64,000 nt of DNA from a virus (IMGVR_UViG_3300035698_003705:1366-65365); one strand, 5' to 3'. Shown: positions 1 through 64,000, counted from the first letter of the stretch. The notes: generated by a model from the letters alone, not told the origin. Translations and numbers: made by a program.

Positions 1-557
1 CTAGTTCAAAGACATTATTTATTGGGCGGTATGTGGACATCAGAACTAAACTTTTTGATTTGCTTCAAGAAAAGCAGATTCAAAAAATAGGTTTGGAGTA
101 TCCAGTTTTTGATAATCTATATTCAGAAGGGATGTACGGATTATTTCTCTATACCTGTGAAGCCCTTTACGATTATGGTGCTGATGTGGTTTTCTTTTCT
201 CCAGGCCAAATCAAAGCACATGCAAGGATACTTCTGAAACGCCCAAAAATCTTGGGCCATCAGTGGAAGATGGAGAAACCTGATATGGTAGAAGCTGCCA
301 AACTAGATACAGGCAGTAAGGCCAACTGGAACCACAATGAGGCGGACGCTTATTTGGTGGCTCGGCTGGCATCTCGGTTCTGGCAGTTTCACGGCGGTTT
401 TATAACAGAAGCAGACCTAAGCCCGTTAGAGTTAAAGCAGTTTACGGAAGTAAAACAGTATGTCAGAGGCAAAAAAGCAGGGTCAACAGTAAAGCGTGGA
501 ATCCTATATAGAGAGAATGAACGCTTTTTTCAGTGGAGTGACGTTAAAAAAGAGTAG
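1..557 (+). CDS. RuvC-like Holliday junction resolvase (5' end probably outside the window)
   Basis: Motifs IGLEYP, SPGQIK and NEADAY match RuvC/RNase H-fold acidic residues. The frame is open back to position 3 and the gene lies next to recA. Confidence 0.65.
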   Translation, partial: SSKTLFIGRYVDIRTKLFDLLQEKQIQKIGLEYPVFDNLYSEGMYGLFLYTCEALYDYGADVVFFSPGQIKAHARILLKRPKILGHQWKMEKPDMVEAAKLDTGSKANWNHNEADAYLVARLASRFWQFHGGFITEADLSPLELKQFTEVKQYVRGKKAGSTVKRGILYRENERFFQWSDVKKE

Positions 558-563
558 TGGTGT
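545..563 (+). repeat. 19-nt exact repeat TAAAAAAGAGTAGTGGTGT, copy 1 (putative promoter)
   Basis: Identical to 9097-9115. Both copies overlap a stop codon and sit upstream of an RBS. Confidence 0.7.
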
Positions 564-590
564 TTACACAACTTGAAGGTAGGAGCTATC

Positions 591-1847
591 ATGGCAAAGA
601 AATTAGATAAAGAGAAGTTGGCAAAAACAGTAGTTCCAAAGAAAAATCAATCTTTGGCTAATGTGCGAGCTGTTATGAACAAGGTTTTTTCAGGTGCGGA
701 GTCGGCTGAGGTTCAGATAGATGAAAGCCGTTTAATTCAATCCTTGCCGCACCTACCCACAGGATCTGTAATTATAGATCACTTGATTGGAGGTGTCCCA
801 AACAGATTGGGTATTATGCCTTGTCCTGGATTTCCCAAGGGGCGTCTGGTAAACCTCTATGGTGCAGAGTCGTCAGGAAAAACAACCTTATGTCTAACAA
901 TGGCTGCAGAGACTATTCGGAAGGGTGGGACTGTAGGTTATATTGACTGGGAGCATAGTGTAGACGTGGCTTATGCTAAGAGTTTGGGGGTGCCTGTTGA
1001 GGATGCAGATTCTTTTCTGCTACTTCAGCCTGAAACATTTGAGAAGGGTCTTTCATATCTGTGGGGTTTGTGCAAGGGCGGTGTAGACTTGGTTGTGATA
1101 GACTCTATTGCTTCCGGTGGTACACAGGCTCAGTGGGACCAGTCCCTAGCAGATAAGGGCGAGATAGGCCGTGTAGGGGCTAAGGCTGCTAAGTGGAGTG
1201 AATACCTACCCCAGCTTAAAGCTATCATTACACGCTCGAACACTTGTGTTGTAGGTGTTTCACAGCTGCGGTCTAAAATTGACACAGGCCCCAAGAGGGG
1301 TTATGGTGGTGAGACTACTCAGGCTCAGGGTGGTATGGCTTGGAAGTTCTTTTCAGAAGTACGCTTGGGACTCAAGTGCATAATGAAGGAGAAGGGCAAA
1401 GCCTATGATTCTATCACCCATACAAACATTGACACTCCTATTGGGAATGTCGTAATTGCTAAAGTGGATAAGTGTAAAGTCTCTGCTTCTCAGGGCCGTC
1501 AGGCACGTTTCTATTTGCGTTATGGGGAAGGTATAGATGATGTGAGATCTATAGTAGAGATTGCAATTTCTAGGGGCTTTATTAAAAAAGCTGGTGCTTG
1601 GTTTTCTTGGGAGAGACCAGACGGCTCTGTTCTGAAGTACTGTGGCATGGAGGAGTTTAAGAAGCATTTGGTTAAAGTCCCAGGAGCTTGGGAAGAACTT
1701 CGCAAAATGGCTTTGGCTGCTATGGCAGGGGCACCGGAAGCAGAACATGTTGATATTGAGGATTTTGATCCTGATGCTGATGTGTTGGCTGAAATCAATG
1801 GTATTCTAAATGGGCCGCCCACGGCTGCTGTAGAAAATAACGACTAG
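591..1847 (+). CDS. recA: RecA recombinase
   Basis: Walker A GAESSGKTT, IDWEH, VVIDS, QLRSKI, GGMAWKFFSEVR and GAWF. RBS AGGAG precedes ATG 591. Confidence 0.95.
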   Translation: MAKKLDKEKLAKTVVPKKNQSLANVRAVMNKVFSGAESAEVQIDESRLIQSLPHLPTGSVIIDHLIGGVPNRLGIMPCPGFPKGRLVNLYGAESSGKTTLCLTMAAETIRKGGTVGYIDWEHSVDVAYAKSLGVPVEDADSFLLLQPETFEKGLSYLWGLCKGGVDLVVIDSIASGGTQAQWDQSLADKGEIGRVGAKAAKWSEYLPQLKAIITRSNTCVVGVSQLRSKIDTGPKRGYGGETTQAQGGMAWKFFSEVRLGLKCIMKEKGKAYDSITHTNIDTPIGNVVIAKVDKCKVSASQGRQARFYLRYGEGIDDVRSIVEIAISRGFIKKAGAWFSWERPDGSVLKYCGMEEFKKHLVKVPGAWEELRKMALAAMAGAPEAEHVDIEDFDPDADVLAEINGILNGPPTAAVENND

Positions 1848-1865
1848 TTAAGAGGGGGTTTTGGA

Positions 1866-2963
1866 ATGCCTGTTAAAGTTCGGATACGTGACTTTCAGTC
1901 CTTAGAGGACATCTCTCTAACAGTTGAGGGCCTAACTGTATTAGTGGGGCAGAACAACGTAGGGAAGAGTGCTATAGTGCGGGCTATCCGAGGGGCATTC
2001 CAGAACACCCGGGGTACAAGTTATATTAGCAACGGGGCTACTAAAACCATTGTGGATTTGGATTTCTGTGATGGGCACACTTTGACTTGGGAAAAGGGTC
2101 GTGGCCCAAAGGACAAACCAACCTACATAATTGATGGTGGTAGTCCCATACACCCAGGCCAAGGCGTGCCTAAAGAAGTCTCTACTTTAGGTGTGGCACC
2201 CATATCAGTAGCAGGTAAAGAAATATGGCCTCAGATCGCACCTCAATTCAAACAAGTCTTTTTATTGGACCAGCCTGGATCTGTTTTAGCGGAAGCAGTT
2301 GCTGATATAGACAGGGTCTCACAATTGAATGATGCCTTGCGGGCAGCCTCCTCAGATAAAAGGGCAACCTCTTCTAAAAGGACTGTTCGTCAAGCAGACC
2401 AGGAAGCTTTGGAAAAACAGTTGCTACAATTTGAGGGTTTAGATGCTTTTGTGAATAAACTCAAGGACTTAGACGAAAAAGCAGTCCTTTTGTCAAGACT
2501 CGAAGCTGCAATAAAAGGACTTTATGAATTGCGTTCTCGTAGACAAGCGGCACAGCAGGCTGTTAAAAGTCTGGAAGGTGTTGAAACACAAAAAGTCGCT
2601 GTTGAAGCCCTAACAAAACAGGCCGTGCAACTGCAAGGTTTGGAATCAGAAATGAGGACTCTGAAAAAACTGCAGGATCAACATTCTCTGTTTTCAAGTA
2701 GGGTGGCTAGACTGGTAGGTTTCCTACCACCTTCAGAGGAAGGTGTTTTTGACAATGCTATAAAAATGGAAGCCGCATTGACTATGGTTCAGGGCTTGGC
2801 TTTCAAATATAAAAGCTGTCTGAAACAAATACCTCCTTTAGAGGTGGAACTGGAAACTACTAAAACCGCTGAAATTCAGGCTACGGCGGATGTTGCCCAG
2901 TTCTTGGAATCCTTGGGGCAGTGTCCTATATGTGGGTCTGTGTGTCAGCACAAGGAGTCCTGA
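1866..2963 (+). CDS. SbcC/Rad50-like ATPase, N-terminal half (Walker A, coiled coil, zinc hook)
   Basis: IRDFQS, Walker A GQNNVGKS, a coiled coil and terminal CPICG. No signature motif or Walker B is present. Confidence 0.85.
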   Translation: MPVKVRIRDFQSLEDISLTVEGLTVLVGQNNVGKSAIVRAIRGAFQNTRGTSYISNGATKTIVDLDFCDGHTLTWEKGRGPKDKPTYIIDGGSPIHPGQGVPKEVSTLGVAPISVAGKEIWPQIAPQFKQVFLLDQPGSVLAEAVADIDRVSQLNDALRAASSDKRATSSKRTVRQADQEALEKQLLQFEGLDAFVNKLKDLDEKAVLLSRLEAAIKGLYELRSRRQAAQQAVKSLEGVETQKVAVEALTKQAVQLQGLESEMRTLKKLQDQHSLFSSRVARLVGFLPPSEEGVFDNAIKMEAALTMVQGLAFKYKSCLKQIPPLEVELETTKTAEIQATADVAQFLESLGQCPICGSVCQHKES

Positions 2964-3622
2964 TGATGAATGTGTTATTGTTATGCTACGCTCTTTTATT
3001 TGGCCCTCCGAATGTTTCTGAAGTACCGAGACTAGAAATCCAGTCTCGATCAGAGCAGACAGCAGAGATCCGAGAAGCAATGGCCATGGTGGCTACTGCA
3101 GAAAGCAGGTTGAATTTGGAGGAGCTTAATGCTCGGTGGGTTAGACGAGATAAAAACCCTGAAGTGCAAAATCTTGATGTTATATCAGATGCTATTTGGG
3201 TGGCTGCAGAATCGTACAATGTAGACTCTTTCCTTCTAATCTCTTTAGTGTGGAAGGAGTCAAGATTTAGAGTGAGGGCATTGGGAGACAAAAAGAATGG
3301 GGTTTACCGGAGTTGTGGCCTATCGCAGGTAAGAACGGATCTAAGGGACCACCGCCGGTTTTGGGACGCTGAAAAAAAGAAGTATGTTGGAAAGATGGTG
3401 CCCAGACCAACTTGCGAGCAGTTACTAGATCCCTACTTTGCAATTCCTTGGACCGCAATGCATCTAACAACTTTTCCCAAGTTGTCAGATGGGAGGATTA
3501 ACTTGACACCCTATAATGGGAAGCGCTCAGGAAGATTTGTTTGGAAACGAGTATTCTGGCTTAGAAAACAAATAGCAATAAAAGGTGGTTTTGATGGCAG
3601 TGAAAGTTGTTTGGCGAACTGA
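2963..3622 (+). CDS. Lytic transglycosylase (SLT-like) with N-terminal hydrophobic segment
   Basis: LLISLVWKESRF and GLSQV motifs, C-terminal YN, and a hydrophobic N-terminus. Confidence 0.7.
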   Translation: MMNVLLLCYALLFGPPNVSEVPRLEIQSRSEQTAEIREAMAMVATAESRLNLEELNARWVRRDKNPEVQNLDVISDAIWVAAESYNVDSFLLISLVWKESRFRVRALGDKKNGVYRSCGLSQVRTDLRDHRRFWDAEKKKYVGKMVPRPTCEQLLDPYFAIPWTAMHLTTFPKLSDGRINLTPYNGKRSGRFVWKRVFWLRKQIAIKGGFDGSESCLAN

Positions 3623-4568
3623 TATACATCTAGCAGACCAAGCCCCTGCAGCCAGAACTGATGTTTGGCTGGATACAATGCTGGATAAAATTCAGCAGGT
3701 TGGTGGTTTGGCAAAGAGGGTGAAGGCTGATGTTGTTTTGGATGGTGGGGATCTATTCCATATCAAAAGCCCTACTCGTAACAGCCATGAGCTAGTGCAG
3801 TCTGTTGCGGAGGCACACATGCAATACCCCTGCCCTGTGTGGGGGACTGTTGGGAATCACGATGTGAAGTTTGAAAACATCCTGTATCTAAACGAAAGCC
3901 CGCTGGGGGTTCTGTTTAAGACAGGTGTTATACACCCCCTATACGAAGCTAACCAAGAACTCATTATAGACAAGGGTGGGGTGAAGATTCGTGTTGTGGG
4001 CGTTCCTTACCATGGCACTACTTACGATATGAGTAGATTCAATATCCAGAAGAAGGATGAGGATTGGCTTGTAGTGGTGGCACATTGCTTAGCTTCCCCT
4101 ACAGGGCAATCGCTGTTTGGGGCGGAAGATGTTTTGAAGTATTCTGATTTGGCAAAGCTAAATCCTGATGTCTGGCTGTTTGGCCACTTTCACAAAGACC
4201 AAGGGGTTACTGAGATCATCCCCGGCAAGTGGGTGGTGAACATAGGCAGCCTTTCTAGGGGGACACTATCTGCTGATGATGTGGGTAGGACACCATCTTG
4301 TGCTGTACTGAGCTTTGAGAAAACAAAGGTGTCTATTGAGAAGGTGCCTTTGAAGGTACAGCCTGCATCTGAAGTTTTCAATCTGGTAGAGAAAGCTAGG
4401 GAAGACGCACAAGAGTTTACATTAGATACCTTGGTGAACTCTCTAAAGGTATCTTTGGCACAAAGAGTGGAAGGATCCCTTTTGGACACTATCCGTTTGC
4501 TCCCGGACGTGCCGGATGCTGTAAAGGGGCGTACCATCAGCTATCTGGAGGTGGCCGGTGCTAAATGA
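3594..4568 (+). CDS. SbcD/Mre11-like metallophosphoesterase nuclease
   Basis: TDIH, GGDLF, GNHD, AH and GHFH calcineurin-like motifs, plus NIGS. Confidence 0.9.
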   Translation: MAVKVVWRTDIHLADQAPAARTDVWLDTMLDKIQQVGGLAKRVKADVVLDGGDLFHIKSPTRNSHELVQSVAEAHMQYPCPVWGTVGNHDVKFENILYLNESPLGVLFKTGVIHPLYEANQELIIDKGGVKIRVVGVPYHGTTYDMSRFNIQKKDEDWLVVVAHCLASPTGQSLFGAEDVLKYSDLAKLNPDVWLFGHFHKDQGVTEIIPGKWVVNIGSLSRGTLSADDVGRTPSCAVLSFEKTKVSIEKVPLKVQPASEVFNLVEKAREDAQEFTLDTLVNSLKVSLAQRVEGSLLDTIRLLPDVPDAVKGRTISYLEVAGAK

Positions 4569-4995
4569 TGCCAAACTTTTGATCGAGTTAATCCCTAAGT
4601 CCTCTTGGGGTGTTAATTTGCGAACAAGCATCCCACAGAAGAATTGGCGGCTGCTCGGAGCAGATTGTATTGATCGTGCAGGCCATAACTGCGAAATCTG
4701 TGGGGCACCCGAAAAGAAGGGACGCCCTTTGGAATGCCATGAAGTTTGGCAATACGATGAAAAGACTGTTGTTCAAAAGCTAGTTAGGCTGATAGCTTTG
4801 TGTAAGGACTGTCATAGAGTCAAACATGCTGGCCGTGCCCTTAATAATGGAGAGGGCTACTTAGTGACTAGGCATCTGCAAAAAGTTAATGGCTGGACAG
4901 ATAAGCAGATCCAAGATCACTTAACAGAAACACGTGAGAAGTGGCTCCGCCACTCAATGCTAGAATGGCTAGTAGATATCAACCTAGTTTTTTAA
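4558..4995 (+). CDS. HNH endonuclease
   Basis: CEICG, ECHEVW and LCKDCHRVKH. Confidence 0.85.
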   Translation: MLNDAKLLIELIPKSSWGVNLRTSIPQKNWRLLGADCIDRAGHNCEICGAPEKKGRPLECHEVWQYDEKTVVQKLVRLIALCKDCHRVKHAGRALNNGEGYLVTRHLQKVNGWTDKQIQDHLTETREKWLRHSMLEWLVDINLVF

Positions 4996-5026
4996 TCTGG
5001 ATCATTGCAACCCAACTTTGAGTAGT
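4996..5026 (+). promoter_or_regulatory. Bipartite promoter-like element TCTGGATCATT-N13-GAGTAGT, copy 1
   Basis: The same two boxes with the same 13-nt spacing occur at 6397-6427. This copy is intergenic, upstream of an RBS. Confidence 0.65.
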
Positions 5027-5054
5027 GTCCTTAGACAACACGGAGGGCACTACT

Positions 5055-6053
5055 ATGGATGAAATCGTTATAACTGTCGGGCTCCCTGGGGCTGGTAAGT
5101 CAACCCACATTAAATCTTTGGTAGATCAAGGGTACACCAGAATCAATAGAGACTTGGTTGGTGGGGATCTTATCAGTACAAACTCACTTGTCTATCAGAA
5201 GCTTAAAAACCTCTATAGAGACAATGGTGTTCGGACTTTTGTTCTGGATAATACTTACATATCAAAGTCACACAGGGCTGTTGTTATAGAGGTGGCTCGG
5301 GAGTTAGGGCTTCCTGTTAGAGTGCTGTGGCTGCAAACTACGCTAGAGCAAGCACAGTTTCTTGCCTCTTTGAGGCAGGTTCGTAACTATGGGCATGTTT
5401 TGAAGCCTTCAGAGTATGCCAAGTATAGAGAGGACCCGGGTGGTTTCCCACCCATTGTGCAGTATTCCTTTAGGAAGCGTTTTGAGGAGCCCTCACTAGC
5501 GGAAGGCTTTGCACAGATAGAGATCGCCCCCATGCAGATCACTTTGGATCCTGCGGTTTATAAAAACAGTGCTTATATTTTTGATTATGATGGTACTTTG
5601 AGGTGTACGAAGTCTGGGAATATATACCCAAAAGATCCAAGCGATGTTTTGATCCTTAAGGGTAGGGGAAAGGCGTTGCAAAGGCTTCATGCAGATGGTG
5701 TTTTAATTCTGGGGGCGTCTAACCAGTCTGGGATTGCTAAAAAGCCTGGTGACCCTAAATATGTTTCAGAAGAGGCTGCAATCAAGTGTTTTGAGGAAAC
5801 GAACCGTCTTTTGGGCGTTCCTATTGATTATATGTATGCTGCTGATAGGGCTGGTGTGCCTCAATCTTTTTTGAGAAAACCCCTGCCGGGAATGGGTGTA
5901 GCCTTCATTGAAAAGTACAAACTAGACCCTAAGCGGGTTTGTTATGTGGGTGACATGAAGTCTGATAAAACTTTTGCAGATCGCTGTGGTTTTGATTTTA
6001 TCGAGGCTTTTTATTTTTTCGACTTGGGGGTGCGTAGTGACTTTCCTAACTAA
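5055..6053 (+). CDS. Polynucleotide 5'-kinase / 3'-phosphatase (P-loop plus HAD)
   Basis: GLPGAGKS, RINRD and DNT in the kinase half. FDYDGTL, SNQSG, RKP and VGD in the HAD phosphatase half. Confidence 0.9.
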   Translation: MDEIVITVGLPGAGKSTHIKSLVDQGYTRINRDLVGGDLISTNSLVYQKLKNLYRDNGVRTFVLDNTYISKSHRAVVIEVARELGLPVRVLWLQTTLEQAQFLASLRQVRNYGHVLKPSEYAKYREDPGGFPPIVQYSFRKRFEEPSLAEGFAQIEIAPMQITLDPAVYKNSAYIFDYDGTLRCTKSGNIYPKDPSDVLILKGRGKALQRLHADGVLILGASNQSGIAKKPGDPKYVSEEAAIKCFEETNRLLGVPIDYMYAADRAGVPQSFLRKPLPGMGVAFIEKYKLDPKRVCYVGDMKSDKTFADRCGFDFIEAFYFFDLGVRSDFPN

Positions 6054-6414
6054 GCAAGAATATGACAAACAGTTTGCGTCTTTAACAAGGTCTAACCAAA
6101 GGCCCTCAAACACTATAAATAGTTTTGGAGTTGCTGTTAAATGGACAGATTCTTTTGCTCAGATCCGAGAAGTCCACAAAGACTTGGGTTCTAAAAAGGA
6201 GACTTTTGTATTTGATTTGCTGTATGTTCCGGGCAAGTCAAAAGCTTTGGTTAAAATAGTGGTGACAGGATGTGGTTTTTCCCTGTCTGGGAAGGGCTTT
6301 TCCTATGCTGTCTACCTGGACTTCCCTGTTGAAAAACCCTTCGCAGAGCTTGAAGATATACGGAGTTGGGTGTTGGAGAACATCAAGAAGTCTTTTTCTG
6401 GATCATTAAACTGA
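6037..6414 (+). CDS. Hypothetical protein
   Basis: ORF fills the gap between neighbours. GTG start after a G-rich RBS is uncertain. Confidence 0.55.
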   Translation: MTFLTKQEYDKQFASLTRSNQRPSNTINSFGVAVKWTDSFAQIREVHKDLGSKKETFVFDLLYVPGKSKALVKIVVTGCGFSLSGKGFSYAVYLDFPVEKPFAELEDIRSWVLENIKKSFSGSLN

Positions 6415-6427
6415 GATTCAGAGTAGT
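6397..6427 (+). promoter_or_regulatory. Bipartite promoter-like element TCTGGATCATT-N13-GAGTAGT, copy 2
   Basis: Matches 4996-5026. Confidence 0.65.
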
Positions 6428-6454
6428 ATGTATGTAACTAAATAGGAGAACCTT

Positions 6455-6667
6455 ATGAAAACTTTGTCAGAAAAAATCAACGGTGCTAAAAAAGTGTACG
6501 ACAAAAATAGAAAGGACGTGGGTAAGCTGCTCAAGGACTTGGACGCAGGCATGAAAAAGCACACTCAAGCTTTCCAGAAGGACTCAGTCAACTGGGGCTA
6601 TGTTGGGGACATTACTGCTGTTAAGGAAGATCTACAAAAGATTGTAGACTTCTTAGCGGATCAGTGA
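6455..6667 (+). CDS. Small helical hypothetical protein
   Basis: AGGAG RBS and a 70-aa ORF containing NWGYVGD. Confidence 0.75.
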   Translation: MKTLSEKINGAKKVYDKNRKDVGKLLKDLDAGMKKHTQAFQKDSVNWGYVGDITAVKEDLQKIVDFLADQ

Positions 6668-7749
6668 TGAACTTCTCTGAAGTCTATAAAGGCAACCTTA
6701 AGTGGTTGCCTTCTCGGATAATCCTGCTATCTGTTTCGGGAAGCCGTGCCTACGGTACTTCAAGACCCACGTCTGATTATGACTACAGGGGCGTTGCAGT
6801 ACCGCCTAGAGCTTATCGTGATGGATTCCTGAATAGGTTTGAGCAGGCTGAGATCAAAGAGCCCGATATTGTTGTCCATGAGCTTCGGAAGTTTATGAGC
6901 TTGGCAGCAGATTGCAACCCAAATATCTGTGAGGTCTTGTGGGTAGAGCCTGAAGACAGACTGGTTTTTACAGAGGCAGGGCAGCTACTGATAGATCACA
7001 GGGAGAAGTTTTTAAGCCAAAAGGCTTCTTTCACATATCGTGGTTATGCCATGTCACAACTAAAGAGAATAAGATCTCACAGACAATGGCTTTTAAACCC
7101 AATGGAAGTCAAGCCTACCAGAAAAGATTTTGACTTGCCTGAAAGAACTGTTATTCCAGCAGATCAGTTAGCAGCAGCTAGTTCCAACGTCCAGAAAAAG
7201 ATGGATACATGGGCGGTGGACTACGGGCCTCTGGATGAGGCCGCTAAAATAGCTATTCAAGAGCAAGTCAAGAACTATCTTGTTGACCTGTCTGTAGGTT
7301 CAGACGACCACTTCAATAGTGCAGCACGGCTGTTGGGCTTTTCAGAAAACTTTCTGCTGTTGCTAGAGACTGAGAAACGCTATCATGCAGCTCTTCGGAA
7401 TTGGCAGCAATATCAGGATTGGAAAACAAACAGGAATGAGACACGCGCTGCTTTAGAAGCAAAATTCCATTATGACTCAAAACATGGTATGCACTTGGTC
7501 AGGCTTATGAAAACATGCCGTGAGATTTTAACGGAAGGCAAAATCATAGTTCGCAGACCTGACGCAGCGGAACTTATGGCTATCCGGGATGGGGCTTGGA
7601 GTTTTGACAAACTGATAGCTTGGGCAGAAGAACAGGATTTGGAACTACAGGGAATGGCTGCTAAGTCGCCGCTACCAAAGGCACCTGACAGGGTTTTTCT
7701 GGACAATCTATGTCAAGAGGTCACGGCTTTGGTTGAAAACGAGTGTTGA
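6664..7749 (+). CDS. Pol-beta superfamily nucleotidyltransferase (T4 NrdC.11/YcgL/RlaP-like)
   Basis: SGSRAYG, SDYDYRGV, NPNICE, GYAMSQ, KHGMHLVRL and LPKAPD. Confidence 0.85.
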   Translation: MMNFSEVYKGNLKWLPSRIILLSVSGSRAYGTSRPTSDYDYRGVAVPPRAYRDGFLNRFEQAEIKEPDIVVHELRKFMSLAADCNPNICEVLWVEPEDRLVFTEAGQLLIDHREKFLSQKASFTYRGYAMSQLKRIRSHRQWLLNPMEVKPTRKDFDLPERTVIPADQLAAASSNVQKKMDTWAVDYGPLDEAAKIAIQEQVKNYLVDLSVGSDDHFNSAARLLGFSENFLLLLETEKRYHAALRNWQQYQDWKTNRNETRAALEAKFHYDSKHGMHLVRLMKTCREILTEGKIIVRRPDAAELMAIRDGAWSFDKLIAWAEEQDLELQGMAAKSPLPKAPDRVFLDNLCQEVTALVENEC

Positions 7750-7809
7750 TAGCTGTTCCCTTGGTAAAGTAACCATGAGAATAGGACTAACTTGTGAGGT
7801 TTATTAAAA

Positions 7810-8058
7810 ATGACAAGAAAAGAACACGGCATTATGAAGAAGGCAATGGAAATCCTCAAAAAAGAGTTTGTAAAGAGGGCCCCTGCAGATGGCATAGGAA
7901 AAGGCATGGTTACAATACAGACATTTGGAACCTTTACTGTCCGGCGTGCCGCATCCCGAAAAGCCCGTAACCCAGCAACAGGAGAGATAGTTATTATTCC
8001 TGATAGAACTGTGGTGCGTTTTGCTATGTCAAAAGCACTTCTTGATGCTTTGAACTGA
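7810..8058 (+). CDS. HU/IHF-like DNA-binding protein
   Basis: FGTF, RKARNPATGE and VRFAMSKAL. Confidence 0.9.
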   Translation: MTRKEHGIMKKAMEILKKEFVKRAPADGIGKGMVTIQTFGTFTVRRAASRKARNPATGEIVIIPDRTVVRFAMSKALLDALN

Positions 8059-8137
8059 GAATTCGTTTTTGGAGTAGAGTGCTTAATGAAGGAGCCGGAC
8101 TATTTCCGGCCCTCTCTAATAAGTTGAGGTGTGTTAA

Positions 8138-9109
8138 ATGAAAAGACCTTATACATTATACTGGTCAAGTCTCCCCCTATATGAAGGATGCCCCCAAAGA
8201 TATTTATGGCAAAAGGGCTGGGGTAACATTGATGTGGGCGGTGGGATGGGTAGAAAGAAACCTAAACCAGTTAAAAAGTCTGAGCACAGTGCTGTTTTAG
8301 GGACTGTTATCCAAGCGGTTGTAGAACGTTTTTACGAAGACCAGCTTTGGAAGGTGCTTAGCCCCGAGCAGCTCAGGTCCCGTTTACTTGAGATTGCAGA
8401 CGAAAACCTGAATCTTGAAACTTCCCGTAAATTTATAGATTGGCGGATAGCTCCTTCAAGGGACGAAATGCGTCAGACTATCCACGAGGGTGTTTTAGGG
8501 TATATGAGAACCTTAAAGGCTCACATGCTTCTAGGCCCCTATGCCAGAGCAGAAGTTGAACTGCTTGGTTATGTGGACAGGCGTACTCCTGTAGGTGGCC
8601 GTGTGGACATGGTCATTAGACGGGATGACACTGGGATTACAATGCTTGACGGCAAAAATAGTAAGCGGTACAAAGATGGGAAGGGTGGGCTTATGACCTA
8701 CACAGATCCCGATCAGTTGCGTTGGTATGCGATGCTATTCTATCTGTGCTATAAGAAGCTGCCAGACAGACTGGGCTTCTGCTACTTTAGATACCCTTAC
8801 GGATCCCCTGTATTAGATGTTGATGGCAACCCTACAGGGGAACTAGAGCCTGGGGTAACTTGGGTTGACTTCACTAAAGAAGATTTGAAAAGTTTAGCCC
8901 AAAGGGCTGTAGACGCACGGAAAGGTATGGAGTATGAGAAGTTCGCACCTACTCCAAGTGCAAAGCAATGCCACTTCTGTGATTACGCTACTGTTTGCCC
9001 CGAACGTATAGCACAGAAAGCTTCTAGGGCGAGAAAGCCTAAAGATAAGATTCCACTAAATACAGAAAATCTTGGGGTGTTTACTTTCGGCGGTGCTAAA
9101 AAAGAGTAG
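8138..9109 (+). CDS. PD-(D/E)XK nuclease (Cas4/RecB-like exonuclease)
   Basis: CPQRY, GRVD, LDGK, QLRWY and a C-terminal CHFC-x5-C cluster. Confidence 0.85.
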   Translation: MKRPYTLYWSSLPLYEGCPQRYLWQKGWGNIDVGGGMGRKKPKPVKKSEHSAVLGTVIQAVVERFYEDQLWKVLSPEQLRSRLLEIADENLNLETSRKFIDWRIAPSRDEMRQTIHEGVLGYMRTLKAHMLLGPYARAEVELLGYVDRRTPVGGRVDMVIRRDDTGITMLDGKNSKRYKDGKGGLMTYTDPDQLRWYAMLFYLCYKKLPDRLGFCYFRYPYGSPVLDVDGNPTGELEPGVTWVDFTKEDLKSLAQRAVDARKGMEYEKFAPTPSAKQCHFCDYATVCPERIAQKASRARKPKDKIPLNTENLGVFTFGGAKKE

Positions 9110-9115
9110 TGGTGT
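9097..9115 (+). repeat. 19-nt exact repeat, copy 2 (putative promoter)
   Basis: Identical to 545-563. Confidence 0.7.
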
Positions 9116-9130
9116 GTAACAGGAGGATAC

Positions 9131-9403
9131 ATGGAAGCCAAAGAACAGATTAATCAGTTGATTTCTAAAAAAGAGGCTCTTCAGAAAAACATACAAAGGA
9201 TTCAAGGACGTTTGGATTCTGCAAGAGCTGATTTGGAGTCTATTGAAGCAGAACTGAAACAGCGGAAGGTTGACCCCGCTAATTTAGATGCTGTGATTCA
9301 GCAACTGGAAACGCGGTTTGAAACAGAAATGCAAATGTTGCAGAAGCAGACGGCAGAAGCCGAAGCTCAAATAACCCCTTACCTTGAGGAGCAGAGAGTA
9401 TGA
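9131..9403 (+). CDS. Small coiled-coil protein
   Basis: AGGAGG RBS and a heptad-rich 90-aa sequence. Confidence 0.85.
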   Translation: MEAKEQINQLISKKEALQKNIQRIQGRLDSARADLESIEAELKQRKVDPANLDAVIQQLETRFETEMQMLQKQTAEAEAQITPYLEEQRV

Positions 9404-10548
9404 AATTTCAAGTTGTGTTAACAGAGTTAGAGGCGGCCCTTCAGGTTGTATCCCCCGCACTTTCTGGGGACGCCACAGACGTTTTGGGACATTACATTTT
9501 CAGGCGATCTGCTGCAGACCCCTCTAAAATGGAAATCCTTGCGGCTTCCAGAAGGCTTTGTGCTCTGGCACCCCTTCAGGCAGAGATCCTAGAGGCAACA
9601 GATGATGCTATGTGTACTCTTGAAGGCAAAGCCCTTAAGGATTGGCTTGCTGCTTTCCCTGAAGGTTCCATTGTGTGCTTTGACCATGACGAGGCTACAA
9701 AGGAAACCGCGATCTATCCCCGTGGAGAAGATCTCAAAAAGAACTATTTTCAAGCGTTGGACCCTAAAAGTTATCCTTGGTGGGATAAAAACTTTCTGGC
9801 CGCGACTAAGACAATAACAATGTCTGCGTCAAAGCTTAAAGACGCTGTGACCTTTGCAAAGTCTTTCGTATCAGATGATGATGCGAAGCCAGAACTGACT
9901 GTGTGTGAGGTTATAGGCAAAACCCTTATGGCTACCACAAATCAAATTCTTTGCATGATCACCATGCCTGAGTTTGAGGGGTCTAAGTTTAGGCTTCACA
10001 ACAAAGACATCTCAGCAGTAGTTTCGTTCTGCGGTCTTTGCAAAGAGGGCTCAGTTACGTTGTATGAGCATGACAGGGCCTTCTTCTTGGCCCGTGAAGA
10101 TGGCGCTCTTATGATGCTGGCACGCTTCAATATATCCTATCCTCAGCTGTATCGCCCCAAAGACGTGGATGACTACACCTGGAAGCTTTCAGCACAAGAC
10201 CTCAAGAGAGCAGTGAAGGCTGTGACCAATGTGTCTGTCGATGAAGCTGATGCTATCAGGCTTACCAAAGAGTCAAACGGGCCTCTGTTGGTATCCTTTA
10301 CTACCAGAACCAAAAAGCAAGCTACCTATGATGTGACTTGTTTTGAGGAAACTGCAACTGATGGGGCAGAGCCCGTCCCTGAAATCAGCATTTCTAGAAG
10401 CAACCTAAAGAGGCTGCTCGGCGTTCTTGAAGGGGACACGGTAATCCTGGGTATTAACATCAAGGGCCGTAGAGGCTATTTTAGAGTAGTTGAAACACGT
10501 GATGATGTGGAATACTTGATCATGTTGGCTTGGAAGGCAGTTGACTAA
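9400..10548 (+). CDS. dnaN: DNA polymerase III beta sliding clamp-like protein
   Basis: 382 aa starting MKFQV. Contains YP motifs, SFVSDDDAKPELT (resembles the clamp D-x-x-R/K-P-x-L-x-G segment) and MATT. Replication context. Confidence 0.7.
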   Translation: MKFQVVLTELEAALQVVSPALSGDATDVLGHYIFRRSAADPSKMEILAASRRLCALAPLQAEILEATDDAMCTLEGKALKDWLAAFPEGSIVCFDHDEATKETAIYPRGEDLKKNYFQALDPKSYPWWDKNFLAATKTITMSASKLKDAVTFAKSFVSDDDAKPELTVCEVIGKTLMATTNQILCMITMPEFEGSKFRLHNKDISAVVSFCGLCKEGSVTLYEHDRAFFLAREDGALMMLARFNISYPQLYRPKDVDDYTWKLSAQDLKRAVKAVTNVSVDEADAIRLTKESNGPLLVSFTTRTKKQATYDVTCFEETATDGAEPVPEISISRSNLKRLLGVLEGDTVILGINIKGRRGYFRVVETRDDVEYLIMLAWKAVD

Positions 10549-11183
10549 TGTCGCTTACACAGCAAATTACAGATCTTAGGTCAAAAGCTGATCGTATCTT
10601 GGGTCTCAGAGATGGGATCCAAGATCGGTTGGATGGCACTAAAAAAGAACTGCAGTCCTTGTCTTTAGAAGAAACACTATTAGTACAAGTGCAGGCGCTT
10701 TTGCAGAAACTAATAGATCAAGAGGTTACAGTAGGGGTGCAAGCTGTAGAGCAACTCCAGACTGAGGGTCTGAAAGCTGTTTTTGGGGATCAGGACCTAA
10801 GTGTGAGATCTGTTGTGGATGTACAGCGTGGTAAAGTATCTGTTGAGCTAATGACAGTACAGAAGTACCCTGATGGTCAAGAGGTTGATGGTGTGAGTGG
10901 TGAAGCTTTTGGCGGGGCTGTTACAACAGTTCAGTCTGTGCTACTGCGGATAATTATAATGTTGCGGCGTGGCCTACGTCCTTTGATGGTGCTCGACGAA
11001 ACACTGCCCGCTTTTGATCACAACTATGTAACAAACATGGGTACGTTCCTTTCAGTGTTATGTGCCCGTTTGGGTATTGACATTTTGCTGGTAACCCATA
11101 ATCAAGCCTTGATGGAGGCGGCAGATCATGCTTATAGATTGGTTAAGAAAAATAATCTTGTTCGTGTTGAAACTATTCGATAG
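10548..11183 (+). CDS. SbcC/Rad50-like ATPase, C-terminal half
   Basis: Short coiled coil, signature-like FGG, Walker B/D-loop LMVLDETLPAFD, and H-loop LVTH followed by AD. Confidence 0.85.
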   Translation: MSLTQQITDLRSKADRILGLRDGIQDRLDGTKKELQSLSLEETLLVQVQALLQKLIDQEVTVGVQAVEQLQTEGLKAVFGDQDLSVRSVVDVQRGKVSVELMTVQKYPDGQEVDGVSGEAFGGAVTTVQSVLLRIIIMLRRGLRPLMVLDETLPAFDHNYVTNMGTFLSVLCARLGIDILLVTHNQALMEAADHAYRLVKKNNLVRVETIR

Positions 11184-11193
11184 AGGGAACACC

Positions 11194-11619
11194 ATGACTA
11201 TTGGTACCAGAACAGTACGCCAAGTTAAAGGGCAGTTGAAGCAGGTGATGTTTAGGCATCTTCAGCAATTGATCAGGGATAATTTTAGGCGGCTGCCTGA
11301 AACTTGTAAGCATAACAAGATGATCTCCAAACTGAATAGTACAAGAATATGTGGCTGTCCCAATACGGAAACTCTTGCGGGTTATGTCTGTGATTCAAAT
11401 GTTCCCGATTTACAGAATGCTAAGACATGCCCCTTTTGGGAACCCTTTCAAGAAGTGTTAGTTATTAAGTCTAACTTTAGAACTCTAATGACCTCGGGGA
11501 ACAGGGGTCTTATTGCTGCAAGCTATCCAGACATCGCTGCTTTGATGTGGGTGCTAGATGGTGTGGACTTTACAGAAGAAGTAGCACAAGTAGAACAAGA
11601 AGCTGAAAACAATGAGTAA
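11194..11619 (+). CDS. Cys-rich hypothetical protein
   Basis: GAGGG RBS. Contains CKHN, CGC, C and CPFW. Confidence 0.75.
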   Translation: MTIGTRTVRQVKGQLKQVMFRHLQQLIRDNFRRLPETCKHNKMISKLNSTRICGCPNTETLAGYVCDSNVPDLQNAKTCPFWEPFQEVLVIKSNFRTLMTSGNRGLIAASYPDIAALMWVLDGVDFTEEVAQVEQEAENNE

Positions 11620-12193
11620 TCTTTTGACTGTCCAGCGGTACAAGATGGATCCTTCAAAGAAGGGTGTGCAGCCACTGTATATGGAGTTTCAGGTATCATC
11701 TGAGTCAGCTCCCTACCTAGTGACTAATTCAAGGTCTTTGTGTTGGGTTGAACAGATCCATGCAGGAGGCTTAATTAAGGCTGCAGTCCAAAAGCTCCCG
11801 CCTATAGGCGATCTCTACAGAAAGATTCTGCAACAGGTGGTCACTAGAAGTGATGCTCAGGAGTGGGGCAGCCACCAGGCATATACGGAAGCAGGTTTGA
11901 GTAATGCCCTCTCGTATGTAGAGAGCTTTGATTTCAAAGGCTTAGAGGTATTAGTCTCTACTGGAGTGGTGCTTAGAGATTGGTTTGGAACCCCTGGATC
12001 TAAGTATCTTAAAAAGTTTTGCTCATGGCTGCCAGCAGGCTGTGCGGTAGTTTTACCCCGGGACCGGGGGTTTGTAGGGCACCTGGGCTACTTGAATTCT
12101 AATTTGGGAGTAGTAGTAGTTCACAATGCCAGTAGAGGCATTGCTGTAATTGGTGACCCCTTTGGGTCGGTTTTGAAAAAGGGACCTAAATGA
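11612..12193 (+). CDS. Hypothetical protein
   Basis: 193-aa ORF overlapping both neighbours, consistent with translational coupling. Confidence 0.75.
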   Translation: MSNLLTVQRYKMDPSKKGVQPLYMEFQVSSESAPYLVTNSRSLCWVEQIHAGGLIKAAVQKLPPIGDLYRKILQQVVTRSDAQEWGSHQAYTEAGLSNALSYVESFDFKGLEVLVSTGVVLRDWFGTPGSKYLKKFCSWLPAGCAVVLPRDRGFVGHLGYLNSNLGVVVVHNASRGIAVIGDPFGSVLKKGPK

Positions 12194-12906
12194 CAGATTG
12201 GCTACCCACATTTATTGCACAGTGCAGTCTAACCCCTACGGTAGAAGATTACTTCATGGGCCGTGGTGGTAAGGAGAGTACTTTGGAATCAGAAGGGGTA
12301 ACTACTGGGGCGTCTGTAAAACAAGAAGTTCCCAATGAGACTTTTCGTTTTCAATATGGTAAGTATGGTGAAAAGCTTAAAGGAATGCTGGTTTGTCCTG
12401 CTTGGTCGCCATCCGGTCAGATGATTGGTTTTGAGGCACGGTCAACAACTAAAAAGTTTATTCGTGACTTTAGGCTGCCTGAAGCAAAGTGGCAGCCTTT
12501 TTGGTTAGGTCTTCGGGCCGGTATGCCTAAGATATGGGCTGGTGGCGACGTGTGGGTTGTAGAGGGCCTTTTTGATAAGGCAGCCTTAGAGTGGGCCGTA
12601 CCAGAAAAAGACGCTGTACTGGCCTCTGTGCGGGCAGCTCTGTCTAAAGCACATATAGATTTCTTGCAGCGTTTTTGTAAAGGCTGTGTACACATGGTGT
12701 ATGATCAGGATCCCACAGGTAGAAAAGCTACTGTGGGGTGGGTTGATGAAACGGGTAGACGCCGGATGGGTGCTTTAGATCTATTGCGAAAAGCTGGTGT
12801 TGAATGTAGAGATGTTCCGTATTCAAGTGCAAAGGACCCTGGGGAATTTTGGAACCGGGGTGGGGCAGTGGCTGTGCAAACAGCTTTTAAAGGAGCCCTT
12901 AGATAA
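12190..12906 (+). CDS. DnaG-like primase (TOPRIM), lacking an N-terminal zinc finger
   Basis: IGFEAR, VVEGLFD, YDQDPTG and KDPGE. Confidence 0.85.
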   Translation: MTDWLPTFIAQCSLTPTVEDYFMGRGGKESTLESEGVTTGASVKQEVPNETFRFQYGKYGEKLKGMLVCPAWSPSGQMIGFEARSTTKKFIRDFRLPEAKWQPFWLGLRAGMPKIWAGGDVWVVEGLFDKAALEWAVPEKDAVLASVRAALSKAHIDFLQRFCKGCVHMVYDQDPTGRKATVGWVDETGRRRMGALDLLRKAGVECRDVPYSSAKDPGEFWNRGGAVAVQTAFKGALR

Positions 12907-12925
12907 CAACTTTTAGGAGGATACT

Positions 12926-13390
12926 ATGTCTGAAATGTGGATTGCTGAAAAAGATGTTTACGACATGATGAGGAATCTTGTCGCTAACCACCACCCACAC
13001 CTTGCTTTGTGCGATGATGAGATTGCAATCTTGCACAAGGAGAAGTCGTCTGCAGTAGGAACTGTGGAATTGATTGGGAAGACTTCAAAAGCCCCGCCCA
13101 TTCTATCTGTGTTGGGTGACACTAAGTGGAAGTTTCTCATTGTCCTGGCTGCTGATGCTTGGCAGAAGCTTACGGATAAGGAACGAAGAGCTTTGTTGGA
13201 TCATCACCTGTGTGCATGTAGGGTTGAGGAAAACTCTGAGACGGGGGCTATCAAGATCTTTGTAGCACCACCTGATGTGTCTTTCTACAAGGGTGAAGTA
13301 GAGCGCAATGGTTTCTGGCGGAAGGGTAATACGGATGCGGATCCGAATCTTATCAAAGAGCTGTTTGGTGAAGAGTCTAACAACACTTAG
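12926..13390 (+). CDS. Phage putative-metallopeptidase-family protein with degenerate HExxH
   Basis: WQKL and RALLDHHLCA, where the family pattern is DHELxH, plus PPDV. Confidence 0.65.
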   Translation: MSEMWIAEKDVYDMMRNLVANHHPHLALCDDEIAILHKEKSSAVGTVELIGKTSKAPPILSVLGDTKWKFLIVLAADAWQKLTDKERRALLDHHLCACRVEENSETGAIKIFVAPPDVSFYKGEVERNGFWRKGNTDADPNLIKELFGEESNNT

Positions 13391-13411
13391 TAGGTAAGGA
13401 AACCAGCACCC

Positions 13412-14791
13412 ATGAGCTTTGACACTAAATACAGACCTGTTACATTTGATGATGTTTTAGGACAGGAATCTACTGTCAAGATACTTCGTCAGTACATAGC
13501 TTCAGGCAAGGGACGGCATCAGTCCTATCTTTTAGTGGGTCAATGGGGTGGTGGGAAGACTACACTAGGCCGTATTTTAGCAAGGACGCTTCTCTGCGAA
13601 GCCCCTACTGAAACTGGAGACCCCTGTGATCAATGCCCATCCTGTTTAGGTATGATAAACGGCGGAACCTCTTTGGATTTTACAGAGTTTGACGCAGCTA
13701 CTAATTCAGGTAAAGCGGACATCCAAAAGATCACAGAGGAAATCCAGTATGATTCTTTCTCGGGGCGTAAGCGTATCTATATTATAGATGAAAGCCACAG
13801 ACTCTCAAACGAGGCTCTTGATGCTCTTCTGAAACCCTTGGAGGAAAGCATCCCAGGATCAGAAGACAAGGGTCTCGTTTGTATTTTCTGTACTACGGAA
13901 CCTGAGAAGATGCGGGCTACTATCTTTAGCCGTTGTGCACCTGCCTTTTTGATACAGCCTGTAGAACCTGAAAAGATAGCGGGCCTTATGGCTAAGATAT
14001 GTGATCAGGAAAAGATTGTATACGATCTTCCTGTTTTAGTATCTTTGGCTGAAATTACAGAATGCCATATAAGAGATGCTCTTAAAGCTCTTGAGGGTAT
14101 TTCCATGCTGGGGGCTGTTAGCAAAGAAAACTTAATAGCGTATATGCACCTGGACGCAAACGATCTTTATTTAGATGTACTGGATGCTCTTGGGGGCGGT
14201 TCCGGGGATGCTTATGCGTTAGTTAAACAGATACTACAGAAGACATCCCCCGCACTATGCTATGAACGCCTTGCGGAACTTTCATTGCTTTGTTACAGAG
14301 TAATGCTGGGTGGCACAGCCATACCTGTCTATTTGGATTCTTCTAGAGTACAATCTGTAGGGCTGGTTTGTGGAAGCCGCCTTTTAGATTTCGCTGCTCA
14401 GTTTGCTAGCAGGCCAGTCAAACCTACGGTGTCTATGCTGCTTTGTGACATAGAAGTAACACAAAAGGGGCACCCACCATTAGGATCTAGGGTCTTTGTT
14501 CAACCTGTCATAGCGGCTGCTGTAGAGACACCAATAAAACAAAATACAGCAGTTGAAGTACTACCTGCAAAGATTTCTTTGCCAATACCACAAGTTGTGG
14601 GTAAAATACCTAATAAGGTGCCTTATACGGGAGAGCCTTCACTTAGTAGGGGTTCTGTAAATGATGGTGCTGGGCAAACACAAGTTGTACAAGGCCACTT
14701 AGAAAAAGGACCGATGACAAAAGATGAGTTTGGCACACTTCTAAAATGGGCTCTAGAAGAGGAGCAAAGTAAAAATTGTGGACATACGTGA
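13412..14791 (+). CDS. dnaX: DNA polymerase III gamma/tau clamp-loader subunit
   Basis: KYRPVTFDDVLGQ, GGGKTT, Zn-binding Cys cluster, IIDESH, LLKPLEE, SRC and RDAL. Confidence 0.93.
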   Translation: MSFDTKYRPVTFDDVLGQESTVKILRQYIASGKGRHQSYLLVGQWGGGKTTLGRILARTLLCEAPTETGDPCDQCPSCLGMINGGTSLDFTEFDAATNSGKADIQKITEEIQYDSFSGRKRIYIIDESHRLSNEALDALLKPLEESIPGSEDKGLVCIFCTTEPEKMRATIFSRCAPAFLIQPVEPEKIAGLMAKICDQEKIVYDLPVLVSLAEITECHIRDALKALEGISMLGAVSKENLIAYMHLDANDLYLDVLDALGGGSGDAYALVKQILQKTSPALCYERLAELSLLCYRVMLGGTAIPVYLDSSRVQSVGLVCGSRLLDFAAQFASRPVKPTVSMLLCDIEVTQKGHPPLGSRVFVQPVIAAAVETPIKQNTAVEVLPAKISLPIPQVVGKIPNKVPYTGEPSLSRGSVNDGAGQTQVVQGHLEKGPMTKDEFGTLLKWALEEEQSKNCGHT

Positions 14792-15314
14792 TTCTCAAAC
14801 TTGGGTTGCATTGGAACTATCTAAGGTAGGTGAAGAGAAGATTCAAGAAGGACTGTTAGAAAGTACTCTAAGAAAGGATCTGTGTGTTTCAGAGGATTTT
14901 CCAATATTCATTCCAGTAGCTTCTTATTTTAAAGGTACCAAACGAGTTGTAGTAGTTCTAATGGAGGGCTACGCTTTTGTAGGTACTGGGCTCTCTGACA
15001 CTTGCTACTTCCAATTAGAAAGACAGTCTTATGTTGAACGTGTATTAACAGCTGAAGTATCTGGGAGGAATAGAGTTTTAACTACTATCCCTAACAAAAC
15101 CATCCTAGAGTTACAAACAAGACTGCGTAAGATTACAACACAAGACATGCCTGTTGGATCAGAAGTGAAAGTCACAGACGGGCCTTATAAAAATTTAAGC
15201 GGTACTGTATTAGGGTTGTCCCGCGAGGAAGCCTTTGTGGAGATCCACTTGCGTTCAATTGAGTTGATAGCTACTATCTCAAGGATGCTTTTAACAGCAG
15301 TGGATCCACAATAA
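14778..15314 (+). CDS. NusG/RfaH-family transcription factor
   Basis: NGN-like LMEGYAFV and KOW motif VKVTDGPYKNLSGTV. Confidence 0.8.
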   Translation: MDIRDSQTWVALELSKVGEEKIQEGLLESTLRKDLCVSEDFPIFIPVASYFKGTKRVVVVLMEGYAFVGTGLSDTCYFQLERQSYVERVLTAEVSGRNRVLTTIPNKTILELQTRLRKITTQDMPVGSEVKVTDGPYKNLSGTVLGLSREEAFVEIHLRSIELIATISRMLLTAVDPQ

Positions 15315-15364
15315 GAGGATATAGTTGTACTTCGTGAGCTACACCACATTATGTGGAGGTGGCC

Positions 15365-15967
15365 ATGTCATGGTCGGGTTGTTATGTATTAGATCCAGTA
15401 GAATTAGAAGCACGCTTTGGCGACAGCCTGAGTCTTTCTTATTTAGACAATATTTTTGTAGAGCCCTCTGAGGAAGATGAAGCTCAAATAGAGCAGATCA
15501 AAGAAGTCCTTGAGGCCCTGCCCCCTAGAGAAGCTGATTTTGTAGACCTCTATTATTTCAAAAATCTAAAACAGACAGACATAGCCTACATTTTTGGGGT
15601 TTCACAGCCTACTGTGTGTTATCGTTTGGCTCGGGCAGCAGACCGTATTCGTTTTTTATTAAACCTTCCCAAAGTAAAAAAAATACAAATGACAGATGAT
15701 TTACGCGGGTTCTTTGTAGATCCTCTTGATGTACAAATTATGGTTTTCATGTGGGAGACTACCTGCCAGTCTGAAGTCGCTAAGCGCTTGAATGTGACAC
15801 AGGGGCTAGTGCGGCACCGCTTTCTTAGGTCACTGGCTGCTTTAAGGGCGTCTTCTAAGTATGCACGTTATGTAGTCCTATTTGATTATATTGCCGCGAA
15901 CCTAAATATCCTTAGAGAAGTACAAAGACCTTTGTCTGGAGAGATCTCAGTTTGGTGTGTTCATTGA
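15365..15967 (+). CDS. Sigma-70 region-4-like protein with two HTH domains
   Basis: LPPREA..QTDIAYIFGVSQPTV..RLARA and a second HTH QSEVAKRLNVTQGLVRHR. Confidence 0.8.
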   Translation: MSWSGCYVLDPVELEARFGDSLSLSYLDNIFVEPSEEDEAQIEQIKEVLEALPPREADFVDLYYFKNLKQTDIAYIFGVSQPTVCYRLARAADRIRFLLNLPKVKKIQMTDDLRGFFVDPLDVQIMVFMWETTCQSEVAKRLNVTQGLVRHRFLRSLAALRASSKYARYVVLFDYIAANLNILREVQRPLSGEISVWCVH

Positions 15968-16025
15968 CGTTTTCGTTTTTTCGTTTATCAAAAAGCAAGA
16001 TTAGGGTTACTAGTTGGAGGGGCCA

Positions 16026-16346
16026 GTGGATACAGGTGTAAAAAAACAGGGTGGTAAACAAGTAGTGATGGTCAGAGCAATCGCACAACGATGGCTTAGC
16101 AAAGCTGCAACGCCCGAATATAGGCTCCGTGTGCTTTTTGGAGTTTCACAATATCAGAACCTTGCTAACCTGCTCAGGGCTTTTAGAGATGGGAAGGTCG
16201 TGATTGCAGGTGTGGCAGCAATTCCTGACATGGGTGTTAAAGAAGATTTTGATGGTTTGGAACTTTGGTCCTCGGATACTGTGGCTTTAGAGAAACTGAA
16301 TCAGTGGTTGACTGCTAAGGGTATGGAAACACGTGAGGTGAATTAA
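16026..16346 (+). CDS. Hypothetical late protein carrying AIAQRWL motif
   Basis: GGAGG RBS before GTG 16026. Confidence 0.75.
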   Translation: MDTGVKKQGGKQVVMVRAIAQRWLSKAATPEYRLRVLFGVSQYQNLANLLRAFRDGKVVIAGVAAIPDMGVKEDFDGLELWSSDTVALEKLNQWLTAKGMETREVN

Positions 16347-17602
16347 TGGCACAAAGCCCTTTCAAAGTAGACCAGATTAAGATTGAGCCAGGAAGTTCTG
16401 GTACAAGACTGATTGATAAAGCAACAGACGGGTCATTACAGTTTACGGACAGTTTAATAACCGGTGCTATTACACTATCGCAGTTGGCAGGTTTTAAGAC
16501 TATTCAGAATATGTTAATAGTTGGCAAAGCCGGTGCAGGTGTCGCATATACTACTATCCAGTCTGCTTTAGATGTGATTCCGGCATCCAGTTCTTCTCTG
16601 AATCCTTATTTTGTATTTGTATGCCCCGGCGTCTATACTGAAACCTTGAATATCGCACGCGACGGGGTTTACATCATAGGGTTGGGTGCAACTGTACAGG
16701 CTGTTGAAACAACCCCTGATGGTCCTGCTGCTTATCATACAGTAGTCATCCAAGCAGCTCTTGGCACTGTGCCAAAGTTAGTAGTGCTTCAGAACCTACC
16801 TATTAAGAACATCCACACAAACTATGCGTGTGTTCGTGTCTTGGGTGCTGCCAGCTCCGAAGTGGGGCTTACAGGCATCTTATTAGATAACTGCGATCTG
16901 TATCCTATTGCTACAGGAGGCAACAGAGCTTTGTGGGCTACTGCTGTAAATAGAGTGGTGCTGCAGGGTGGTTCTCACTTTGATAGCGGCGGGTTTGCTA
17001 CTAATCTTGTGCAAGAATGTAGTGATGTGTGTTTTAAGGGTGTAGGTAGTCTTCCTGCTATGAGCTTTAGATGGGATATTACAGAAAGCCTGCCTAGTGC
17101 TTCTCATGTCGGCTATGCCATTCAGGGTGGTTACGGTTTAGGAAGCCTGTCTTCTTTAACACCTAAAATTTCTTTTGTTTCTTCTGTGGCACCAAATCAG
17201 GGTGTTTTGTATTTAGACTCTCTTGTAGCTACACCGGCCCCCACACTATCTATAACAGATGGCATTGCTAAGGCAACAGGATGTCAGTTTGGCACGATAG
17301 CTTTGGATGGGGCGGATTTATATTTGGCTGGTTGTACTCACGGAGCTTTTACAGCTTCCGGTGGTGCCCGAGTTCAGGAATCAATTGTGACTGGAACGGC
17401 TTCTTTTGCTGGTGACACTACCAAAGCAGTAACTTTTGCAGAAACAGCGATGTCTGCTACTTACACTGTAACTCTAGAATTGAGTGCAGCCCCTGCTAAT
17501 AACGAGGTGCCTTGGGTGACGGGTAAAACTGTGACTGGCTTTACAGTTAATTTTGCGACTGCTCAGACACTAACTGTGTCTTGGTCTGCACAATACAGGT
17601 AA
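16346..17602 (+). CDS. Virion structural protein, pectin-lyase-like beta-helix (spike or fibre)
   Basis: YTTIQSALD and PGVYTE are typical of the start of a right-handed beta-helix. C-terminal KTVTGFTV..VSWSA module. Confidence 0.65.
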   Translation: MAQSPFKVDQIKIEPGSSGTRLIDKATDGSLQFTDSLITGAITLSQLAGFKTIQNMLIVGKAGAGVAYTTIQSALDVIPASSSSLNPYFVFVCPGVYTETLNIARDGVYIIGLGATVQAVETTPDGPAAYHTVVIQAALGTVPKLVVLQNLPIKNIHTNYACVRVLGAASSEVGLTGILLDNCDLYPIATGGNRALWATAVNRVVLQGGSHFDSGGFATNLVQECSDVCFKGVGSLPAMSFRWDITESLPSASHVGYAIQGGYGLGSLSSLTPKISFVSSVAPNQGVLYLDSLVATPAPTLSITDGIAKATGCQFGTIALDGADLYLAGCTHGAFTASGGARVQESIVTGTASFAGDTTKAVTFAETAMSATYTVTLELSAAPANNEVPWVTGKTVTGFTVNFATAQTLTVSWSAQYR

Positions 17603-17612
17603 GGGGTGACGA

Positions 17613-18170
17613 ATGAGTGACTTTTGGGATGAAATGAATGAGGCTTACTCAAAAACTTCTGTGCTTGATGATTTTTTAAATTCAAGACAGTGCGGCGAGT
17701 CAAGGCATTGTTCTGTGTTAGCTTTGACGGATAGGATGCGTGCTGCACATGCACTACCGCTTCCTGTGGATGCAGGTGCTAGAGTTCGCTTTGTTGCAAA
17801 CTTAGGTTCTGTGTTGACGTATGATAGTATTCCAAACCCAAAAGTTGAAGGCACTGTAGTCACAGTTAAAACAGCTGGTGGCCATGCTACTTCTATGGAT
17901 GATCGTGTTTTTGTATTGTGGGATGACGGACAGTTCCGGCCTATCTTAGCGGAACACTTGAGGCGTTCAGGTATTACAAGTAAGAAAAGCCACTCTGTTC
18001 GTATCGTGGCTTCCAGCATGATGGATTTATCTGCTTTCTTTGGCCCTACGGCTTCTCAAGATGAACTAGTGCATAAAGCCACGAAGGACCTGTGGTCCTT
18101 TCACCAAGAGGGTGGCAATTTTATAGTGGAACGTCTGTTTGACGATACGGGCAACCCGTTGAAGGATTGA
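17613..18170 (+). CDS. Hypothetical protein with SH3-like segment
   Basis: GGGG RBS. GTVV..VFVLWDDG segment. Confidence 0.7.
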   Translation: MSDFWDEMNEAYSKTSVLDDFLNSRQCGESRHCSVLALTDRMRAAHALPLPVDAGARVRFVANLGSVLTYDSIPNPKVEGTVVTVKTAGGHATSMDDRVFVLWDDGQFRPILAEHLRRSGITSKKSHSVRIVASSMMDLSAFFGPTASQDELVHKATKDLWSFHQEGGNFIVERLFDDTGNPLKD

Positions 18171-18178
18171 GGTGTTGT

Positions 18179-18583
18179 ATGAAAAAGCAATCTGATCTAA
18201 CTTTAGAGCAGGCATGGGGCCCAATGTTGCACACAGCAGCATTCTTAAAGCTTAAAACCGATTTGAAGTTGAAAACAGGTGATGTGATTCCCAGAGGTAC
18301 TAAAGTACAGGTGAAGTTTCTGGGCATGCGTGAAACTCGGGTCTGTGATGTCTTTTTTGACTGGGTTGGCGATTCAGGGAGAGACTATAACAAAGTCCCT
18401 GCAAAGCTGGCTGTAAGTAGGCTTTCTGATTTCTTGACGGGTTTTAGACGCCCCTCAATGACAGCTCTTAGGCGTATGTCTGAAAATGGAATTGCAACAA
18501 CGCCTACAGGTAAGAGGGTAGAGCCGGACGGGGTAGGCCCCGATGGATCCCCCAGTTGGCTTTTGGTGCTTGGTTATATCTAA
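18179..18583 (+). CDS. Hypothetical protein
   Basis: GAGG RBS. C-terminal VEPDGxGPDGSPSWLL motif. Confidence 0.75.
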   Translation: MKKQSDLTLEQAWGPMLHTAAFLKLKTDLKLKTGDVIPRGTKVQVKFLGMRETRVCDVFFDWVGDSGRDYNKVPAKLAVSRLSDFLTGFRRPSMTALRRMSENGIATTPTGKRVEPDGVGPDGSPSWLLVLGYI

Positions 18584-18628
18584 GCCACTAGACAGGTTAT
18601 GAATTGTGGTAAGTTGGAGGTCTTAATC

Positions 18629-19210
18629 TTGGATAAGCAGAAATTAGCTCAGCGATACTTGAAAACAGCAGGAGAAGTTCGCTTCATTAAAGATCGTGGA
18701 GGTGATACACATGAATGGGGGTGGGGTACACCGGGCCCCTCAATTCGTGAGAATACAGAGGGCTTTGAGTTCAACCCTAAGCTGTTGAAACCTTTGGCCT
18801 TAACACTGAGGGCAACCATGTCTGCAATGGGCCACTCCCTATCTGCATACAATTTGTTTACCAAAATTAAATCTGCTACGGTTTCTCCTGATGGCAGCCT
18901 TGGTGGTAAGGGCTATATTGAAAAGATTAAGGATATGAGGCGGCAATACATGAATTGCGTTGAAGCACTTTCTGCTTTGTCGGATACATTGTATGATGAG
19001 ATACACGCACCTCACTGGAACCCTGCTGTTGCAGAACAAGACCCCCGAGAAAGGGAGCAGGTAAAAGAAATCATGCAGGATGTGGAAGAAATTAAAGAGT
19101 CCCCTGAAGAGTGGGCCAAAGAAGAAGAATCTGAAATGGATGAGGAAAAATCAAACACACCCCGTAAGACGGCAGCTTTAGCAAAACGATATCTCCAATG
19201 GAGCGTGTAA
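18629..19210 (+). CDS. Hypothetical late protein tagged at both ends (KLAQRYL and ALAKRYL)
   Basis: GGAGG RBS 8 nt before TTG 18629. Confidence 0.75.
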   Translation: MDKQKLAQRYLKTAGEVRFIKDRGGDTHEWGWGTPGPSIRENTEGFEFNPKLLKPLALTLRATMSAMGHSLSAYNLFTKIKSATVSPDGSLGGKGYIEKIKDMRRQYMNCVEALSALSDTLYDEIHAPHWNPAVAEQDPREREQVKEIMQDVEEIKESPEEWAKEEESEMDEEKSNTPRKTAALAKRYLQWSV

Positions 19211-21354
19211 TGAAAACATCTGATGACTGGACTGCAAACATACAAATGCCAGGACTGCCTGCAGACGAACTAACTATGTCTACTGGTGATACTCTGGGTC
19301 TTGATGCTTTTACTTTTGAAGATCCGCCTAAGTCTGGGTTTGACAGTGCAAGGCTGCCTGAAGTTAGCGGTCTTTCCGAACTGCCTGACGGCTTGATGGG
19401 GCAGCCCCTTGAGCCGCTAATTGCACAAGAACTTACGGACACAGATGACGGGGCTTACTTTGGTGAAGATGTTGTAGGTGAAAAAACTGCTGCTTTAGTC
19501 GATTTGGACTGGTTGGACCCAACTCAGAAACAGGATCCCGAGAGGCTACCTGATAATGAAACAAGTTTGAATTCCAAAGATCAGTTGGAAGAAGTTTGGG
19601 GTACAGATCATAGGACGGACGGGCTTTTTTTAGTACCTAATAGAGACAGGGAAACTGCTCAGTATTTGGAGTCTCTCAAAGAGGATCACAAATCAGGACT
19701 GCCCGGAGACAAATCAGCTTCTTTAGAAGACTTACAGGATGCTATAAAGCAAGCTTCACGAAGGGTGCATTTTGGAAAGACCCTACATACTATTCAAGAG
19801 CAACTAGTGGCTCGTTTAGGCCATGAAGCAAAACGTACAAGATCTGCTATGTCTTTTTTGAAGGATGATATTGGCTTAGCCGGGAAGGTTTTTATTCGAG
19901 CTTCTGTTTTTCCAGGTTTGAAAAATGGAACTTGGGTGAAAGAAGTTAAGCGTTCTTGCAGAACAGCACGTTATGTTATTACAAACGATGCTGCTGTAGC
20001 TACTAAATTAGGAATGCTAATGGTATCCGAAGTGCCCTGGAAAGAGGCCCTGAGGCATTACAAGCCGTTATTGACTGCAGCAGGATACAAAGTAGCTTCT
20101 GCTGAAAACCCCAAAGAAACCCTACGCAGGGCTTTCCTAGCGGGTCCTCGGATTCAAAAGGTAGAATCCTATAAGCCTGTGATTTCTGCTGAAGCTGAAA
20201 TGCTCCGTCAACTAGATGCTCCTGCTATTACAGAGGACTTTGAGACCTCCGAACAACAAGCACGTAAGGCTCGGCGTAAGCAGGCTTTGGTACAGATTGC
20301 ACGCTGGGTAAAAGCAGGGAGCCTTACCCATGCGGATGCTATCCGTTTAGGACAGGCAAAAGCAGATTCACATGTACTACTGGCTACTGCAGGTCGTTTA
20401 ATGATGGCTAGTCAGCAGGCATCTGTATATTCCGGTGTTGGTACAGACTTTAAGACGCACACCACACAGGTATGGGCGTCTTTGGAAGATCAGGAAGCAC
20501 AGTTTGAGAAGGAAAAAACAAAAAAGGTTTTGGCCCATGCTGTGAAAAAAGGACAGATAACTATTGGGGAAGCTCAGTATATCGCAAGTCTGAAAAAGTC
20601 TACCTTGGAGACTGAGGCTCTTATTTCTAAAACAGCAAAACTTGCGGCACTAAGGCGTCAAGTCGCAAAAACTAAAGTTGCCAAGTCTGTTTATGAAGGG
20701 GCCGGTACAGAAATGAAGGAGGTTCTCCGAACAGGGGCTCCTAAAAGACCCACCATGTCTGTAGAGCAGACTGCTCTTCTTAAAGTGGCTTCTGAGTCTA
20801 GAATACAAGCACAGGAATTTACCTCCCTGTTGCGTTGGGCAAAACAGCGTTTGAATACAGGTGTAGTAGGAGAAAAGCTAGACCTAGAATTGAAGAAACG
20901 TTTTGCAAGCCCCCTACTTAAAGCAGCCTCTAGTTTGTTACAGGATCTCAGGAACAAGCACGAAGGATTAGCAGGGCATCTTTATGTAGACGCTTCTGCT
21001 TATAATACTGTTGGTGTTACAGGATGCAAGCAGGCAGGTTCTAAGTACAGGACCAGTAGTGTCAAATATGTTTTGGCCATGCCTAAGTGTGCTAGCTGCA
21101 CATTGCACAATGCAGATGATATGTGTCAGTGTTATAATAAAAAACTGGTGGCGAAGCCTCCAGTTGCGGATCCAAGAAAATATCAAGCATCCGTTCTCAA
21201 GAAAGCATGCACTGTTGCGGCACCCTTAAAGAATGTGTTTCAACCAGAAGAGTTTGGTTTGCAAAACGATGCTCTAAATGGTGTTTCTTTTGACCCGGGT
21301 AAAAATGTAGATTTGATAGAGGACTTTGATTTTGGTGACGGAATAGAACTGTGA
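19210..21354 (+). CDS. Large hypothetical virion-associated protein with internal duplication and Cys cluster
   Basis: 714-aa ORF from ATG 19210, acidic N-terminus, repeated GLAG and SVYxGxGT motifs. Confidence 0.75.
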   Translation: MKTSDDWTANIQMPGLPADELTMSTGDTLGLDAFTFEDPPKSGFDSARLPEVSGLSELPDGLMGQPLEPLIAQELTDTDDGAYFGEDVVGEKTAALVDLDWLDPTQKQDPERLPDNETSLNSKDQLEEVWGTDHRTDGLFLVPNRDRETAQYLESLKEDHKSGLPGDKSASLEDLQDAIKQASRRVHFGKTLHTIQEQLVARLGHEAKRTRSAMSFLKDDIGLAGKVFIRASVFPGLKNGTWVKEVKRSCRTARYVITNDAAVATKLGMLMVSEVPWKEALRHYKPLLTAAGYKVASAENPKETLRRAFLAGPRIQKVESYKPVISAEAEMLRQLDAPAITEDFETSEQQARKARRKQALVQIARWVKAGSLTHADAIRLGQAKADSHVLLATAGRLMMASQQASVYSGVGTDFKTHTTQVWASLEDQEAQFEKEKTKKVLAHAVKKGQITIGEAQYIASLKKSTLETEALISKTAKLAALRRQVAKTKVAKSVYEGAGTEMKEVLRTGAPKRPTMSVEQTALLKVASESRIQAQEFTSLLRWAKQRLNTGVVGEKLDLELKKRFASPLLKAASSLLQDLRNKHEGLAGHLYVDASAYNTVGVTGCKQAGSKYRTSSVKYVLAMPKCASCTLHNADDMCQCYNKKLVAKPPVADPRKYQASVLKKACTVAAPLKNVFQPEEFGLQNDALNGVSFDPGKNVDLIEDFDFGDGIEL

Positions 21355-21362
21355 GGTGCAGA

Positions 21363-21893
21363 ATGGGGATTAAAAGATATATCTGTCCTGGGTCATTTAA
21401 GATGCTTATAGGCAGTAAGCCGTTTTGTACTGATCCTACTTGGCGGGGCTTTACAGAACCTGCCACACGCAGAACAGTTACATGTGGGCCGGTGATTGGC
21501 AGCGATGGAGCGGGTATTATTAGTAACCCTACAAGCGTACCAGGTGTACCACAGGGAGTTACAGGATCTTTCACAGTAGCAGACAACGACTTCTCAACGG
21601 GTTGGGTTGTGTTGATTCTGGGTGACTATAGACTGATATCTTATGTGGATTTTCAGATTGGTGGTAATGTAGGGGCAACGGCACTTTTAATTGCCAATGC
21701 AATTAGTACGTTTGCTGGTTTTTCGGCTACTGCTTTGGGCCCAGTAGTTACGGTAGTTTATGGGGACCCCTTATCTAAGGTGGAGTTCCGAGCATTACAT
21801 CGGGGCACAAAGACAAACTTCACTACTTTTAGCCCAGACAATGGGTTTTTAGGTGGTGGCTCTCCTGTTCTTGGTGCACCCGCTCTTACATGA
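21363..21893 (+). CDS. Putative structural protein
   Basis: Gly/Thr-rich beta composition and GAGG RBS. Confidence 0.65.
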   Translation: MGIKRYICPGSFKMLIGSKPFCTDPTWRGFTEPATRRTVTCGPVIGSDGAGIISNPTSVPGVPQGVTGSFTVADNDFSTGWVVLILGDYRLISYVDFQIGGNVGATALLIANAISTFAGFSATALGPVVTVVYGDPLSKVEFRALHRGTKTNFTTFSPDNGFLGGGSPVLGAPALT

Positions 21894-21903
21894 GGGTGTC
21901 ACT

Positions 21904-22581
21904 ATGTCCAATTATAAATTCTCTACAGATCTGAGTACTAAGGAACTAAAAGAGCTAATACCTCACAATGCTGTAACTGTTCTTGTAGAAACCTTCCAAG
22001 GCAAACAGAGATATAAAGCTGTTGACAGCCTTGAACCCACAGATAAGATTCAGGTAAACAATCAGGGTATCCCGATCACAATGAAGAAAAAGCCGGGCCG
22101 CCCGCAAGCACCTGATATGGTGGCTATCAATCCTGTTGTAGCAGAGTTGTTGAAGCGAAAAGGCCACACACTCCAAGAAGATCCCATTTTACAAGCTGTT
22201 AGGAAGGATTCTGAAAACCCCGATGTTTTACATCAAGTAGTTTTAGCTTTGGTGAATGAGGCTTCCAGTTTGAGTTGGGAGAGGCAAGAGGCAGAACGTG
22301 AGGGGCGTGAGACCAGTAACATTTCTATCCGTAGGGTAAACACTCTAAAAGCATTAGCTGACACTTGGATGAAACGTAGGGACCAGGTCACTACTAAAGG
22401 TGCTGACTTAGGGTCGCCTTCTTACAGGGCATTGCTTAAATTTCTTTTAGAGACCTTCCAAGAGGCACTCCATGATGCCGGTGTACGGGACGAAATGACG
22501 GAAACTGTTTTCGCACGTATGGCAAAAGCTATGGATAATGACTGGGAATCAGAAGCAAGAAACCGAATGAAGAACGTGTAG
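21904..22581 (+). CDS. Putative terminase small subunit
   Basis: Helical protein with KKKPGRP immediately upstream of the large terminase. Assigned by position. Confidence 0.5.
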   Translation: MSNYKFSTDLSTKELKELIPHNAVTVLVETFQGKQRYKAVDSLEPTDKIQVNNQGIPITMKKKPGRPQAPDMVAINPVVAELLKRKGHTLQEDPILQAVRKDSENPDVLHQVVLALVNEASSLSWERQEAEREGRETSNISIRRVNTLKALADTWMKRRDQVTTKGADLGSPSYRALLKFLLETFQEALHDAGVRDEMTETVFARMAKAMDNDWESEARNRMKNV

Positions 22582-22591
22582 GATGGTATAG

Positions 22592-24472
22592 ATGGGATCT
22601 ACTATTAACAGCAGTTTAGCAGACATTATTATTGGAGTAGGGCAAGCTGCGAAAAAACAAAATGCTGGTGCTAAAGTTGTTGACATCATAGAGTTTACAG
22701 AAGCTGTTTGGGGGCTGAACCCGGATAATAACTTTTTCCTCTTTCCCGTACAAAGAGTGATTCTTAAAGCCCACTATGGGTTAGAACTAGACGCTAAAAA
22801 AACATTTGAGATCTCTGATTGGAAAAAAGAGAATTTCCGCACGTTTACAGAGAAAAGCTATCTTTCATATCTGTATGAAGAAGGCCGCAGTAACATTAAA
22901 GAGGTTGACCACCCCCGAAATGATATGGTCTTGAGTATTGGCAGACGATCTGGGAAAACCATGATGGCTGCGACTATCAGCTCCTATGAGACATACAAGC
23001 TACTTATGAAAGGTGATCCACAAGCTTACTATGGTCTTCCGGCAGCCAACAACATCCAGATTATTTCAGTTGCTACGGACAAGGATCAGGCTGGCTTGTT
23101 GTACCAAGAGGTTTCAGGCCACTTTTCTAACTGTGCGATTTTTGCACCCTATATGGCTAACAACACTCTCAGCTATGCCAGATTTCAAACACCCAAGGAT
23201 ATTGAGCGTTATGGCTCTTATGCTAAAAACCCAAGTGCGAAAGCCACCATTAAAATCACATTCAGATCTTGTATTGCTAAAGGCCTTCGTGGTGCTGGTA
23301 ACCTTATTGTTATCCTCGACGAAATGGCTCACTTTACAGATAAAGGACAGTCATCTGCTGAGACTGTACACCAGGCTGTAACACCTTCTACGGCTACTTT
23401 TTCTCCCAAGGATCGAAATGACACTAGGATCCCAACAGGGCCAAGTGATGGCCGCGTTATTGCAATATCATCACCACTAGGCCGTCAGGGTATGTTCTAT
23501 AAGCTGTTTCAGATAGGAATGCAGAAGTCTAAAGCATCTGATACAATGCTGTGCATCCAAGCCCCCACTTGGGAAGTCAACCCCACTGTTCCTGCCAGCG
23601 AGTTTATGAAGTCCTACTTAAAGGATCCTACTCAATTCTTTACAGAATTTGGTGCTGAGTTTACAGACCGAACCAAGGGCTTTATTGATAATGCTTCAGA
23701 TCTTATGGAGTGTGTAGACCCACAGGCAAGACCCCTTGCACAGGCACCCCCCAGAAGAGCACACTTTGTAGGTGTTGATGTAGGCTTGAAAGGGGACGGG
23801 ACAGCAGTTGCTATTGGGCATTTAGACCCCAATGAAAGAATAGTGCTTGATTACTTGGAGCAGCGAAAAGCGGGGGAAGGCCGCTATATAGACAAAGAGA
23901 GGCTTGAGCTTGATGACATAGCAGACTGGATTCTGGAGTTATCTAAAAAGTTTTCTATCGTAGAAGGGCTTTTTGATCACTGGGCTGGAATACCTTTTGA
24001 GCAGGCTTTGGCTAAAAGGGGCTTAAAGCAACTTAAAACAGAACAGATGACAAGAGTTCTGAAGTCAGACATCTGGCGAAATTTCAAGGACATGATGTAT
24101 GATCATAGGCTTGTTCTTTACAACTGGCCTAAACCAGACAATGGAGACGAATACTGTGAGTATATTAAAGAGCTGTTGGAACTACAGGTAGAGTATTTTT
24201 CTAAATACCTTATAGATGTTGCAGCACCTAATATAGAAGGCAAGCATGATGATCGTCCAGATGCTCTTGTAAGAATGGTTTGGCTAGCAAGTCTAGCAGT
24301 TACCGGGGCTAAGCACATTGCTAGAAGTGGGCTTGGTAAACAAGGCCCACTTGCACCTGCAGCACAGCAACGTGTGTCAAGCTTTCAGAAACATCGTAAC
24401 ACAGGCCCAAGTCCAAGTAGATGTCCTACTAGGGCCCAAGCTAGTAGTAGATTCCAAGGCAGGAGAAGATGA
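22592..24472 (+). CDS. terL: Terminase large subunit
   Basis: FPVQ, Walker A GRRSGKT, Walker B VILDE, ISSP, and nuclease motifs GVDVG..DGT and HDDRPD. Confidence 0.92.
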   Translation: MGSTINSSLADIIIGVGQAAKKQNAGAKVVDIIEFTEAVWGLNPDNNFFLFPVQRVILKAHYGLELDAKKTFEISDWKKENFRTFTEKSYLSYLYEEGRSNIKEVDHPRNDMVLSIGRRSGKTMMAATISSYETYKLLMKGDPQAYYGLPAANNIQIISVATDKDQAGLLYQEVSGHFSNCAIFAPYMANNTLSYARFQTPKDIERYGSYAKNPSAKATIKITFRSCIAKGLRGAGNLIVILDEMAHFTDKGQSSAETVHQAVTPSTATFSPKDRNDTRIPTGPSDGRVIAISSPLGRQGMFYKLFQIGMQKSKASDTMLCIQAPTWEVNPTVPASEFMKSYLKDPTQFFTEFGAEFTDRTKGFIDNASDLMECVDPQARPLAQAPPRRAHFVGVDVGLKGDGTAVAIGHLDPNERIVLDYLEQRKAGEGRYIDKERLELDDIADWILELSKKFSIVEGLFDHWAGIPFEQALAKRGLKQLKTEQMTRVLKSDIWRNFKDMMYDHRLVLYNWPKPDNGDEYCEYIKELLELQVEYFSKYLIDVAAPNIEGKHDDRPDALVRMVWLASLAVTGAKHIARSGLGKQGPLAPAAQQRVSSFQKHRNTGPSPSRCPTRAQASSRFQGRRR

Positions 24473-24720
24473 ACGCAGAAGTACCTATCAGAGCAGACTA
24501 CCGCATTATTCAACAGATACTTTCTTCCAGTCTGTCTGGTAAGGTAGAGCATGACCCCAAGGAGTATCAAAAAATTGTTGGTGCTTTTAAGGTTGCAGGT
24601 GGGTCTTGGGAAAAGGTTTTCAAAGGGAGTGTTGATGACATAGTGTTGCTGAAGGACCTTATTAAGAAAGCTTTTGATGCAGGTGACTTGACAAAGAAAC
24701 ATGATTGGGAGGATTTGTGA
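24469..24720 (+). CDS. Hypothetical protein
   Basis: AGGAG RBS and overlap with the terL stop. Confidence 0.7.
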   Translation: MNAEVPIRADYRIIQQILSSSLSGKVEHDPKEYQKIVGAFKVAGGSWEKVFKGSVDDIVLLKDLIKKAFDAGDLTKKHDWEDL

Positions 24721-25016
24721 GAAATAGATCGGCAAATAGAGAGTTGCTGCAATCCGTACAAGAGGCAGACAACCTGCTTCAGCGGATTAGACTTCAGATC
24801 CCAAATGCTTGCCGTCCACAGGTTCGTAAAATGCTCAGTCAGTTAAGGAATCTTCCGGGCTTGGTAGAGACAGAACTTAAAAGGGAAGCCCGTGACCAAG
24901 AAAGAGAAGTGCAGCGTAAGGTGGATCATCAGAGAAGGATAGATGCACGTCAAAAGCGGAGAGAGTCTACCTGGGTATCCCCAGTGGAGGAGTTGTTAGA
25001 TGGCGAAGAAGAATAA
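24717..25016 (+). CDS. Hypothetical basic helical protein
   Basis: GGAGG RBS and GTGA overlap with the previous gene. Confidence 0.65.
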   Translation: MRNRSANRELLQSVQEADNLLQRIRLQIPNACRPQVRKMLSQLRNLPGLVETELKREARDQEREVQRKVDHQRRIDARQKRRESTWVSPVEELLDGEEE

Positions 25017-26691
25017 ACCAGAAGATACTACCCCAGTCAAAGTAATCGCACCAACTAAAGGTGTTGTTGTGGGCAAGCCGGGGAAGGTTATCACATCAGC
25101 TATGCGATCTAAAACAGCCTTTGGTATGACCACGGGCGGTACAGCTCAGGGTGCTGGTGGTAACTTTTACAGTCCTGAATTGTCAACGGACTTTTTAGAA
25201 CTACCACAAAGTAGGGAAGAGCAGTTAGAGTTTTATCGCTTCTTTGCTAAGTATCATCCTTATGTAAGTCAAGCCCTCAGTTTGATGACTGAACTACCTT
25301 TGAGTAAAGTCAGGCTGCGTATGCCGGAAGCTAAAAACCGGGGTCTAGCTGAAAAAGCCATGCGTTATTGTGAAAACTGGTCCCGTAAAATGCAATTGCT
25401 TCAAAGGCTGATGGAAATCACCAGGGAGTATTTCCTAGCCGGAGAGGCTGCTATATTTGCAGAAGACACAAATCCCGAGATGCCGGACACGGTAAGGGCA
25501 CAGCAGATACGAGAAATTAAAGAAGACGGGACGCTTATTGAGAGTTGGGAAGAATATCCGGATGCAGATGCCAAAGCAGTTGCTTGGTTAAAGAAGAACT
25601 ATAAGGGGTGGACAGCAATTCGCACACTGCCCCCGGAACAGATTAAAATAGAGTCTTTCCCCTTTACGGATGAGAAGCTGGTAAACCTTGTTCCTGATTC
25701 TAAGTCCAAGGCTATTGTGGCAAAAGCCTTGTCAGGTGACCCCGAGGCTGAACGTATTGCTAACTCAATGCCACAAGAGATTTTAGATGCTATTCAAGAT
25801 GGGCGGGATATCAATCTAAACACCGATCCAGATGCGGGTTCCTTCGTGTATATCTTGGCCCGTAACAAAACACAGTATGAACCTAATGGGCACTCTATCC
25901 TAGAGTCCTGCATGAGAGCCCTGGTATTTGAGGACAAAATTCGTCAAGCTTTGAGTAGCATCGCTTCAAGGCATATGACCCCTTACCGGCTAGTTTATGC
26001 CGCAGATATGAATGACGAACAAACAGAGGCGCTCAGGGATCAGGTAGACCTTGCTATGCAAGATCCTGATTATTCTCTTGTTACAAACTTTGAAGTTACT
26101 TGGCAGGAGATGGGGGCAGACCAAAGGCTTCCTGATTGGTCCTGGGCACTTGAAATGACACATCAGCACTTATATGCCGGTTTGGGTATGACAGAAGGTT
26201 TACTTACAGGTGAATCTAGTTATAGTGGTGACAAGATTAGTCTGGAGGTTATCAACACACGCTTCATGCAGCTCCGTGAGTTGCTACAAGACCTTGTAGA
26301 GGATTACTTCTTTGCTCCTATGTGTCGGCGTATGGGTTTTGTAGAAGAGGATGAGGATGGCAACATGGTAGTTCTAACACCTAAGCTATCATTCACAAGG
26401 CTAGCTATGCGGGATCAGGCTGAGACTTTTGATGCTCTGTTCAATCTATATCAGAAGGGTTCAATCAGTATTGACATCATTTTGGACCTCTTTAACATAG
26501 ACCCTGTTACCACAGAAGAAAAACTGCGTAGGGATATGTTTGGACCTAATGACGCTCTGTTTAATGAGACACTCCGTGGTGTGTATTCCGGTGCTTCTGA
26601 TAAAATCATAGAAGGCACGGATGCGGTTGAGAAAATAGCAGAAGGTATGGGACTTAAGTATACAGCACCTAAAGAAGATGATCGTTTCTAA
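25000..26691 (+). CDS. Portal protein
   Basis: 563 aa downstream of terL. HPYVSQAL, REYFLAGE, GHSILES and AGLG..LL follow the portal pattern. Confidence 0.8.
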   Translation: MAKKNKPEDTTPVKVIAPTKGVVVGKPGKVITSAMRSKTAFGMTTGGTAQGAGGNFYSPELSTDFLELPQSREEQLEFYRFFAKYHPYVSQALSLMTELPLSKVRLRMPEAKNRGLAEKAMRYCENWSRKMQLLQRLMEITREYFLAGEAAIFAEDTNPEMPDTVRAQQIREIKEDGTLIESWEEYPDADAKAVAWLKKNYKGWTAIRTLPPEQIKIESFPFTDEKLVNLVPDSKSKAIVAKALSGDPEAERIANSMPQEILDAIQDGRDINLNTDPDAGSFVYILARNKTQYEPNGHSILESCMRALVFEDKIRQALSSIASRHMTPYRLVYAADMNDEQTEALRDQVDLAMQDPDYSLVTNFEVTWQEMGADQRLPDWSWALEMTHQHLYAGLGMTEGLLTGESSYSGDKISLEVINTRFMQLRELLQDLVEDYFFAPMCRRMGFVEEDEDGNMVVLTPKLSFTRLAMRDQAETFDALFNLYQKGSISIDIILDLFNIDPVTTEEKLRRDMFGPNDALFNETLRGVYSGASDKIIEGTDAVEKIAEGMGLKYTAPKEDDRF

Positions 26692-26727
26692 GCCTATTGA
26701 ATAAGGTTATTCAGGAGGGCTTCATCT

Positions 26728-27321
26728 ATGAGTATTTCTATTCGAATAGCACAGCAATGGTTGAAACTTAATGCAGAACAAGTGCATTCTGGTTTAGGCT
26801 TGTTTATTCCTTTGCCTAAAGACCTTGCTAAACAGTTCCCTTCTTTAGGATCTGAAGACACTTCTCCAAGTCATGTAACTTTTCTTTATGTTGGGGATAT
26901 GGTCTCTGAAAAGGAACAGAAGTTCCTTGCTATAACAAGAGAAGTGTTTCAACAATTCCAAGGGCCGGTGGAAGCGAGCTTGGACTATTTGGATTATTTC
27001 CCACAGCCATCTGAAAATAAAAAGGTTGCTTTGATGCGTGTGCGTTTTGGCAAAGACTTGGCTGCTTTAAGGTGGCAGTTGAGAGAAGCACTGTTAGACG
27101 CGGGCATAGATGTAAAAGACAGCTTCCCTTTAGTCTACCAGCCACACGTCACACTTGCATATATGGACGGCTTAGACTCTAAATATACGGGGGGGGTTCC
27201 TGAAGGCAACTGGTTTATTACAGGGGCGGAAATATGGGGTGATGGCAAAGAGCCCGTCCCTATTCCTTTTGGTTCAACAGCACAGAAGTTGGGTCAACGT
27301 TGGCTGCGGGAGAATGATTAG
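26728..27321 (+). CDS. 2H phosphoesterase (LigT / Acb1-like)
   Basis: Two HxT motifs: SHVTFLY and PHVTLAY. Confidence 0.9.
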   Translation: MSISIRIAQQWLKLNAEQVHSGLGLFIPLPKDLAKQFPSLGSEDTSPSHVTFLYVGDMVSEKEQKFLAITREVFQQFQGPVEASLDYLDYFPQPSENKKVALMRVRFGKDLAALRWQLREALLDAGIDVKDSFPLVYQPHVTLAYMDGLDSKYTGGVPEGNWFITGAEIWGDGKEPVPIPFGSTAQKLGQRWLREND

Positions 27322-29168
27322 TGAGACACCAGACCTCAGTTGCTTTGATGAAGTTCCTTTCTGCTGTGGCCCGGAAGTTGGGCGTAGCTGAGCATATTTA
27401 CGTGGTAGGTGGTGCTGTTCGTAACTTTGTGATGGACCCTACGGGGTCAAAGTACCCCATAAAAGATATTGATGTTGTTATAGATTCAGTTGCATTAAAG
27501 GGGAGGGACTCTGCTTGGTTTGCGAAACAGCTTGTTAGTGCTATCCCAGCAGCTACAAGCTTAGTGACTAATAATTATGGTGTGGCTATAATTACAATAA
27601 ATGGTGATTGGATACTCGGTGGTAGTTCTTTAAAGGGAGAGGTTGTTGAGATCGCTAATGCCAGAAAAGAGTCATACGGTGAAGCTGGTGGTAAAGGCTA
27701 TAAACCCCACATGGTAGAGCCTGCTGCAATAGAACAGGATGTTATGCGGAGAGAGTTTTCCTTTAATACTTTATTGTGGAGATTGTTGGATTTGGCACAT
27801 GGGCCTGATAAAGCAGAAATTATTGATTTAACAGGGTGTGGGCTGCGAGACTTAAAGAATAAGGAGATGCTTTGTCCAAGAGATCCTGATATTGTATTCA
27901 AAGATGATCCCAGTCGTATGATTAGAGTCGTGAAGTTTTTATTGAAGTATGGTTTTAAGATACCCCCGGATGTTAAGGCTTCCATTAAGCGGAACAGCCC
28001 CAAGTTGAAAAACATCCCATCTAGCCATTTATCAAATATGTTGATCAACACGTTTTTTGAACCAGGCGTCGGAAAACAGGCTTTACTTGAAATGAAGCGG
28101 TTGGGTTTGTTAGACACTATAACAGAGATAGCAAGGACTGACAAAGCATTCCAAGCAGCTTTGGCACACTGGGCGAATAAGAATGCCTCTATACAGTTTG
28201 TTTTTGATTTAATGGATTTGGGCATGCCTTCGGGGAAACGAATCTCATTCCTTGATACGGGGCAACAGAAAAGATTGCGTGAATTGACAGTCCAGATGTC
28301 AGCAGATGAGTCTGATGCTTATGTAAGGGTGCTTGAACAGCCCGGTAAAGTTTTAGACATGCCAGCTTTGATAGCAGAGTTTGGGCTGACAGGTGTTCAA
28401 ATAAGGACTTTGTTACAGACAGCTAGAGAAGTACTACTAGAGAAACCTAACTTAATAAAGAAAACCCACCAACTAGAGGATGCGGTAAGACTTATGATGA
28501 ATTATTATGGTAAAAAAGCAAATCTCTCGGGCATTGTAGAAGTGCCCAAGAACACACACCCTGTAACTGTAGACCCACCTAAACCCCCCAACAGAAAAAA
28601 GTATCCTTTTGTAGGCTTTATTGACTTTCAAGGTTTAGAGATTGATGTTGAAAATAAGAAGGGGGATACTCGTAAAGGAGAGAACTCAGATGGTACAGAG
28701 TGGGCAACCTATATGCACAACCATTATGGAGAAATACGCGGGACGGAAGGAACAGATGGAGACAAGTTGGATGCGTATGTAGGCCCTAACCATGACAGCT
28801 CCCTTGTAGTGGTTGTTCATCAAAACGATCCAGAAACAGGAAAGTTTGATGAGGATAAAGTAATGCTTGGTTTTGATTCTACTGAGGAAGCTATTGGAGC
28901 ATATAAGAAGCAGTATGACCAACCAGGGTTTTTCAAAGAGGACGAGTATTTGGAGATGCCGATAGGACAGTTTTGGCGTTGGGTACATGAGGAACGGAAC
29001 AAAGGCAACCCTACTGTAGTAGTAGAGCCACAACCCAAAGGACGGAAACAGCCCAAAGAGTTTGGACTTTATAGATTGTGGCAGGCAGACCCCGGCAAGA
29101 GGCTTGCACCGGCACAGAAGGTAGCTGCTACAAAGCTATCAAACCGTTATTTAAGCTCTAATTTTTGA
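27321..29168 (+). CDS. Class II CCA-adding enzyme/poly(A) polymerase fused to an inorganic-pyrophosphatase-like domain
   Basis: VGGAVRN, DID, ARKESY, RREFSFN and DDPSR. C-terminal HYGEIRGTEGTDGDKLDAYVG..FDEDKVMLGF. Confidence 0.88.
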   Translation: MRHQTSVALMKFLSAVARKLGVAEHIYVVGGAVRNFVMDPTGSKYPIKDIDVVIDSVALKGRDSAWFAKQLVSAIPAATSLVTNNYGVAIITINGDWILGGSSLKGEVVEIANARKESYGEAGGKGYKPHMVEPAAIEQDVMRREFSFNTLLWRLLDLAHGPDKAEIIDLTGCGLRDLKNKEMLCPRDPDIVFKDDPSRMIRVVKFLLKYGFKIPPDVKASIKRNSPKLKNIPSSHLSNMLINTFFEPGVGKQALLEMKRLGLLDTITEIARTDKAFQAALAHWANKNASIQFVFDLMDLGMPSGKRISFLDTGQQKRLRELTVQMSADESDAYVRVLEQPGKVLDMPALIAEFGLTGVQIRTLLQTAREVLLEKPNLIKKTHQLEDAVRLMMNYYGKKANLSGIVEVPKNTHPVTVDPPKPPNRKKYPFVGFIDFQGLEIDVENKKGDTRKGENSDGTEWATYMHNHYGEIRGTEGTDGDKLDAYVGPNHDSSLVVVVHQNDPETGKFDEDKVMLGFDSTEEAIGAYKKQYDQPGFFKEDEYLEMPIGQFWRWVHEERNKGNPTVVVEPQPKGRKQPKEFGLYRLWQADPGKRLAPAQKVAATKLSNRYLSSNF

Positions 29169-29194
29169 TTAGGTAGGGGGCACACAATATAACA

Positions 29195-31462
29195 ATGACT
29201 CCAGTACAGAAGATCACTTCCCGATACCTAGCAGCTAAAGACAAAATACCTGGTGGTTTAGCTCAAGGTAAAGACCCCTCAGATTTTGACTCTAAGGCTA
29301 TAGCTCGGGGTGTCAAAGTAGAGATGGAGCACACTACGGATAAGGCCATTGCTACTGAGATTGCTATGGATCATCTGACAGAGGATACTGATTATTATGA
29401 GAAGCTTGAAAAGATGGAGAAGCAGGCTGCTGAGTTAGACTACCCTGAGTACAAACTACTTGGTGCTATGGCCAAGGGTACAAAAGTTGGTTGGATTGAT
29501 GTGGGTTTACTAACTAGAACACTGGAATACCTGGATTGGGATGTTGAAGAAACTACTGCTCCAAAACCTCTTGATGATGTAAAAGATGAAAAGACCTTAG
29601 CTAATTGGGTGCTTAAATTTAAAGGGGATATAGGGGGTTATTCAGGAATAAAAGAGCCAGCATTCTTTCGGTTCAAAGAAAAAGAAGGGGCCGAGCAAGC
29701 CTTAAAGGATTTATCCTCTGTGGCAACCCGAGTACACACACCGCCTACACATCCTGTTTTAGGTAGCTACTTTGTAAAAGAGATAGGCCCCACATACTTG
29801 GATGAAACACGTTCCTTTCCTTCATGGATGTTCAAGACACAGATTTGGTGGCGGGGTGACTTTGCACTGTCTGTTTCAACAGGTGGTGGCCCAAAGACTT
29901 TATTTACCTTTAATACAGATAGGAAAAACAAGAGTCTGATTTCCAGACCAGCTTTTTGGACTTGGGCTTATAAAAACGGTCTGAAAGAACAGGCACAGAA
30001 TGTTTTGACTGGTATGGGGGCACACCCCACAAAGCCATCCAATAGGTCTTTAGAGAATACCGGGACATGTCCAGCTTGTTTTGCCAATGTGAAACTTTCA
30101 AGTAGGCGGGTTATGAGGCACGGTTGGTCTGTGCAAGGTGCAAGACAACGCTTCCAGTACGGCCTGACTTGGCATACAGGGCCTTGCTTTGGAACAGGTT
30201 ACTTCTCCTTTGAAGAAAGTAACAAAGGCACCACAGACTATATAGAGTACTTAGAGAAGGTGCTTCTCAAAAAACAAAAAATAGAACCGTCCACTGAGCG
30301 AGATATGCGGGGCTTGAAACTAGAGATAGAAGCTCTTGTAAGAGAGATTGCTAATCTGAAAGTGCGTTTGAAAACTTGGGTTAAAACAGGTGCGAGGCAT
30401 AACAAAGAGGACTACCACTCATACTTCACAACCTTGGAAGATGCAGTTAAAACGGCACAAACATTATCCAGAGGGAACAACTCTTCTTTATGGTTAGCAT
30501 GGTGGGACTTTTATGCCGTGGGGGGGCTTTGGGCAGACCATGTTATAGAACACCTTGAGATACCGCCGGGGGCAGCTAAGTCCGTGGAAATGGCTATTCG
30601 TTTGTTTTCTAAGCAGTACGGTCGTGGGAAAAGTCCTAAAGATATAAGTGCTTGGTTTGTAGGCAACAAGAAAAGACTCCAAATACTAGATGAGGCAAGG
30701 TCATGGCCTGAGAGGTCCGCTGAGAATGATGTTTTTCAAGAGGGACCCTTTACGGTTCACAATACAGTACAAGCTGCAGGGGCAGAACTTGATCGGGTAA
30801 AAGGCATTGTCCATTCTGCTATTAAGGCTGCAAGACATACAGGACTACAGGGTTTTGAAAAAGCTCTGTATGGCAACCTTTTTTTAGTAGGGCAGCTTAA
30901 ACGCCGCACTTATGTTGCTTGGTATGAGCCAGCAAAGGATTCTTTTTATCTTCGTGCTGGTATGCGGGGCGTCTCAACAGAAGAGTCGGTTCTGAATTTA
31001 CTTCACGAAGTGGCGCATAGGTACTGGGCTAAACAACTGGGCCAAGCAACGAAAAGGGCTTGGCGGCTTCATCACAATAGGATGCTGCAGCATAGTGGTG
31101 GTTTTCAAAAAGCAGAAGTAGGAATGGCACTGCCTTTTTCAGTCAACAATAAAAAGGTACACATTCAGGAAGTGATCCCTTATGAGATCACACTGGTAGA
31201 CGATGCTACAGGCAAGCTTGTGGGGAAAGTAACTCCAAGAAAACTATCAGATTGGTTGCGGGATGCAAATATGAAACGTCAGTTCCCAACACTTTATGCA
31301 GCAACAAGTGCGGAAGAACACTTTGCAGAAGCTGTGTCTTTCAGAGCGGTGGGAGAACTGAAAGGGGCTAACCTGACAGCTTATCAGCAAGTCTTAGAGG
31401 GAGCTGAAACATCTTCATACCGGCTGGCATCAAGATATCTTAGAAGGGAGGCTACCAAGTGA
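29195..31462 (+). CDS. Polyvalent protein: DUF5661-like N-domain, Cys/His region and zincin metallopeptidase
   Basis: GVKVEMEHT..AMDHL.E..YYEKL; GTCPAC..HG..C; HEVAH with YA and EEHFAE. Confidence 0.75.
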   Translation: MTPVQKITSRYLAAKDKIPGGLAQGKDPSDFDSKAIARGVKVEMEHTTDKAIATEIAMDHLTEDTDYYEKLEKMEKQAAELDYPEYKLLGAMAKGTKVGWIDVGLLTRTLEYLDWDVEETTAPKPLDDVKDEKTLANWVLKFKGDIGGYSGIKEPAFFRFKEKEGAEQALKDLSSVATRVHTPPTHPVLGSYFVKEIGPTYLDETRSFPSWMFKTQIWWRGDFALSVSTGGGPKTLFTFNTDRKNKSLISRPAFWTWAYKNGLKEQAQNVLTGMGAHPTKPSNRSLENTGTCPACFANVKLSSRRVMRHGWSVQGARQRFQYGLTWHTGPCFGTGYFSFEESNKGTTDYIEYLEKVLLKKQKIEPSTERDMRGLKLEIEALVREIANLKVRLKTWVKTGARHNKEDYHSYFTTLEDAVKTAQTLSRGNNSSLWLAWWDFYAVGGLWADHVIEHLEIPPGAAKSVEMAIRLFSKQYGRGKSPKDISAWFVGNKKRLQILDEARSWPERSAENDVFQEGPFTVHNTVQAAGAELDRVKGIVHSAIKAARHTGLQGFEKALYGNLFLVGQLKRRTYVAWYEPAKDSFYLRAGMRGVSTEESVLNLLHEVAHRYWAKQLGQATKRAWRLHHNRMLQHSGGFQKAEVGMALPFSVNNKKVHIQEVIPYEITLVDDATGKLVGKVTPRKLSDWLRDANMKRQFPTLYAATSAEEHFAEAVSFRAVGELKGANLTAYQQVLEGAETSSYRLASRYLRREATK

Positions 31463-34400
31463 CTTTTGAATCGCAAAAACTAGCAGCCCGTTATCTGAAT
31501 GCAGCAAAGTTAACTAATAGTAAACTTTGTGCTCGTTATCAAGACAAGAAAGTTGTTAAGACCCAAGACGGGGATGATATGACGGTCTACACATATAGTG
31601 ACCGGCAAATAGCTAAGCGGGATAAAGATAAGGCAGAACGCATTGATAAGCTCCGTGGCAGTATTAAGGACTTGCAAGGACAAGTGCGTAAAGATCTTAA
31701 ATCTAAGGATGAAAAGATCCGGCTGACAGCTTTAGCAGTAGGGCTCCTTGACGCATCCTTTGAAAGAGTGGGTAACTCAACTTCAGCTAAAGACGGACAT
31801 TTTGGCGTCACTGGATGGCAAGTAAAACACGTCCAGTTCAAGGGCGGAAAAGCTGTTATCAAATATGTAGGGAAGTCTGGAGTAGATCAAGAAAAAACTA
31901 TTGATACTGCAATCTCAGTTCAAGCCCTCAAGGATGCTGTCAAAGGCAAAAAGCCCGAGGATGAAGTTTGTGGCAGTGTTAATGCTACTGATGTGAATGC
32001 CTATCTTAAGCAGTTCAAGATAACTGCAAAGGATCTCAGAGGCTACCATGCAAACACTGAAATGCAGAAGCAACTGAAAGCAGTACGGGCTAAAGGTAAA
32101 ACACTTCTAGCGGACAAAAAAGAACAAGAGAAGCAATTAAAAGCGGAGTTTAAGCAGGCACTAGAAGCAACCGCTGAAGCAGTAGGGCACGAACCAGCAA
32201 CACTTAAATCACAGTATCTAGTCCCAGGGCTAGAGGAAGAGTACTTGAAGGGCGGGAAGGTTACGGAAAGCCTAAAGAAGAAAGCTACTAGGCCCATACA
32301 GATAGACAAGATCTTGATTGATGCTGAAGTCAGGGGCCTTATTTCAGATTTGAGACGGGAGCTGGGAAGAAGGCATTCTCAAAAAGCACCCTTGGGAAAG
32401 CTGGCCCCCAACTATTTTATTCTGCAAAAAGACATGGCTTACTTTGAGGGTGCTAAAAATGTTTTGGGGCGAGAGATGGCTGCACCTTTGTTAAGGGTGA
32501 CTAGTGTTGTTAGCAACCTACCTGATATGATTCTTTCAGGCGGTGCTGGAAAAACATCTAAGGGGCAGCCAGCTATAGTTATAAATCTAAACGGACGATA
32601 CACACCCTATCAGTTAGCAGAAGGCATTGTGTTTAAGAGTTCTGAGTTTAGGAAACTGTTTCTACATGAAATGACACACATACTAGATATATATAAAAAA
32701 GGTCCGTCTACGAAGAATGTGCCTACTGATTTAGATAGGGTAAAGTATGTGAATAACCCAAAAGAAGTCAGGGCTTATATGCAAGAGATTGTAGATAGGG
32801 CTTTGGAAGTGGCACCTAAGTTTAAGGGTCACTTCCAAAGTAAAGATTTTTTTAGACTTCTTATGAGAGTGACTCCCACTTGGGAAGAGGTTAGTTCTTT
32901 GCTAACACATAACAATAAAAAGCTGATCTTAAAGGCAGTATATAGATCCCTATCAGATGCTGACATGTTGCCGGAGAATGACACCATTAGGAGTCTGACT
33001 GCCCGGTGGTTAGAAGCCAGGACAGAACAATGGGGTTTGCCCGAAGCAGATGATTGGAAGGATGGCTTCTTCTCCCGGAACCCTAAATTACGTTTTTTAA
33101 ATGGTGTGCGTGTGGGCTTTGTAGAGGGTACCAAAACAGGTCCCGAAGCCCAGTGGGTGTCTAAGGGTGTGTTGCTGTATCCGAAGTTCTGGGACCTGCA
33201 GAAGCGTGTCCAGGACTTTGTATTTGCCCATGAACTAGGACACGGGGTATTAGAGAAATGGGGCTACACGGGTTTGATAAAGGCAGCAGACCAACTGGAT
33301 CTTGATATTTGGGATACCGCTAAACTGCCTTTTGCAGCACCTAATTTTGATGAAGCCTTCGCAGACTGTTTTGCTAGTTACTATGTAGATAAAGATGTGC
33401 AGCGACGTTACCCCGAATGGTCATCTTTGGTTGCACTCGCAAAGAAGACCATTAAACTAGGGACTAAGACACATACTCAAAAAGAAGACGCTGCCGTTGA
33501 GGGCTTGTTACATACTAGTCCACAGAAAAAACCACCAAGGCAAGACTTACACAGGAACCGTCTTGAAACTGAAGATACAGACTTGGAACCCCAGGGTGCA
33601 GAAAACGATGAGGACCTATCATTGAATTATAAACGAGTAGCCGCAGGATGGTTTAGACAGTTTCAAGCAAAGCATACAAAAACGGTAGAGCATAAGCCTG
33701 GAGAAGTGTGGCCTTCTGCAAAGGGTGGCCAGTGGGTAGCTAAGAATCCAGAGGGCGTAGCACATTCCTTTAAGGATAAACAGCGGGCTAAAGACTACGC
33801 TGAAGGCAAAGTAGACCCCGCAGGCACAGAAACCAAGCCTGTGGAAGATGCTCCTGTAGAGAAAGTAACGCCCGATGAGACAGTAGAACAGGAACAGCCA
33901 GAGTCACAGCCAGAGTCACAACCTTTAGAAGGTTGGAGATCCTATGAAAAGGAACCTAAACTATCGGTAGACAATAAAGACCGGTGGCTAAAGGAACACA
34001 CAGTGACCACACCTGGTGGCGGCTTGGTAATAGGATTGCCTCAGATAGATACAGCACAAGCAAAGAAAATTGGTGTGCCTGTTCTAAAAAATGATGTGCT
34101 CCCAAAAGTACGGGCAGCTATTGAGGGTGCTTTGGAGTCAGGTAAAGAAGTATTTTTTCTGGGTGATAGCTCAGTGCTTCCAGAAGACCTCAAAGATAAG
34201 GTCACTCAGGAAGGCTTAACAGATTCAAGTACTTCCTTAGATAACATGGACTCTCCTATCTGGGAAGACCTCTATAAAACATCCAAGGCAGATAAGGACC
34301 TTACACATGCTTCTATAGCTGCGTATCTTTTGGGGGCAGGGGAACCTGTTGAAAAGCTCCCCATGTTAGATGATAAGGCTAAGAAGCTTCTCAAGAAACG

Positions 34401-36888
34401 CTTTAGGGTGGATGTAGATAATATAACAGATGAGGACCGTCAAAACCTGCAAGCTATCACTTCCCCTGTAGATTCAGGAGCACCTTCTAACCCTGCTTCA
34501 AGGGTTGTAGATGCTATGAATAATCTGCTTGATAAAAACACGGTTCAAAGAATCCAGAAGTTAGAGGCCGCTGGGAATGTGGTTGTTGCTACACCTGGTG
34601 CACCGCACGCCTGGAGTATGAAACCTGTTTTAGAGAAAGGGTCTGCTCCGGCTAAAAAACCAGAGACTCCTACTAAACCCATTGAAGAAGAAGCACCTGT
34701 AGAAACACCTGTAGAAACACCTGTAGAAGCACCTGTAGAAACACCTGTGGCTCCTGTTAAGAAGGCTCCCAAAAAAGACACGCTGGCAAATATCAAACAG
34801 CAGTTGGATTCTTCAGGTCTAGACAAGGCTACTATCAAAACCTTAACAGCACGTCTAGGTGACTTGTCTGACAGTGCCTCACAGCAGGTTGTTGATAGCT
34901 ATAGGAGCAACCTAGCTTCTTTTAGGGGTAGGACCTTAAATGAAAGCCTTATGGAAGATGTTGCGGATGCTTCTAACAACCTACAGAAGTCAGGGGTTGC
35001 TGCAAGTGTTTTAGGAGAAGCATTGGCTGCTCATACTTTTGCATACAACACACTAGCTAATCCAGCCATTTTAATTAAAGGGACAAAACCTGAAGTACTT
35101 ACAGCAAAAGCAGCAGAACACTTTGGGGCCCTCAGTCCTCTGATTCGTCAAATGGCAATAGGAAGGATGCTGTCCCAAATAAGTGATGCTGGTTCTGAAG
35201 AGTACTCTCAACTAGCAAGAGTTCGGGACGGTTTGTTTATGGCTTCTGTTATTGCAGGAGATGATAAAGCCTATCGCAAAGTTGACGGACAGTCCTTACT
35301 ACCAGAACCATCAAAGCAACTTAAGTCTCTTGTAAAGATGCAGCTAGATAGGGGAGAAGATATAGGTGACTTAGCAAAGGCAGACTTTTATGCACCTGAA
35401 GGGCGTAATGCTCTGCGAGAGCATATGAAGACGATGCCTATAGATGATGTGGCTGAAATTTATAGTGCTGGTGATAAGGATGTTGAAAGCATTATAAAGG
35501 ATGCTTTCAATAAAGCTACAGCTCCATGGCAAAAAACTATGCTGCGGGGGTTTCTGCAAGATTCTGTGATAAACGAAATGACTGTGGTGCACAACCTGAT
35601 AGCTTCAACTTTTAAGTCAGGTACAGCATCTCCAGAAGAAGGTGCCTCAAAGACACATAAAAAAGCACTTCCTACTGATCCAGAGGAAATCACTAATCTA
35701 ATGCGACACTTGATGGACCAGTCTATAAAGTATAAAGGTGTGGCTGTTTCAGAACTACTGTCTTGTATTACAAAACCAAATAGTACAGAAGAAGGGTGTA
35801 GAGAACAGCATAGACAAGGTATATTAAAGCAACTAGATCCTATCTGGGAAATGCTTCAAAAAGAGTACGACTTAGATCCAGGTAATCCTTCTGTAGCACA
35901 GTTGCGTAAAACTTTGTTAGATAGAAACCCTGATGAGTTAGATAAACTTTTCAGGACTACAGAACAGCATAAAAAGGCGTTTATTTCAATCTTTAGTTTA
36001 TACGGAGAACATAGTAGCGAGGGGCGTTGTGTCTCGCGCGGCCTGTTTTCTGATTATTTAATGAGGAGGATTCTCATGGGATCTATGTCGAAAAAGGGTG
36101 CTAAGCAAGTTACATCCGCCCTGGATAATGTAGCTAATTTGTTTCAACAGGATTGGGAAGCCATGGGCGTACCTCAGAAGGTAGCACATGATTTTGCATA
36201 TCGTTGCGATATCCTTAGTGAGCATTTGGAAAAACGCGCGGGCAAAGTTGCCCTGACGGAAGATGACGTTGTTAAAGAAAAGGGTTTTAATCCTGACACT
36301 ATTGGCGAAGAAGTCAGTGGGCCATTGGAGCAGGATTCAGACGAAAGTTTCATGAAGGGTGAGTTCACCCAGCAGGAAAACCGAGAACTTCGGAATCGCT
36401 ATGAAGATGGTGACCTTGGTGTTGATACAAACCCTGAACCGGAAGCACCCTCAGCTGGTAAGCAGGCTTCTTTTGCAGACTATGGTATTAAGGTAGCTTC
36501 TCAGAATCTGAGCCTTGCTATTAACAAGATTAATCGTATGGCTTCTGAAGGCATCTCTCCCGTATTGGCTTCTAGTCTGCTCGGCCTTAGCCAAGCTGCT
36601 CTGGGCGTTAAGATGGGCCTCTCTACAGGTAAAACCTCAGCAGAGAAGGTTGCAGATGTTCTTGAGGCACTATCTGTGCTGAACACTGTTCCTAGTAACA
36701 AACTGGCTGAAGCCGTTATTCTAGCTACCAAGGTAGCAGACGATGACGAAGATGATGATAAGGAAGACAAGGATGATGATAAAGACGAGAAGAAGATTCC
36801 CGACTTTATCCAGGAAAAAATAGACGCCAAGGAAGAGAAGGAAGAGAAAAAAGAAAAGAACGCCCACACTTTTAAGCTTTACGCATAA
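31459..36888 (+). CDS. 1809-aa polyvalent protein: topoisomerase IB catalytic domain, two zincin domains, unknown domains and an acidic C-terminal head-like segment
   Basis: Topo IB pentad in ERVGN, GKSG, KDLR and GH..QY. Zincin motifs HEMTH..EVRAY and HELGH..EAFAD. Confidence 0.82.
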   Translation: MTFESQKLAARYLNAAKLTNSKLCARYQDKKVVKTQDGDDMTVYTYSDRQIAKRDKDKAERIDKLRGSIKDLQGQVRKDLKSKDEKIRLTALAVGLLDASFERVGNSTSAKDGHFGVTGWQVKHVQFKGGKAVIKYVGKSGVDQEKTIDTAISVQALKDAVKGKKPEDEVCGSVNATDVNAYLKQFKITAKDLRGYHANTEMQKQLKAVRAKGKTLLADKKEQEKQLKAEFKQALEATAEAVGHEPATLKSQYLVPGLEEEYLKGGKVTESLKKKATRPIQIDKILIDAEVRGLISDLRRELGRRHSQKAPLGKLAPNYFILQKDMAYFEGAKNVLGREMAAPLLRVTSVVSNLPDMILSGGAGKTSKGQPAIVINLNGRYTPYQLAEGIVFKSSEFRKLFLHEMTHILDIYKKGPSTKNVPTDLDRVKYVNNPKEVRAYMQEIVDRALEVAPKFKGHFQSKDFFRLLMRVTPTWEEVSSLLTHNNKKLILKAVYRSLSDADMLPENDTIRSLTARWLEARTEQWGLPEADDWKDGFFSRNPKLRFLNGVRVGFVEGTKTGPEAQWVSKGVLLYPKFWDLQKRVQDFVFAHELGHGVLEKWGYTGLIKAADQLDLDIWDTAKLPFAAPNFDEAFADCFASYYVDKDVQRRYPEWSSLVALAKKTIKLGTKTHTQKEDAAVEGLLHTSPQKKPPRQDLHRNRLETEDTDLEPQGAENDEDLSLNYKRVAAGWFRQFQAKHTKTVEHKPGEVWPSAKGGQWVAKNPEGVAHSFKDKQRAKDYAEGKVDPAGTETKPVEDAPVEKVTPDETVEQEQPESQPESQPLEGWRSYEKEPKLSVDNKDRWLKEHTVTTPGGGLVIGLPQIDTAQAKKIGVPVLKNDVLPKVRAAIEGALESGKEVFFLGDSSVLPEDLKDKVTQEGLTDSSTSLDNMDSPIWEDLYKTSKADKDLTHASIAAYLLGAGEPVEKLPMLDDKAKKLLKKRFRVDVDNITDEDRQNLQAITSPVDSGAPSNPASRVVDAMNNLLDKNTVQRIQKLEAAGNVVVATPGAPHAWSMKPVLEKGSAPAKKPETPTKPIEEEAPVETPVETPVEAPVETPVAPVKKAPKKDTLANIKQQLDSSGLDKATIKTLTARLGDLSDSASQQVVDSYRSNLASFRGRTLNESLMEDVADASNNLQKSGVAASVLGEALAAHTFAYNTLANPAILIKGTKPEVLTAKAAEHFGALSPLIRQMAIGRMLSQISDAGSEEYSQLARVRDGLFMASVIAGDDKAYRKVDGQSLLPEPSKQLKSLVKMQLDRGEDIGDLAKADFYAPEGRNALREHMKTMPIDDVAEIYSAGDKDVESIIKDAFNKATAPWQKTMLRGFLQDSVINEMTVVHNLIASTFKSGTASPEEGASKTHKKALPTDPEEITNLMRHLMDQSIKYKGVAVSELLSCITKPNSTEEGCREQHRQGILKQLDPIWEMLQKEYDLDPGNPSVAQLRKTLLDRNPDELDKLFRTTEQHKKAFISIFSLYGEHSSEGRCVSRGLFSDYLMRRILMGSMSKKGAKQVTSALDNVANLFQQDWEAMGVPQKVAHDFAYRCDILSEHLEKRAGKVALTEDDVVKEKGFNPDTIGEEVSGPLEQDSDESFMKGEFTQQENRELRNRYEDGDLGVDTNPEPEAPSAGKQASFADYGIKVASQNLSLAINKINRMASEGISPVLASSLLGLSQAALGVKMGLSTGKTSAEKVADVLEALSVLNTVPSNKLAEAVILATKVADDDEDDDKEDKDDDKDEKKIPDFIQEKIDAKEEKEEKKEKNAHTFKLYA
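34690..34749 (+). repeat. 12-nt tandem repeat (about 5 copies) encoding an E[AT]PV linker
   Basis: GAA(G/A)CACCTGTA units. Confidence 0.9.
36076..36888 (+). CDS. Probable nested in-frame gene (270 aa) within the polyvalent ORF
   Basis: AGGAGG at 36064-36069 precedes ATG 36076. An AT-rich promoter-like sequence lies at about 35978-36017. Confidence 0.6.
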   Translation: MGSMSKKGAKQVTSALDNVANLFQQDWEAMGVPQKVAHDFAYRCDILSEHLEKRAGKVALTEDDVVKEKGFNPDTIGEEVSGPLEQDSDESFMKGEFTQQENRELRNRYEDGDLGVDTNPEPEAPSAGKQASFADYGIKVASQNLSLAINKINRMASEGISPVLASSLLGLSQAALGVKMGLSTGKTSAEKVADVLEALSVLNTVPSNKLAEAVILATKVADDDEDDDKEDKDDDKDEKKIPDFIQEKIDAKEEKEEKKEKNAHTFKLYA

Positions 36889-36897
36889 GGCGGTCTA

Positions 36898-37503
36898 ATG
36901 GCCAAAATTAAACAAGCATACGTGGATTTTCAACAGAGAGCTACGGAGTTCTCTGTTGGAGACTCCGTATATCCATTCATGTCTGGAAACAACAACCTGA
37001 TCGGCACTGTTGTAGCTGTTTGGCCAGCTATAGGTATGGTAGATGTTGAGTGGCCCCACGGGTCCCAACGTATGCCTGTAGAGGAACTTGCTAGATATCG
37101 GAAGATTGACTTTCAGCCTCCTCAAGTAGGACATGATAATGTTCCAGGTGGGGCAGGGACGGTTTCTGTTTCTGGTGGCCCCTACAAGCCAACAAAAGAA
37201 GCAAAGACCAAGCTAGTTACTGCTTACTTGAAAAAAGCTCTTTACTGGGCTGCCCCTGATCGTAAATATCAGGCTTCGCAGGATGAGCTTAGTCAAGGAC
37301 AGTTTTTGTGCCCCCGTTGTAAGGAGGCCGAACTTAGGACAGCTTCTTATAAAAGAGAAGGTGGTACAAGTGAACGCTTACTTGCGTGTCCTGCTTGTCT
37401 GTTTCTGATTCGTCAGTGTGATGTCAAAGGACACCCTGAATATGAGGACACTCAAGTCAAAATGCCTTTCACTAGGATTCGTTTGGTTGGGGAAGATAAT
37501 TAA
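36898..37503 (+). CDS. Hypothetical head-module protein (SH3-like domain plus zinc ribbon)
   Basis: FSVGDSV..GTVV..VDVEW and CPRC..CPAC. Confidence 0.75.
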   Translation: MAKIKQAYVDFQQRATEFSVGDSVYPFMSGNNNLIGTVVAVWPAIGMVDVEWPHGSQRMPVEELARYRKIDFQPPQVGHDNVPGGAGTVSVSGGPYKPTKEAKTKLVTAYLKKALYWAAPDRKYQASQDELSQGQFLCPRCKEAELRTASYKREGGTSERLLACPACLFLIRQCDVKGHPEYEDTQVKMPFTRIRLVGEDN

Positions 37504-38975
37504 TGGCAATGCTTAAAACAGCCCGTGCACGTGTTGTACACCCGCACATTAAACCGTCGCAGTGGAATAGAGTTAAGACCGCTTCTAAGTCAACTTCTAA
37601 GACTGCTTCAGCGGTGAATGCTGATTTGACGGCTAAGGCAACAGAACTGTTGGGTGAAGCTTTTGATCCTGATAAATATTTGTTGTCCCACTGCACGATA
37701 GTGGCCTCTGTGGACACATATACTCCAGAAGGTACTAAGACAGGTACGCTTGTTGAAAGTGGTAAAAAGATTTACCGTAAATTTTCAGATTTTAGAATCA
37801 CACCTGAAACAGCATCTTTTATAAATCATAACTTTGATAGCTGGTCACGTGATGTTATTCTAAAGTCATATAAAACCTTCATTGGTGGTCAGAATTATAC
37901 TGAACACGTTCAGTTGGAGAATCTTTCAAAGGGTCGTATTATAGATGCTGTTGTTCGTGACGTAGGCTCATCACTATATGTTGACATTCTTGTTGCAACT
38001 AACAGAGAGCATACTGAACTTGTTAAGGCTATTGAATCAGGTAAGATGGGTACATTATCAATGGGCTGTAGTATCCTGGGATCTAGTTGTACAAAATGTG
38101 GTAATTGGGCTCCTGATGAAACAGAAATGTGTGAACATGTAAAATATGAGAAGGGCAACACCTTTTTTGATAGTAATGGTGTACAGCATGTTGTAGCTGA
38201 GACTTGTGGCCATAGTTCCATTGAAGGTGGCGGCGTTACATTTATAGAAGCTTCATGGGTAGAGACACCTGCTTTTACAGGGGCCGTGCTCAGGAACATA
38301 CTGGAACCTACGGAACAGATGGCTGTTCAGGCACAGAAGATTCTTAGCACACCACCTACTCAATGGGCAGAAGACTCCCAGTTAAAAGCAGCTTCTACAA
38401 AGTTAGCTGAATTAGCAGAAGATGAGTGGATGGGTCAGGAACCTGACGCTACTGAGGAAGCACCCATAGAAGAAGAGGCTGGTCCTGATACAGAAGAAGC
38501 ACCAGTAGAAGATACTTCCCTGTTGCAAGACGTGGAAGATGATGCTGCCCTAATAGTAAAGAATAGAATACGAGACAAACTGAAAAAAGAGCTGGGTTTT
38601 GAAACTCCCGGCCATGGTGTGTCAGAACTACAGAACGATAATCTTAATCAGGTTGCTGCTCTGAGAGTATATAACGCCAGCTTAGATACTTTGACTAGAA
38701 CAGCATCTTCGGACGCTGCTTTAATAAATGGAATTGCACACCTCAATAATAGTTTGGGCGTGAATGTTCCTATGGCTCTTTATAGAGCAGCTTTGAAAAT
38801 AGGTGACCCTGCAGACCACGGTACAGTATTAAAGTACAAGAAGGCTTGTAAGCAAGCTTTACTGCGGGAACCTAATAATGTGGAAGCAAAGATGTTGTTG
38901 CATCTTGCGTATATACTCCATCAGAGAGGGTCTTTGATGGACAAGCCTGGCAGTTTTGCCAAAAAAGGAGATTAG
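37503..38975 (+). CDS. Prohead (capsid maturation) protease
   Basis: EH..KGRIIDA, LSMGC with a Zn-ribbon insert, and EASWVETPA. HK97/herpes-type fold, upstream of scaffold and capsid genes. Confidence 0.8.
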   Translation: MAMLKTARARVVHPHIKPSQWNRVKTASKSTSKTASAVNADLTAKATELLGEAFDPDKYLLSHCTIVASVDTYTPEGTKTGTLVESGKKIYRKFSDFRITPETASFINHNFDSWSRDVILKSYKTFIGGQNYTEHVQLENLSKGRIIDAVVRDVGSSLYVDILVATNREHTELVKAIESGKMGTLSMGCSILGSSCTKCGNWAPDETEMCEHVKYEKGNTFFDSNGVQHVVAETCGHSSIEGGGVTFIEASWVETPAFTGAVLRNILEPTEQMAVQAQKILSTPPTQWAEDSQLKAASTKLAELAEDEWMGQEPDATEEAPIEEEAGPDTEEAPVEDTSLLQDVEDDAALIVKNRIRDKLKKELGFETPGHGVSELQNDNLNQVAALRVYNASLDTLTRTASSDAALINGIAHLNNSLGVNVPMALYRAALKIGDPADHGTVLKYKKACKQALLREPNNVEAKMLLHLAYILHQRGSLMDKPGSFAKKGD

Positions 38976-38977
38976 CC

Positions 38978-40339
38978 ATGAGAGATCGTTTGACACGGCA
39001 GACCCGTGAGGCAGCTGCCCCCCCCGCAATTCCTGGTTACGGAAAAGAAGATCAGGATCACCCAGCCCACCAGGCCGACCCGGACATGCACAAGTATGAA
39101 AACGGCGATCCTAATAGTTGGGCAGAAACACCTAACCCTCCTCCGTATCCCCAGGGAAACCCTCCGGCACTTCCTGGATACGATTCGGAAGACATGGATC
39201 ATCCCGCACACGAAAACCCCCCCAGGTCCCCGAAAGAGGCCCGTGGGCTGCGTGCAACGCTGGAAGCTATTACTGAAGCCCGTGCAAGTAAATGCCTTAA
39301 GTTGGCAAATGCTATGCTCTCAGGCCGTAATGTATCCGCTTCTGTAGTTGAAGATCAGGCATTTGATATGATGGACTGGTCTGAAAGCAAACTGGCTTCT
39401 ACTGCTAAGCGTTTCGGTTGCCTGGAAGATGACCTTGATATGGATGACGGTATGCCCCCAGCAGACGAGACCGTATATGTAGAGGATAACGACTTGGATA
39501 CTATCCTTGACGCTCCTTCTTATGGTACTGATCCCATGTCTGTGTTTGCATCTGAACTGAAGGCTATCCATGAGGAACTTCGTTCTTTGAAGGCTGATCA
39601 GAATGACCCCAAAGGCCCTGACGCTGAATCAGAAGAAACTATCAAAGACGAAGCAGAAGAAACTACTGAATCAGAAGGCAAGCAGGCAGCACGTCTGTTT
39701 GTAGCTTCCCTTGCTGCAAATCACGATGGTTTTATTACTGCTGCTGATTGGCCCCTTGCTCAGTCTATCTTTGCCGCTGCTGACGAAGATAAAGATGGTA
39801 TCATAACGGAAGATGAAGCCGTTGATGCTATTGCTCCTGAAAAGGAAGAAGTTGTAGAGGAAGAAAAAGAAGCTTCTACTCTAACAGCTGAAGAATCAGT
39901 ACATCTTGCTGAAATGGAAACACAGGCTGCAGGTTGTGAATTGGCGGAAGAAGAAATTCTAACACCGGAACAGGACGAAGCTGGAATGTTTGCAGCAGAT
40001 GAAGACGCTATGGGTAATCCCATTCCCATGACAGATGACGATGCAATTCTTGCTCAGATTTTTGGCAAGGCTGCTGGTGACGAAGAAGAAGTTGTAGAGG
40101 AAGAAGAAGCCAAAACAGCACGTAAAGCAGAAGACGAAGAAGAAGTTGAGTTTGAAGGGGACAAGGAAGAAGCTAAAACTGCTGCTCAGAGACCCCAGCC
40201 CCAGAAGCCCCTCAATGGTGCTCGCACTGTTGGTCAGGTAACTAGGACAGCTTCAGCTTCCGCTGTGAAGGAACAGAACGAACTGTCAAAGCTTTGGACA
40301 TCAGCTCCTGACGTTAGAAGCGCATTTGGCATCGACTAA
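38978..40339 (+). CDS. Acidic scaffold-like head protein
   Basis: Very acidic, Pro-rich repeats, an EF-hand-like DEDKDGIITEDE, and position between protease and capsid. Confidence 0.65.
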   Translation: MRDRLTRQTREAAAPPAIPGYGKEDQDHPAHQADPDMHKYENGDPNSWAETPNPPPYPQGNPPALPGYDSEDMDHPAHENPPRSPKEARGLRATLEAITEARASKCLKLANAMLSGRNVSASVVEDQAFDMMDWSESKLASTAKRFGCLEDDLDMDDGMPPADETVYVEDNDLDTILDAPSYGTDPMSVFASELKAIHEELRSLKADQNDPKGPDAESEETIKDEAEETTESEGKQAARLFVASLAANHDGFITAADWPLAQSIFAAADEDKDGIITEDEAVDAIAPEKEEVVEEEKEASTLTAEESVHLAEMETQAAGCELAEEEILTPEQDEAGMFAADEDAMGNPIPMTDDDAILAQIFGKAAGDEEEVVEEEEAKTARKAEDEEEVEFEGDKEEAKTAAQRPQPQKPLNGARTVGQVTRTASASAVKEQNELSKLWTSAPDVRSAFGID

Positions 40340-40375
40340 TCACACAACCCCTATCTAAAAGATAGGACACTTTAA

Positions 40376-40405
40376 GAAAACAGCCTCCTTTTGGGGGCTG
40401 TTTTC
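40376..40405 (+). terminator. Rho-independent terminator
   Basis: GAAAACAGCCTCC-TTTT-GGGGGCTGTTTTC hairpin followed by T-rich sequence. Confidence 0.75.
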
Positions 40406-40513
40406 GTTTATATCCTTATATAAACTACATATCTATAGAAAGGGGTCTCAAGCCCCACTGTTGCTAACTAGGTTGTTAGTGACGGAGAACAGTTTTTTAT
40501 TGAGGAGGTTATC

Positions 40514-41212
40514 ATGCCACTACCCGGACAGGCCAGTGGTGGTTGGACCGAGTCAAGCAGCGCTCTCAGGATTTTGAATGTAGGTATTCGAAACTCCCTG
40601 GCTCCGTTGACTGACGATGCGTTCACCCAGGCAAACCCCGTAGCAGTTGCTACAGGAGTTTCTTCTCGCTTGGACATCACCTTAAACGGTGTGCTAAGCG
40701 GCTCTGTGTGCTTTACTAGACCCCTAGACGGCAATCAGTTTGTTGGCGGTCCCGGTACCGATGACATTCAGACTCTTTATCGGGCAAACACAATTCAGCA
40801 GTGCTATCGGCCTCTGGGTTTGTTCATCAACACTGCAACCGGCAACCCTTACGAGAATCTACCTGGTGTAGCTTCTGGTGTAGGTCCCTATGTCTCTGGC
40901 ATGGGAACCTATGGTAGTAGCCTCTATGAGACTGCCCTGATTGCAGGCGGTGGTGATCCTCTTATTGATACAGGCGATTCAATTCTTACTAGTTATATTA
41001 CTGGTAATGAACTGATTGCCTCAAGAAACGGCTTTCTGATGCCTAAGTGGATTCTGAATGCAGCTGGCACTGATTTGGTTACTCATGACCTTCAGGCCGT
41101 TACAGCACAGTCCTTTGTGATGTCTGCTGATAGCAGCTCTACAACCATCGGCATCATCAAGATGGCCCCAGACACTGTCCAGACCGAAGTGGTCTGGGAT
41201 CAGCGTATATAA
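40514..41212 (+). CDS. Head decoration (cement) protein
   Basis: Immediately upstream of the major capsid gene, strong GAGGAGG RBS, Gly-rich beta composition. Confidence 0.6.
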   Translation: MPLPGQASGGWTESSSALRILNVGIRNSLAPLTDDAFTQANPVAVATGVSSRLDITLNGVLSGSVCFTRPLDGNQFVGGPGTDDIQTLYRANTIQQCYRPLGLFINTATGNPYENLPGVASGVGPYVSGMGTYGSSLYETALIAGGGDPLIDTGDSILTSYITGNELIASRNGFLMPKWILNAAGTDLVTHDLQAVTAQSFVMSADSSSTTIGIIKMAPDTVQTEVVWDQRI

Positions 41213-41227
41213 GGGAGGGCAAATAAA

Positions 41228-42106
41228 ATGTCTGAAGTAACTAATGTTGCCCGACAGCAAGTAATTGGCGAGTATATCAGGACCCCACAGGGTCGTGCTA
41301 AACTTGCGGCCTCTATGACCCAACCCTTGCGTATGCGCCGTGACTATGCCGCCGTTGGCCGTAAAACCTTCTTGGTTGAACAGCTTCCTGACGGTGCCAC
41401 CCCCGTTTATGACAAAGACCCAGAAATGGTAGCTTATGTTGTAGGCGAGGAAGGCGAAAGCATCACCGCCATTGCCAAGTCACGTAGGGTGATTTTCCCC
41501 CTATTTGAACTTGCTTCCCTGCCTGAGATCCCCCTCAGCCAGATTAAAGAAAGACGTTTTGATCTAATCGAACGTTCACTTGATCTTGCCAAGGCTCAGA
41601 TTCAGGCCGCAGAAGACGAGAGAGTGTTTGCAGTTCTTGACAGCATCGCTGTTGCAGGCTTTGATTCACTTCCTGGTCAGCTTAACCCGGACATCCCGGT
41701 TGTAGCTCCTGTAAGTGCTGCTGTTCTTTCAGATGCCTTTGGGCTGATTGAACGACATGACCTGCGTGTGGCTCGTGTTTACATGAATGCTCGTGACTAT
41801 GCGGATCTCCGTAAGTTTGGGCGTGACGTGCTAGACATTGAGACTCAGGCCTCTTTGCTGAAGACTGGTCTTATGGCTACCCTTTGGGGAGCACAGATCG
41901 TAACATCACGTCTGGTACCCGTGGGAACAATTTATTGTTGCTGCGAACCAGAAATGTTTGGACGAATCCCTGTTAGGACCGAACTTACTGTTTTGTCTGC
42001 TGATGATCCCAAGGCTCGTACCATTGGTTTCTCAGTATTCGAAATGCTGGGTTTGGGCGCATTCAATCCTAGAGGATTGACACGTCTAACCATCACACGT
42101 GGCTAG
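41228..42106 (+). CDS. Major capsid protein (compact HK97 fold)
   Basis: 292 aa. E-loop-like VVGEEGE, backbone helix AKAQIQAAEDERVF, MNARDYADL, LWGAQIVTSRLVP. Followed by a terminator. Confidence 0.85.
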   Translation: MSEVTNVARQQVIGEYIRTPQGRAKLAASMTQPLRMRRDYAAVGRKTFLVEQLPDGATPVYDKDPEMVAYVVGEEGESITAIAKSRRVIFPLFELASLPEIPLSQIKERRFDLIERSLDLAKAQIQAAEDERVFAVLDSIAVAGFDSLPGQLNPDIPVVAPVSAAVLSDAFGLIERHDLRVARVYMNARDYADLRKFGRDVLDIETQASLLKTGLMATLWGAQIVTSRLVPVGTIYCCCEPEMFGRIPVRTELTVLSADDPKARTIGFSVFEMLGLGAFNPRGLTRLTITRG

Positions 42107-42126
42107 TATCCCTAGCTTCTAAGCGG

Positions 42127-42163
42127 AAAAGCCCACTGCTCTGAAAAGACAGTGGGCTTTTTT
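42127..42163 (+). terminator. Rho-independent terminator after the capsid gene
   Basis: AAAAGCCCACTG...CAGTGGGCTTTTTT. Confidence 0.9.
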
Positions 42164-42253
42164 ATATCTAAAAACATCATTTCCCTGCTTTCCTACAACC
42201 CAAGCAAAACATTTCAAATACGATTTTTTCTTTTGGTGTTTGAAAGAATAACC

Positions 42254-42285
42254 TTGACAAGACCTAATTTTTAAGCGATTATAGT
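42254..42285 (+). promoter_or_regulatory. Sigma70-type promoter
   Basis: TTGACA followed 17 nt later by GATTAT, overlapping TATAGT, upstream of 42313. Confidence 0.5.
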
Positions 42286-42312
42286 CTGTGTAAAACTAAT
42301 GAGGGTGAGCAG

Positions 42313-44475
42313 ATGGTCGATCGTTTTCGTACTTGTATCTGTTGTAGACAAGGTTTCTATCTAAAAGAGGATGAAAAAAATAACAACCGTTGTTTGGATT
42401 GTCGTGAGAAGCGGCGTAATAAATTATGTAAACGTTGTGGTGCAGAATACCGGGACAGCTCTGAAAAGAACACAAGAAGGCTTTGTGATGATTGCTTGAA
42501 AGCCTTGGAACCTAAAAGAGCTTCTGTATCCCATAGGTTAGAAGCAAATCGTAGGGCTCAAATACGCAGAGGTGAAGGCCGCTTAGATCAGTTTGAAACT
42601 TTAAAACCTTATACTAAGACTTGGTGGGGAAGGGTTGGTGAGATGCTATTTGCCACACTATATCCTGATGCACATGATGCTGTGACTGAGTTTGGGACAA
42701 GGTGCCCCTATGACTTCCAGCACCAAGTTTTGGGCAGAGTCAATGTAAAAACATCTATAGAAACCATTAGTAAGTTTGGTAAATCCAAATGGTGCTTACG
42801 AGCTAAAGGTTTCCAAATAGAACATTTTTTTATGGTTGGGTTTTCTGCTGATAAAAAGACTGTTCAACAGGCATGGTTGTTTCCAACAACAGAGGGGGTA
42901 AGTCGGGTTCCTAAAGTCCTCAGTCCTAGTAGTAAAGAATATGGATCTTATCAAAAAGAGCATGAAGTTTCTTTGGAAACATTAGCAGTACTTAACTGGA
43001 GGTTTCAGCAGCTATTGAAGACTGCATTGAATCCAAACACAGTCCCACCAGCAGACACCTTTAGAGAACCTCAAAACATTATGTTAGGTAGGATTGGAGA
43101 GTCTATTTATCAGAAGCTTTTTCTAGACTCCAGACACGAAGCAGCAGTACATCCACGTGCACACTATGATTTTCAAGATGTAGATGGAAATAAAGTCAAT
43201 GTTAGGGTACGCCGTCTAAACATCAAAGGTCGTTGGACTTTTTTTCGTAGTCCACATGAAGAGGTAGATCACTATTTTTTCATTGGGATGGATACTGATG
43301 GTTCTGAAGTACAGGCATTCTTCAGGGTTCCTGCGAATGAGATGCCCCCCCAAGGGTTTTCTTATAGACCGGGGGCTGTCTCTAGATGGGACAAGTTCAA
43401 ATTGTCTTATGTGCTACCTGTTCAGGTGTCTAGTTTTATAGATATTACTGAAATAGAAACTTTGCAGCTAGAGGTCACGGGGTTGTCCATAACTTCTTCA
43501 GTTGGAAGATCCCCGGTAGATGAGGATGCTTTGGCTACACGGTGTTTACAGTACCACAGGTTTTTGGGATTCCCTTATGTCAAGGTGCCTCCAGATAGGC
43601 AGGTGCTACAGGACTTGAGAGCGTTACAAAAATATCAGCCAGATGGCATTCGTTGCCCTTCTTGTAAGGCAGGGTTAGAGATATGTTCTGCTTATATGCC
43701 ACACAGGTTCAAGGCTCGTAATTGTAATGCAGACTTTTCTGCTTTGGATGCTTTTTTCAATGACACCCGCTTGCTAAAGGCTGTCAAGATGTGCCTTAAG
43801 AGTTCCAACGGGACTGTAACACAAGCAAACTTGCGGTCTGCTTTATCTGCAATAAACAGAACACCTAGCCAGTTTCGTCCTGCTGTAGCCAAAGGTTTAG
43901 TAGAGGCTTTCTGCACTATAGGCGGGACTGTGTTTGATCCTTGTGCGGGTTGGGGCGGGCGTATGCTGGGCACCCTTGCTGTAGGAAGGAGGTATGTTGG
44001 GATTGACAGGAATCCTGAAACAGCGGTGGCTCTCTCGCATTTAGGGGGGCGGCTCTGTGAGCTTTTTAAGATTGATAGTTCCTATGTGGAGATCCAACAA
44101 AAGTCATTTCAAGATGTTCCTGATGGTGAAGTGCGGGCTGATTTTGCTATGACATCACCTCCATACCTAAACCGTGAAATCTATCCCGGGGATCCTGAAT
44201 TTGATATTACTGTAGATGTTTGGGTTTCAGAGTTTTTACTTCCTATGTTTATGACAGTTGCTTCAATGCTGCTTCCAGGCGGCCACTTTGCTGTAAACAT
44301 AGCTAATTTACAGAACCGTACAGGTGGTATTATCCCCTTAGAGGACATTACTATTAAGGCGGGGCTTGTAACAGGGTTCTCTTTAGCAACTAAATGGCAG
44401 ATGCAGAAAGGTAGTTTTGGCAAGCAGCAGGCCATCCTTTACGAGCCTATTTATATTTTTCGTAAGGAGATATAA
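42313..44475 (+). CDS. Fusion of a Zn ribbon, two PD-(D/E)XK-like domains and an amino-DNA methyltransferase
   Basis: Four CxxC motifs; GRxGE..YDF..VNV[KR] twice; FDPCAGWGGR and TSPPY. Confidence 0.8.
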   Translation: MVDRFRTCICCRQGFYLKEDEKNNNRCLDCREKRRNKLCKRCGAEYRDSSEKNTRRLCDDCLKALEPKRASVSHRLEANRRAQIRRGEGRLDQFETLKPYTKTWWGRVGEMLFATLYPDAHDAVTEFGTRCPYDFQHQVLGRVNVKTSIETISKFGKSKWCLRAKGFQIEHFFMVGFSADKKTVQQAWLFPTTEGVSRVPKVLSPSSKEYGSYQKEHEVSLETLAVLNWRFQQLLKTALNPNTVPPADTFREPQNIMLGRIGESIYQKLFLDSRHEAAVHPRAHYDFQDVDGNKVNVRVRRLNIKGRWTFFRSPHEEVDHYFFIGMDTDGSEVQAFFRVPANEMPPQGFSYRPGAVSRWDKFKLSYVLPVQVSSFIDITEIETLQLEVTGLSITSSVGRSPVDEDALATRCLQYHRFLGFPYVKVPPDRQVLQDLRALQKYQPDGIRCPSCKAGLEICSAYMPHRFKARNCNADFSALDAFFNDTRLLKAVKMCLKSSNGTVTQANLRSALSAINRTPSQFRPAVAKGLVEAFCTIGGTVFDPCAGWGGRMLGTLAVGRRYVGIDRNPETAVALSHLGGRLCELFKIDSSYVEIQQKSFQDVPDGEVRADFAMTSPPYLNREIYPGDPEFDITVDVWVSEFLLPMFMTVASMLLPGGHFAVNIANLQNRTGGIIPLEDITIKAGLVTGFSLATKWQMQKGSFGKQQAILYEPIYIFRKEI

Positions 44476-44662
44476 ATGGAACAGATGTAGATGACACCAC
44501 TGTTTCTGGGAACTTGAAACTGGCAGAAGCTTTGGATATGGTTGATAAGGTGTCAGCCTATCTGATACCCGGCTGAGAAGTTTTAATTGGGAACCTGTGT
44601 TAGTGTTTGAGAAACCATCGGTATAGTGGCGGGGTAGACTACCTTGAAAGGGGCCCCTAATA

Positions 44663-45454
44663 ATGCTGATAGTTGGAAGCTGCATAGAAAAGCTAAAAGA
44701 ACTTGAAGAGAATAGTGTGGATGCACTTATTACAGATCCGCCGTATCTTACAACAAACATTCACTTTGATAAGGCAGGTTTAGCTATGGGGTGGGTGCAG
44801 GAGGCTTTGCGGGTAGTCAAACCCAATGGTTATCTAGCTTGCTTTGCTCCTATCCCTATGTCAGCTGAAATCGGAAAGACCTGGTCTATGCGTTTTTCTG
44901 GTTGTTGGATTAAAGAAAAAGGTGGGATGCGAACACACAATGCAAAGAAGCCTATGCAGCAATCTGAGGTGTATACTGTTTTTGCACACCCGGATCATAA
45001 AATTTGTGATTTAACTTGGAACAAGGTTTTTCGTGAAGGCAACCCTTATGAAAGAGTGCGTAGGAAGACAGGATATAAAAGAGGTGGCACAGATCAGTTA
45101 GATAGGGCCTGTCCTAATGGCTGGACTGAGGAAGGTTTTATCCGTCTAAATACAGGAACAAGGCAGGTTACGGATTGTCTTTATGCAGCCTCAAAAAGCG
45201 CTATGAAAAGAAGTGAGAGGACTTCACACCCTACTCAAAAGCCCCTTGCTATTATGCGGGTTTTAATTGAATGGCTGACTAACCCAGGTGATGTTGTATT
45301 GGATCCTTTTATGGGGTCTGGAACAACAGGCGTAGCTTGTCAGGAATTGAATAGAGAGTTTGTTGGTATAGAGTTAGATCCCGGATACTTTGAGATGGCT
45401 TCAAAAAGACTTGAAGCTACAGAATCAATTTTTAGTTTGCTGCCAGAAAGCTAA
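44663..45454 (+). CDS. Beta-class N6/N4 DNA methyltransferase
   Basis: TDPPY, HPTQKP and DPFMGSGTTG. Confidence 0.93.
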   Translation: MLIVGSCIEKLKELEENSVDALITDPPYLTTNIHFDKAGLAMGWVQEALRVVKPNGYLACFAPIPMSAEIGKTWSMRFSGCWIKEKGGMRTHNAKKPMQQSEVYTVFAHPDHKICDLTWNKVFREGNPYERVRRKTGYKRGGTDQLDRACPNGWTEEGFIRLNTGTRQVTDCLYAASKSAMKRSERTSHPTQKPLAIMRVLIEWLTNPGDVVLDPFMGSGTTGVACQELNREFVGIELDPGYFEMASKRLEATESIFSLLPES

Positions 45455-46001
45455 ACACTTCTCTTGCGGATTCGTCGGGAACGCCACCAGCTTTCAGTGT
45501 GGGTATAGATAGCCTGAGATACTCAGTACAGAACTTTTGATCTTCAGCTGGTACACCATAAGCCTTTAGAATATTAGCATAGCGTTTTGTGTCAGGCTCT
45601 ATTCCGCACAGGTGATATTCCAGAGTCATTGACACTCTATAGGCTTCTGCTTCATAGGCAGCTCTCCAAGCAGTATCAGTCAAGTAGTTTAGGGCGAAGC
45701 TTATCTGCCCACGTTTGCTTTGAATAACATGTTGGTGTTCATGCCCGCAAATTACAATCTGGACCCACAGGGGCCATTTTAGAGTCTCTACACCTACTGT
45801 GAAAGGTAGATAGATTCTAGTGCCCAGTGTAGTACAGAAGCTTTCCATGAACTTTTTGGAGTCTACTATTCCCAGGGCATCTAGAGCCTGTGATACTAGG
45901 GTCATTTCTACGGCATCTGTTTTGGCTATGACTTGTGTGCCGTACTTATGCGACATGTGTTTCCACAGATCTTTTACTTGTTGGGATTCAAAACTTTTCA
46001 T
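45432..46001 (-). CDS. Zincin-like metalloprotease
   Basis: HEHQH with downstream EAEAY. Confidence 0.7.
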   Translation of the reverse strand: MKSFESQQVKDLWKHMSHKYGTQVIAKTDAVEMTLVSQALDALGIVDSKKFMESFCTTLGTRIYLPFTVGVETLKWPLWVQIVICGHEHQHVIQSKRGQISFALNYLTDTAWRAAYEAEAYRVSMTLEYHLCGIEPDTKRYANILKAYGVPAEDQKFCTEYLRLSIPTLKAGGVPDESAREVFSFLAAN

Positions 46002-46255
46002 TCTTCACTTCCGTTTGTATATGTGGTCTTTAAGCAGGCTGGTCCATTTTGAGATTCTTGACAAACCCAGCCTATACCAAGTTTAGGGCAGTCCATTACA
46101 GATCGCCACTGGAGATCGGACCCACAAAGTTCAACACGACCTTGATAGCAACGGCTATCTCTAGGGGCCTGACATTTACATAGGTCATCTGTAATAAGAA
46201 CAGAGGGGCACCCTGTGAAAAAAACTAGAACAAAGAAAAGTAAAAGCACTTTCAT
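45998..46255 (-). CDS. Cys-rich lipoprotein
   Basis: Signal peptide with lipobox FTGC, six further Cys, and a GGAG RBS on the minus strand. Confidence 0.7.
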   Translation of the reverse strand: MKVLLLFFVLVFFTGCPSVLITDDLCKCQAPRDSRCYQGRVELCGSDLQWRSVMDCPKLGIGWVCQESQNGPACLKTTYTNGSEE

Positions 46256-46379
46256 GTAAGGCTCCTGTGAAAAGACATGCCATCTAAGTGGCTTTCATTG
46301 ATAGAATAGTGAACGGAACTCGTTTCTTCCCTGATATTTACTATCCTTTAGAGGACTATTCTAAACAAGAGGATGTTAG

Positions 46380-46790
46380 ATGGATACCCTTGGGCGACAT
46401 GTAATGGTAGAGTTTCGGGGCTGCTCAAAGGAGAAGCTCAAGGATCCTGCTTTAATCAAGCAACTTCTTTTAGATGGTGCTAAGGCCGCAGGGGCTACTG
46501 TTGTGGAAGTGATGGTGTCTGAAAGTGAAACAGGTGTTTCAGGAATAGTAGTGGTAGAGGAATCCCACCTGTCTATACATACAGATTATGAAGCCGGTGG
46601 TGTACTGGCTGATTTCTATACTTGCGGAGAGTGTGTTCCTGAGGCGGCTTGTGATATAATAGCTAAAGGTTTATACGCCCAAGCATTCGCTTCTGTTATT
46701 TGGGAAAGAAGCATTAAAGGGCATCATGTTGCACAGGAGCCTCAAATCACTACACTTCGGGAAGAGGGTTTAGATGTCAGGAGAATATAG
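46380..46790 (+). CDS. speD: S-adenosylmethionine decarboxylase proenzyme (pyruvoyl-dependent)
   Basis: LGRH, GVSG, cleavage site EESHLSIHT and DFYTCG. Confidence 0.88.
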   Translation: MDTLGRHVMVEFRGCSKEKLKDPALIKQLLLDGAKAAGATVVEVMVSESETGVSGIVVVEESHLSIHTDYEAGGVLADFYTCGECVPEAACDIIAKGLYAQAFASVIWERSIKGHHVAQEPQITTLREEGLDVRRI

Positions 46791-47295
46791 AAACAGGGAT
46801 TGCGTAACGATGCACAAGGGGGATACTTTTCCTGTAGAGATCGACGATGCTTTAGCTGCTACTGGCTGGATGGGTGGTCAGGGTGTCAATTGGGCTCCTA
46901 TAGCTGGGGATCGTTTCCTGGTAACTAAGTCAGATGGCGTATGTGTTGGGTTCTTGCTGAAAGGATCTGAGGAGTCTGGGAACGGTTATACAGCTATATC
47001 TGCAAATCAGGTTTTCTATAAGTTTGCAACCTTGTGTGCTGGAGGGTGGCTTATCTGTACAAAAGCTTTTGAGCGATATACTTGGGCTTCTAGAACGGGA
47101 GGCCCGCCTCTTGTTGAAAATACCTATACTGAGAATGATAGTCTGGTGTTTAGTTTGAATGGGTTTTGGACCAATGAAGATGAATGGACTTTAGCGGGGG
47201 ACCCCCGAGCGCCAAACAATTTTTATAGTGGGTTTGTGGTGCAGGTACCAACAGCAGCAAATGATTATTATATTACGATACAGGTTAAACTATGA
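46774..47295 (+). CDS. Structural protein, paralog 1 of triplet A
   Basis: Shares RDC..KG, GWxGGQGV, SDG and ExYTWASR with the next two genes. Confidence 0.8.
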   Translation: MSGEYRNRDCVTMHKGDTFPVEIDDALAATGWMGGQGVNWAPIAGDRFLVTKSDGVCVGFLLKGSEESGNGYTAISANQVFYKFATLCAGGWLICTKAFERYTWASRTGGPPLVENTYTENDSLVFSLNGFWTNEDEWTLAGDPRAPNNFYSGFVVQVPTAANDYYITIQVKL

Positions 47296-47310
47296 TGTTA
47301 GGATTTTACC

Positions 47311-47832
47311 ATGGAACTCTTTAGAACCCGAAACTGCGTTGTACACAGGAAGGGAGAAGCTTATACCGTAGGTGTAGATCAGACCTTGATAAATCAAGGG
47401 TGGCCTGGGTGCCAGGGTGTGATGTGGACAGACAGTACAGAGGATGAATTCATGGTGGCTTTTTCGGATGGCCGCTTTGGTGGGTTTTTATTGTGGGGTT
47501 CAGATGAAGAGGCCGATAGGTTTCTAGGGACTACAAGAAATCAATTAGAGGCTGGCTATGGTGTTTTTTGTACAGGCAACTGGCTCCTCTCTACCAATAT
47601 TTATGAGCAATACACTTGGGCTTCCCGAATAGGTGGTGGTGCTTTGGTAGCTAACACATATGTAGTAGGTGAGCGTCTGTTGTTTAGTCTTAGAGGATGG
47701 CTGACAAGAGAGGACGAATGGACTTTATCTGCGGACCCCAGAGCCCCCAACACTTACTATGTAGCCTCAGTGATACAGACACCCTCTATAGATAACAACT
47801 ATTACTTAATGGTGGAGATGGCACTCGGATGA
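47311..47832 (+). CDS. Structural protein, paralog 2 of triplet A
   Basis: Same motifs as the 46774 gene. Confidence 0.8.
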   Translation: MELFRTRNCVVHRKGEAYTVGVDQTLINQGWPGCQGVMWTDSTEDEFMVAFSDGRFGGFLLWGSDEEADRFLGTTRNQLEAGYGVFCTGNWLLSTNIYEQYTWASRIGGGALVANTYVVGERLLFSLRGWLTREDEWTLSADPRAPNTYYVASVIQTPSIDNNYYLMVEMALG

Positions 47833-48362
47833 CACGTAGAATGATGACAGAAGTGTTTAGGTCCCGAGATTGTGTTATGTTTTTCAAAGGGGATCTTTAT
47901 ACTGTAACTGTGGCTCCTGCTATGTTAGCTCAAGGCTGGCTTGGCGGTCAGGGTGTGATGTGGACTGCGGGAGTTAATGATGAACGCACAGTAACATTCT
48001 CGGATGGCCGTTTTGGTGGGTTTGTGCTTTGGGGTTCTAATGAGGCTGCAGACCAGCATACAGCAATTACAGAAAGCCAAGAAACTTATCGCTTTGCAAC
48101 CTTTTGCACAGGTGGTTGTCTAATCTCTACTAATACTTACGAGCAATACACATGGGCTTCAAGAACGCTAGGGGGTCCACTGGTCCCTATTGTATATCAA
48201 GCAAACGACGATCTTTATTTTTCAGTGCGGGGTTGGTTTACTAATGAAGACGAAGCCACTTTGGCTGCACTTCCGCACGCCCCCGACATACTAGTGGGGT
48301 TTGTTTCTCAAATCCCTAAAGAGAATAATCAATTTTATCTTGGAGTCCAAACAGATATGTAG
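47829..48362 (+). CDS. Structural protein, paralog 3 of triplet A
   Basis: Same motifs as the 46774 gene. Confidence 0.8.
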   Translation: MTRRMMTEVFRSRDCVMFFKGDLYTVTVAPAMLAQGWLGGQGVMWTAGVNDERTVTFSDGRFGGFVLWGSNEAADQHTAITESQETYRFATFCTGGCLISTNTYEQYTWASRTLGGPLVPIVYQANDDLYFSVRGWFTNEDEATLAALPHAPDILVGFVSQIPKENNQFYLGVQTDM

Positions 48363-48425
48363 TGGGTAAAGTGATTACCTAAGTACCCTTCTAGGGTTTG
48401 GTATCACTATGCTAGGAGAACAAAC

Positions 48426-49433
48426 ATGTCTTATGAATTTGAAACTGGTGTCTTTGAAAAATTCCGTGCTGTTAAAACAATTCACCTTGGCCAGTTTAAT
48501 CTGGATGTTTCTGCCAATGGTGTGATTGAGTTTGACGGCCAAACAGTTCGTTTTGGAGGGGAGACATACAACGCCCCTGCAGTCTCTGGTGCTATTAGAG
48601 CGGGTTGGTTTGTCCCTGTTATAGATAAAACCACAACAGACTACAGACCACTACCTTCAGGCAACAAGTATGCTACAGCAGTACCTATTGAGGACGAGAA
48701 AGAAGTAGGTTCTGTAACACGGGCTAAAGAAAAACGAGATGCAGCTTGGGCCCAAGCAGTGGGGGCCACTCCAGTTGCTTCTGAGATAGAAGCTCCTAAA
48801 GCAGCAGCAGTAATGGTTGAGCCCGAAGCACCTGTACTTAAAAAGTATCCTACGGTGCAATCAGACGAGTACACAGACAAGCATTATCAGTTCACGCCTC
48901 ATGCAGCTTCTAAGAAGAAAGATGCTTCTACAGAGAAGGACCCTAATTTCTTTGATAACACACCGAAGGATGGGAGCTCCGCTGCACAGGGTGGTGTGGT
49001 TGTAGGCAGAATAAAGTCTGCTACCACTACAAGTTTTGATGCTAGTGATTCAAGGGCTTTGGCAGCAGCAACATCCAAGATTGCTCAGTCTTCGGGTGCT
49101 AAGGTTGAAATAGACCCCATGATCAAAGCACGCAAAGAGGCTCTTAAGGCTCAGAGCCATCCTAATGGTGCAATTGGAGATGTTGATACTGCTATGTCTG
49201 GTGATAATTTGGAAGATATCATGCCAAACGCTGTCTCTACAGGAAAGCCTAAGCCAGGTGTTTCCCGTAGTGATGAACCCTTTCAGTGGGATATGACAGG
49301 CCACTGGCGGACCCGTGTGAAGAATGCTGTTCAAACTTATGCTGATAGACCTGAAGTTCTTGCACAGATTTACAAAGTCGAATTGGACTCAGTAGTTCAA
49401 AATATCCGCAAAGAACTCGCCCGCAAGAAATAG
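48426..49433 (+). CDS. Hypothetical protein
   Basis: AGGAG RBS and a 335-aa ORF with a low-complexity middle. Confidence 0.8.
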   Translation: MSYEFETGVFEKFRAVKTIHLGQFNLDVSANGVIEFDGQTVRFGGETYNAPAVSGAIRAGWFVPVIDKTTTDYRPLPSGNKYATAVPIEDEKEVGSVTRAKEKRDAAWAQAVGATPVASEIEAPKAAAVMVEPEAPVLKKYPTVQSDEYTDKHYQFTPHAASKKKDASTEKDPNFFDNTPKDGSSAAQGGVVVGRIKSATTTSFDASDSRALAAATSKIAQSSGAKVEIDPMIKARKEALKAQSHPNGAIGDVDTAMSGDNLEDIMPNAVSTGKPKPGVSRSDEPFQWDMTGHWRTRVKNAVQTYADRPEVLAQIYKVELDSVVQNIRKELARKK

Positions 49434-49507
49434 AGCCAGTACACTAGATCGTTTATGCAATAACCCTTGTTAGACATGGTTTTTACCAAAATGGGGGTTT
49501 CCCACCT

Positions 49508-49870
49508 ATGAAAAAAGCTTCCGATAATCAGGTTGTATGGGCCTTACTCACTGAGGGGGTCACTCAAGCCCGATTAGATGCACACAGGGTACAGCTATTA
49601 ATAGATAGAGCAGTCAAACTTGTAGAAGCATCATCAGACAAAGAACATCTCTACCAAGTTGCAGGTGATATAATCCAGGGGCTTCCTGAGAGAATGGGTG
49701 CTTTGAAAGGTTCTTTGGATAGAACTAACTGGGCACTTGCGAAGATGGGTGCTGAAATCTTTGAGGATATGATGCCACTAGCAGACAAGGCTTTGGTGCA
49801 AGAAACCGTAAAGCCTATTCTAGCCAAAAGACTTGCTGCTAGATATATGAAAGAACGGGGACTATCTTGA
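49508..49870 (+). CDS. Hypothetical helical protein with C-terminal RLAARYM
   Basis: ORF with RBS, overlapping the next gene. Confidence 0.78.
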   Translation: MKKASDNQVVWALLTEGVTQARLDAHRVQLLIDRAVKLVEASSDKEHLYQVAGDIIQGLPERMGALKGSLDRTNWALAKMGAEIFEDMMPLADKALVQETVKPILAKRLAARYMKERGLS

Positions 49871-51420
49871 AATCTTTACTAGCAGGCTTTCTTGATATGA
49901 ATGATGTTACGGGGATCAAAACCTTTGCTCCCTTTACAGACTACGATCATGCAGAACGGGATCATCAAGACTCAGCACTACCTTCGCCACCGCACTCACG
50001 CAGTAAGCCCTTGCCGGGCACACCACAGTTCAATGTGCCTGGGTCTTCAGAGGATGCCCCTGATGGCAGAAGCCTAAGCAAAGACAGGGTGCGTACTAAA
50101 AGTGTTCCTGGTGAAGACTACACACCTAATGACCCGCAACCACGGACAACGCCTATTCGTAGGCAAACCTTAGCCTTAGAAGAGACTGCTGCAATTAAGG
50201 GGCCTACATTCCCAGGGGCAGACAGGCAAAAGGAACAGCGTGGGGATGCTAAACGATACTATAAGAAGTATTACCTCAAGAACAAGACTAAGATTAAACG
50301 GCGTATGAAACGCTGGCACCGTAAGTGGGATACGAGACACCAGTTCAAGAAAGATAAAGACCGCAGAAACAATCATCCAAATCGTTTTAACAGATTTCCA
50401 GGGGGTTATTCAGATAATGCTGATAGGGCCCAAGACACTAGAGACAAGAAAGCTTCGCTGTTCCCGATTCCTTTGTGGTATTTGCCCACACAAGAAGCAG
50501 TACAGTTAATAAGTTTGGACCTGAATAGTGGGTCTGTCAAATTATTGTTTGAGATTGGTGAAGTGAACATTCTTTTGGAAGATCTATTTGAAACTGTGGT
50601 CTTTGAGTCGGATGATGACTTGGAAGCTGTTTTTGAATATCTGGATACAGAATTAGGTTATGTGCCATCCGAAGAAGAAGCACAAGTAGAGCCGGATGAC
50701 TATGAGGATCTTCTTGAAGACTGGTACTTCAAAGACGCTGCTATGATAGAAAAGTTCCCCATGCAGGATTTACCCGCAGATCAGTACTACACTAAGTCTA
50801 CACCCCGTAGTGAACGTAAAGAACGGGACATGCCCTTAGAGAAGCAGTTTAACCACGATGTTTTTGATTCTTCTGGGGCATCAGGTAAAACAATACCAGA
50901 TACAGGAGATCTTATCAATAAGAAGGCGGTCCTGATTGCTGAGATTAAAGAGGATTGCGATCCTAAACAATTGACACAAGCTGGAAATCTGAAACCTAAA
51001 CTGGTAAGGACAGATGTTCCTAATTTGATATGGCTTTGGGATGTCCCTAGTTCTAAGGGAGGCTACTACAGAGTAAAAGTAAAAGTCTTGAAGCGAGGGA
51101 ACAACCTCCACGTATCAAACCTAGATGTATTGGTAACTTGTGCTTGCCCTTATTGGCAGTGGCAGGGGCCGGAACACTGGGCGAAAGTAGAAGGCTACCT
51201 TTATAAGAAGCCTTTAGGTACAGCGTCCCCGCCTATCCAGAAGGATCCAGACGGAACACACAGGGCTTGTAAGCATGTGCTGGCAGTGTTTCAGAAGATG
51301 GAGAAGTACATCCTGAATAAAAACAGGCCTAAGTTTAGTTCAAAGGACGTTATTGTTGGTAACATTATGATGCGATATGCACAACGGCTACTGGAGGATG
51401 CCTATCATGCCGATGTATGA
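49867..51420 (+). CDS. Multidomain protein with a highly basic segment and C-terminal SWIM zinc finger
   Basis: YRVKV..CACP..CKHVLAV. Confidence 0.75.
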   Translation: MKSLLAGFLDMNDVTGIKTFAPFTDYDHAERDHQDSALPSPPHSRSKPLPGTPQFNVPGSSEDAPDGRSLSKDRVRTKSVPGEDYTPNDPQPRTTPIRRQTLALEETAAIKGPTFPGADRQKEQRGDAKRYYKKYYLKNKTKIKRRMKRWHRKWDTRHQFKKDKDRRNNHPNRFNRFPGGYSDNADRAQDTRDKKASLFPIPLWYLPTQEAVQLISLDLNSGSVKLLFEIGEVNILLEDLFETVVFESDDDLEAVFEYLDTELGYVPSEEEAQVEPDDYEDLLEDWYFKDAAMIEKFPMQDLPADQYYTKSTPRSERKERDMPLEKQFNHDVFDSSGASGKTIPDTGDLINKKAVLIAEIKEDCDPKQLTQAGNLKPKLVRTDVPNLIWLWDVPSSKGGYYRVKVKVLKRGNNLHVSNLDVLVTCACPYWQWQGPEHWAKVEGYLYKKPLGTASPPIQKDPDGTHRACKHVLAVFQKMEKYILNKNRPKFSSKDVIVGNIMMRYAQRLLEDAYHADV

Positions 51421-51610
51421 GTATAAATGTACTGTTTGTGAAAACTTGTTTGAAAGGCTTCTGAACTTTAAGGAAAGCTCAGAAGACCAGTTCTGTCCAG
51501 ATCCCGATTGTGGGGCTCTTTGTGAAAAGCAAGTCCCCAAGACTTCTTTTATACTGAAGGGTGATGGCTGGACGGAAAAGTTCTATCCTAATACTGGAAG
51601 GGGCGCTTGA
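51407..51610 (+). CDS. FmdB-family zinc ribbon protein
   Basis: MPMYEYKCTVC..FE..CPDPDCG..FILKGDGW. Confidence 0.85.
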   Translation: MPMYEYKCTVCENLFERLLNFKESSEDQFCPDPDCGALCEKQVPKTSFILKGDGWTEKFYPNTGRGA

Positions 51611-51611
51611 A

Positions 51612-51992
51612 ATGCCTATTTATGAATACATATGTACAGAGTGTGAAGAACCCTTTGAGAAGGTTCTTCCTTTAGCAGAATATGACACACCCCAGAACTG
51701 TCCTGCTTGTGACGCTTTGGGGAAGAGGTCTGTTTCACACACATCTTTTATATTGGTTGGTGATAACTGGCCAAGCAAAGCTGGGCGGATCAGATCACAG
51801 AAGGCTAAACATAATAAAAAGCTAGATCAAAAAACAAGGGATCATATAGCACCACTGCCAGATATGATTCCAAATGTGAATGGAGAAGAAGTGGGTTCTT
51901 GGGCGGAAGCTCAAAGGCTTGCCTCTAGTAAGGGAAAAGATACACGAAGCTATGAGGTTTTCGTGCAGAAGGAAAAGAAGAAGAATAAGTGA
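51612..51992 (+). CDS. FmdB-family zinc ribbon protein (second copy, extended)
   Basis: MPIYEYICTEC..FE..CPAC..FILVGDNW. Confidence 0.85.
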   Translation: MPIYEYICTECEEPFEKVLPLAEYDTPQNCPACDALGKRSVSHTSFILVGDNWPSKAGRIRSQKAKHNKKLDQKTRDHIAPLPDMIPNVNGEEVGSWAEAQRLASSKGKDTRSYEVFVQKEKKKNK

Positions 51993-52002
51993 GGGTTTTA
52001 TT

Positions 52003-52797
52003 ATGAGTGACTCTTTTGGCCCCTTTGATGTTAGAGTTGGAATTTTAGAGAGATCTAGCCACCTCATTGATTTAGTATTGCGACAGCAACCGGGCAGTAC
52101 AGCTTTCAGGTTGTTTCACAGTAAGAACCTGGAAGATGCCTATGGAACGATGGCTACTTCTGGTTTAGCTGGGACAGGTGGTGCTTTGGCACTGGAAGCC
52201 AGGGCTGGTCAACTGGTACAGACAGATACTATCCATCGTAAGGGTTGGATAGTAGAAGAAGTCCGGCGTGGCCAAACAAGTTTTAAACTAGACCTTGAAG
52301 ATCTAAGCTCTTCGGATGAAGTCTTTGCGTACTTCCGGGTACAAGAGGCCCGTGGTGGCTCCTGGTTAGTCTCTCCCGGCCCTGTGAATATAGCCTACCC
52401 TGTTATGGGTCCTATCCTTATAGTGCCCTCAGCATCCTTTTTTGCTTCTTCTGCTAGTGTGTTTACAATGCAGGGTCTAGCACCTGGAAACACTACTTGT
52501 ACAGCAGGGGCCATTCCATTTTTTGATCCAACTGTACAGGTACCATTGCCACTTCATATGGTCTTCCCACGGCCTGCTGCTTCTGTGATAATTAAAAACC
52601 TAGCTGCTGTAGGAACTGGAATGCTTGTAAGCTTTGGTTTAGGGCAGCCTATGATAGCTGTTGATGGTGGTCAGTCTACCACTCCAACGGGCGGCGGCTA
52701 TGCACAACCTGGTGTCCGAGAAGTTATTATTGCTGCCACAGGTGGTGCTGCAATAAGCTTTTCTATCGAAGCTGTTGTAGGCAACGAGATTAGATAG
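52003..52797 (+). CDS. Putative structural protein
   Basis: GAGGG RBS and beta-rich composition. Confidence 0.7.
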   Translation: MSDSFGPFDVRVGILERSSHLIDLVLRQQPGSTAFRLFHSKNLEDAYGTMATSGLAGTGGALALEARAGQLVQTDTIHRKGWIVEEVRRGQTSFKLDLEDLSSSDEVFAYFRVQEARGGSWLVSPGPVNIAYPVMGPILIVPSASFFASSASVFTMQGLAPGNTTCTAGAIPFFDPTVQVPLPLHMVFPRPAASVIIKNLAAVGTGMLVSFGLGQPMIAVDGGQSTTPTGGGYAQPGVREVIIAATGGAAISFSIEAVVGNEIR

Positions 52798-52898
52798 GCA
52801 AACTAATGCCCCACATCCCTTATTATTATTTTCTATAGGTATGAAAACTTGAACTGCTTCCTGCAAACGCAGGGGGGTGAATTGACAGGAGGTGTTTA

Positions 52899-55800
52899 AT
52901 GCCTTATATTTGTTTAGCAAGAGACGATCTTCCAGGCGGAACCATTCAAGTTCTTGACTTGGCACCTAACACATCATTGGCCATTCCTTCTTTAGGGCAG
53001 CCACAAACTTGTTATGTGAACAGAGTACAGACTGATGTGGCCTCAGTAGATGCTTCGGGGCATCTAGTCCAGACCAAAGCCGATGGCCTACATGCTTATC
53101 TTTGGGATAGAGTAGAGCCGGGCGGTGCTGAACAAGCAGAAGGGCTTATTACATCAGCAGGCCCCGTGGATGGGGACACGCTTACTCTAGGCGGCGTGGC
53201 TTTTGGTTGCGTTGTTAATTTTGCAACAGGGTCAGTAACCGTTGACCCAGCAGTCCCTGTTTTGATTGGTGATAGCTTTTCAATTAAGGGCATTAACTTT
53301 GATGCAGTAACACCATTCCCCTACGGGGAGATTACGTGTGGCACTATTACAGCAGGAACAACTTTTACTATTGATGGAAATATTTTAACCGCAGTAGAAG
53401 ATCTAGCTATTGGTACGGCGCAAACAACCAGTGTTGTAGATACAGATACTTTTTCTGTGAAGACAGTACCTTTTACGGCTGTTGACAACATAACTACAGG
53501 GTCCATTACTGTTGATCCTGCTGCTGATGTCTTAGCAGGTGACGGCTTTACTATTAAAACAATTGGTTTTTTAGCCGTAGATACAAATCCATATGGCACA
53601 ATAGATTGTGGGGCTGTTGTAGTAGGTGACACCGTAACCATTGATGCCACACCCTTTACTGCCATAGAGACCTTTGGTGTAGGCACAGCCCAAATGACAG
53701 GTTGTGCAGCGGCGGACAATTTTACAGTAAAAGGCATCACTTTTACAGCTCAAAATGGTGCTGCTAATCCTGCACTACAGCAGTTTGATGATGAGGCCGC
53801 ATCAGGTAGTGCTATTGCAACAGCTACTTCATTGGCGTTAACTATAAACGATCCTGCTTCACAGGCACTTATTTCTGCTGCTTTGCCTGCATTGGCGATT
53901 TGTTCTGCAGCTACCGGAGGAACAGATACTGTAACAGTTACTGCTTCAGTTCCTGGTACCCCCGGTGAGTTTCTATTGACTGAGAATACAGCAAGCGTAA
54001 GGATAGTTATTTCAGGTGCTGCTATGGTAGCACCTGCTATTGTAGCCGCAGCAGGAGATTTTGGTTCAGCCTTGCAGTTTGATGGTGTTACTGATCTTGT
54101 AGCAACGTCGCTTGCAGATGCTATTGATGCAGGAGGACTAGCACTAAACGCTTGTGTTGTCGTAGCCAGCCAAGTCCAAGTTGAAGGAAACGTGGCTGGT
54201 TTAGTAGGCATTCTGGCTTGGTCTACCACATCTGGTGTGGTAACACTTGCACCGCTTACTGAAATGGGGATGGCTCTTCCGGTTTACGCAAATGTACCGC
54301 ATGAGTTTTATGCACAGGATTCTGTTCTTACCGTAGAAGAGGTTGCAGAATCTATTGCACTCTCTATGGCGGATGCTTCCATTGCTATTGCTATGGACTT
54401 GGTTGTGCCGTTAGGCGATCACATTCAGAACATCGCTCGGACAGGGCGTGTTGTTGATTTTGAGTCTGATGATGTTGGCCTTGTTGATAAGTTTGCTCTG
54501 ACAGAAACTACGGGTGGTATAAGACTCGCTATTTCAGGGGCTACTATGGATCTGGTTCTTGCGGATAGTTCTGCTCAAGAATTTGATGGCCTTGCTAACG
54601 CAGGCAGTGATATAGTTTCTGCCACTACTTTGGCAGCTACAATTAACCATGCTAATTCTCAGGCCGCTATTTCTGCTGTAGTTCCGAATCTAATTGTTTG
54701 CGCTGCAGCTAATGGTGGTACGGACACTGTAACACTAACAGCTTCGGATCCTGGAACACAGGGTGAGTTTGCACTGGCACAAACCGGAGGCACCATTACA
54801 CTTTCAGGCGCTGCTATGGCACACACACCTCCAAACCCCGCAGCCCAAGAGTTTGGCTCTTCTGCTGAGTATGCTGGTGTAGTGGTAAATATCTCAACTG
54901 CTCTTAAAGCAGCTATAGATGACCCAGCTTTGAATCTTAACTGTGTTGTTAATGGGGCTGTCTTGGAAGTTACGGGGACAGTTGTTGGTGTTGCCGGTGA
55001 GTATGACTGGTCTACATCAGCAGCCTTGGAATTGGTTTTGGACCCCTTAGCGGGGATTCGAACAGCTCTTCCAGACTATACGGCTAACCCCCATCAGTTC
55101 CTTTCCAGTGCTGCTGTAGCAGCCGGTGCCCCAGCTTTAGTCGCTGCTTCTATAGCAGCTTGTATGGCAGACACTTCAGTGGCTACTGCTATGGACTTGC
55201 TGGCTCCCTTAGGAGCACATGTTGATACTATTACTCCAGTCGGTGGGGTTGTAAGTTTTGCTTCAACAATTAGAGGCCTTCTAGGACAGTTTGCTTTGAC
55301 AGAAAGTACTGCCACTGTAAGACTTACAGTTTCAGGAGCAAATATGGATCTTGTACTTGCAGACCCTGCAGCTCAAGAGTTTGACGGTTTGCTTGGTGTA
55401 GCTTCTAATGCAGATGTTGCTCTTACTTTGACAGATGCTATTAATGATGCTGCAAGTATCGTGCTTGTAAGGGCTGCTAATACTAATGTATATGCAGATG
55501 CCACAGCAAATGTAGCTACTGTTGAATTGCTTGCAATGTTTGACCCGGGCGGTGCACCTGTTGTGCAGTACGGACCGGATGGCAGCTTGACTCTAGCTAG
55601 CTCAAGTGCTACACGTTTGGCTTTGAACACAGGAACTGTAACAGATCGTATGTACCGTACTAATGAAAATTGGAATGGTACTACGATGACAAACACTGTA
55701 ACTGCTCTGCTAGCAAGGCTAGATGCAGGTTCGAGTATGACTTTGAGTGACATTAACACATTGCTTACTGCTCAGGCAGGAACGTCTCTAATTGCAGGAG

Positions 55801-56273
55801 GCACATCTTCTACAGGTACAGTGGATGACATCCTAAACATCTTGGCTGGTAGAGGTTATCGGATTTCAAAAATGAGTTCCGCTAGTACTTTCAATCAGTT
55901 TACGACTGTAGCAAACCCCACCTATGAATGGGAAGCAACCCAACGGGGTGGCTTTACAGAAAACGTTCTTGTGTATGGGGATACAATGCTTCATGGTGAA
56001 GTTGTATCCAGTACATTGGGCGGTACAACAGTGGCAAGGGAGATTACTCCCATACGCCACACAATTGATACAGATGCCTTTAAGATTTCTGTGGCTTCTG
56101 GTCAACTTGCTGTTTTTGGTAGTGTAAGTGGGATGCCGCCGGTAACCTTGTGGCCCGATAGTGACACCCGCCCCTTTTATCCCTGGTTGCATCAAGGAAC
56201 CTTGCAGTACCCCGCCGTGACAAACGCACGGGTACTCACTGTTTATGATGATTCCGGGAATGTATTAGCTTAA
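52899..56273 (+). CDS. Long Ala/Thr/Gly-rich virion fibre or appendage protein (triplet B, long member)
   Basis: Internal repeats, and termini homologous to the next two genes. Confidence 0.75.
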   Translation: MPYICLARDDLPGGTIQVLDLAPNTSLAIPSLGQPQTCYVNRVQTDVASVDASGHLVQTKADGLHAYLWDRVEPGGAEQAEGLITSAGPVDGDTLTLGGVAFGCVVNFATGSVTVDPAVPVLIGDSFSIKGINFDAVTPFPYGEITCGTITAGTTFTIDGNILTAVEDLAIGTAQTTSVVDTDTFSVKTVPFTAVDNITTGSITVDPAADVLAGDGFTIKTIGFLAVDTNPYGTIDCGAVVVGDTVTIDATPFTAIETFGVGTAQMTGCAAADNFTVKGITFTAQNGAANPALQQFDDEAASGSAIATATSLALTINDPASQALISAALPALAICSAATGGTDTVTVTASVPGTPGEFLLTENTASVRIVISGAAMVAPAIVAAAGDFGSALQFDGVTDLVATSLADAIDAGGLALNACVVVASQVQVEGNVAGLVGILAWSTTSGVVTLAPLTEMGMALPVYANVPHEFYAQDSVLTVEEVAESIALSMADASIAIAMDLVVPLGDHIQNIARTGRVVDFESDDVGLVDKFALTETTGGIRLAISGATMDLVLADSSAQEFDGLANAGSDIVSATTLAATINHANSQAAISAVVPNLIVCAAANGGTDTVTLTASDPGTQGEFALAQTGGTITLSGAAMAHTPPNPAAQEFGSSAEYAGVVVNISTALKAAIDDPALNLNCVVNGAVLEVTGTVVGVAGEYDWSTSAALELVLDPLAGIRTALPDYTANPHQFLSSAAVAAGAPALVAASIAACMADTSVATAMDLLAPLGAHVDTITPVGGVVSFASTIRGLLGQFALTESTATVRLTVSGANMDLVLADPAAQEFDGLLGVASNADVALTLTDAINDAASIVLVRAANTNVYADATANVATVELLAMFDPGGAPVVQYGPDGSLTLASSSATRLALNTGTVTDRMYRTNENWNGTTMTNTVTALLARLDAGSSMTLSDINTLLTAQAGTSLIAGGTSSTGTVDDILNILAGRGYRISKMSSASTFNQFTTVANPTYEWEATQRGGFTENVLVYGDTMLHGEVVSSTLGGTTVAREITPIRHTIDTDAFKISVASGQLAVFGSVSGMPPVTLWPDSDTRPFYPWLHQGTLQYPAVTNARVLTVYDDSGNVLA

Positions 56274-56284
56274 GGAGGTTTCTC

Positions 56285-57058
56285 ATGGCTAGAGCTTATT
56301 TAGTGCTGAATCGAAAAGACATTGAAGATTCTGGTTTGCAAGTGACGGATCTGTGGCCGAACACTTCGCAGCGGAACGCCGTATATGACCCTATTGGTCA
56401 GACCGGTTATTTGGCATTCACCGCACAGAACGACACAGTTGTAACGGCTGGTGCAAACGATCTGATGGCAGCTGACACCTATGGTCTTTCTGCATATATG
56501 ATTGACAATGTGGAAGACAATGATAATGGTGGTGGCAACATCATTTTGTCAGATGCTTTTGCAAATGCCATTGCTGAAGACATTCTCAATGTTATTATTG
56601 CAGGCACAGCACTGACTCTGGCTGCTGTCAATGCTATTATTGTAGCTGTTATTACAGGTAGTGCCGCAACAGGCTTGGCAACAGGCAACTCCACAGGAAC
56701 AGTAGAAGAGATTCTTCATATTCTTGCTGGTGAGGTTTACAAAGTAGCCGCTACTGCAGCGCTATCTCTTGCAGGCGGCTTTGTAGCACCCCACGTTCGT
56801 GTGGGTGGTTTTGTGGCTTCCACGGAATCTGATTATAGACATGTACGTGTTTATACAGATACCGGGGCTATTCACATTTCAAGGTTTGCTGGACAGCTGA
56901 AACTGTTGGCTGCTGCAACTTTCCTGTTCAACAATCCCAGTTTGACCTACGGTGCAGCTGGTACTGCCCTGTTCTCAGACGGTACACACATACTAGCTAC
57001 CTATCTAGGGGCTGCTGTGGTAGTGTATGATTCATTGGGGAATGTGATTATTAACTAA
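56285..57058 (+). CDS. Structural protein (triplet B, short member 1)
   Basis: MARAYLVL.RKD..DLWPN..GQTGYL at the N-terminus and VYD..GNVI at the C-terminus. Confidence 0.8.
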   Translation: MARAYLVLNRKDIEDSGLQVTDLWPNTSQRNAVYDPIGQTGYLAFTAQNDTVVTAGANDLMAADTYGLSAYMIDNVEDNDNGGGNIILSDAFANAIAEDILNVIIAGTALTLAAVNAIIVAVITGSAATGLATGNSTGTVEEILHILAGEVYKVAATAALSLAGGFVAPHVRVGGFVASTESDYRHVRVYTDTGAIHISRFAGQLKLLAAATFLFNNPSLTYGAAGTALFSDGTHILATYLGAAVVVYDSLGNVIIN

Positions 57059-57066
57059 GTGCTTTT

Positions 57067-57104
57067 AAGTGGTGCTGATAGGGAATGCCTTATCAGCACC
57101 ACTT
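57067..57104 (+). other. Strong intergenic hairpin (terminator or mRNA stabiliser)
   Basis: AAGTGGTGCTGATA..TATCAGCACCACTT forms a perfect 14-bp arm with no clear U-tract. Confidence 0.7.
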
Positions 57105-57136
57105 GAGACACAAACTTAACTTAGGAGGAGTTTATT

Positions 57137-57901
57137 ATGGCAAGAGCATATTTAGTGCTAGCAAGAAAAGACATGGAAGATAACAACCTTCAGATCCTGG
57201 ATCTCTGGCCAAACTCTTCTTTGAGAAACACGTCTATTGATCCCGCAGGACAGACTGGCTATCTGGGATTCACTGCCCAAAGTGATACAGTTACTCTAGC
57301 CACACCTGTAGCAGTAGATATTTTTGTAGGAGACACCTACGGACTTGCTGCTTATATAGCAGACAATGTAGAAGACATGGTTGGTAATCTGGCTTGTACT
57401 GCTGCTAAAGCAAATGCGGCTGCAACAGCCCTCTTGACAATCGCTGCCGCAGGTACAGCCCTTACAGAAACAACCATCAATGCAAGTCTAGCAGCCGATC
57501 TCAGTGCTGGTTCTGTGTTGGCTACAGCACCCTCAACAGGGACCGTGGCTGAAGTTCTCAGGATCATAAGCGGTGAAGTTTACAAAGTAGCAGACGGGGC
57601 TATTATCTCCGGTGCTGCTCACGCATTTGCAGTACATACACGAAAAGGCAGCTTCGTTGCCTCAACAGATTCTCACTACAGAAGTGTTCGGACTTTTATT
57701 GATACCGGTGCTCTACACATCTCCAGAGATGTGGGTGCCCTTAGTAAATTTTGTTCAACAGCATACGTATGGAACAACGGCACCCTTACCTATGGTGTTG
57801 GTGGGACCGCCCTGTTCCTTGATAGCACTGCTATCCCAACAACCCATTTGGGCGCAGCTATTGTAGTGTATGACGCCTCTGGAAACGTTATCACAAACTA
57901 G
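57137..57901 (+). CDS. Structural protein (triplet B, short member 2)
   Basis: Close paralog of 56285-57058. Confidence 0.8.
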   Translation: MARAYLVLARKDMEDNNLQILDLWPNSSLRNTSIDPAGQTGYLGFTAQSDTVTLATPVAVDIFVGDTYGLAAYIADNVEDMVGNLACTAAKANAAATALLTIAAAGTALTETTINASLAADLSAGSVLATAPSTGTVAEVLRIISGEVYKVADGAIISGAAHAFAVHTRKGSFVASTDSHYRSVRTFIDTGALHISRDVGALSKFCSTAYVWNNGTLTYGVGGTALFLDSTAIPTTHLGAAIVVYDASGNVITN

Positions 57902-57927
57902 CTCCCCTGCAATCTTTTATCTATAGA

Positions 57928-57968
57928 GACCCCTACTTGTAAGAGATCCTTACAAGTAGGGGTTTTCT
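57928..57968 (+). terminator. Rho-independent terminator
   Basis: ACCCCTACTTGTAAG-AGATC-CTTACAAGTAGGGGT followed by TTTCT. Confidence 0.8.
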
Positions 57969-57995
57969 CGCATTTAACATAAGGAGTATAAAACT

Positions 57996-58223
57996 ATGGA
58001 CAATTTCTACAGAACAACAGACCTCTATTATGCAGCTTATCTTAAAGTAGCTGGGGTTCCCTTCGTTGAAACTACCCGCGAAGGTGATAGAGTGACTTTC
58101 GTATTCCAAATTGTGGAAGGTATGCGGGATCTGAAAAATGGCTTCTATAACAGAACAGCCAAAGTTTCAGCCCTGTCCTTCACAGACGAAATACGAACCA
58201 TGAAAACCCTTACACACGGGTAA
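57996..58223 (+). CDS. DUF5659-like small phage protein
   Basis: YRTTDLYYAAYL..G..VTFVF and an AAGGAG RBS. Confidence 0.7.
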   Translation: MDNFYRTTDLYYAAYLKVAGVPFVETTREGDRVTFVFQIVEGMRDLKNGFYNRTAKVSALSFTDEIRTMKTLTHG

Positions 58224-58241
58224 AGTATTAGAAGGACTGCG

Positions 58242-58559
58242 ATGGATGCTTTGTTAGAATACACATGCCTGCCGTCCTTGCCTCTGTTACTGGCTATGTA
58301 TGCCGTTGCGTACACCATCCAGAACAAGTTGACCCTGTTGATGGGTCGGTGGCAATGGTTAGATATGATGTTAGAATGTGATTTTTGTTGCGGTGTACAT
58401 GGAGGATGGATTACTTGGCTTCTTTTCTTTTTGGCCTTAAACAAGTTTCAGCCCACCTGGTGGCAAAACTTGGCAACAGTTATACTCTGGGCTGCTATAG
58501 GAGGTGCCGAATGTGTTTTTTTTCAATGCCTTCCCAAAGTATGTGGTCCCAGACTATAA
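58242..58559 (+). CDS. Small membrane protein (DUF1360-like, possible holin)
   Basis: Hydrophobic helices around MLECDFCCGVH. Confidence 0.55.
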   Translation: MDALLEYTCLPSLPLLLAMYAVAYTIQNKLTLLMGRWQWLDMMLECDFCCGVHGGWITWLLFFLALNKFQPTWWQNLATVILWAAIGGAECVFFQCLPKVCGPRL

Positions 58560-58568
58560 GGACGACAG

Positions 58569-58853
58569 ATGAGTACAAAAAAAGATCCAGAGGCTGGTAA
58601 ATCCTGTAAAGTACTGACACCCTCAGCTAAACTCAGGGCCGGTACCTATGCTAACGCTTTCAGGATAATCCCAGACGTAGGAGAAGAACTCCTCCTGGAC
58701 TTTTGCGTATATACACAAACAGAACAAGAAGCCTCAGTAGTGCAAAGGATAAGAGTAACTAAAAAACTACTCGAAGTTATTAAACACAGAGTGGATGAAG
58801 CACTGCTGGTATCAGAACTAGAGGACGAACCAAACGACCTTTTCCTTAACTAA
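58569..58853 (+). CDS. DUF3467-like protein
   Basis: GTYANAF..ELLLDF..VQRIRVT. Confidence 0.6.
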   Translation: MSTKKDPEAGKSCKVLTPSAKLRAGTYANAFRIIPDVGEELLLDFCVYTQTEQEASVVQRIRVTKKLLEVIKHRVDEALLVSELEDEPNDLFLN

Positions 58854-58864
58854 GGAGCCCGGCA

Positions 58865-60313
58865 ATGGCTACAACATATACCCCAGGTTTCACACTCACT
58901 AGAGGCGATCTAGATATTTTCTTGGTAGATAGCGGAGATAACCCCACGCAAGCAGCGGAAATCTACTTCGCTCTCTATTATGTAGACCCAGGCCCGCCAG
59001 AAGTAGAAGTGCTTATAGGCCCAGCTCAAAGGACCCCAGTAAACCCACAGATAGGCGAATACTACGCAGCACTACAGATACCACCATCTGCTACACTAGG
59101 CTCCTACCGCATTAGATGGGACTTCAGAGAGTATATATCTAACCCACTAACACAAGTGGTACAAGAGTTTATAGTAGAGTCCCCTACAGGATCACTACAC
59201 GTTTCAAGCAATACTTCGGCTGAACAAAATATGATAGACACACTGAGACTTCTCCTCCGCGATTCTAACCCAGATAAGTTCTATCACTTCAGACCACCTG
59301 AGTATGAAGGATCAATAGGACGCTATAACAGAGTCTTCGGACAGATCTGGGAAGATGCAGAACTGTTCCAATATCTTGGCAGATCCCTAGACTGGTACAA
59401 TATGTTCCCACCGCTAACACAAGGGATTAGGGACCTAGACGCTCTTACTGCTCAAATGCCCGCTTGGCGGACTGCTATTGAATGGGGGGCTATCTCACAC
59501 GCATGTTTTGCTCTCTCTCTGAATTGGGTTGCAGATGAGTTTTCTGTTTGTGGCAACAGCCTCGTAACTATTTACTTGCCAGACCTCAGAGTCCTAAACA
59601 TTCCCATTGAATCGTTATACTCAATCTGTTGCGGCGACCTTGTGGTATCCCCTATTAAAGAAGCCTTCCAAAAAGGACATCTGTTAGTAGGCACCGTTGA
59701 CCCTGAGACTGGGGCTATCAGTAAAGCACCCTTTGTAGATGTGCTACAACACAAATCAGAAAAAAAGCCGCTAGTAAAACTCATACTAGATGATGGCAGG
59801 TCCATAGTAACCACAACAGACCACTCACTGTTCCAACACGATGGCTGGTCTGGGATCGTTCCCGTTGCAGCAGAGCACCTCAAAGCAGGCTCCTATATCG
59901 TAACCGCAAGTGTAGGCGGGCTGGCAGAACGACCCATTACTGAAAAGTATGAAGTGACCCCCGAAGAATACACATACGACCTGTCTGTACCAGGAACGGA
60001 AAACTTCATTCTGTCCAACGGTATCTTGGCCCACAATTCCTATTCCATAGGAGGTGTCAGCCTTGATATTGAAAAATCCTCGAAATATGAATCCCTCAAA
60101 TCAAACGCAGACTCCATGTTCGATAAAGCAACTGAGGCCAAAGCCAGGACCGTGAAATTTATTAGAGGGTTGCAGCAGCCCCGCTTTGGGATAGGCGTTA
60201 GAAGCGCCTTCGGACCGGCCGTTGGTCGAGGTGTTCTCTCACCGAGAAGCTTTTTAGTTTTGCCTTTCCTCTTGACATTGCACCCTTTTTTCACTATTCT
60301 ATTTGGAGGTTAG
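58865..60313 (+). CDS. Putative neck/head-completion structural protein containing an intein
   Basis: Ig-like N-domain, LRLLLRD..W.DAEL adaptor-like helical region, YSIGGVSL and a Hint insert. Confidence 0.65.
   Translation: MATTYTPGFTLTRGDLDIFLVDSGDNPTQAAEIYFALYYVDPGPPEVEVLIGPAQRTPVNPQIGEYYAALQIPPSATLGSYRIRWDFREYISNPLTQVVQEFIVESPTGSLHVSSNTSAEQNMIDTLRLLLRDSNPDKFYHFRPPEYEGSIGRYNRVFGQIWEDAELFQYLGRSLDWYNMFPPLTQGIRDLDALTAQMPAWRTAIEWGAISHACFALSLNWVADEFSVCGNSLVTIYLPDLRVLNIPIESLYSICCGDLVVSPIKEAFQKGHLLVGTVDPETGAISKAPFVDVLQHKSEKKPLVKLILDDGRSIVTTTDHSLFQHDGWSGIVPVAAEHLKAGSYIVTASVGGLAERPITEKYEVTPEEYTYDLSVPGTENFILSNGILAHNSYSIGGVSLDIEKSSKYESLKSNADSMFDKATEAKARTVKFIRGLQQPRFGIGVRSAFGPAVGRGVLSPRSFLVLPFLLTLHPFFTILFGG
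59543..60037 (+). mobile_element. Mini-intein (165 aa, no endonuclease domain)
   Basis: N-terminal SVCGNSLV, block B TTTDHSLF, block F YDLSVPGTENF, and terminal HN followed by Ser. Confidence 0.9.
60272..60300 (+). promoter_or_regulatory. Sigma70 consensus promoter
   Basis: TTGACA-N17-TATTCT directly upstream of the endonuclease gene. Confidence 0.75.
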
Positions 60314-60332
60314 ACTAACAAGAGGTTTTATT

Positions 60333-61658
60333 ATGTCAATTTGTCCTTATTGTGGTAGAGAGTTTCCTGGTGCCAAAGTTAATTCTAGGCATCTTTCAAA
60401 ATGTGACTTTGCTGTAATTGATAAAGGGCCCCCGTGCCTTTGTGGGCATGTGAGTACCAGCAAGACTCAAATGAAAAGACACCGCAGGGATTGTGCTGTT
60501 TGGCAGAGCAGGGATAAAAAGGCTGTCACAAAAGAGCGGACAAGGCAGACTTGCCTAGAGCGTTATGGTGTCGAGGATGCCACGCAACTCCCAGAATTCC
60601 TGGCCAAGCGTGCTGAGACAAATAAAATTAGATATGGTGCTGCCAATCCTTTTAGTAAGGAGGCTACTACTTTTTCAAAGGTCCAGAAGGCTTTGGATGG
60701 GAAGCGCCCGATCCTTAAGGGAGAGGACAACCCTTTTGCTAAACCTGAAGTCAAAGAAAAGATTCGTCAGCATTGGCAGGAGCATCATGGGGTGGATAAC
60801 CCCATGCAAGTGCTCGAAATCAGGAAACGCACCAGGCAGACCAATTTAGAGCGTTATGGGCAAGAGGAATTATTGGCTTCCCCTGAAATCCGTAAAAAGA
60901 TCAGGGCTACTTGCGAAGAAATCTATGGGGGTCCCTCCCCAGCATGTTCCCCCGAAGTTATGCAGAAAGCCCGTGCAACTAATATGGAAAGGTTTGGAGT
61001 ACCTTGGACTGCTATGGACCCTGATGTTCGGAGGAAGCAGCTAGAGACAATGGTAGAACACTGGGGGAGCCACTTCTTCGCTTCTGATGAGGGAAAGGCA
61101 GCCATCAAGTCTGCGGTCTTTGAAAAGTATGGCACAGACCATTACATGAGGACCGAAGGGGCCTGGAAAAGGTTAGAGTCTATTTTTATGGCGAAGTACG
61201 GTGTTAAGCATCCTTTACAATTGGAAAGCTTTAGAGAAAAACAAAGGGCTACTAATACAAGGTTGTACGGAACGCCTTTTGTAGGGCTCAGGAAGAAAGG
61301 GGCCAATCTGTTTGAGCAGAAAGTAAATGCTTTATGCCCCGAACTACTCTTTACGGGTGACGGGGCTTTCTGGCGAAAACTCCCCACCTTAAATGCTTAT
61401 AAGAACCCTGACTTTATCTTGCCAGGTCCTGATCCTCAACACCCCAAACAAGGTGTCACTAAAGTTGTCGAAGCTTTTGGAGATTTCTGGCACTCCCGCA
61501 TGTTTACAGGCAAAGCCCCCTTCGATCATGAACAAGAGCTGATACAAGCTTTCAAGGATATCGGAATTGCTTGTCTGGTTGTGTGGGAGTCTGAAGTTAA
61601 GAAACAGCCCCAAGAAACAGCTGCACGCCTCGTGTCCTTTATTACAAGCACCCTTTAG
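60333..61658 (+). CDS. Homing-type endonuclease: Zn fingers, (T..ERYG) DNA-binding repeats and a Vsr/DUF559-like nuclease
   Basis: CPYC..H..C; repeated TCLERYG/TNLERYG units; PDF..EAFGDFWH..VWESE. Confidence 0.8.
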   Translation: MSICPYCGREFPGAKVNSRHLSKCDFAVIDKGPPCLCGHVSTSKTQMKRHRRDCAVWQSRDKKAVTKERTRQTCLERYGVEDATQLPEFLAKRAETNKIRYGAANPFSKEATTFSKVQKALDGKRPILKGEDNPFAKPEVKEKIRQHWQEHHGVDNPMQVLEIRKRTRQTNLERYGQEELLASPEIRKKIRATCEEIYGGPSPACSPEVMQKARATNMERFGVPWTAMDPDVRRKQLETMVEHWGSHFFASDEGKAAIKSAVFEKYGTDHYMRTEGAWKRLESIFMAKYGVKHPLQLESFREKQRATNTRLYGTPFVGLRKKGANLFEQKVNALCPELLFTGDGAFWRKLPTLNAYKNPDFILPGPDPQHPKQGVTKVVEAFGDFWHSRMFTGKAPFDHEQELIQAFKDIGIACLVVWESEVKKQPQETAARLVSFITSTL

Positions 61659-61805
61659 TAGTACCACAGTGCTGAAAGACTACTGGCATTCCTAATGGGA
61701 TCTACAGACAAGGCTGCTTGGCAGTAAGCACATTAGTTTCATTATCAGAATCTATTTATTAGTTAGTGGTTTATCTGTTTTACAGAACCGATGGGGTTTT
61801 TACAA

Positions 61806-62963
61806 ATGAGTGATCTAAAGAAAGCAGTTATCAAATTGGCTAAAGAAAATCCTGAATTGCGGAAGCATTTAGTCCCTCTCATTAAGAAAGAGGCTGCTAT
61901 TGGTAAAAAATATGAGCTGACAGATGAGAAGAAAGGCAGTTTGACTCGCATTAGGGCCCTAAGAGACATTCCTAAACGTAGGGTAAAAACAGGTGACCTT
62001 GGAGGGTGGGTTGAATCAGAAGCCAATCTCAGTCACGATGGTTTATGCTGGATATATGATAAAGCTAAGGTTTTTGATAGGGCCCTTGTTGATGATGACG
62101 CAGGGGTCCATAGCAATGTTCAAGTCAGTGGCAGTGCTCAAGTCTACGGTAGTGCACACATTTATGATGATGTTCAAGTCAGTGGCAGTGCTCAAGTCTA
62201 CGGTGAGGCACAGGTCTATGAGGGTGCTAAGGTATACGATGACGCCCATGTATATGGTAGTGCACAGATACTCGGCTCTGCTAAGGTTTTCCACAGAGCC
62301 AAGGTGTACGGCAAATCCGCTGTAGGGGGTACTGCTACGATCTACGGACAGGCTCAAGTTTTTGATTATGCCGGAGTATATGGCGATGCTCGTCTTTATA
62401 ATGAGGCCAAGGTTTTTGGCAATGCTAGGGTGTATGGATCTGCCATATTGTTTGGTAGAGCCATAGTATATAACAATGCCCAGCTATACGGTGATGCTAG
62501 GGCATATGACAATGCAGGGCTTTCGGCCTCTTCTAAAGTATACGACAGTGCTAAGATATATGGTACGGCTAAGGTTCACGGCACTGCGGAAGTGTTTGGT
62601 AGGGCACAGGTCTATGAGGGTGCTTTCATTACAGAAAATGCTAAGGTGTATGACTTCGCCCGTGTTTATGAAGATGCACAGATTCGTGGTGATGCAAGGG
62701 TGTTAGGCTGGGCTAAGATCTATGGCAAGGCTTGGATCAGAGACAAAGCATATATTTCTGGTAAGCCTGAAATATATGGCAATGCTAGTGTGTCTGGCTC
62801 TGCTCAGGTATATGACACAGCCCAAGTTTCAGGTCAATCTAAGGTGTACGGTGAGGCTGAAGTGTATGACAATGCCTTTGTCGCTGGTAAGGCACAGGTC
62901 TCAGGGAAGGCTAGGGTTTTTGGTGATCAGCTTGTGGGGGGGGACCAGAAGATTTTTCAGTAG
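61806..62963 (+). CDS. Hexapeptide-repeat (left-handed beta-helix) protein, copy 1
   Basis: KYELTD..RIRALRD..GDLGGWVESE.NL followed by AxVxGx repeats. Confidence 0.85.
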   Translation: MSDLKKAVIKLAKENPELRKHLVPLIKKEAAIGKKYELTDEKKGSLTRIRALRDIPKRRVKTGDLGGWVESEANLSHDGLCWIYDKAKVFDRALVDDDAGVHSNVQVSGSAQVYGSAHIYDDVQVSGSAQVYGEAQVYEGAKVYDDAHVYGSAQILGSAKVFHRAKVYGKSAVGGTATIYGQAQVFDYAGVYGDARLYNEAKVFGNARVYGSAILFGRAIVYNNAQLYGDARAYDNAGLSASSKVYDSAKIYGTAKVHGTAEVFGRAQVYEGAFITENAKVYDFARVYEDAQIRGDARVLGWAKIYGKAWIRDKAYISGKPEIYGNASVSGSAQVYDTAQVSGQSKVYGEAEVYDNAFVAGKAQVSGKARVFGDQLVGGDQKIFQ

Positions 62964-63093
62964 CCCCGTAAGTCTGAAAAGAACTAAACACCCAACCCCC
63001 TTTTCTTGACCCCCTTACTCCCGTTAGTTTTATTATCAGAATGCTTTTATTAGTTAGTGTTTTGTTTTTTACCCTTAGGGTGGAGTTTTACAA

Positions 63094-63975
63094 ATGAGTG
63101 ATCTAAGAAACGGCTTGATCAAATTGGCAAAAGAGAATCCTGATTTACGAAAGCATTTGGTACCTTTAATTAAGCAGGCTGCTCAACTAATTAAGCAGGC
63201 TGCTCAACCTAAATATGAGCTGACTGATATTAGAAAAGGCAAACTTACTCGTATTCGTGCTTTGAGAGATATTCCCAGGATGCAGGTTAAAATAGGAGAC
63301 CTTGGCGGTTGGGTTGGATCTGAAAAGAATCTTGACCAAAAGGGTGGTTGCTGGATCCATAATAATGCCAAAGTCTATGACGATGCCAAGGTATCTGACG
63401 ATGCCAAGGTATCTGACGATGCCGAGGTTTTTGGTAAAGTTCAGGTCTTTGACAACGCTGAAATATTTGGTAAAGCCCAAGTGTCAGGCAAGGCCTTTGT
63501 CTCTGATAATGCCAAAGTCTATGACGATGCACAAGTTTATGATAATGCCTTGGTCTCTGGTAATGCCAAAGTTTTTAGTAATGCCGAGGTTTTTGGTAAA
63601 GCTCAGGTCTATGTCTATGCCAATGTATCTGGCAGAGCCTATGTGTTTGGCAGAGCCAAGGTATCTGGCAATGCCGTGGTCAAGGATAACGCTCAAGTTT
63701 TTGACAGTGCCAAGGTCTATGCCAATGTATCTGGCAGAGCCGAGGTTTTTGGTAATGCCCAAGTGTCTGGCAATGCCTTTGTCTCTGATAAGGCCAAGGT
63801 ATCTGGCAATGCTCAGGTCTATGATAACGCCCAAGTTTTTGACAGTGCCGTGGTCAAGGATAACGCCCAAGTGTCTGGCAATGCTCATGTTTATGGCAAG
63901 GCTGAAATCACAGGGGAAATGGTGGTTGGTGGTAATCTAGTAGTGAAAGAAACCCCGCAGTCTGAAAAGAACTAA
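63094..63975 (+). CDS. Hexapeptide-repeat (left-handed beta-helix) protein, copy 2
   Basis: Paralog of the previous gene with the same N-terminal leader. Confidence 0.85.
   Translation: MSDLRNGLIKLAKENPDLRKHLVPLIKQAAQLIKQAAQPKYELTDIRKGKLTRIRALRDIPRMQVKIGDLGGWVGSEKNLDQKGGCWIHNNAKVYDDAKVSDDAKVSDDAEVFGKVQVFDNAEIFGKAQVSGKAFVSDNAKVYDDAQVYDNALVSGNAKVFSNAEVFGKAQVYVYANVSGRAYVFGRAKVSGNAVVKDNAQVFDSAKVYANVSGRAEVFGNAQVSGNAFVSDKAKVSGNAQVYDNAQVFDSAVVKDNAQVSGNAHVYGKAEITGEMVVGGNLVVKETPQSEKN
63168..63209 (+). repeat. 21-nt tandem duplication encoding IKQAAQL
   Basis: AATTAAGCAGGCTGCTCAAC occurs twice in tandem. Confidence 0.85.
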
Positions 63976-64000
63976 ACATCAAACCCCTTTTTTTCTCTTG

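Follow-up and report, generated by a model that had tools for sequence, protein, structure and literature searches.

The window, a stretch of 64,000 nucleotides from a virus, belongs to a record of 65,365 bases that represents about 12% of the genome of an uncultured huge phage; no terminal repeats or circularity were found in this record. The open reading frame under study (27321..29168) is predicted from the ORF list, Pfam and PHROG to encode a protein of 615 amino acids composed of a tRNA nucleotidyltransferase (NTase), an InPase domain and a tail. It lies on the + strand, as do all features described below, directly after the genes for the portal and a 2H phosphoesterase, in agreement with the head-module location proposed by an earlier reading of this DNA (the sequence-only reading). 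In order, the genes encode TerL, the portal, the 2H protein, the target, a 755-aa protein, a 1809-aa giant, a 201-aa protein and a protease, with the capsid gene further downstream.

The portal protein (25000..26691) was identified by phrog_16240 at 6.7e-19, with Portal_Mu (6.4e-5, 22.9 bits) just below its cut-off. The 2H (LigT-like) phosphoesterase of 197 aa (26728..27321) matches PF13563 at 1.4e-7 and has two H-V-T motifs; RNA 2',3'-cyclic phosphodiesterase (TIGR02258) was matched at 5.2e-8, under its cut-off. The target ORF starts with GTG, which overlaps the TAG stop of the 2H gene by one base (TAGTG), and the two genes are translationally coupled in this way. The 755-aa protein (29195..31462) contains DUF5661 (aa 38–76; PF18905 at 1.5e-10) an unassigned middle and a metallopeptidase-like C-terminal HExxH region with the sequence HEVAH. 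Atlas pointed to zincin-like metallopeptidase clusters at a score of 0.93, to be taken only as a lead, and the region with HEVAH matched no Pfam or PHROG profile. The 1809-aa giant (31459..36888) has a type IB topoisomerase core (PF01028, 2.7e-28, aa 52–251) followed by long unannotated regions. Four adjacent genes, encoding the 2H, NTase-InPase, DUF5661/metallopeptidase-like and topoisomerase-IB proteins, are located between the portal and the prohead (head maturation) protease (37503..38975; phrog_18299 at 1.1e-10), which forms the downstream edge of the block; the major capsid protein (41228..42106) matches phrog_2522, major head protein, at 1.2e-47. From the portal to position 40376 there was no strong + strand terminator, and the promoter-like sites between 22000 and 41500 were uninformative (27 seen versus 26.3 expected).

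Domain architecture of the 615-aa protein

The class II NTase part, with head, neck, body and tail, covers aa 1–405 (27321..28535) as judged by Pfam, the structural model, its fold and the conserved catalytic residues. It is followed by a flexible linker (about aa 406–414; 28536..28562), an InPase module resembling a miniature family-I pyrophosphatase (aa 415–562, Pfam core 432–555; 28563..29006; PF18823 and fold) and a disordered C-terminal tail (aa 563–615; 29007..29165; pLDDT and motif scan). By their E-values both Pfam domain assignments, PolyA_pol head and InPase, are far beyond chance as sequence matches. The KKA noted in the linker by the sequence-only reading is present as GKKA in a region of low pLDDT (55 and 50 in the blocks spanning residues 401–420 of the NTase model). 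The C-terminal tag described there is also real, but it is the remnant of something larger: the tail corresponds to the second half of a basic module of about 55 aa, found whole in 14 other NTase-bearing proteins collected, followed by the junction motif LSNRYL (aa 606–611, nt 29136–29153), and its disorder is predicted from pLDDT values under 50 that begin at about aa 577. As a pattern the junction motif is written R-V-A-x-R-Y/W-L; around InPase domains it was found in only 1 of 78 cases downstream and 2 of 76 upstream, and so is no general InPase flank.

In the N-terminal part, the PolyA_pol head (PF01743) was matched at aa 26–182 (E 7.6e-11, 42.9 bits versus a cut-off of 23) and PolyA_pol_RNAbd at aa 211–265 with 18.1 bits, under its cut-off of 22; the PHROG match was tRNA nucleotidyltransferase phrog_2244 (5.3e-23). 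The protein carries GGAVRN (30–35), DID (49–51), RRE (143–145) and DDPSR (195–199), and residues G30, G31, R34, D49, D51, R143, R144, D196 and R199 are invariant in an alignment of 54 NTase family sequences. GGAVRN and DID together form motif A and align with GGFVRD...DID of 3h37; motif B reads RRE instead of RRD, a conservative change, with E145 conserved at 90% or more, and aligns with the RRD of solved enzymes; motif D is DDPSR, for which the T. maritima CCA-adding enzyme has DDPTR in the same columns; and motif E is hard to recognise. Pfam families at E ≤ 0.1 included no HD domain, and the HD-type multifunctional CCA enzyme family NF008137 was matched with 33.5 bits, far under its cut-off of 451. 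The sequence-only observation of class II motifs including DDPSR, with no HD domain, is borne out by Pfam and the family alignment. Pfam also found no SAK-type HAD or 2H domain in the target protein.

The AF2 model of aa 1–405 has a pLDDT of 94.1 and aligns with CCA enzymes from end to end, giving the head-neck-body-tail architecture of about 400 aa, with body and tail regions aligning with tRNA-bound CCA enzymes such as 5hc9. Its VIA match to T. maritima 3h38 has a Z of 22.9 (rmsd 4.7 over 282 aa, model residues 1–397), and further CCA enzymes follow at Z 21.3 (6qxn) and Z 20.0 (1miv, 319 aa). Matches to other activities were the A-adding enzyme 4wby (Z 20.4), the poly(A) polymerase (PAP) 3aql (Z 17.4) and the CC-adding 3wf* entries (about 16). 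With the NTase family profile the best PDB match was again the T. maritima CCA-adding enzyme (3h37, 6.6e-29), other CCA enzymes coming next, and E. coli poly(A) polymerase scored 4e-22. As a single sequence, the NTase part had a PAP as its best PDB match and PcnB (TIGR01942) as its best NCBIfam match. Membership of the bacterial poly(A) polymerases was considered and rejected, as TIGR01942 gave 78.5 bits versus a cut-off of 305.65, NF008634 gave 41 bits versus 702, below the curated PcnB-type score, and the PAP fold match lies under the Z of 20–23 seen for CCA enzymes. Taken together, the best sequence and fold matches support assignment of the N-terminal part as a full class II tRNA nucleotidyltransferase, predicted to be of the CCA-adding type, although with a Z difference of less than 3 sequence and modelled fold cannot separate CCA addition from A addition or other tailing. 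The RRE form of motif B, the PolyA_pol_RNAbd match under its cut-off and PcnB as the best single-sequence NCBIfam match speak against this reading. We infer that tRNA is its substrate and CCA its specificity.

Bacterial class II CCA enzymes that have no HD domain (Thermotoga maritima 3h37/5hc9, Planococcus halocryophilus 6qxn, Geobacillus 1miv) are among the closest known comparisons: the target aligns over about 400 aa at Z 20–23, has motifs A–D, with B in its RRE form, and shares the DDxxR form with the T. maritima enzyme. It differs from them in its identity of only about 20%, in having RRE rather than RRD and a poorly recognisable motif E, in its fusion to InPase and in the location of its gene within the head module of a phage; CCA addition by the target is a prediction.

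The InPase part scores 137.7 bits against PF18823 (aa 432–555, E 2.9e-40), well over the gathering cut-off of 26.8, and also matches the PHROG 'minor head protein' phrog_4660 at 7.9e-28. Residues E444, R451, Y469, D479, D481, D484, D510, E511, D512 and K513 are invariant in 32 InPase sequences, and include the acidic metal-binding residues (DxDxxD and D..D.K); the Y-G...D-G-D-x-L-D stretch aligns with residues 47–73 of E. coli PPase, DGDkLD falling on residues 65–70. The model has pLDDT > 90 across fragment residues 1–150. All seven Foldseek matches at E ≤ 0.001 are family-I PPases (best 3.9e-4), as are all rows listed, and in the wide VIA comparison ranks 1–8 are again family-I PPases at modest Z values of 5.2–6.3 (116–130 aa, rmsd 3.4–4.3), the next row being an unrelated fold at Z 4.3. 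A family-I pyrophosphatase fold and signature are therefore supported by sequence and model for the C-terminal domain, as the sequence-only reading had anticipated in calling it PPase-like, and its substrate would be pyrophosphate or a related phosphoanhydride. According to Iyer 2017 (PMC5512222), cellular PPases have a beta-hairpin insert that InPase lacks, and the length of about 135 aa, versus about 170–175 aa for the matched PPase chains, is consistent with this.

In the description by Iyer 2017 (PMC5512222), InPase is a promiscuous module found in phage polyvalent proteins that belong to the head or are injected; it is otherwise met on portals and on 'minor head' or 'virion structural' PHROGs. 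It forms the C-terminus of the Pa193 portal (gp19; 9b41, 1.6e-35) but has no solved structure, residues 529–765 of that portal giving no density (PMC11456595), and it is carried by portals in hundreds of Pseudomonas phages, which make up 293 of 522 matching phage records. The target shares with the InPase domains of polyvalent proteins and portals (PMC5512222; 9b41) both the family and the virion-gene context; it differs from other InPase proteins in its partner, a class II tRNA NTase, a combination absent from the available text of PMC5512222 (in which 'CCA' occurs 0 times). InPase in phages is known from that 2017 computational study, and a literature search found no assayed PF18823 member; the target, if the repair reading holds, would offer a first functional handle on this domain.

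Fused forms and synteny in relatives

The four-gene block from 2H to the topoisomerase-IB giant is colinear with single proteins of 2,000–3,000 aa in relatives. Four such giants (P0239, P0242, P0245 and P0252) have 2H, NTase and the counterparts of the 755-aa and 1809-aa proteins in the same order as the genes studied here, and the largest relatives, of 3,381 aa, contain 2H, NTase, topoisomerase IB and more. The 2H domain is fused to NTase in 51 of the 247 NTase-bearing proteins collected, colinear pieces of the topoisomerase-IB giant were found in 41 of 80 related loci, and one locus (L007) has a single ORF of 3,032 aa with 2H, NTase, InPase and a metallopeptidase-like part. The target itself combines two unrelated catalytic-type domains in one polypeptide, and its gene sits with late or virion genes in the interval from portal to prohead protease; both are characteristics of polyvalent proteins. 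A further characteristic, an associated zincin-like metallopeptidase, may be represented by the neighbouring 755-aa protein with HEVAH. We lean towards viewing it as one segment of a polyvalent protein set that is split here over four translationally linked genes.

An upstream portal combined with downstream head genes was seen in 38 of the 80 related IMG/VR loci; a further 5 had just the portal, and another 5 just the head genes on the downstream side. A portal homologue is accordingly found upstream of the NTase in 43 of the 80, so that placement beside the portal, thought unusual in the sequence-only reading, is the rule in this clade.

In the 120 proteins listed, Pfam showed the NTase fused to HAD_SAK_1 (24), 2H (15), RNA_ligase (1) and a Zeta/AAA_33 kinase (1), all of which are, by sequence assignment, RNA-repair domains. 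InPase is a rare partner: it was found by phmmer in the same chain in only 6 of the 247 NTase-bearing proteins, with one more by Pfam (P0067), and conversely NTase is present in only 4 of the 120 InPase proteins listed. NTase, InPase and 2H occur together in one chain in P0002–P0004. A search of 1.84 billion cluster representatives for the two-domain architecture recovered, among the best 150, only P0001 and P0002 as matches in one stretch; P0067 holds both domains in a different order. Other partners among the InPase proteins listed are topoisomerase IB, 2H, kinase and portal domains, and in P0137 a 2H-SAK is joined with InPase. Across these different contexts the InPase sequence is 57–83% identical, which points to an autonomous role. 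A complementary distribution of the HAD phosphatase and InPase, which could have hinted that InPase takes part in end healing, was also considered and dropped as evidence: no protein had both, and the numbers are small and biased by retrieval.

A tblastn search for cultured phages with this architecture, run with the full-length protein on 50,697 phage records, matched 522, of which none covered at least 80% of it, and the identity of the NTase part in these records was 34% at most. The closest sequenced relative, LR745208.1, keeps the same head module without the 2H, NTase-InPase and 755-aa genes, and the block is therefore dispensable. The nearest cultured relative by capsid (46%), Tunturiibacter phage Tunturi_5, has no such block in its annotated post-portal region.

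Possible roles of the NTase-InPase protein

From the domains recognised, the conservation of their catalytic residues, the folds, the synteny and the fused proteins of relatives, we favour, with a probability of roughly 55%, a head-packaged RNA 3'-end repair kit in which the CCA-type NTase and the miniature PPase form a segment of a polyvalent set. The block proteins would be packed in the head of the huge phage and reach the cell together with the DNA, where the 2H enzyme would open 2',3'-cyclic phosphate ends and the NTase would restore the missing C, C and A at the 3' ends of damaged host (or phage) tRNAs; with its tRNAs repaired, translation could outlast an attack on tRNA by nucleases or toxins of the host. 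The InPase would serve injected proteins as a general-purpose module and hydrolyse pyrophosphate or a related phosphoanhydride, and might incidentally tip the balance to nucleotide addition over pyrophosphorolysis. Packaging, injection and enzymatic activity are all predicted properties of the block proteins. A view that counts against repair is that the 2H domains of polyvalent proteins may be RNases or degraders of 2'-5' oligoadenylates (Iyer 2017, PMC5512222). Further points against the packaged kit are the dispensability of the block, as seen in LR745208.1, and the failure of any of the 522 matching phage records to show the architecture.

The sequence-only reading had seen in the InPase a pyrophosphate sink built into this protein. 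CCA addition does release PPi and is reversible, an older NCBIfam name of the enzyme being tRNA CCA-pyrophosphorylase, and the single chains of P0002–P0004 and the L007 ORF would suit an InPase that has co-adapted with the NTase in its chain for the one purpose of driving CCA addition. Cells already hold abundant PPase, however, and the pairing of the two domains is rare in both directions; InPase also joins domains that release no PPi (topoisomerase IB, 2H, portal-type), keeps its identity across contexts as expected of an autonomous module, and in L007 is separated from the NTase by about 400 aa in the larger chain. Both InPase in virion proteins and the idea of PPi clearance for NTases in general were published in 2017 (Iyer 2017, PMC5512222). 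As InPase is a mobile and promiscuous module, and so not specific to the target, a dedicated sink is possible but not indicated, and we regard it as unlikely. Also to be weighed is an unpackaged, late cytoplasmic enzyme for tRNA maturation or maintenance in a tRNA-carrying huge phage, whose position in the head module is accidental. Huge phages commonly encode CCA-adding enzymes in their translation toolkit (PMC7162821; PMC7824862), and no recognisable head gene was found nearby in 32 of the 80 related loci, which counts both for such an enzyme and against packaged repair. Neither the window nor the complete record of 65,365 bases contains a tRNA gene, although at about 12% of the genome this leaves room for CCA-less phage tRNA genes outside it. 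The position between portal and protease is nevertheless conserved in 38 of the 80 loci, the NTase is covalently part of proteins of 2,000–3,400 aa with topoisomerase-IB and metallopeptidase-like parts, and its partner here is a domain elsewhere borne by portals and head proteins, all of which make a purely cytoplasmic enzyme distinctly improbable.

The block might alternatively serve attack, with an injected NTase adding poly(A) or C/A tails to host RNAs to mark them for decay and the 2H protein acting as an RNase in host shut-off. Bacterial poly(A) polymerase is itself a member of class II, PAP/PcnB was the best single-sequence match in both PDB and NCBIfam, and RNase-like roles for polyvalent 2H domains were favoured previously (Iyer 2017, PMC5512222). 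CCA-adding enzymes nonetheless rank above PAP by both family profile (6.6e-29 versus 4e-22) and fold (Z 22.9 versus 17.4), the full body and tail align with tRNA-bound CCA enzymes, and the domains joined to the NTase serve healing and sealing (HAD_SAK_1 in 24 of 120 listed, kinase and RNA ligase); tailing of host RNA is in our view very improbable.

If the head-packaged repair reading is extended to its clade, a large one of uncultured huge phages, these phages may pre-load their capsids with a tRNA 3'-end repair kit that counters immunity directed at the CCA tail, a proposal that we make tentatively. Such a kit, consisting of the 2H cyclic phosphodiesterase, the CCA-adding enzyme and in some members the pyrophosphatase, would act before phage gene expression. 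Its targets could be, for example, tail-cleaving Cas12a3 or the tRNA-pyrophosphorylating toxSAS enzymes, and in the boldest form of the proposal the InPase itself would remove the 3'-pyrophosphate added by such toxins. ToxSAS enzymes are reported to pyrophosphorylate the tRNA CCA end (10.1101/2021.04.30.441581; PMC9712102), MenT toxins to extend tRNA acceptor stems (PMC10435456), and Cas12a3 to cut off tRNA tails in a manner that viral tRNAs cannot circumvent, the viral counter-measure being unknown according to its authors (PMC12851939). If correct, the pre-loaded kit would answer that paper's call for a 'yet unknown means of resistance', and a 2H and CCA-enzyme cargo conserved in the head module of huge phages is a concrete and testable candidate for it. 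The polyvalent-protein concept would then grow from DNA, restriction and transcription to RNA repair, and the 2017 view of polyvalent 2H domains as unconnected to repair would need revision. We found no description of a virion or polyvalent CCA enzyme in the literature.

N4 virion RNA polymerase and P1 Dar are likewise large multi-domain proteins that are encoded with structural genes and for which entry alongside the DNA is established or has been proposed (PMC5512222). These act on DNA, transcription or restriction, whereas the present block is a candidate cargo for RNA 3'-end repair. The E. coli CCA enzyme, which has an HD domain, possesses 2',3'-cyclic phosphodiesterase and phosphatase activities. 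A similar pairing of nucleotide addition with 3'-end healing may exist here, with the 2H protein, a neighbour here and fused in other cases, supplying the cyclic phosphodiesterase; unlike in E. coli, there is no HD domain, and healing would come from an unrelated fold encoded by a separate, coupled gene.

The same logic, in which a phage mends tRNA cut by host defence, applies to phage T4 Pnkp/Rnl1 and the Swiss Army Knife fusions. T4 produces Pnkp and Rnl1 once infection has begun, and their site of repair is the anticodon loop, whereas the block studied here is encoded among head genes and would be aimed at the tRNA 3' end. The 65,365-base record has no RNA ligase of PF09414. Traits in common with these systems are the fusion of NTase relatives to HAD_SAK_1, kinase, 2H and RNA ligase domains and the presence of genes for Pnkp and an RlaP NTase in the same 65-kb fragment.

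Domains and folds of the 615-residue protein

The 615-amino-acid ORF at 27321-29168 (+ strand) begins with a GTG that overlaps by one base the TAG stop of the preceding gene (TAGTG), with a GGGAG box 8 nt upstream of the start. Pfam placed a PolyA_pol head domain at amino acids 26-182 (7.6e-11) and InPase (PF18823) at 432-555 (2.9e-40); the match to PolyA_pol_RNAbd was sub-threshold, and there was no HD domain at E <= 0.1. In PHROGs the N-terminal part matched 'tRNA nucleotidyltransferase' and the C-terminal part matched families annotated as minor head protein, virion structural protein, DarB-like antirestriction and endolysin. The fusion of a nucleotidyltransferase (NTase) with a pyrophosphatase (PPase)-like domain and no HD domain, as noted in the sequence-only reading, was confirmed.

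Alignment of 54 stand-alone NTase relatives (38-67% identical) showed G30, G31, R34, K48, D49, D51, R115, E117, R143, R144, N149, D169, D196, R199 and R202 to be invariant, residues that constitute class II motifs A-D. The family profile matched best the Thermotoga maritima CCA-adding enzyme (3h37, 6.6e-29), followed by other CCA enzymes (1.9e-26 to 3.5e-22) and then Escherichia coli poly(A) polymerase (4e-22). In this alignment the T. maritima enzyme has DDPTR at the templating motif, so the DDPSR variant named in the sequence-only reading fits a CCA-adding enzyme of proven activity. The AlphaFold model (pLDDT 94.1) matched CCA-adding enzymes across nearly its full length, with T. maritima foremost (3h38, Z 22.9, rmsd 4.7 over 282 amino acids), then the P. 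halocryophilus CCA-adding (6qxn, Z 21.3), A-adding (4wby, Z 20.4) and Geobacillus CCA-adding (1miv, Z 20.0) enzymes, E. coli poly(A) polymerase (3aql, Z 17.4) and CC-adding enzymes (3wf*, Z about 16); Foldseek ranked the same families. By sequence and model the protein is a complete class II enzyme, closest to CCA-adding enzymes; its exact specificity does not follow from sequence.

For InPase, an alignment of 32 relatives (target numbering is alignment position plus 414) gave E444, R451, Y469, D479, D481, D484, D510, E511, D512 and K513 as invariant. Against the PDB the profile matched the C-terminus of the Pa193 portal gp19 (9b41, 1.6e-35), followed by 18 family-I PPases at E 0.1-0.75, all of which aligned the YG..T..DGDxLD stretch with E. 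coli PPase 47-73. The PF18823 domain has no solved structure; the Pa193 paper reports portal residues 529-765 to lack density (PMC11456595). The InPase model was confident over amino acids 415-565, and with it the seven Foldseek matches at E <= 0.001, and every listed row, were family-I PPases. An independent all-against-representatives fold search had family-I PPases as its top eight (Z 5.2-6.3, 116-130 amino acids, rmsd 3.4-4.3), with an unrelated fold in the row below (Z 4.3). The Z scores are modest; taken with the signature residues and the Pfam score, they support a family-I PPase fold. In both domains the catalytic residues are strongly conserved and the modelled folds fit.

A four-gene block beside the portal

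The IMG/VR source record (65,365 bases, linear class, CheckV completeness 12%) has as its nearest GenBank records LR745208.1, an uncultured 485-kb phage (capsid 81% and terminase 61% identical), Tunturiibacter phage Tunturi_5 (308 kb) and Bacillus phage G; this makes the window a piece of a huge phage. Its head module runs from terminase (22592-24472) and portal (25000-26691) through a 2H phosphoesterase (26728-27321), the NTase-InPase gene, a 755-amino-acid DUF5661/HExxH protein (29195-31462) and a 1809-amino-acid protein bearing a type IB topoisomerase core (31459-36888), then a 201-amino-acid protein, prohead protease (37503-38975), a 453-amino-acid protein and capsid (41228-42106). The only strong terminator-like hairpin on the + strand in 22000-41500 is at 40376-40405, where a 13-bp stem leads into a T-rich tail, between the 453-amino-acid gene and the genes leading to capsid. 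The 1809-amino-acid protein has its topoisomerase core at the start (PF01028, 2.7e-28) and also carries HEMTH and HELGH motifs; its N-terminal part is kept in 41 of 80 related loci and its C-terminal part in 34, with a much shorter version in LR745208.1. Just after capsid, a 720-amino-acid protein (42313-44475) has a weak, below cut-off DNA methylase match at amino acids 518-570 (PF01555, 2.9e-4).

The NTase core is common, with matches in 16,910 cluster representatives at E <= 1e-3 and in 503 at E <= 1e-30, and occurs alone (about 390 amino acids) or within proteins of up to 3,381 amino acids. In giant proteins such as P0239 (2,084 amino acids), P0242, P0245 and P0252, the 2H domain, NTase, (a small module), the C-terminal part of the 755-amino-acid protein and parts of the 1809-amino-acid protein follow one another just as the four genes do in the window, and at another locus (L007) 2H, NTase, InPase and a metallopeptidase-like part share one 3,032-amino-acid ORF. 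By this colinearity the block is a split polyvalent protein, and the NTase-InPase gene belongs to a conserved set of head-module genes that relatives encode as one chain. The head module of LR745208.1 (394000-414000) is colinear with window 22592-42106 (terminase, portal, topoisomerase-IB protein, protease, capsid) and lacks the 2H, NTase-InPase and 755-amino-acid genes; by this comparison with the closest sequenced relative the block is variable cargo, and the portal-proximal site a hot spot of cargo exchange.

In several relatives the NTase match was in two pieces 0.5-1.8 kb apart, broken near amino acids 132-152 or 245 (loci L054, L056, L060, L068, L069, L082 and L083; proteins P0044, P0100, P0244, P0255, P0290 and P0314). 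P0044 and P0100 contain Pfam intein and LAGLIDADG domains, and the conserved core appears to have been invaded by inteins.

Proposed role and alternatives

Position, fusion with portal-borne domains and analogy with polyvalent proteins, as described by Iyer et al. (2017; PMC5512222), suggest that the block would be packaged in the head and injected. The 2H enzyme and NTase together may heal and rebuild tRNA 3' ends, a role suggested by the repair-type partners and by a Pnkp-like protein (AAA_33 kinase and PNK3P phosphatase, 5025-6053) and an RlaP nucleotidyltransferase (6664-7749) on the same fragment. The latter two make up another RNA-repair set, encoded apart from the first and at a distance from the head module; the 65-kb record gave no match to RNA ligase family PF09414. 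Among 120 listed NTase relatives, a retrieval-biased sample with precomputed Pfam domains, partners were HAD_SAK_1 (24, including a dozen 835-amino-acid entries that are close kin of one another), 2H (15), DUF5661 (nine), InPase (five), C39-like peptidase and inteins (two each), and RNA_ligase and Zeta/AAA_33 kinase (one each). The Cas12a3 paper describes the viral answer to tRNA-tail cleavage as unknown (PMC12851939).

Alternatively, the protein could be an unpackaged tRNA maturation enzyme. A jumbo-phage survey (PMC7824862) and a huge-phage paper (PMC7162821) list CCA-adding enzymes among phage genes and draw no connection to the virion. Among the best 80 loci of 189 NTase relatives in IMG/VR, several of them near-duplicates, 32 had no recognisable flanking head genes, 38 had portal upstream and head genes downstream, and five each had portal or downstream head genes only; InPase was within eight. 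Our literature search did not find a head-module or polyvalent CCA enzyme described, and 'CCA' occurs 0 times in the body text of Iyer et al. (2017). As a further alternative, the NTase could tail RNA as an attack.

InPase might instead be a dedicated PPi sink, as the sequence-only reading had it; Iyer et al. (2017), who defined InPase and recorded its portal fusions, proposed a nucleotide-like substrate or PPi clearance. In a retrieval-biased sample, 120 listed of 198 matches (43-83% identical to the query domain), InPase was joined to DUF5661 (10), 2H-type domains (seven), AAA_33 (five), NTase (four), the portal-type domain PF06381 (three), topoisomerase IB (two) and, in single proteins each, PF04233 (MuF), NUDIX, PF00226, PF00210 and PF18760. 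By these partners InPase is a module in its own right, moved from one head-module cargo protein to another; its most likely role is an autonomous hydrolysis of PPi or a similar phosphoanhydride.

C-terminal tail and module junctions

Residues ~577-614 are predicted to be disordered. Of a ~55-amino-acid basic module, GDxVxYGKYKNKxG…EPxPKGRKQ…, residues 563-600 (window 29007-29120) retain just the second half; the complete module immediately flanks NTase, on one side or the other, in 14 other stored relatives (e.g. P0005, P0033, P0057, P0239, P0259, P0296 and P0300). The module, which has no Pfam match, might be an RNA-binding accessory.

LSNRYL (nt 29136-29153) lies among the last residues. The pattern [ILVM][ASTG]x[RQK][YW][LM] occurred eight times in the 14 head-region proteins scanned, every time in the four genes of 26728-36888 and seven times no more than about 10 residues from a terminus; each of the four proteins has it at the N-terminus, the C-terminus or both, and the 1809-amino-acid protein has it once internally. 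When the final two positions were widened to [YWF] and [LMIV], 167 occurrences were observed in 361 stored proteins versus 51 in shuffles, and in 23 of 113 fusions a further loosened form lay no more than 30 amino acids upstream of the NTase core, versus 2.8% of random windows. By this distribution the consensus, R-V-A-x-R-Y/F/W-L, is a module-junction motif and could be a protease cleavage site or a (capsid-)targeting signal. It also recurs between domains of the related giant proteins.
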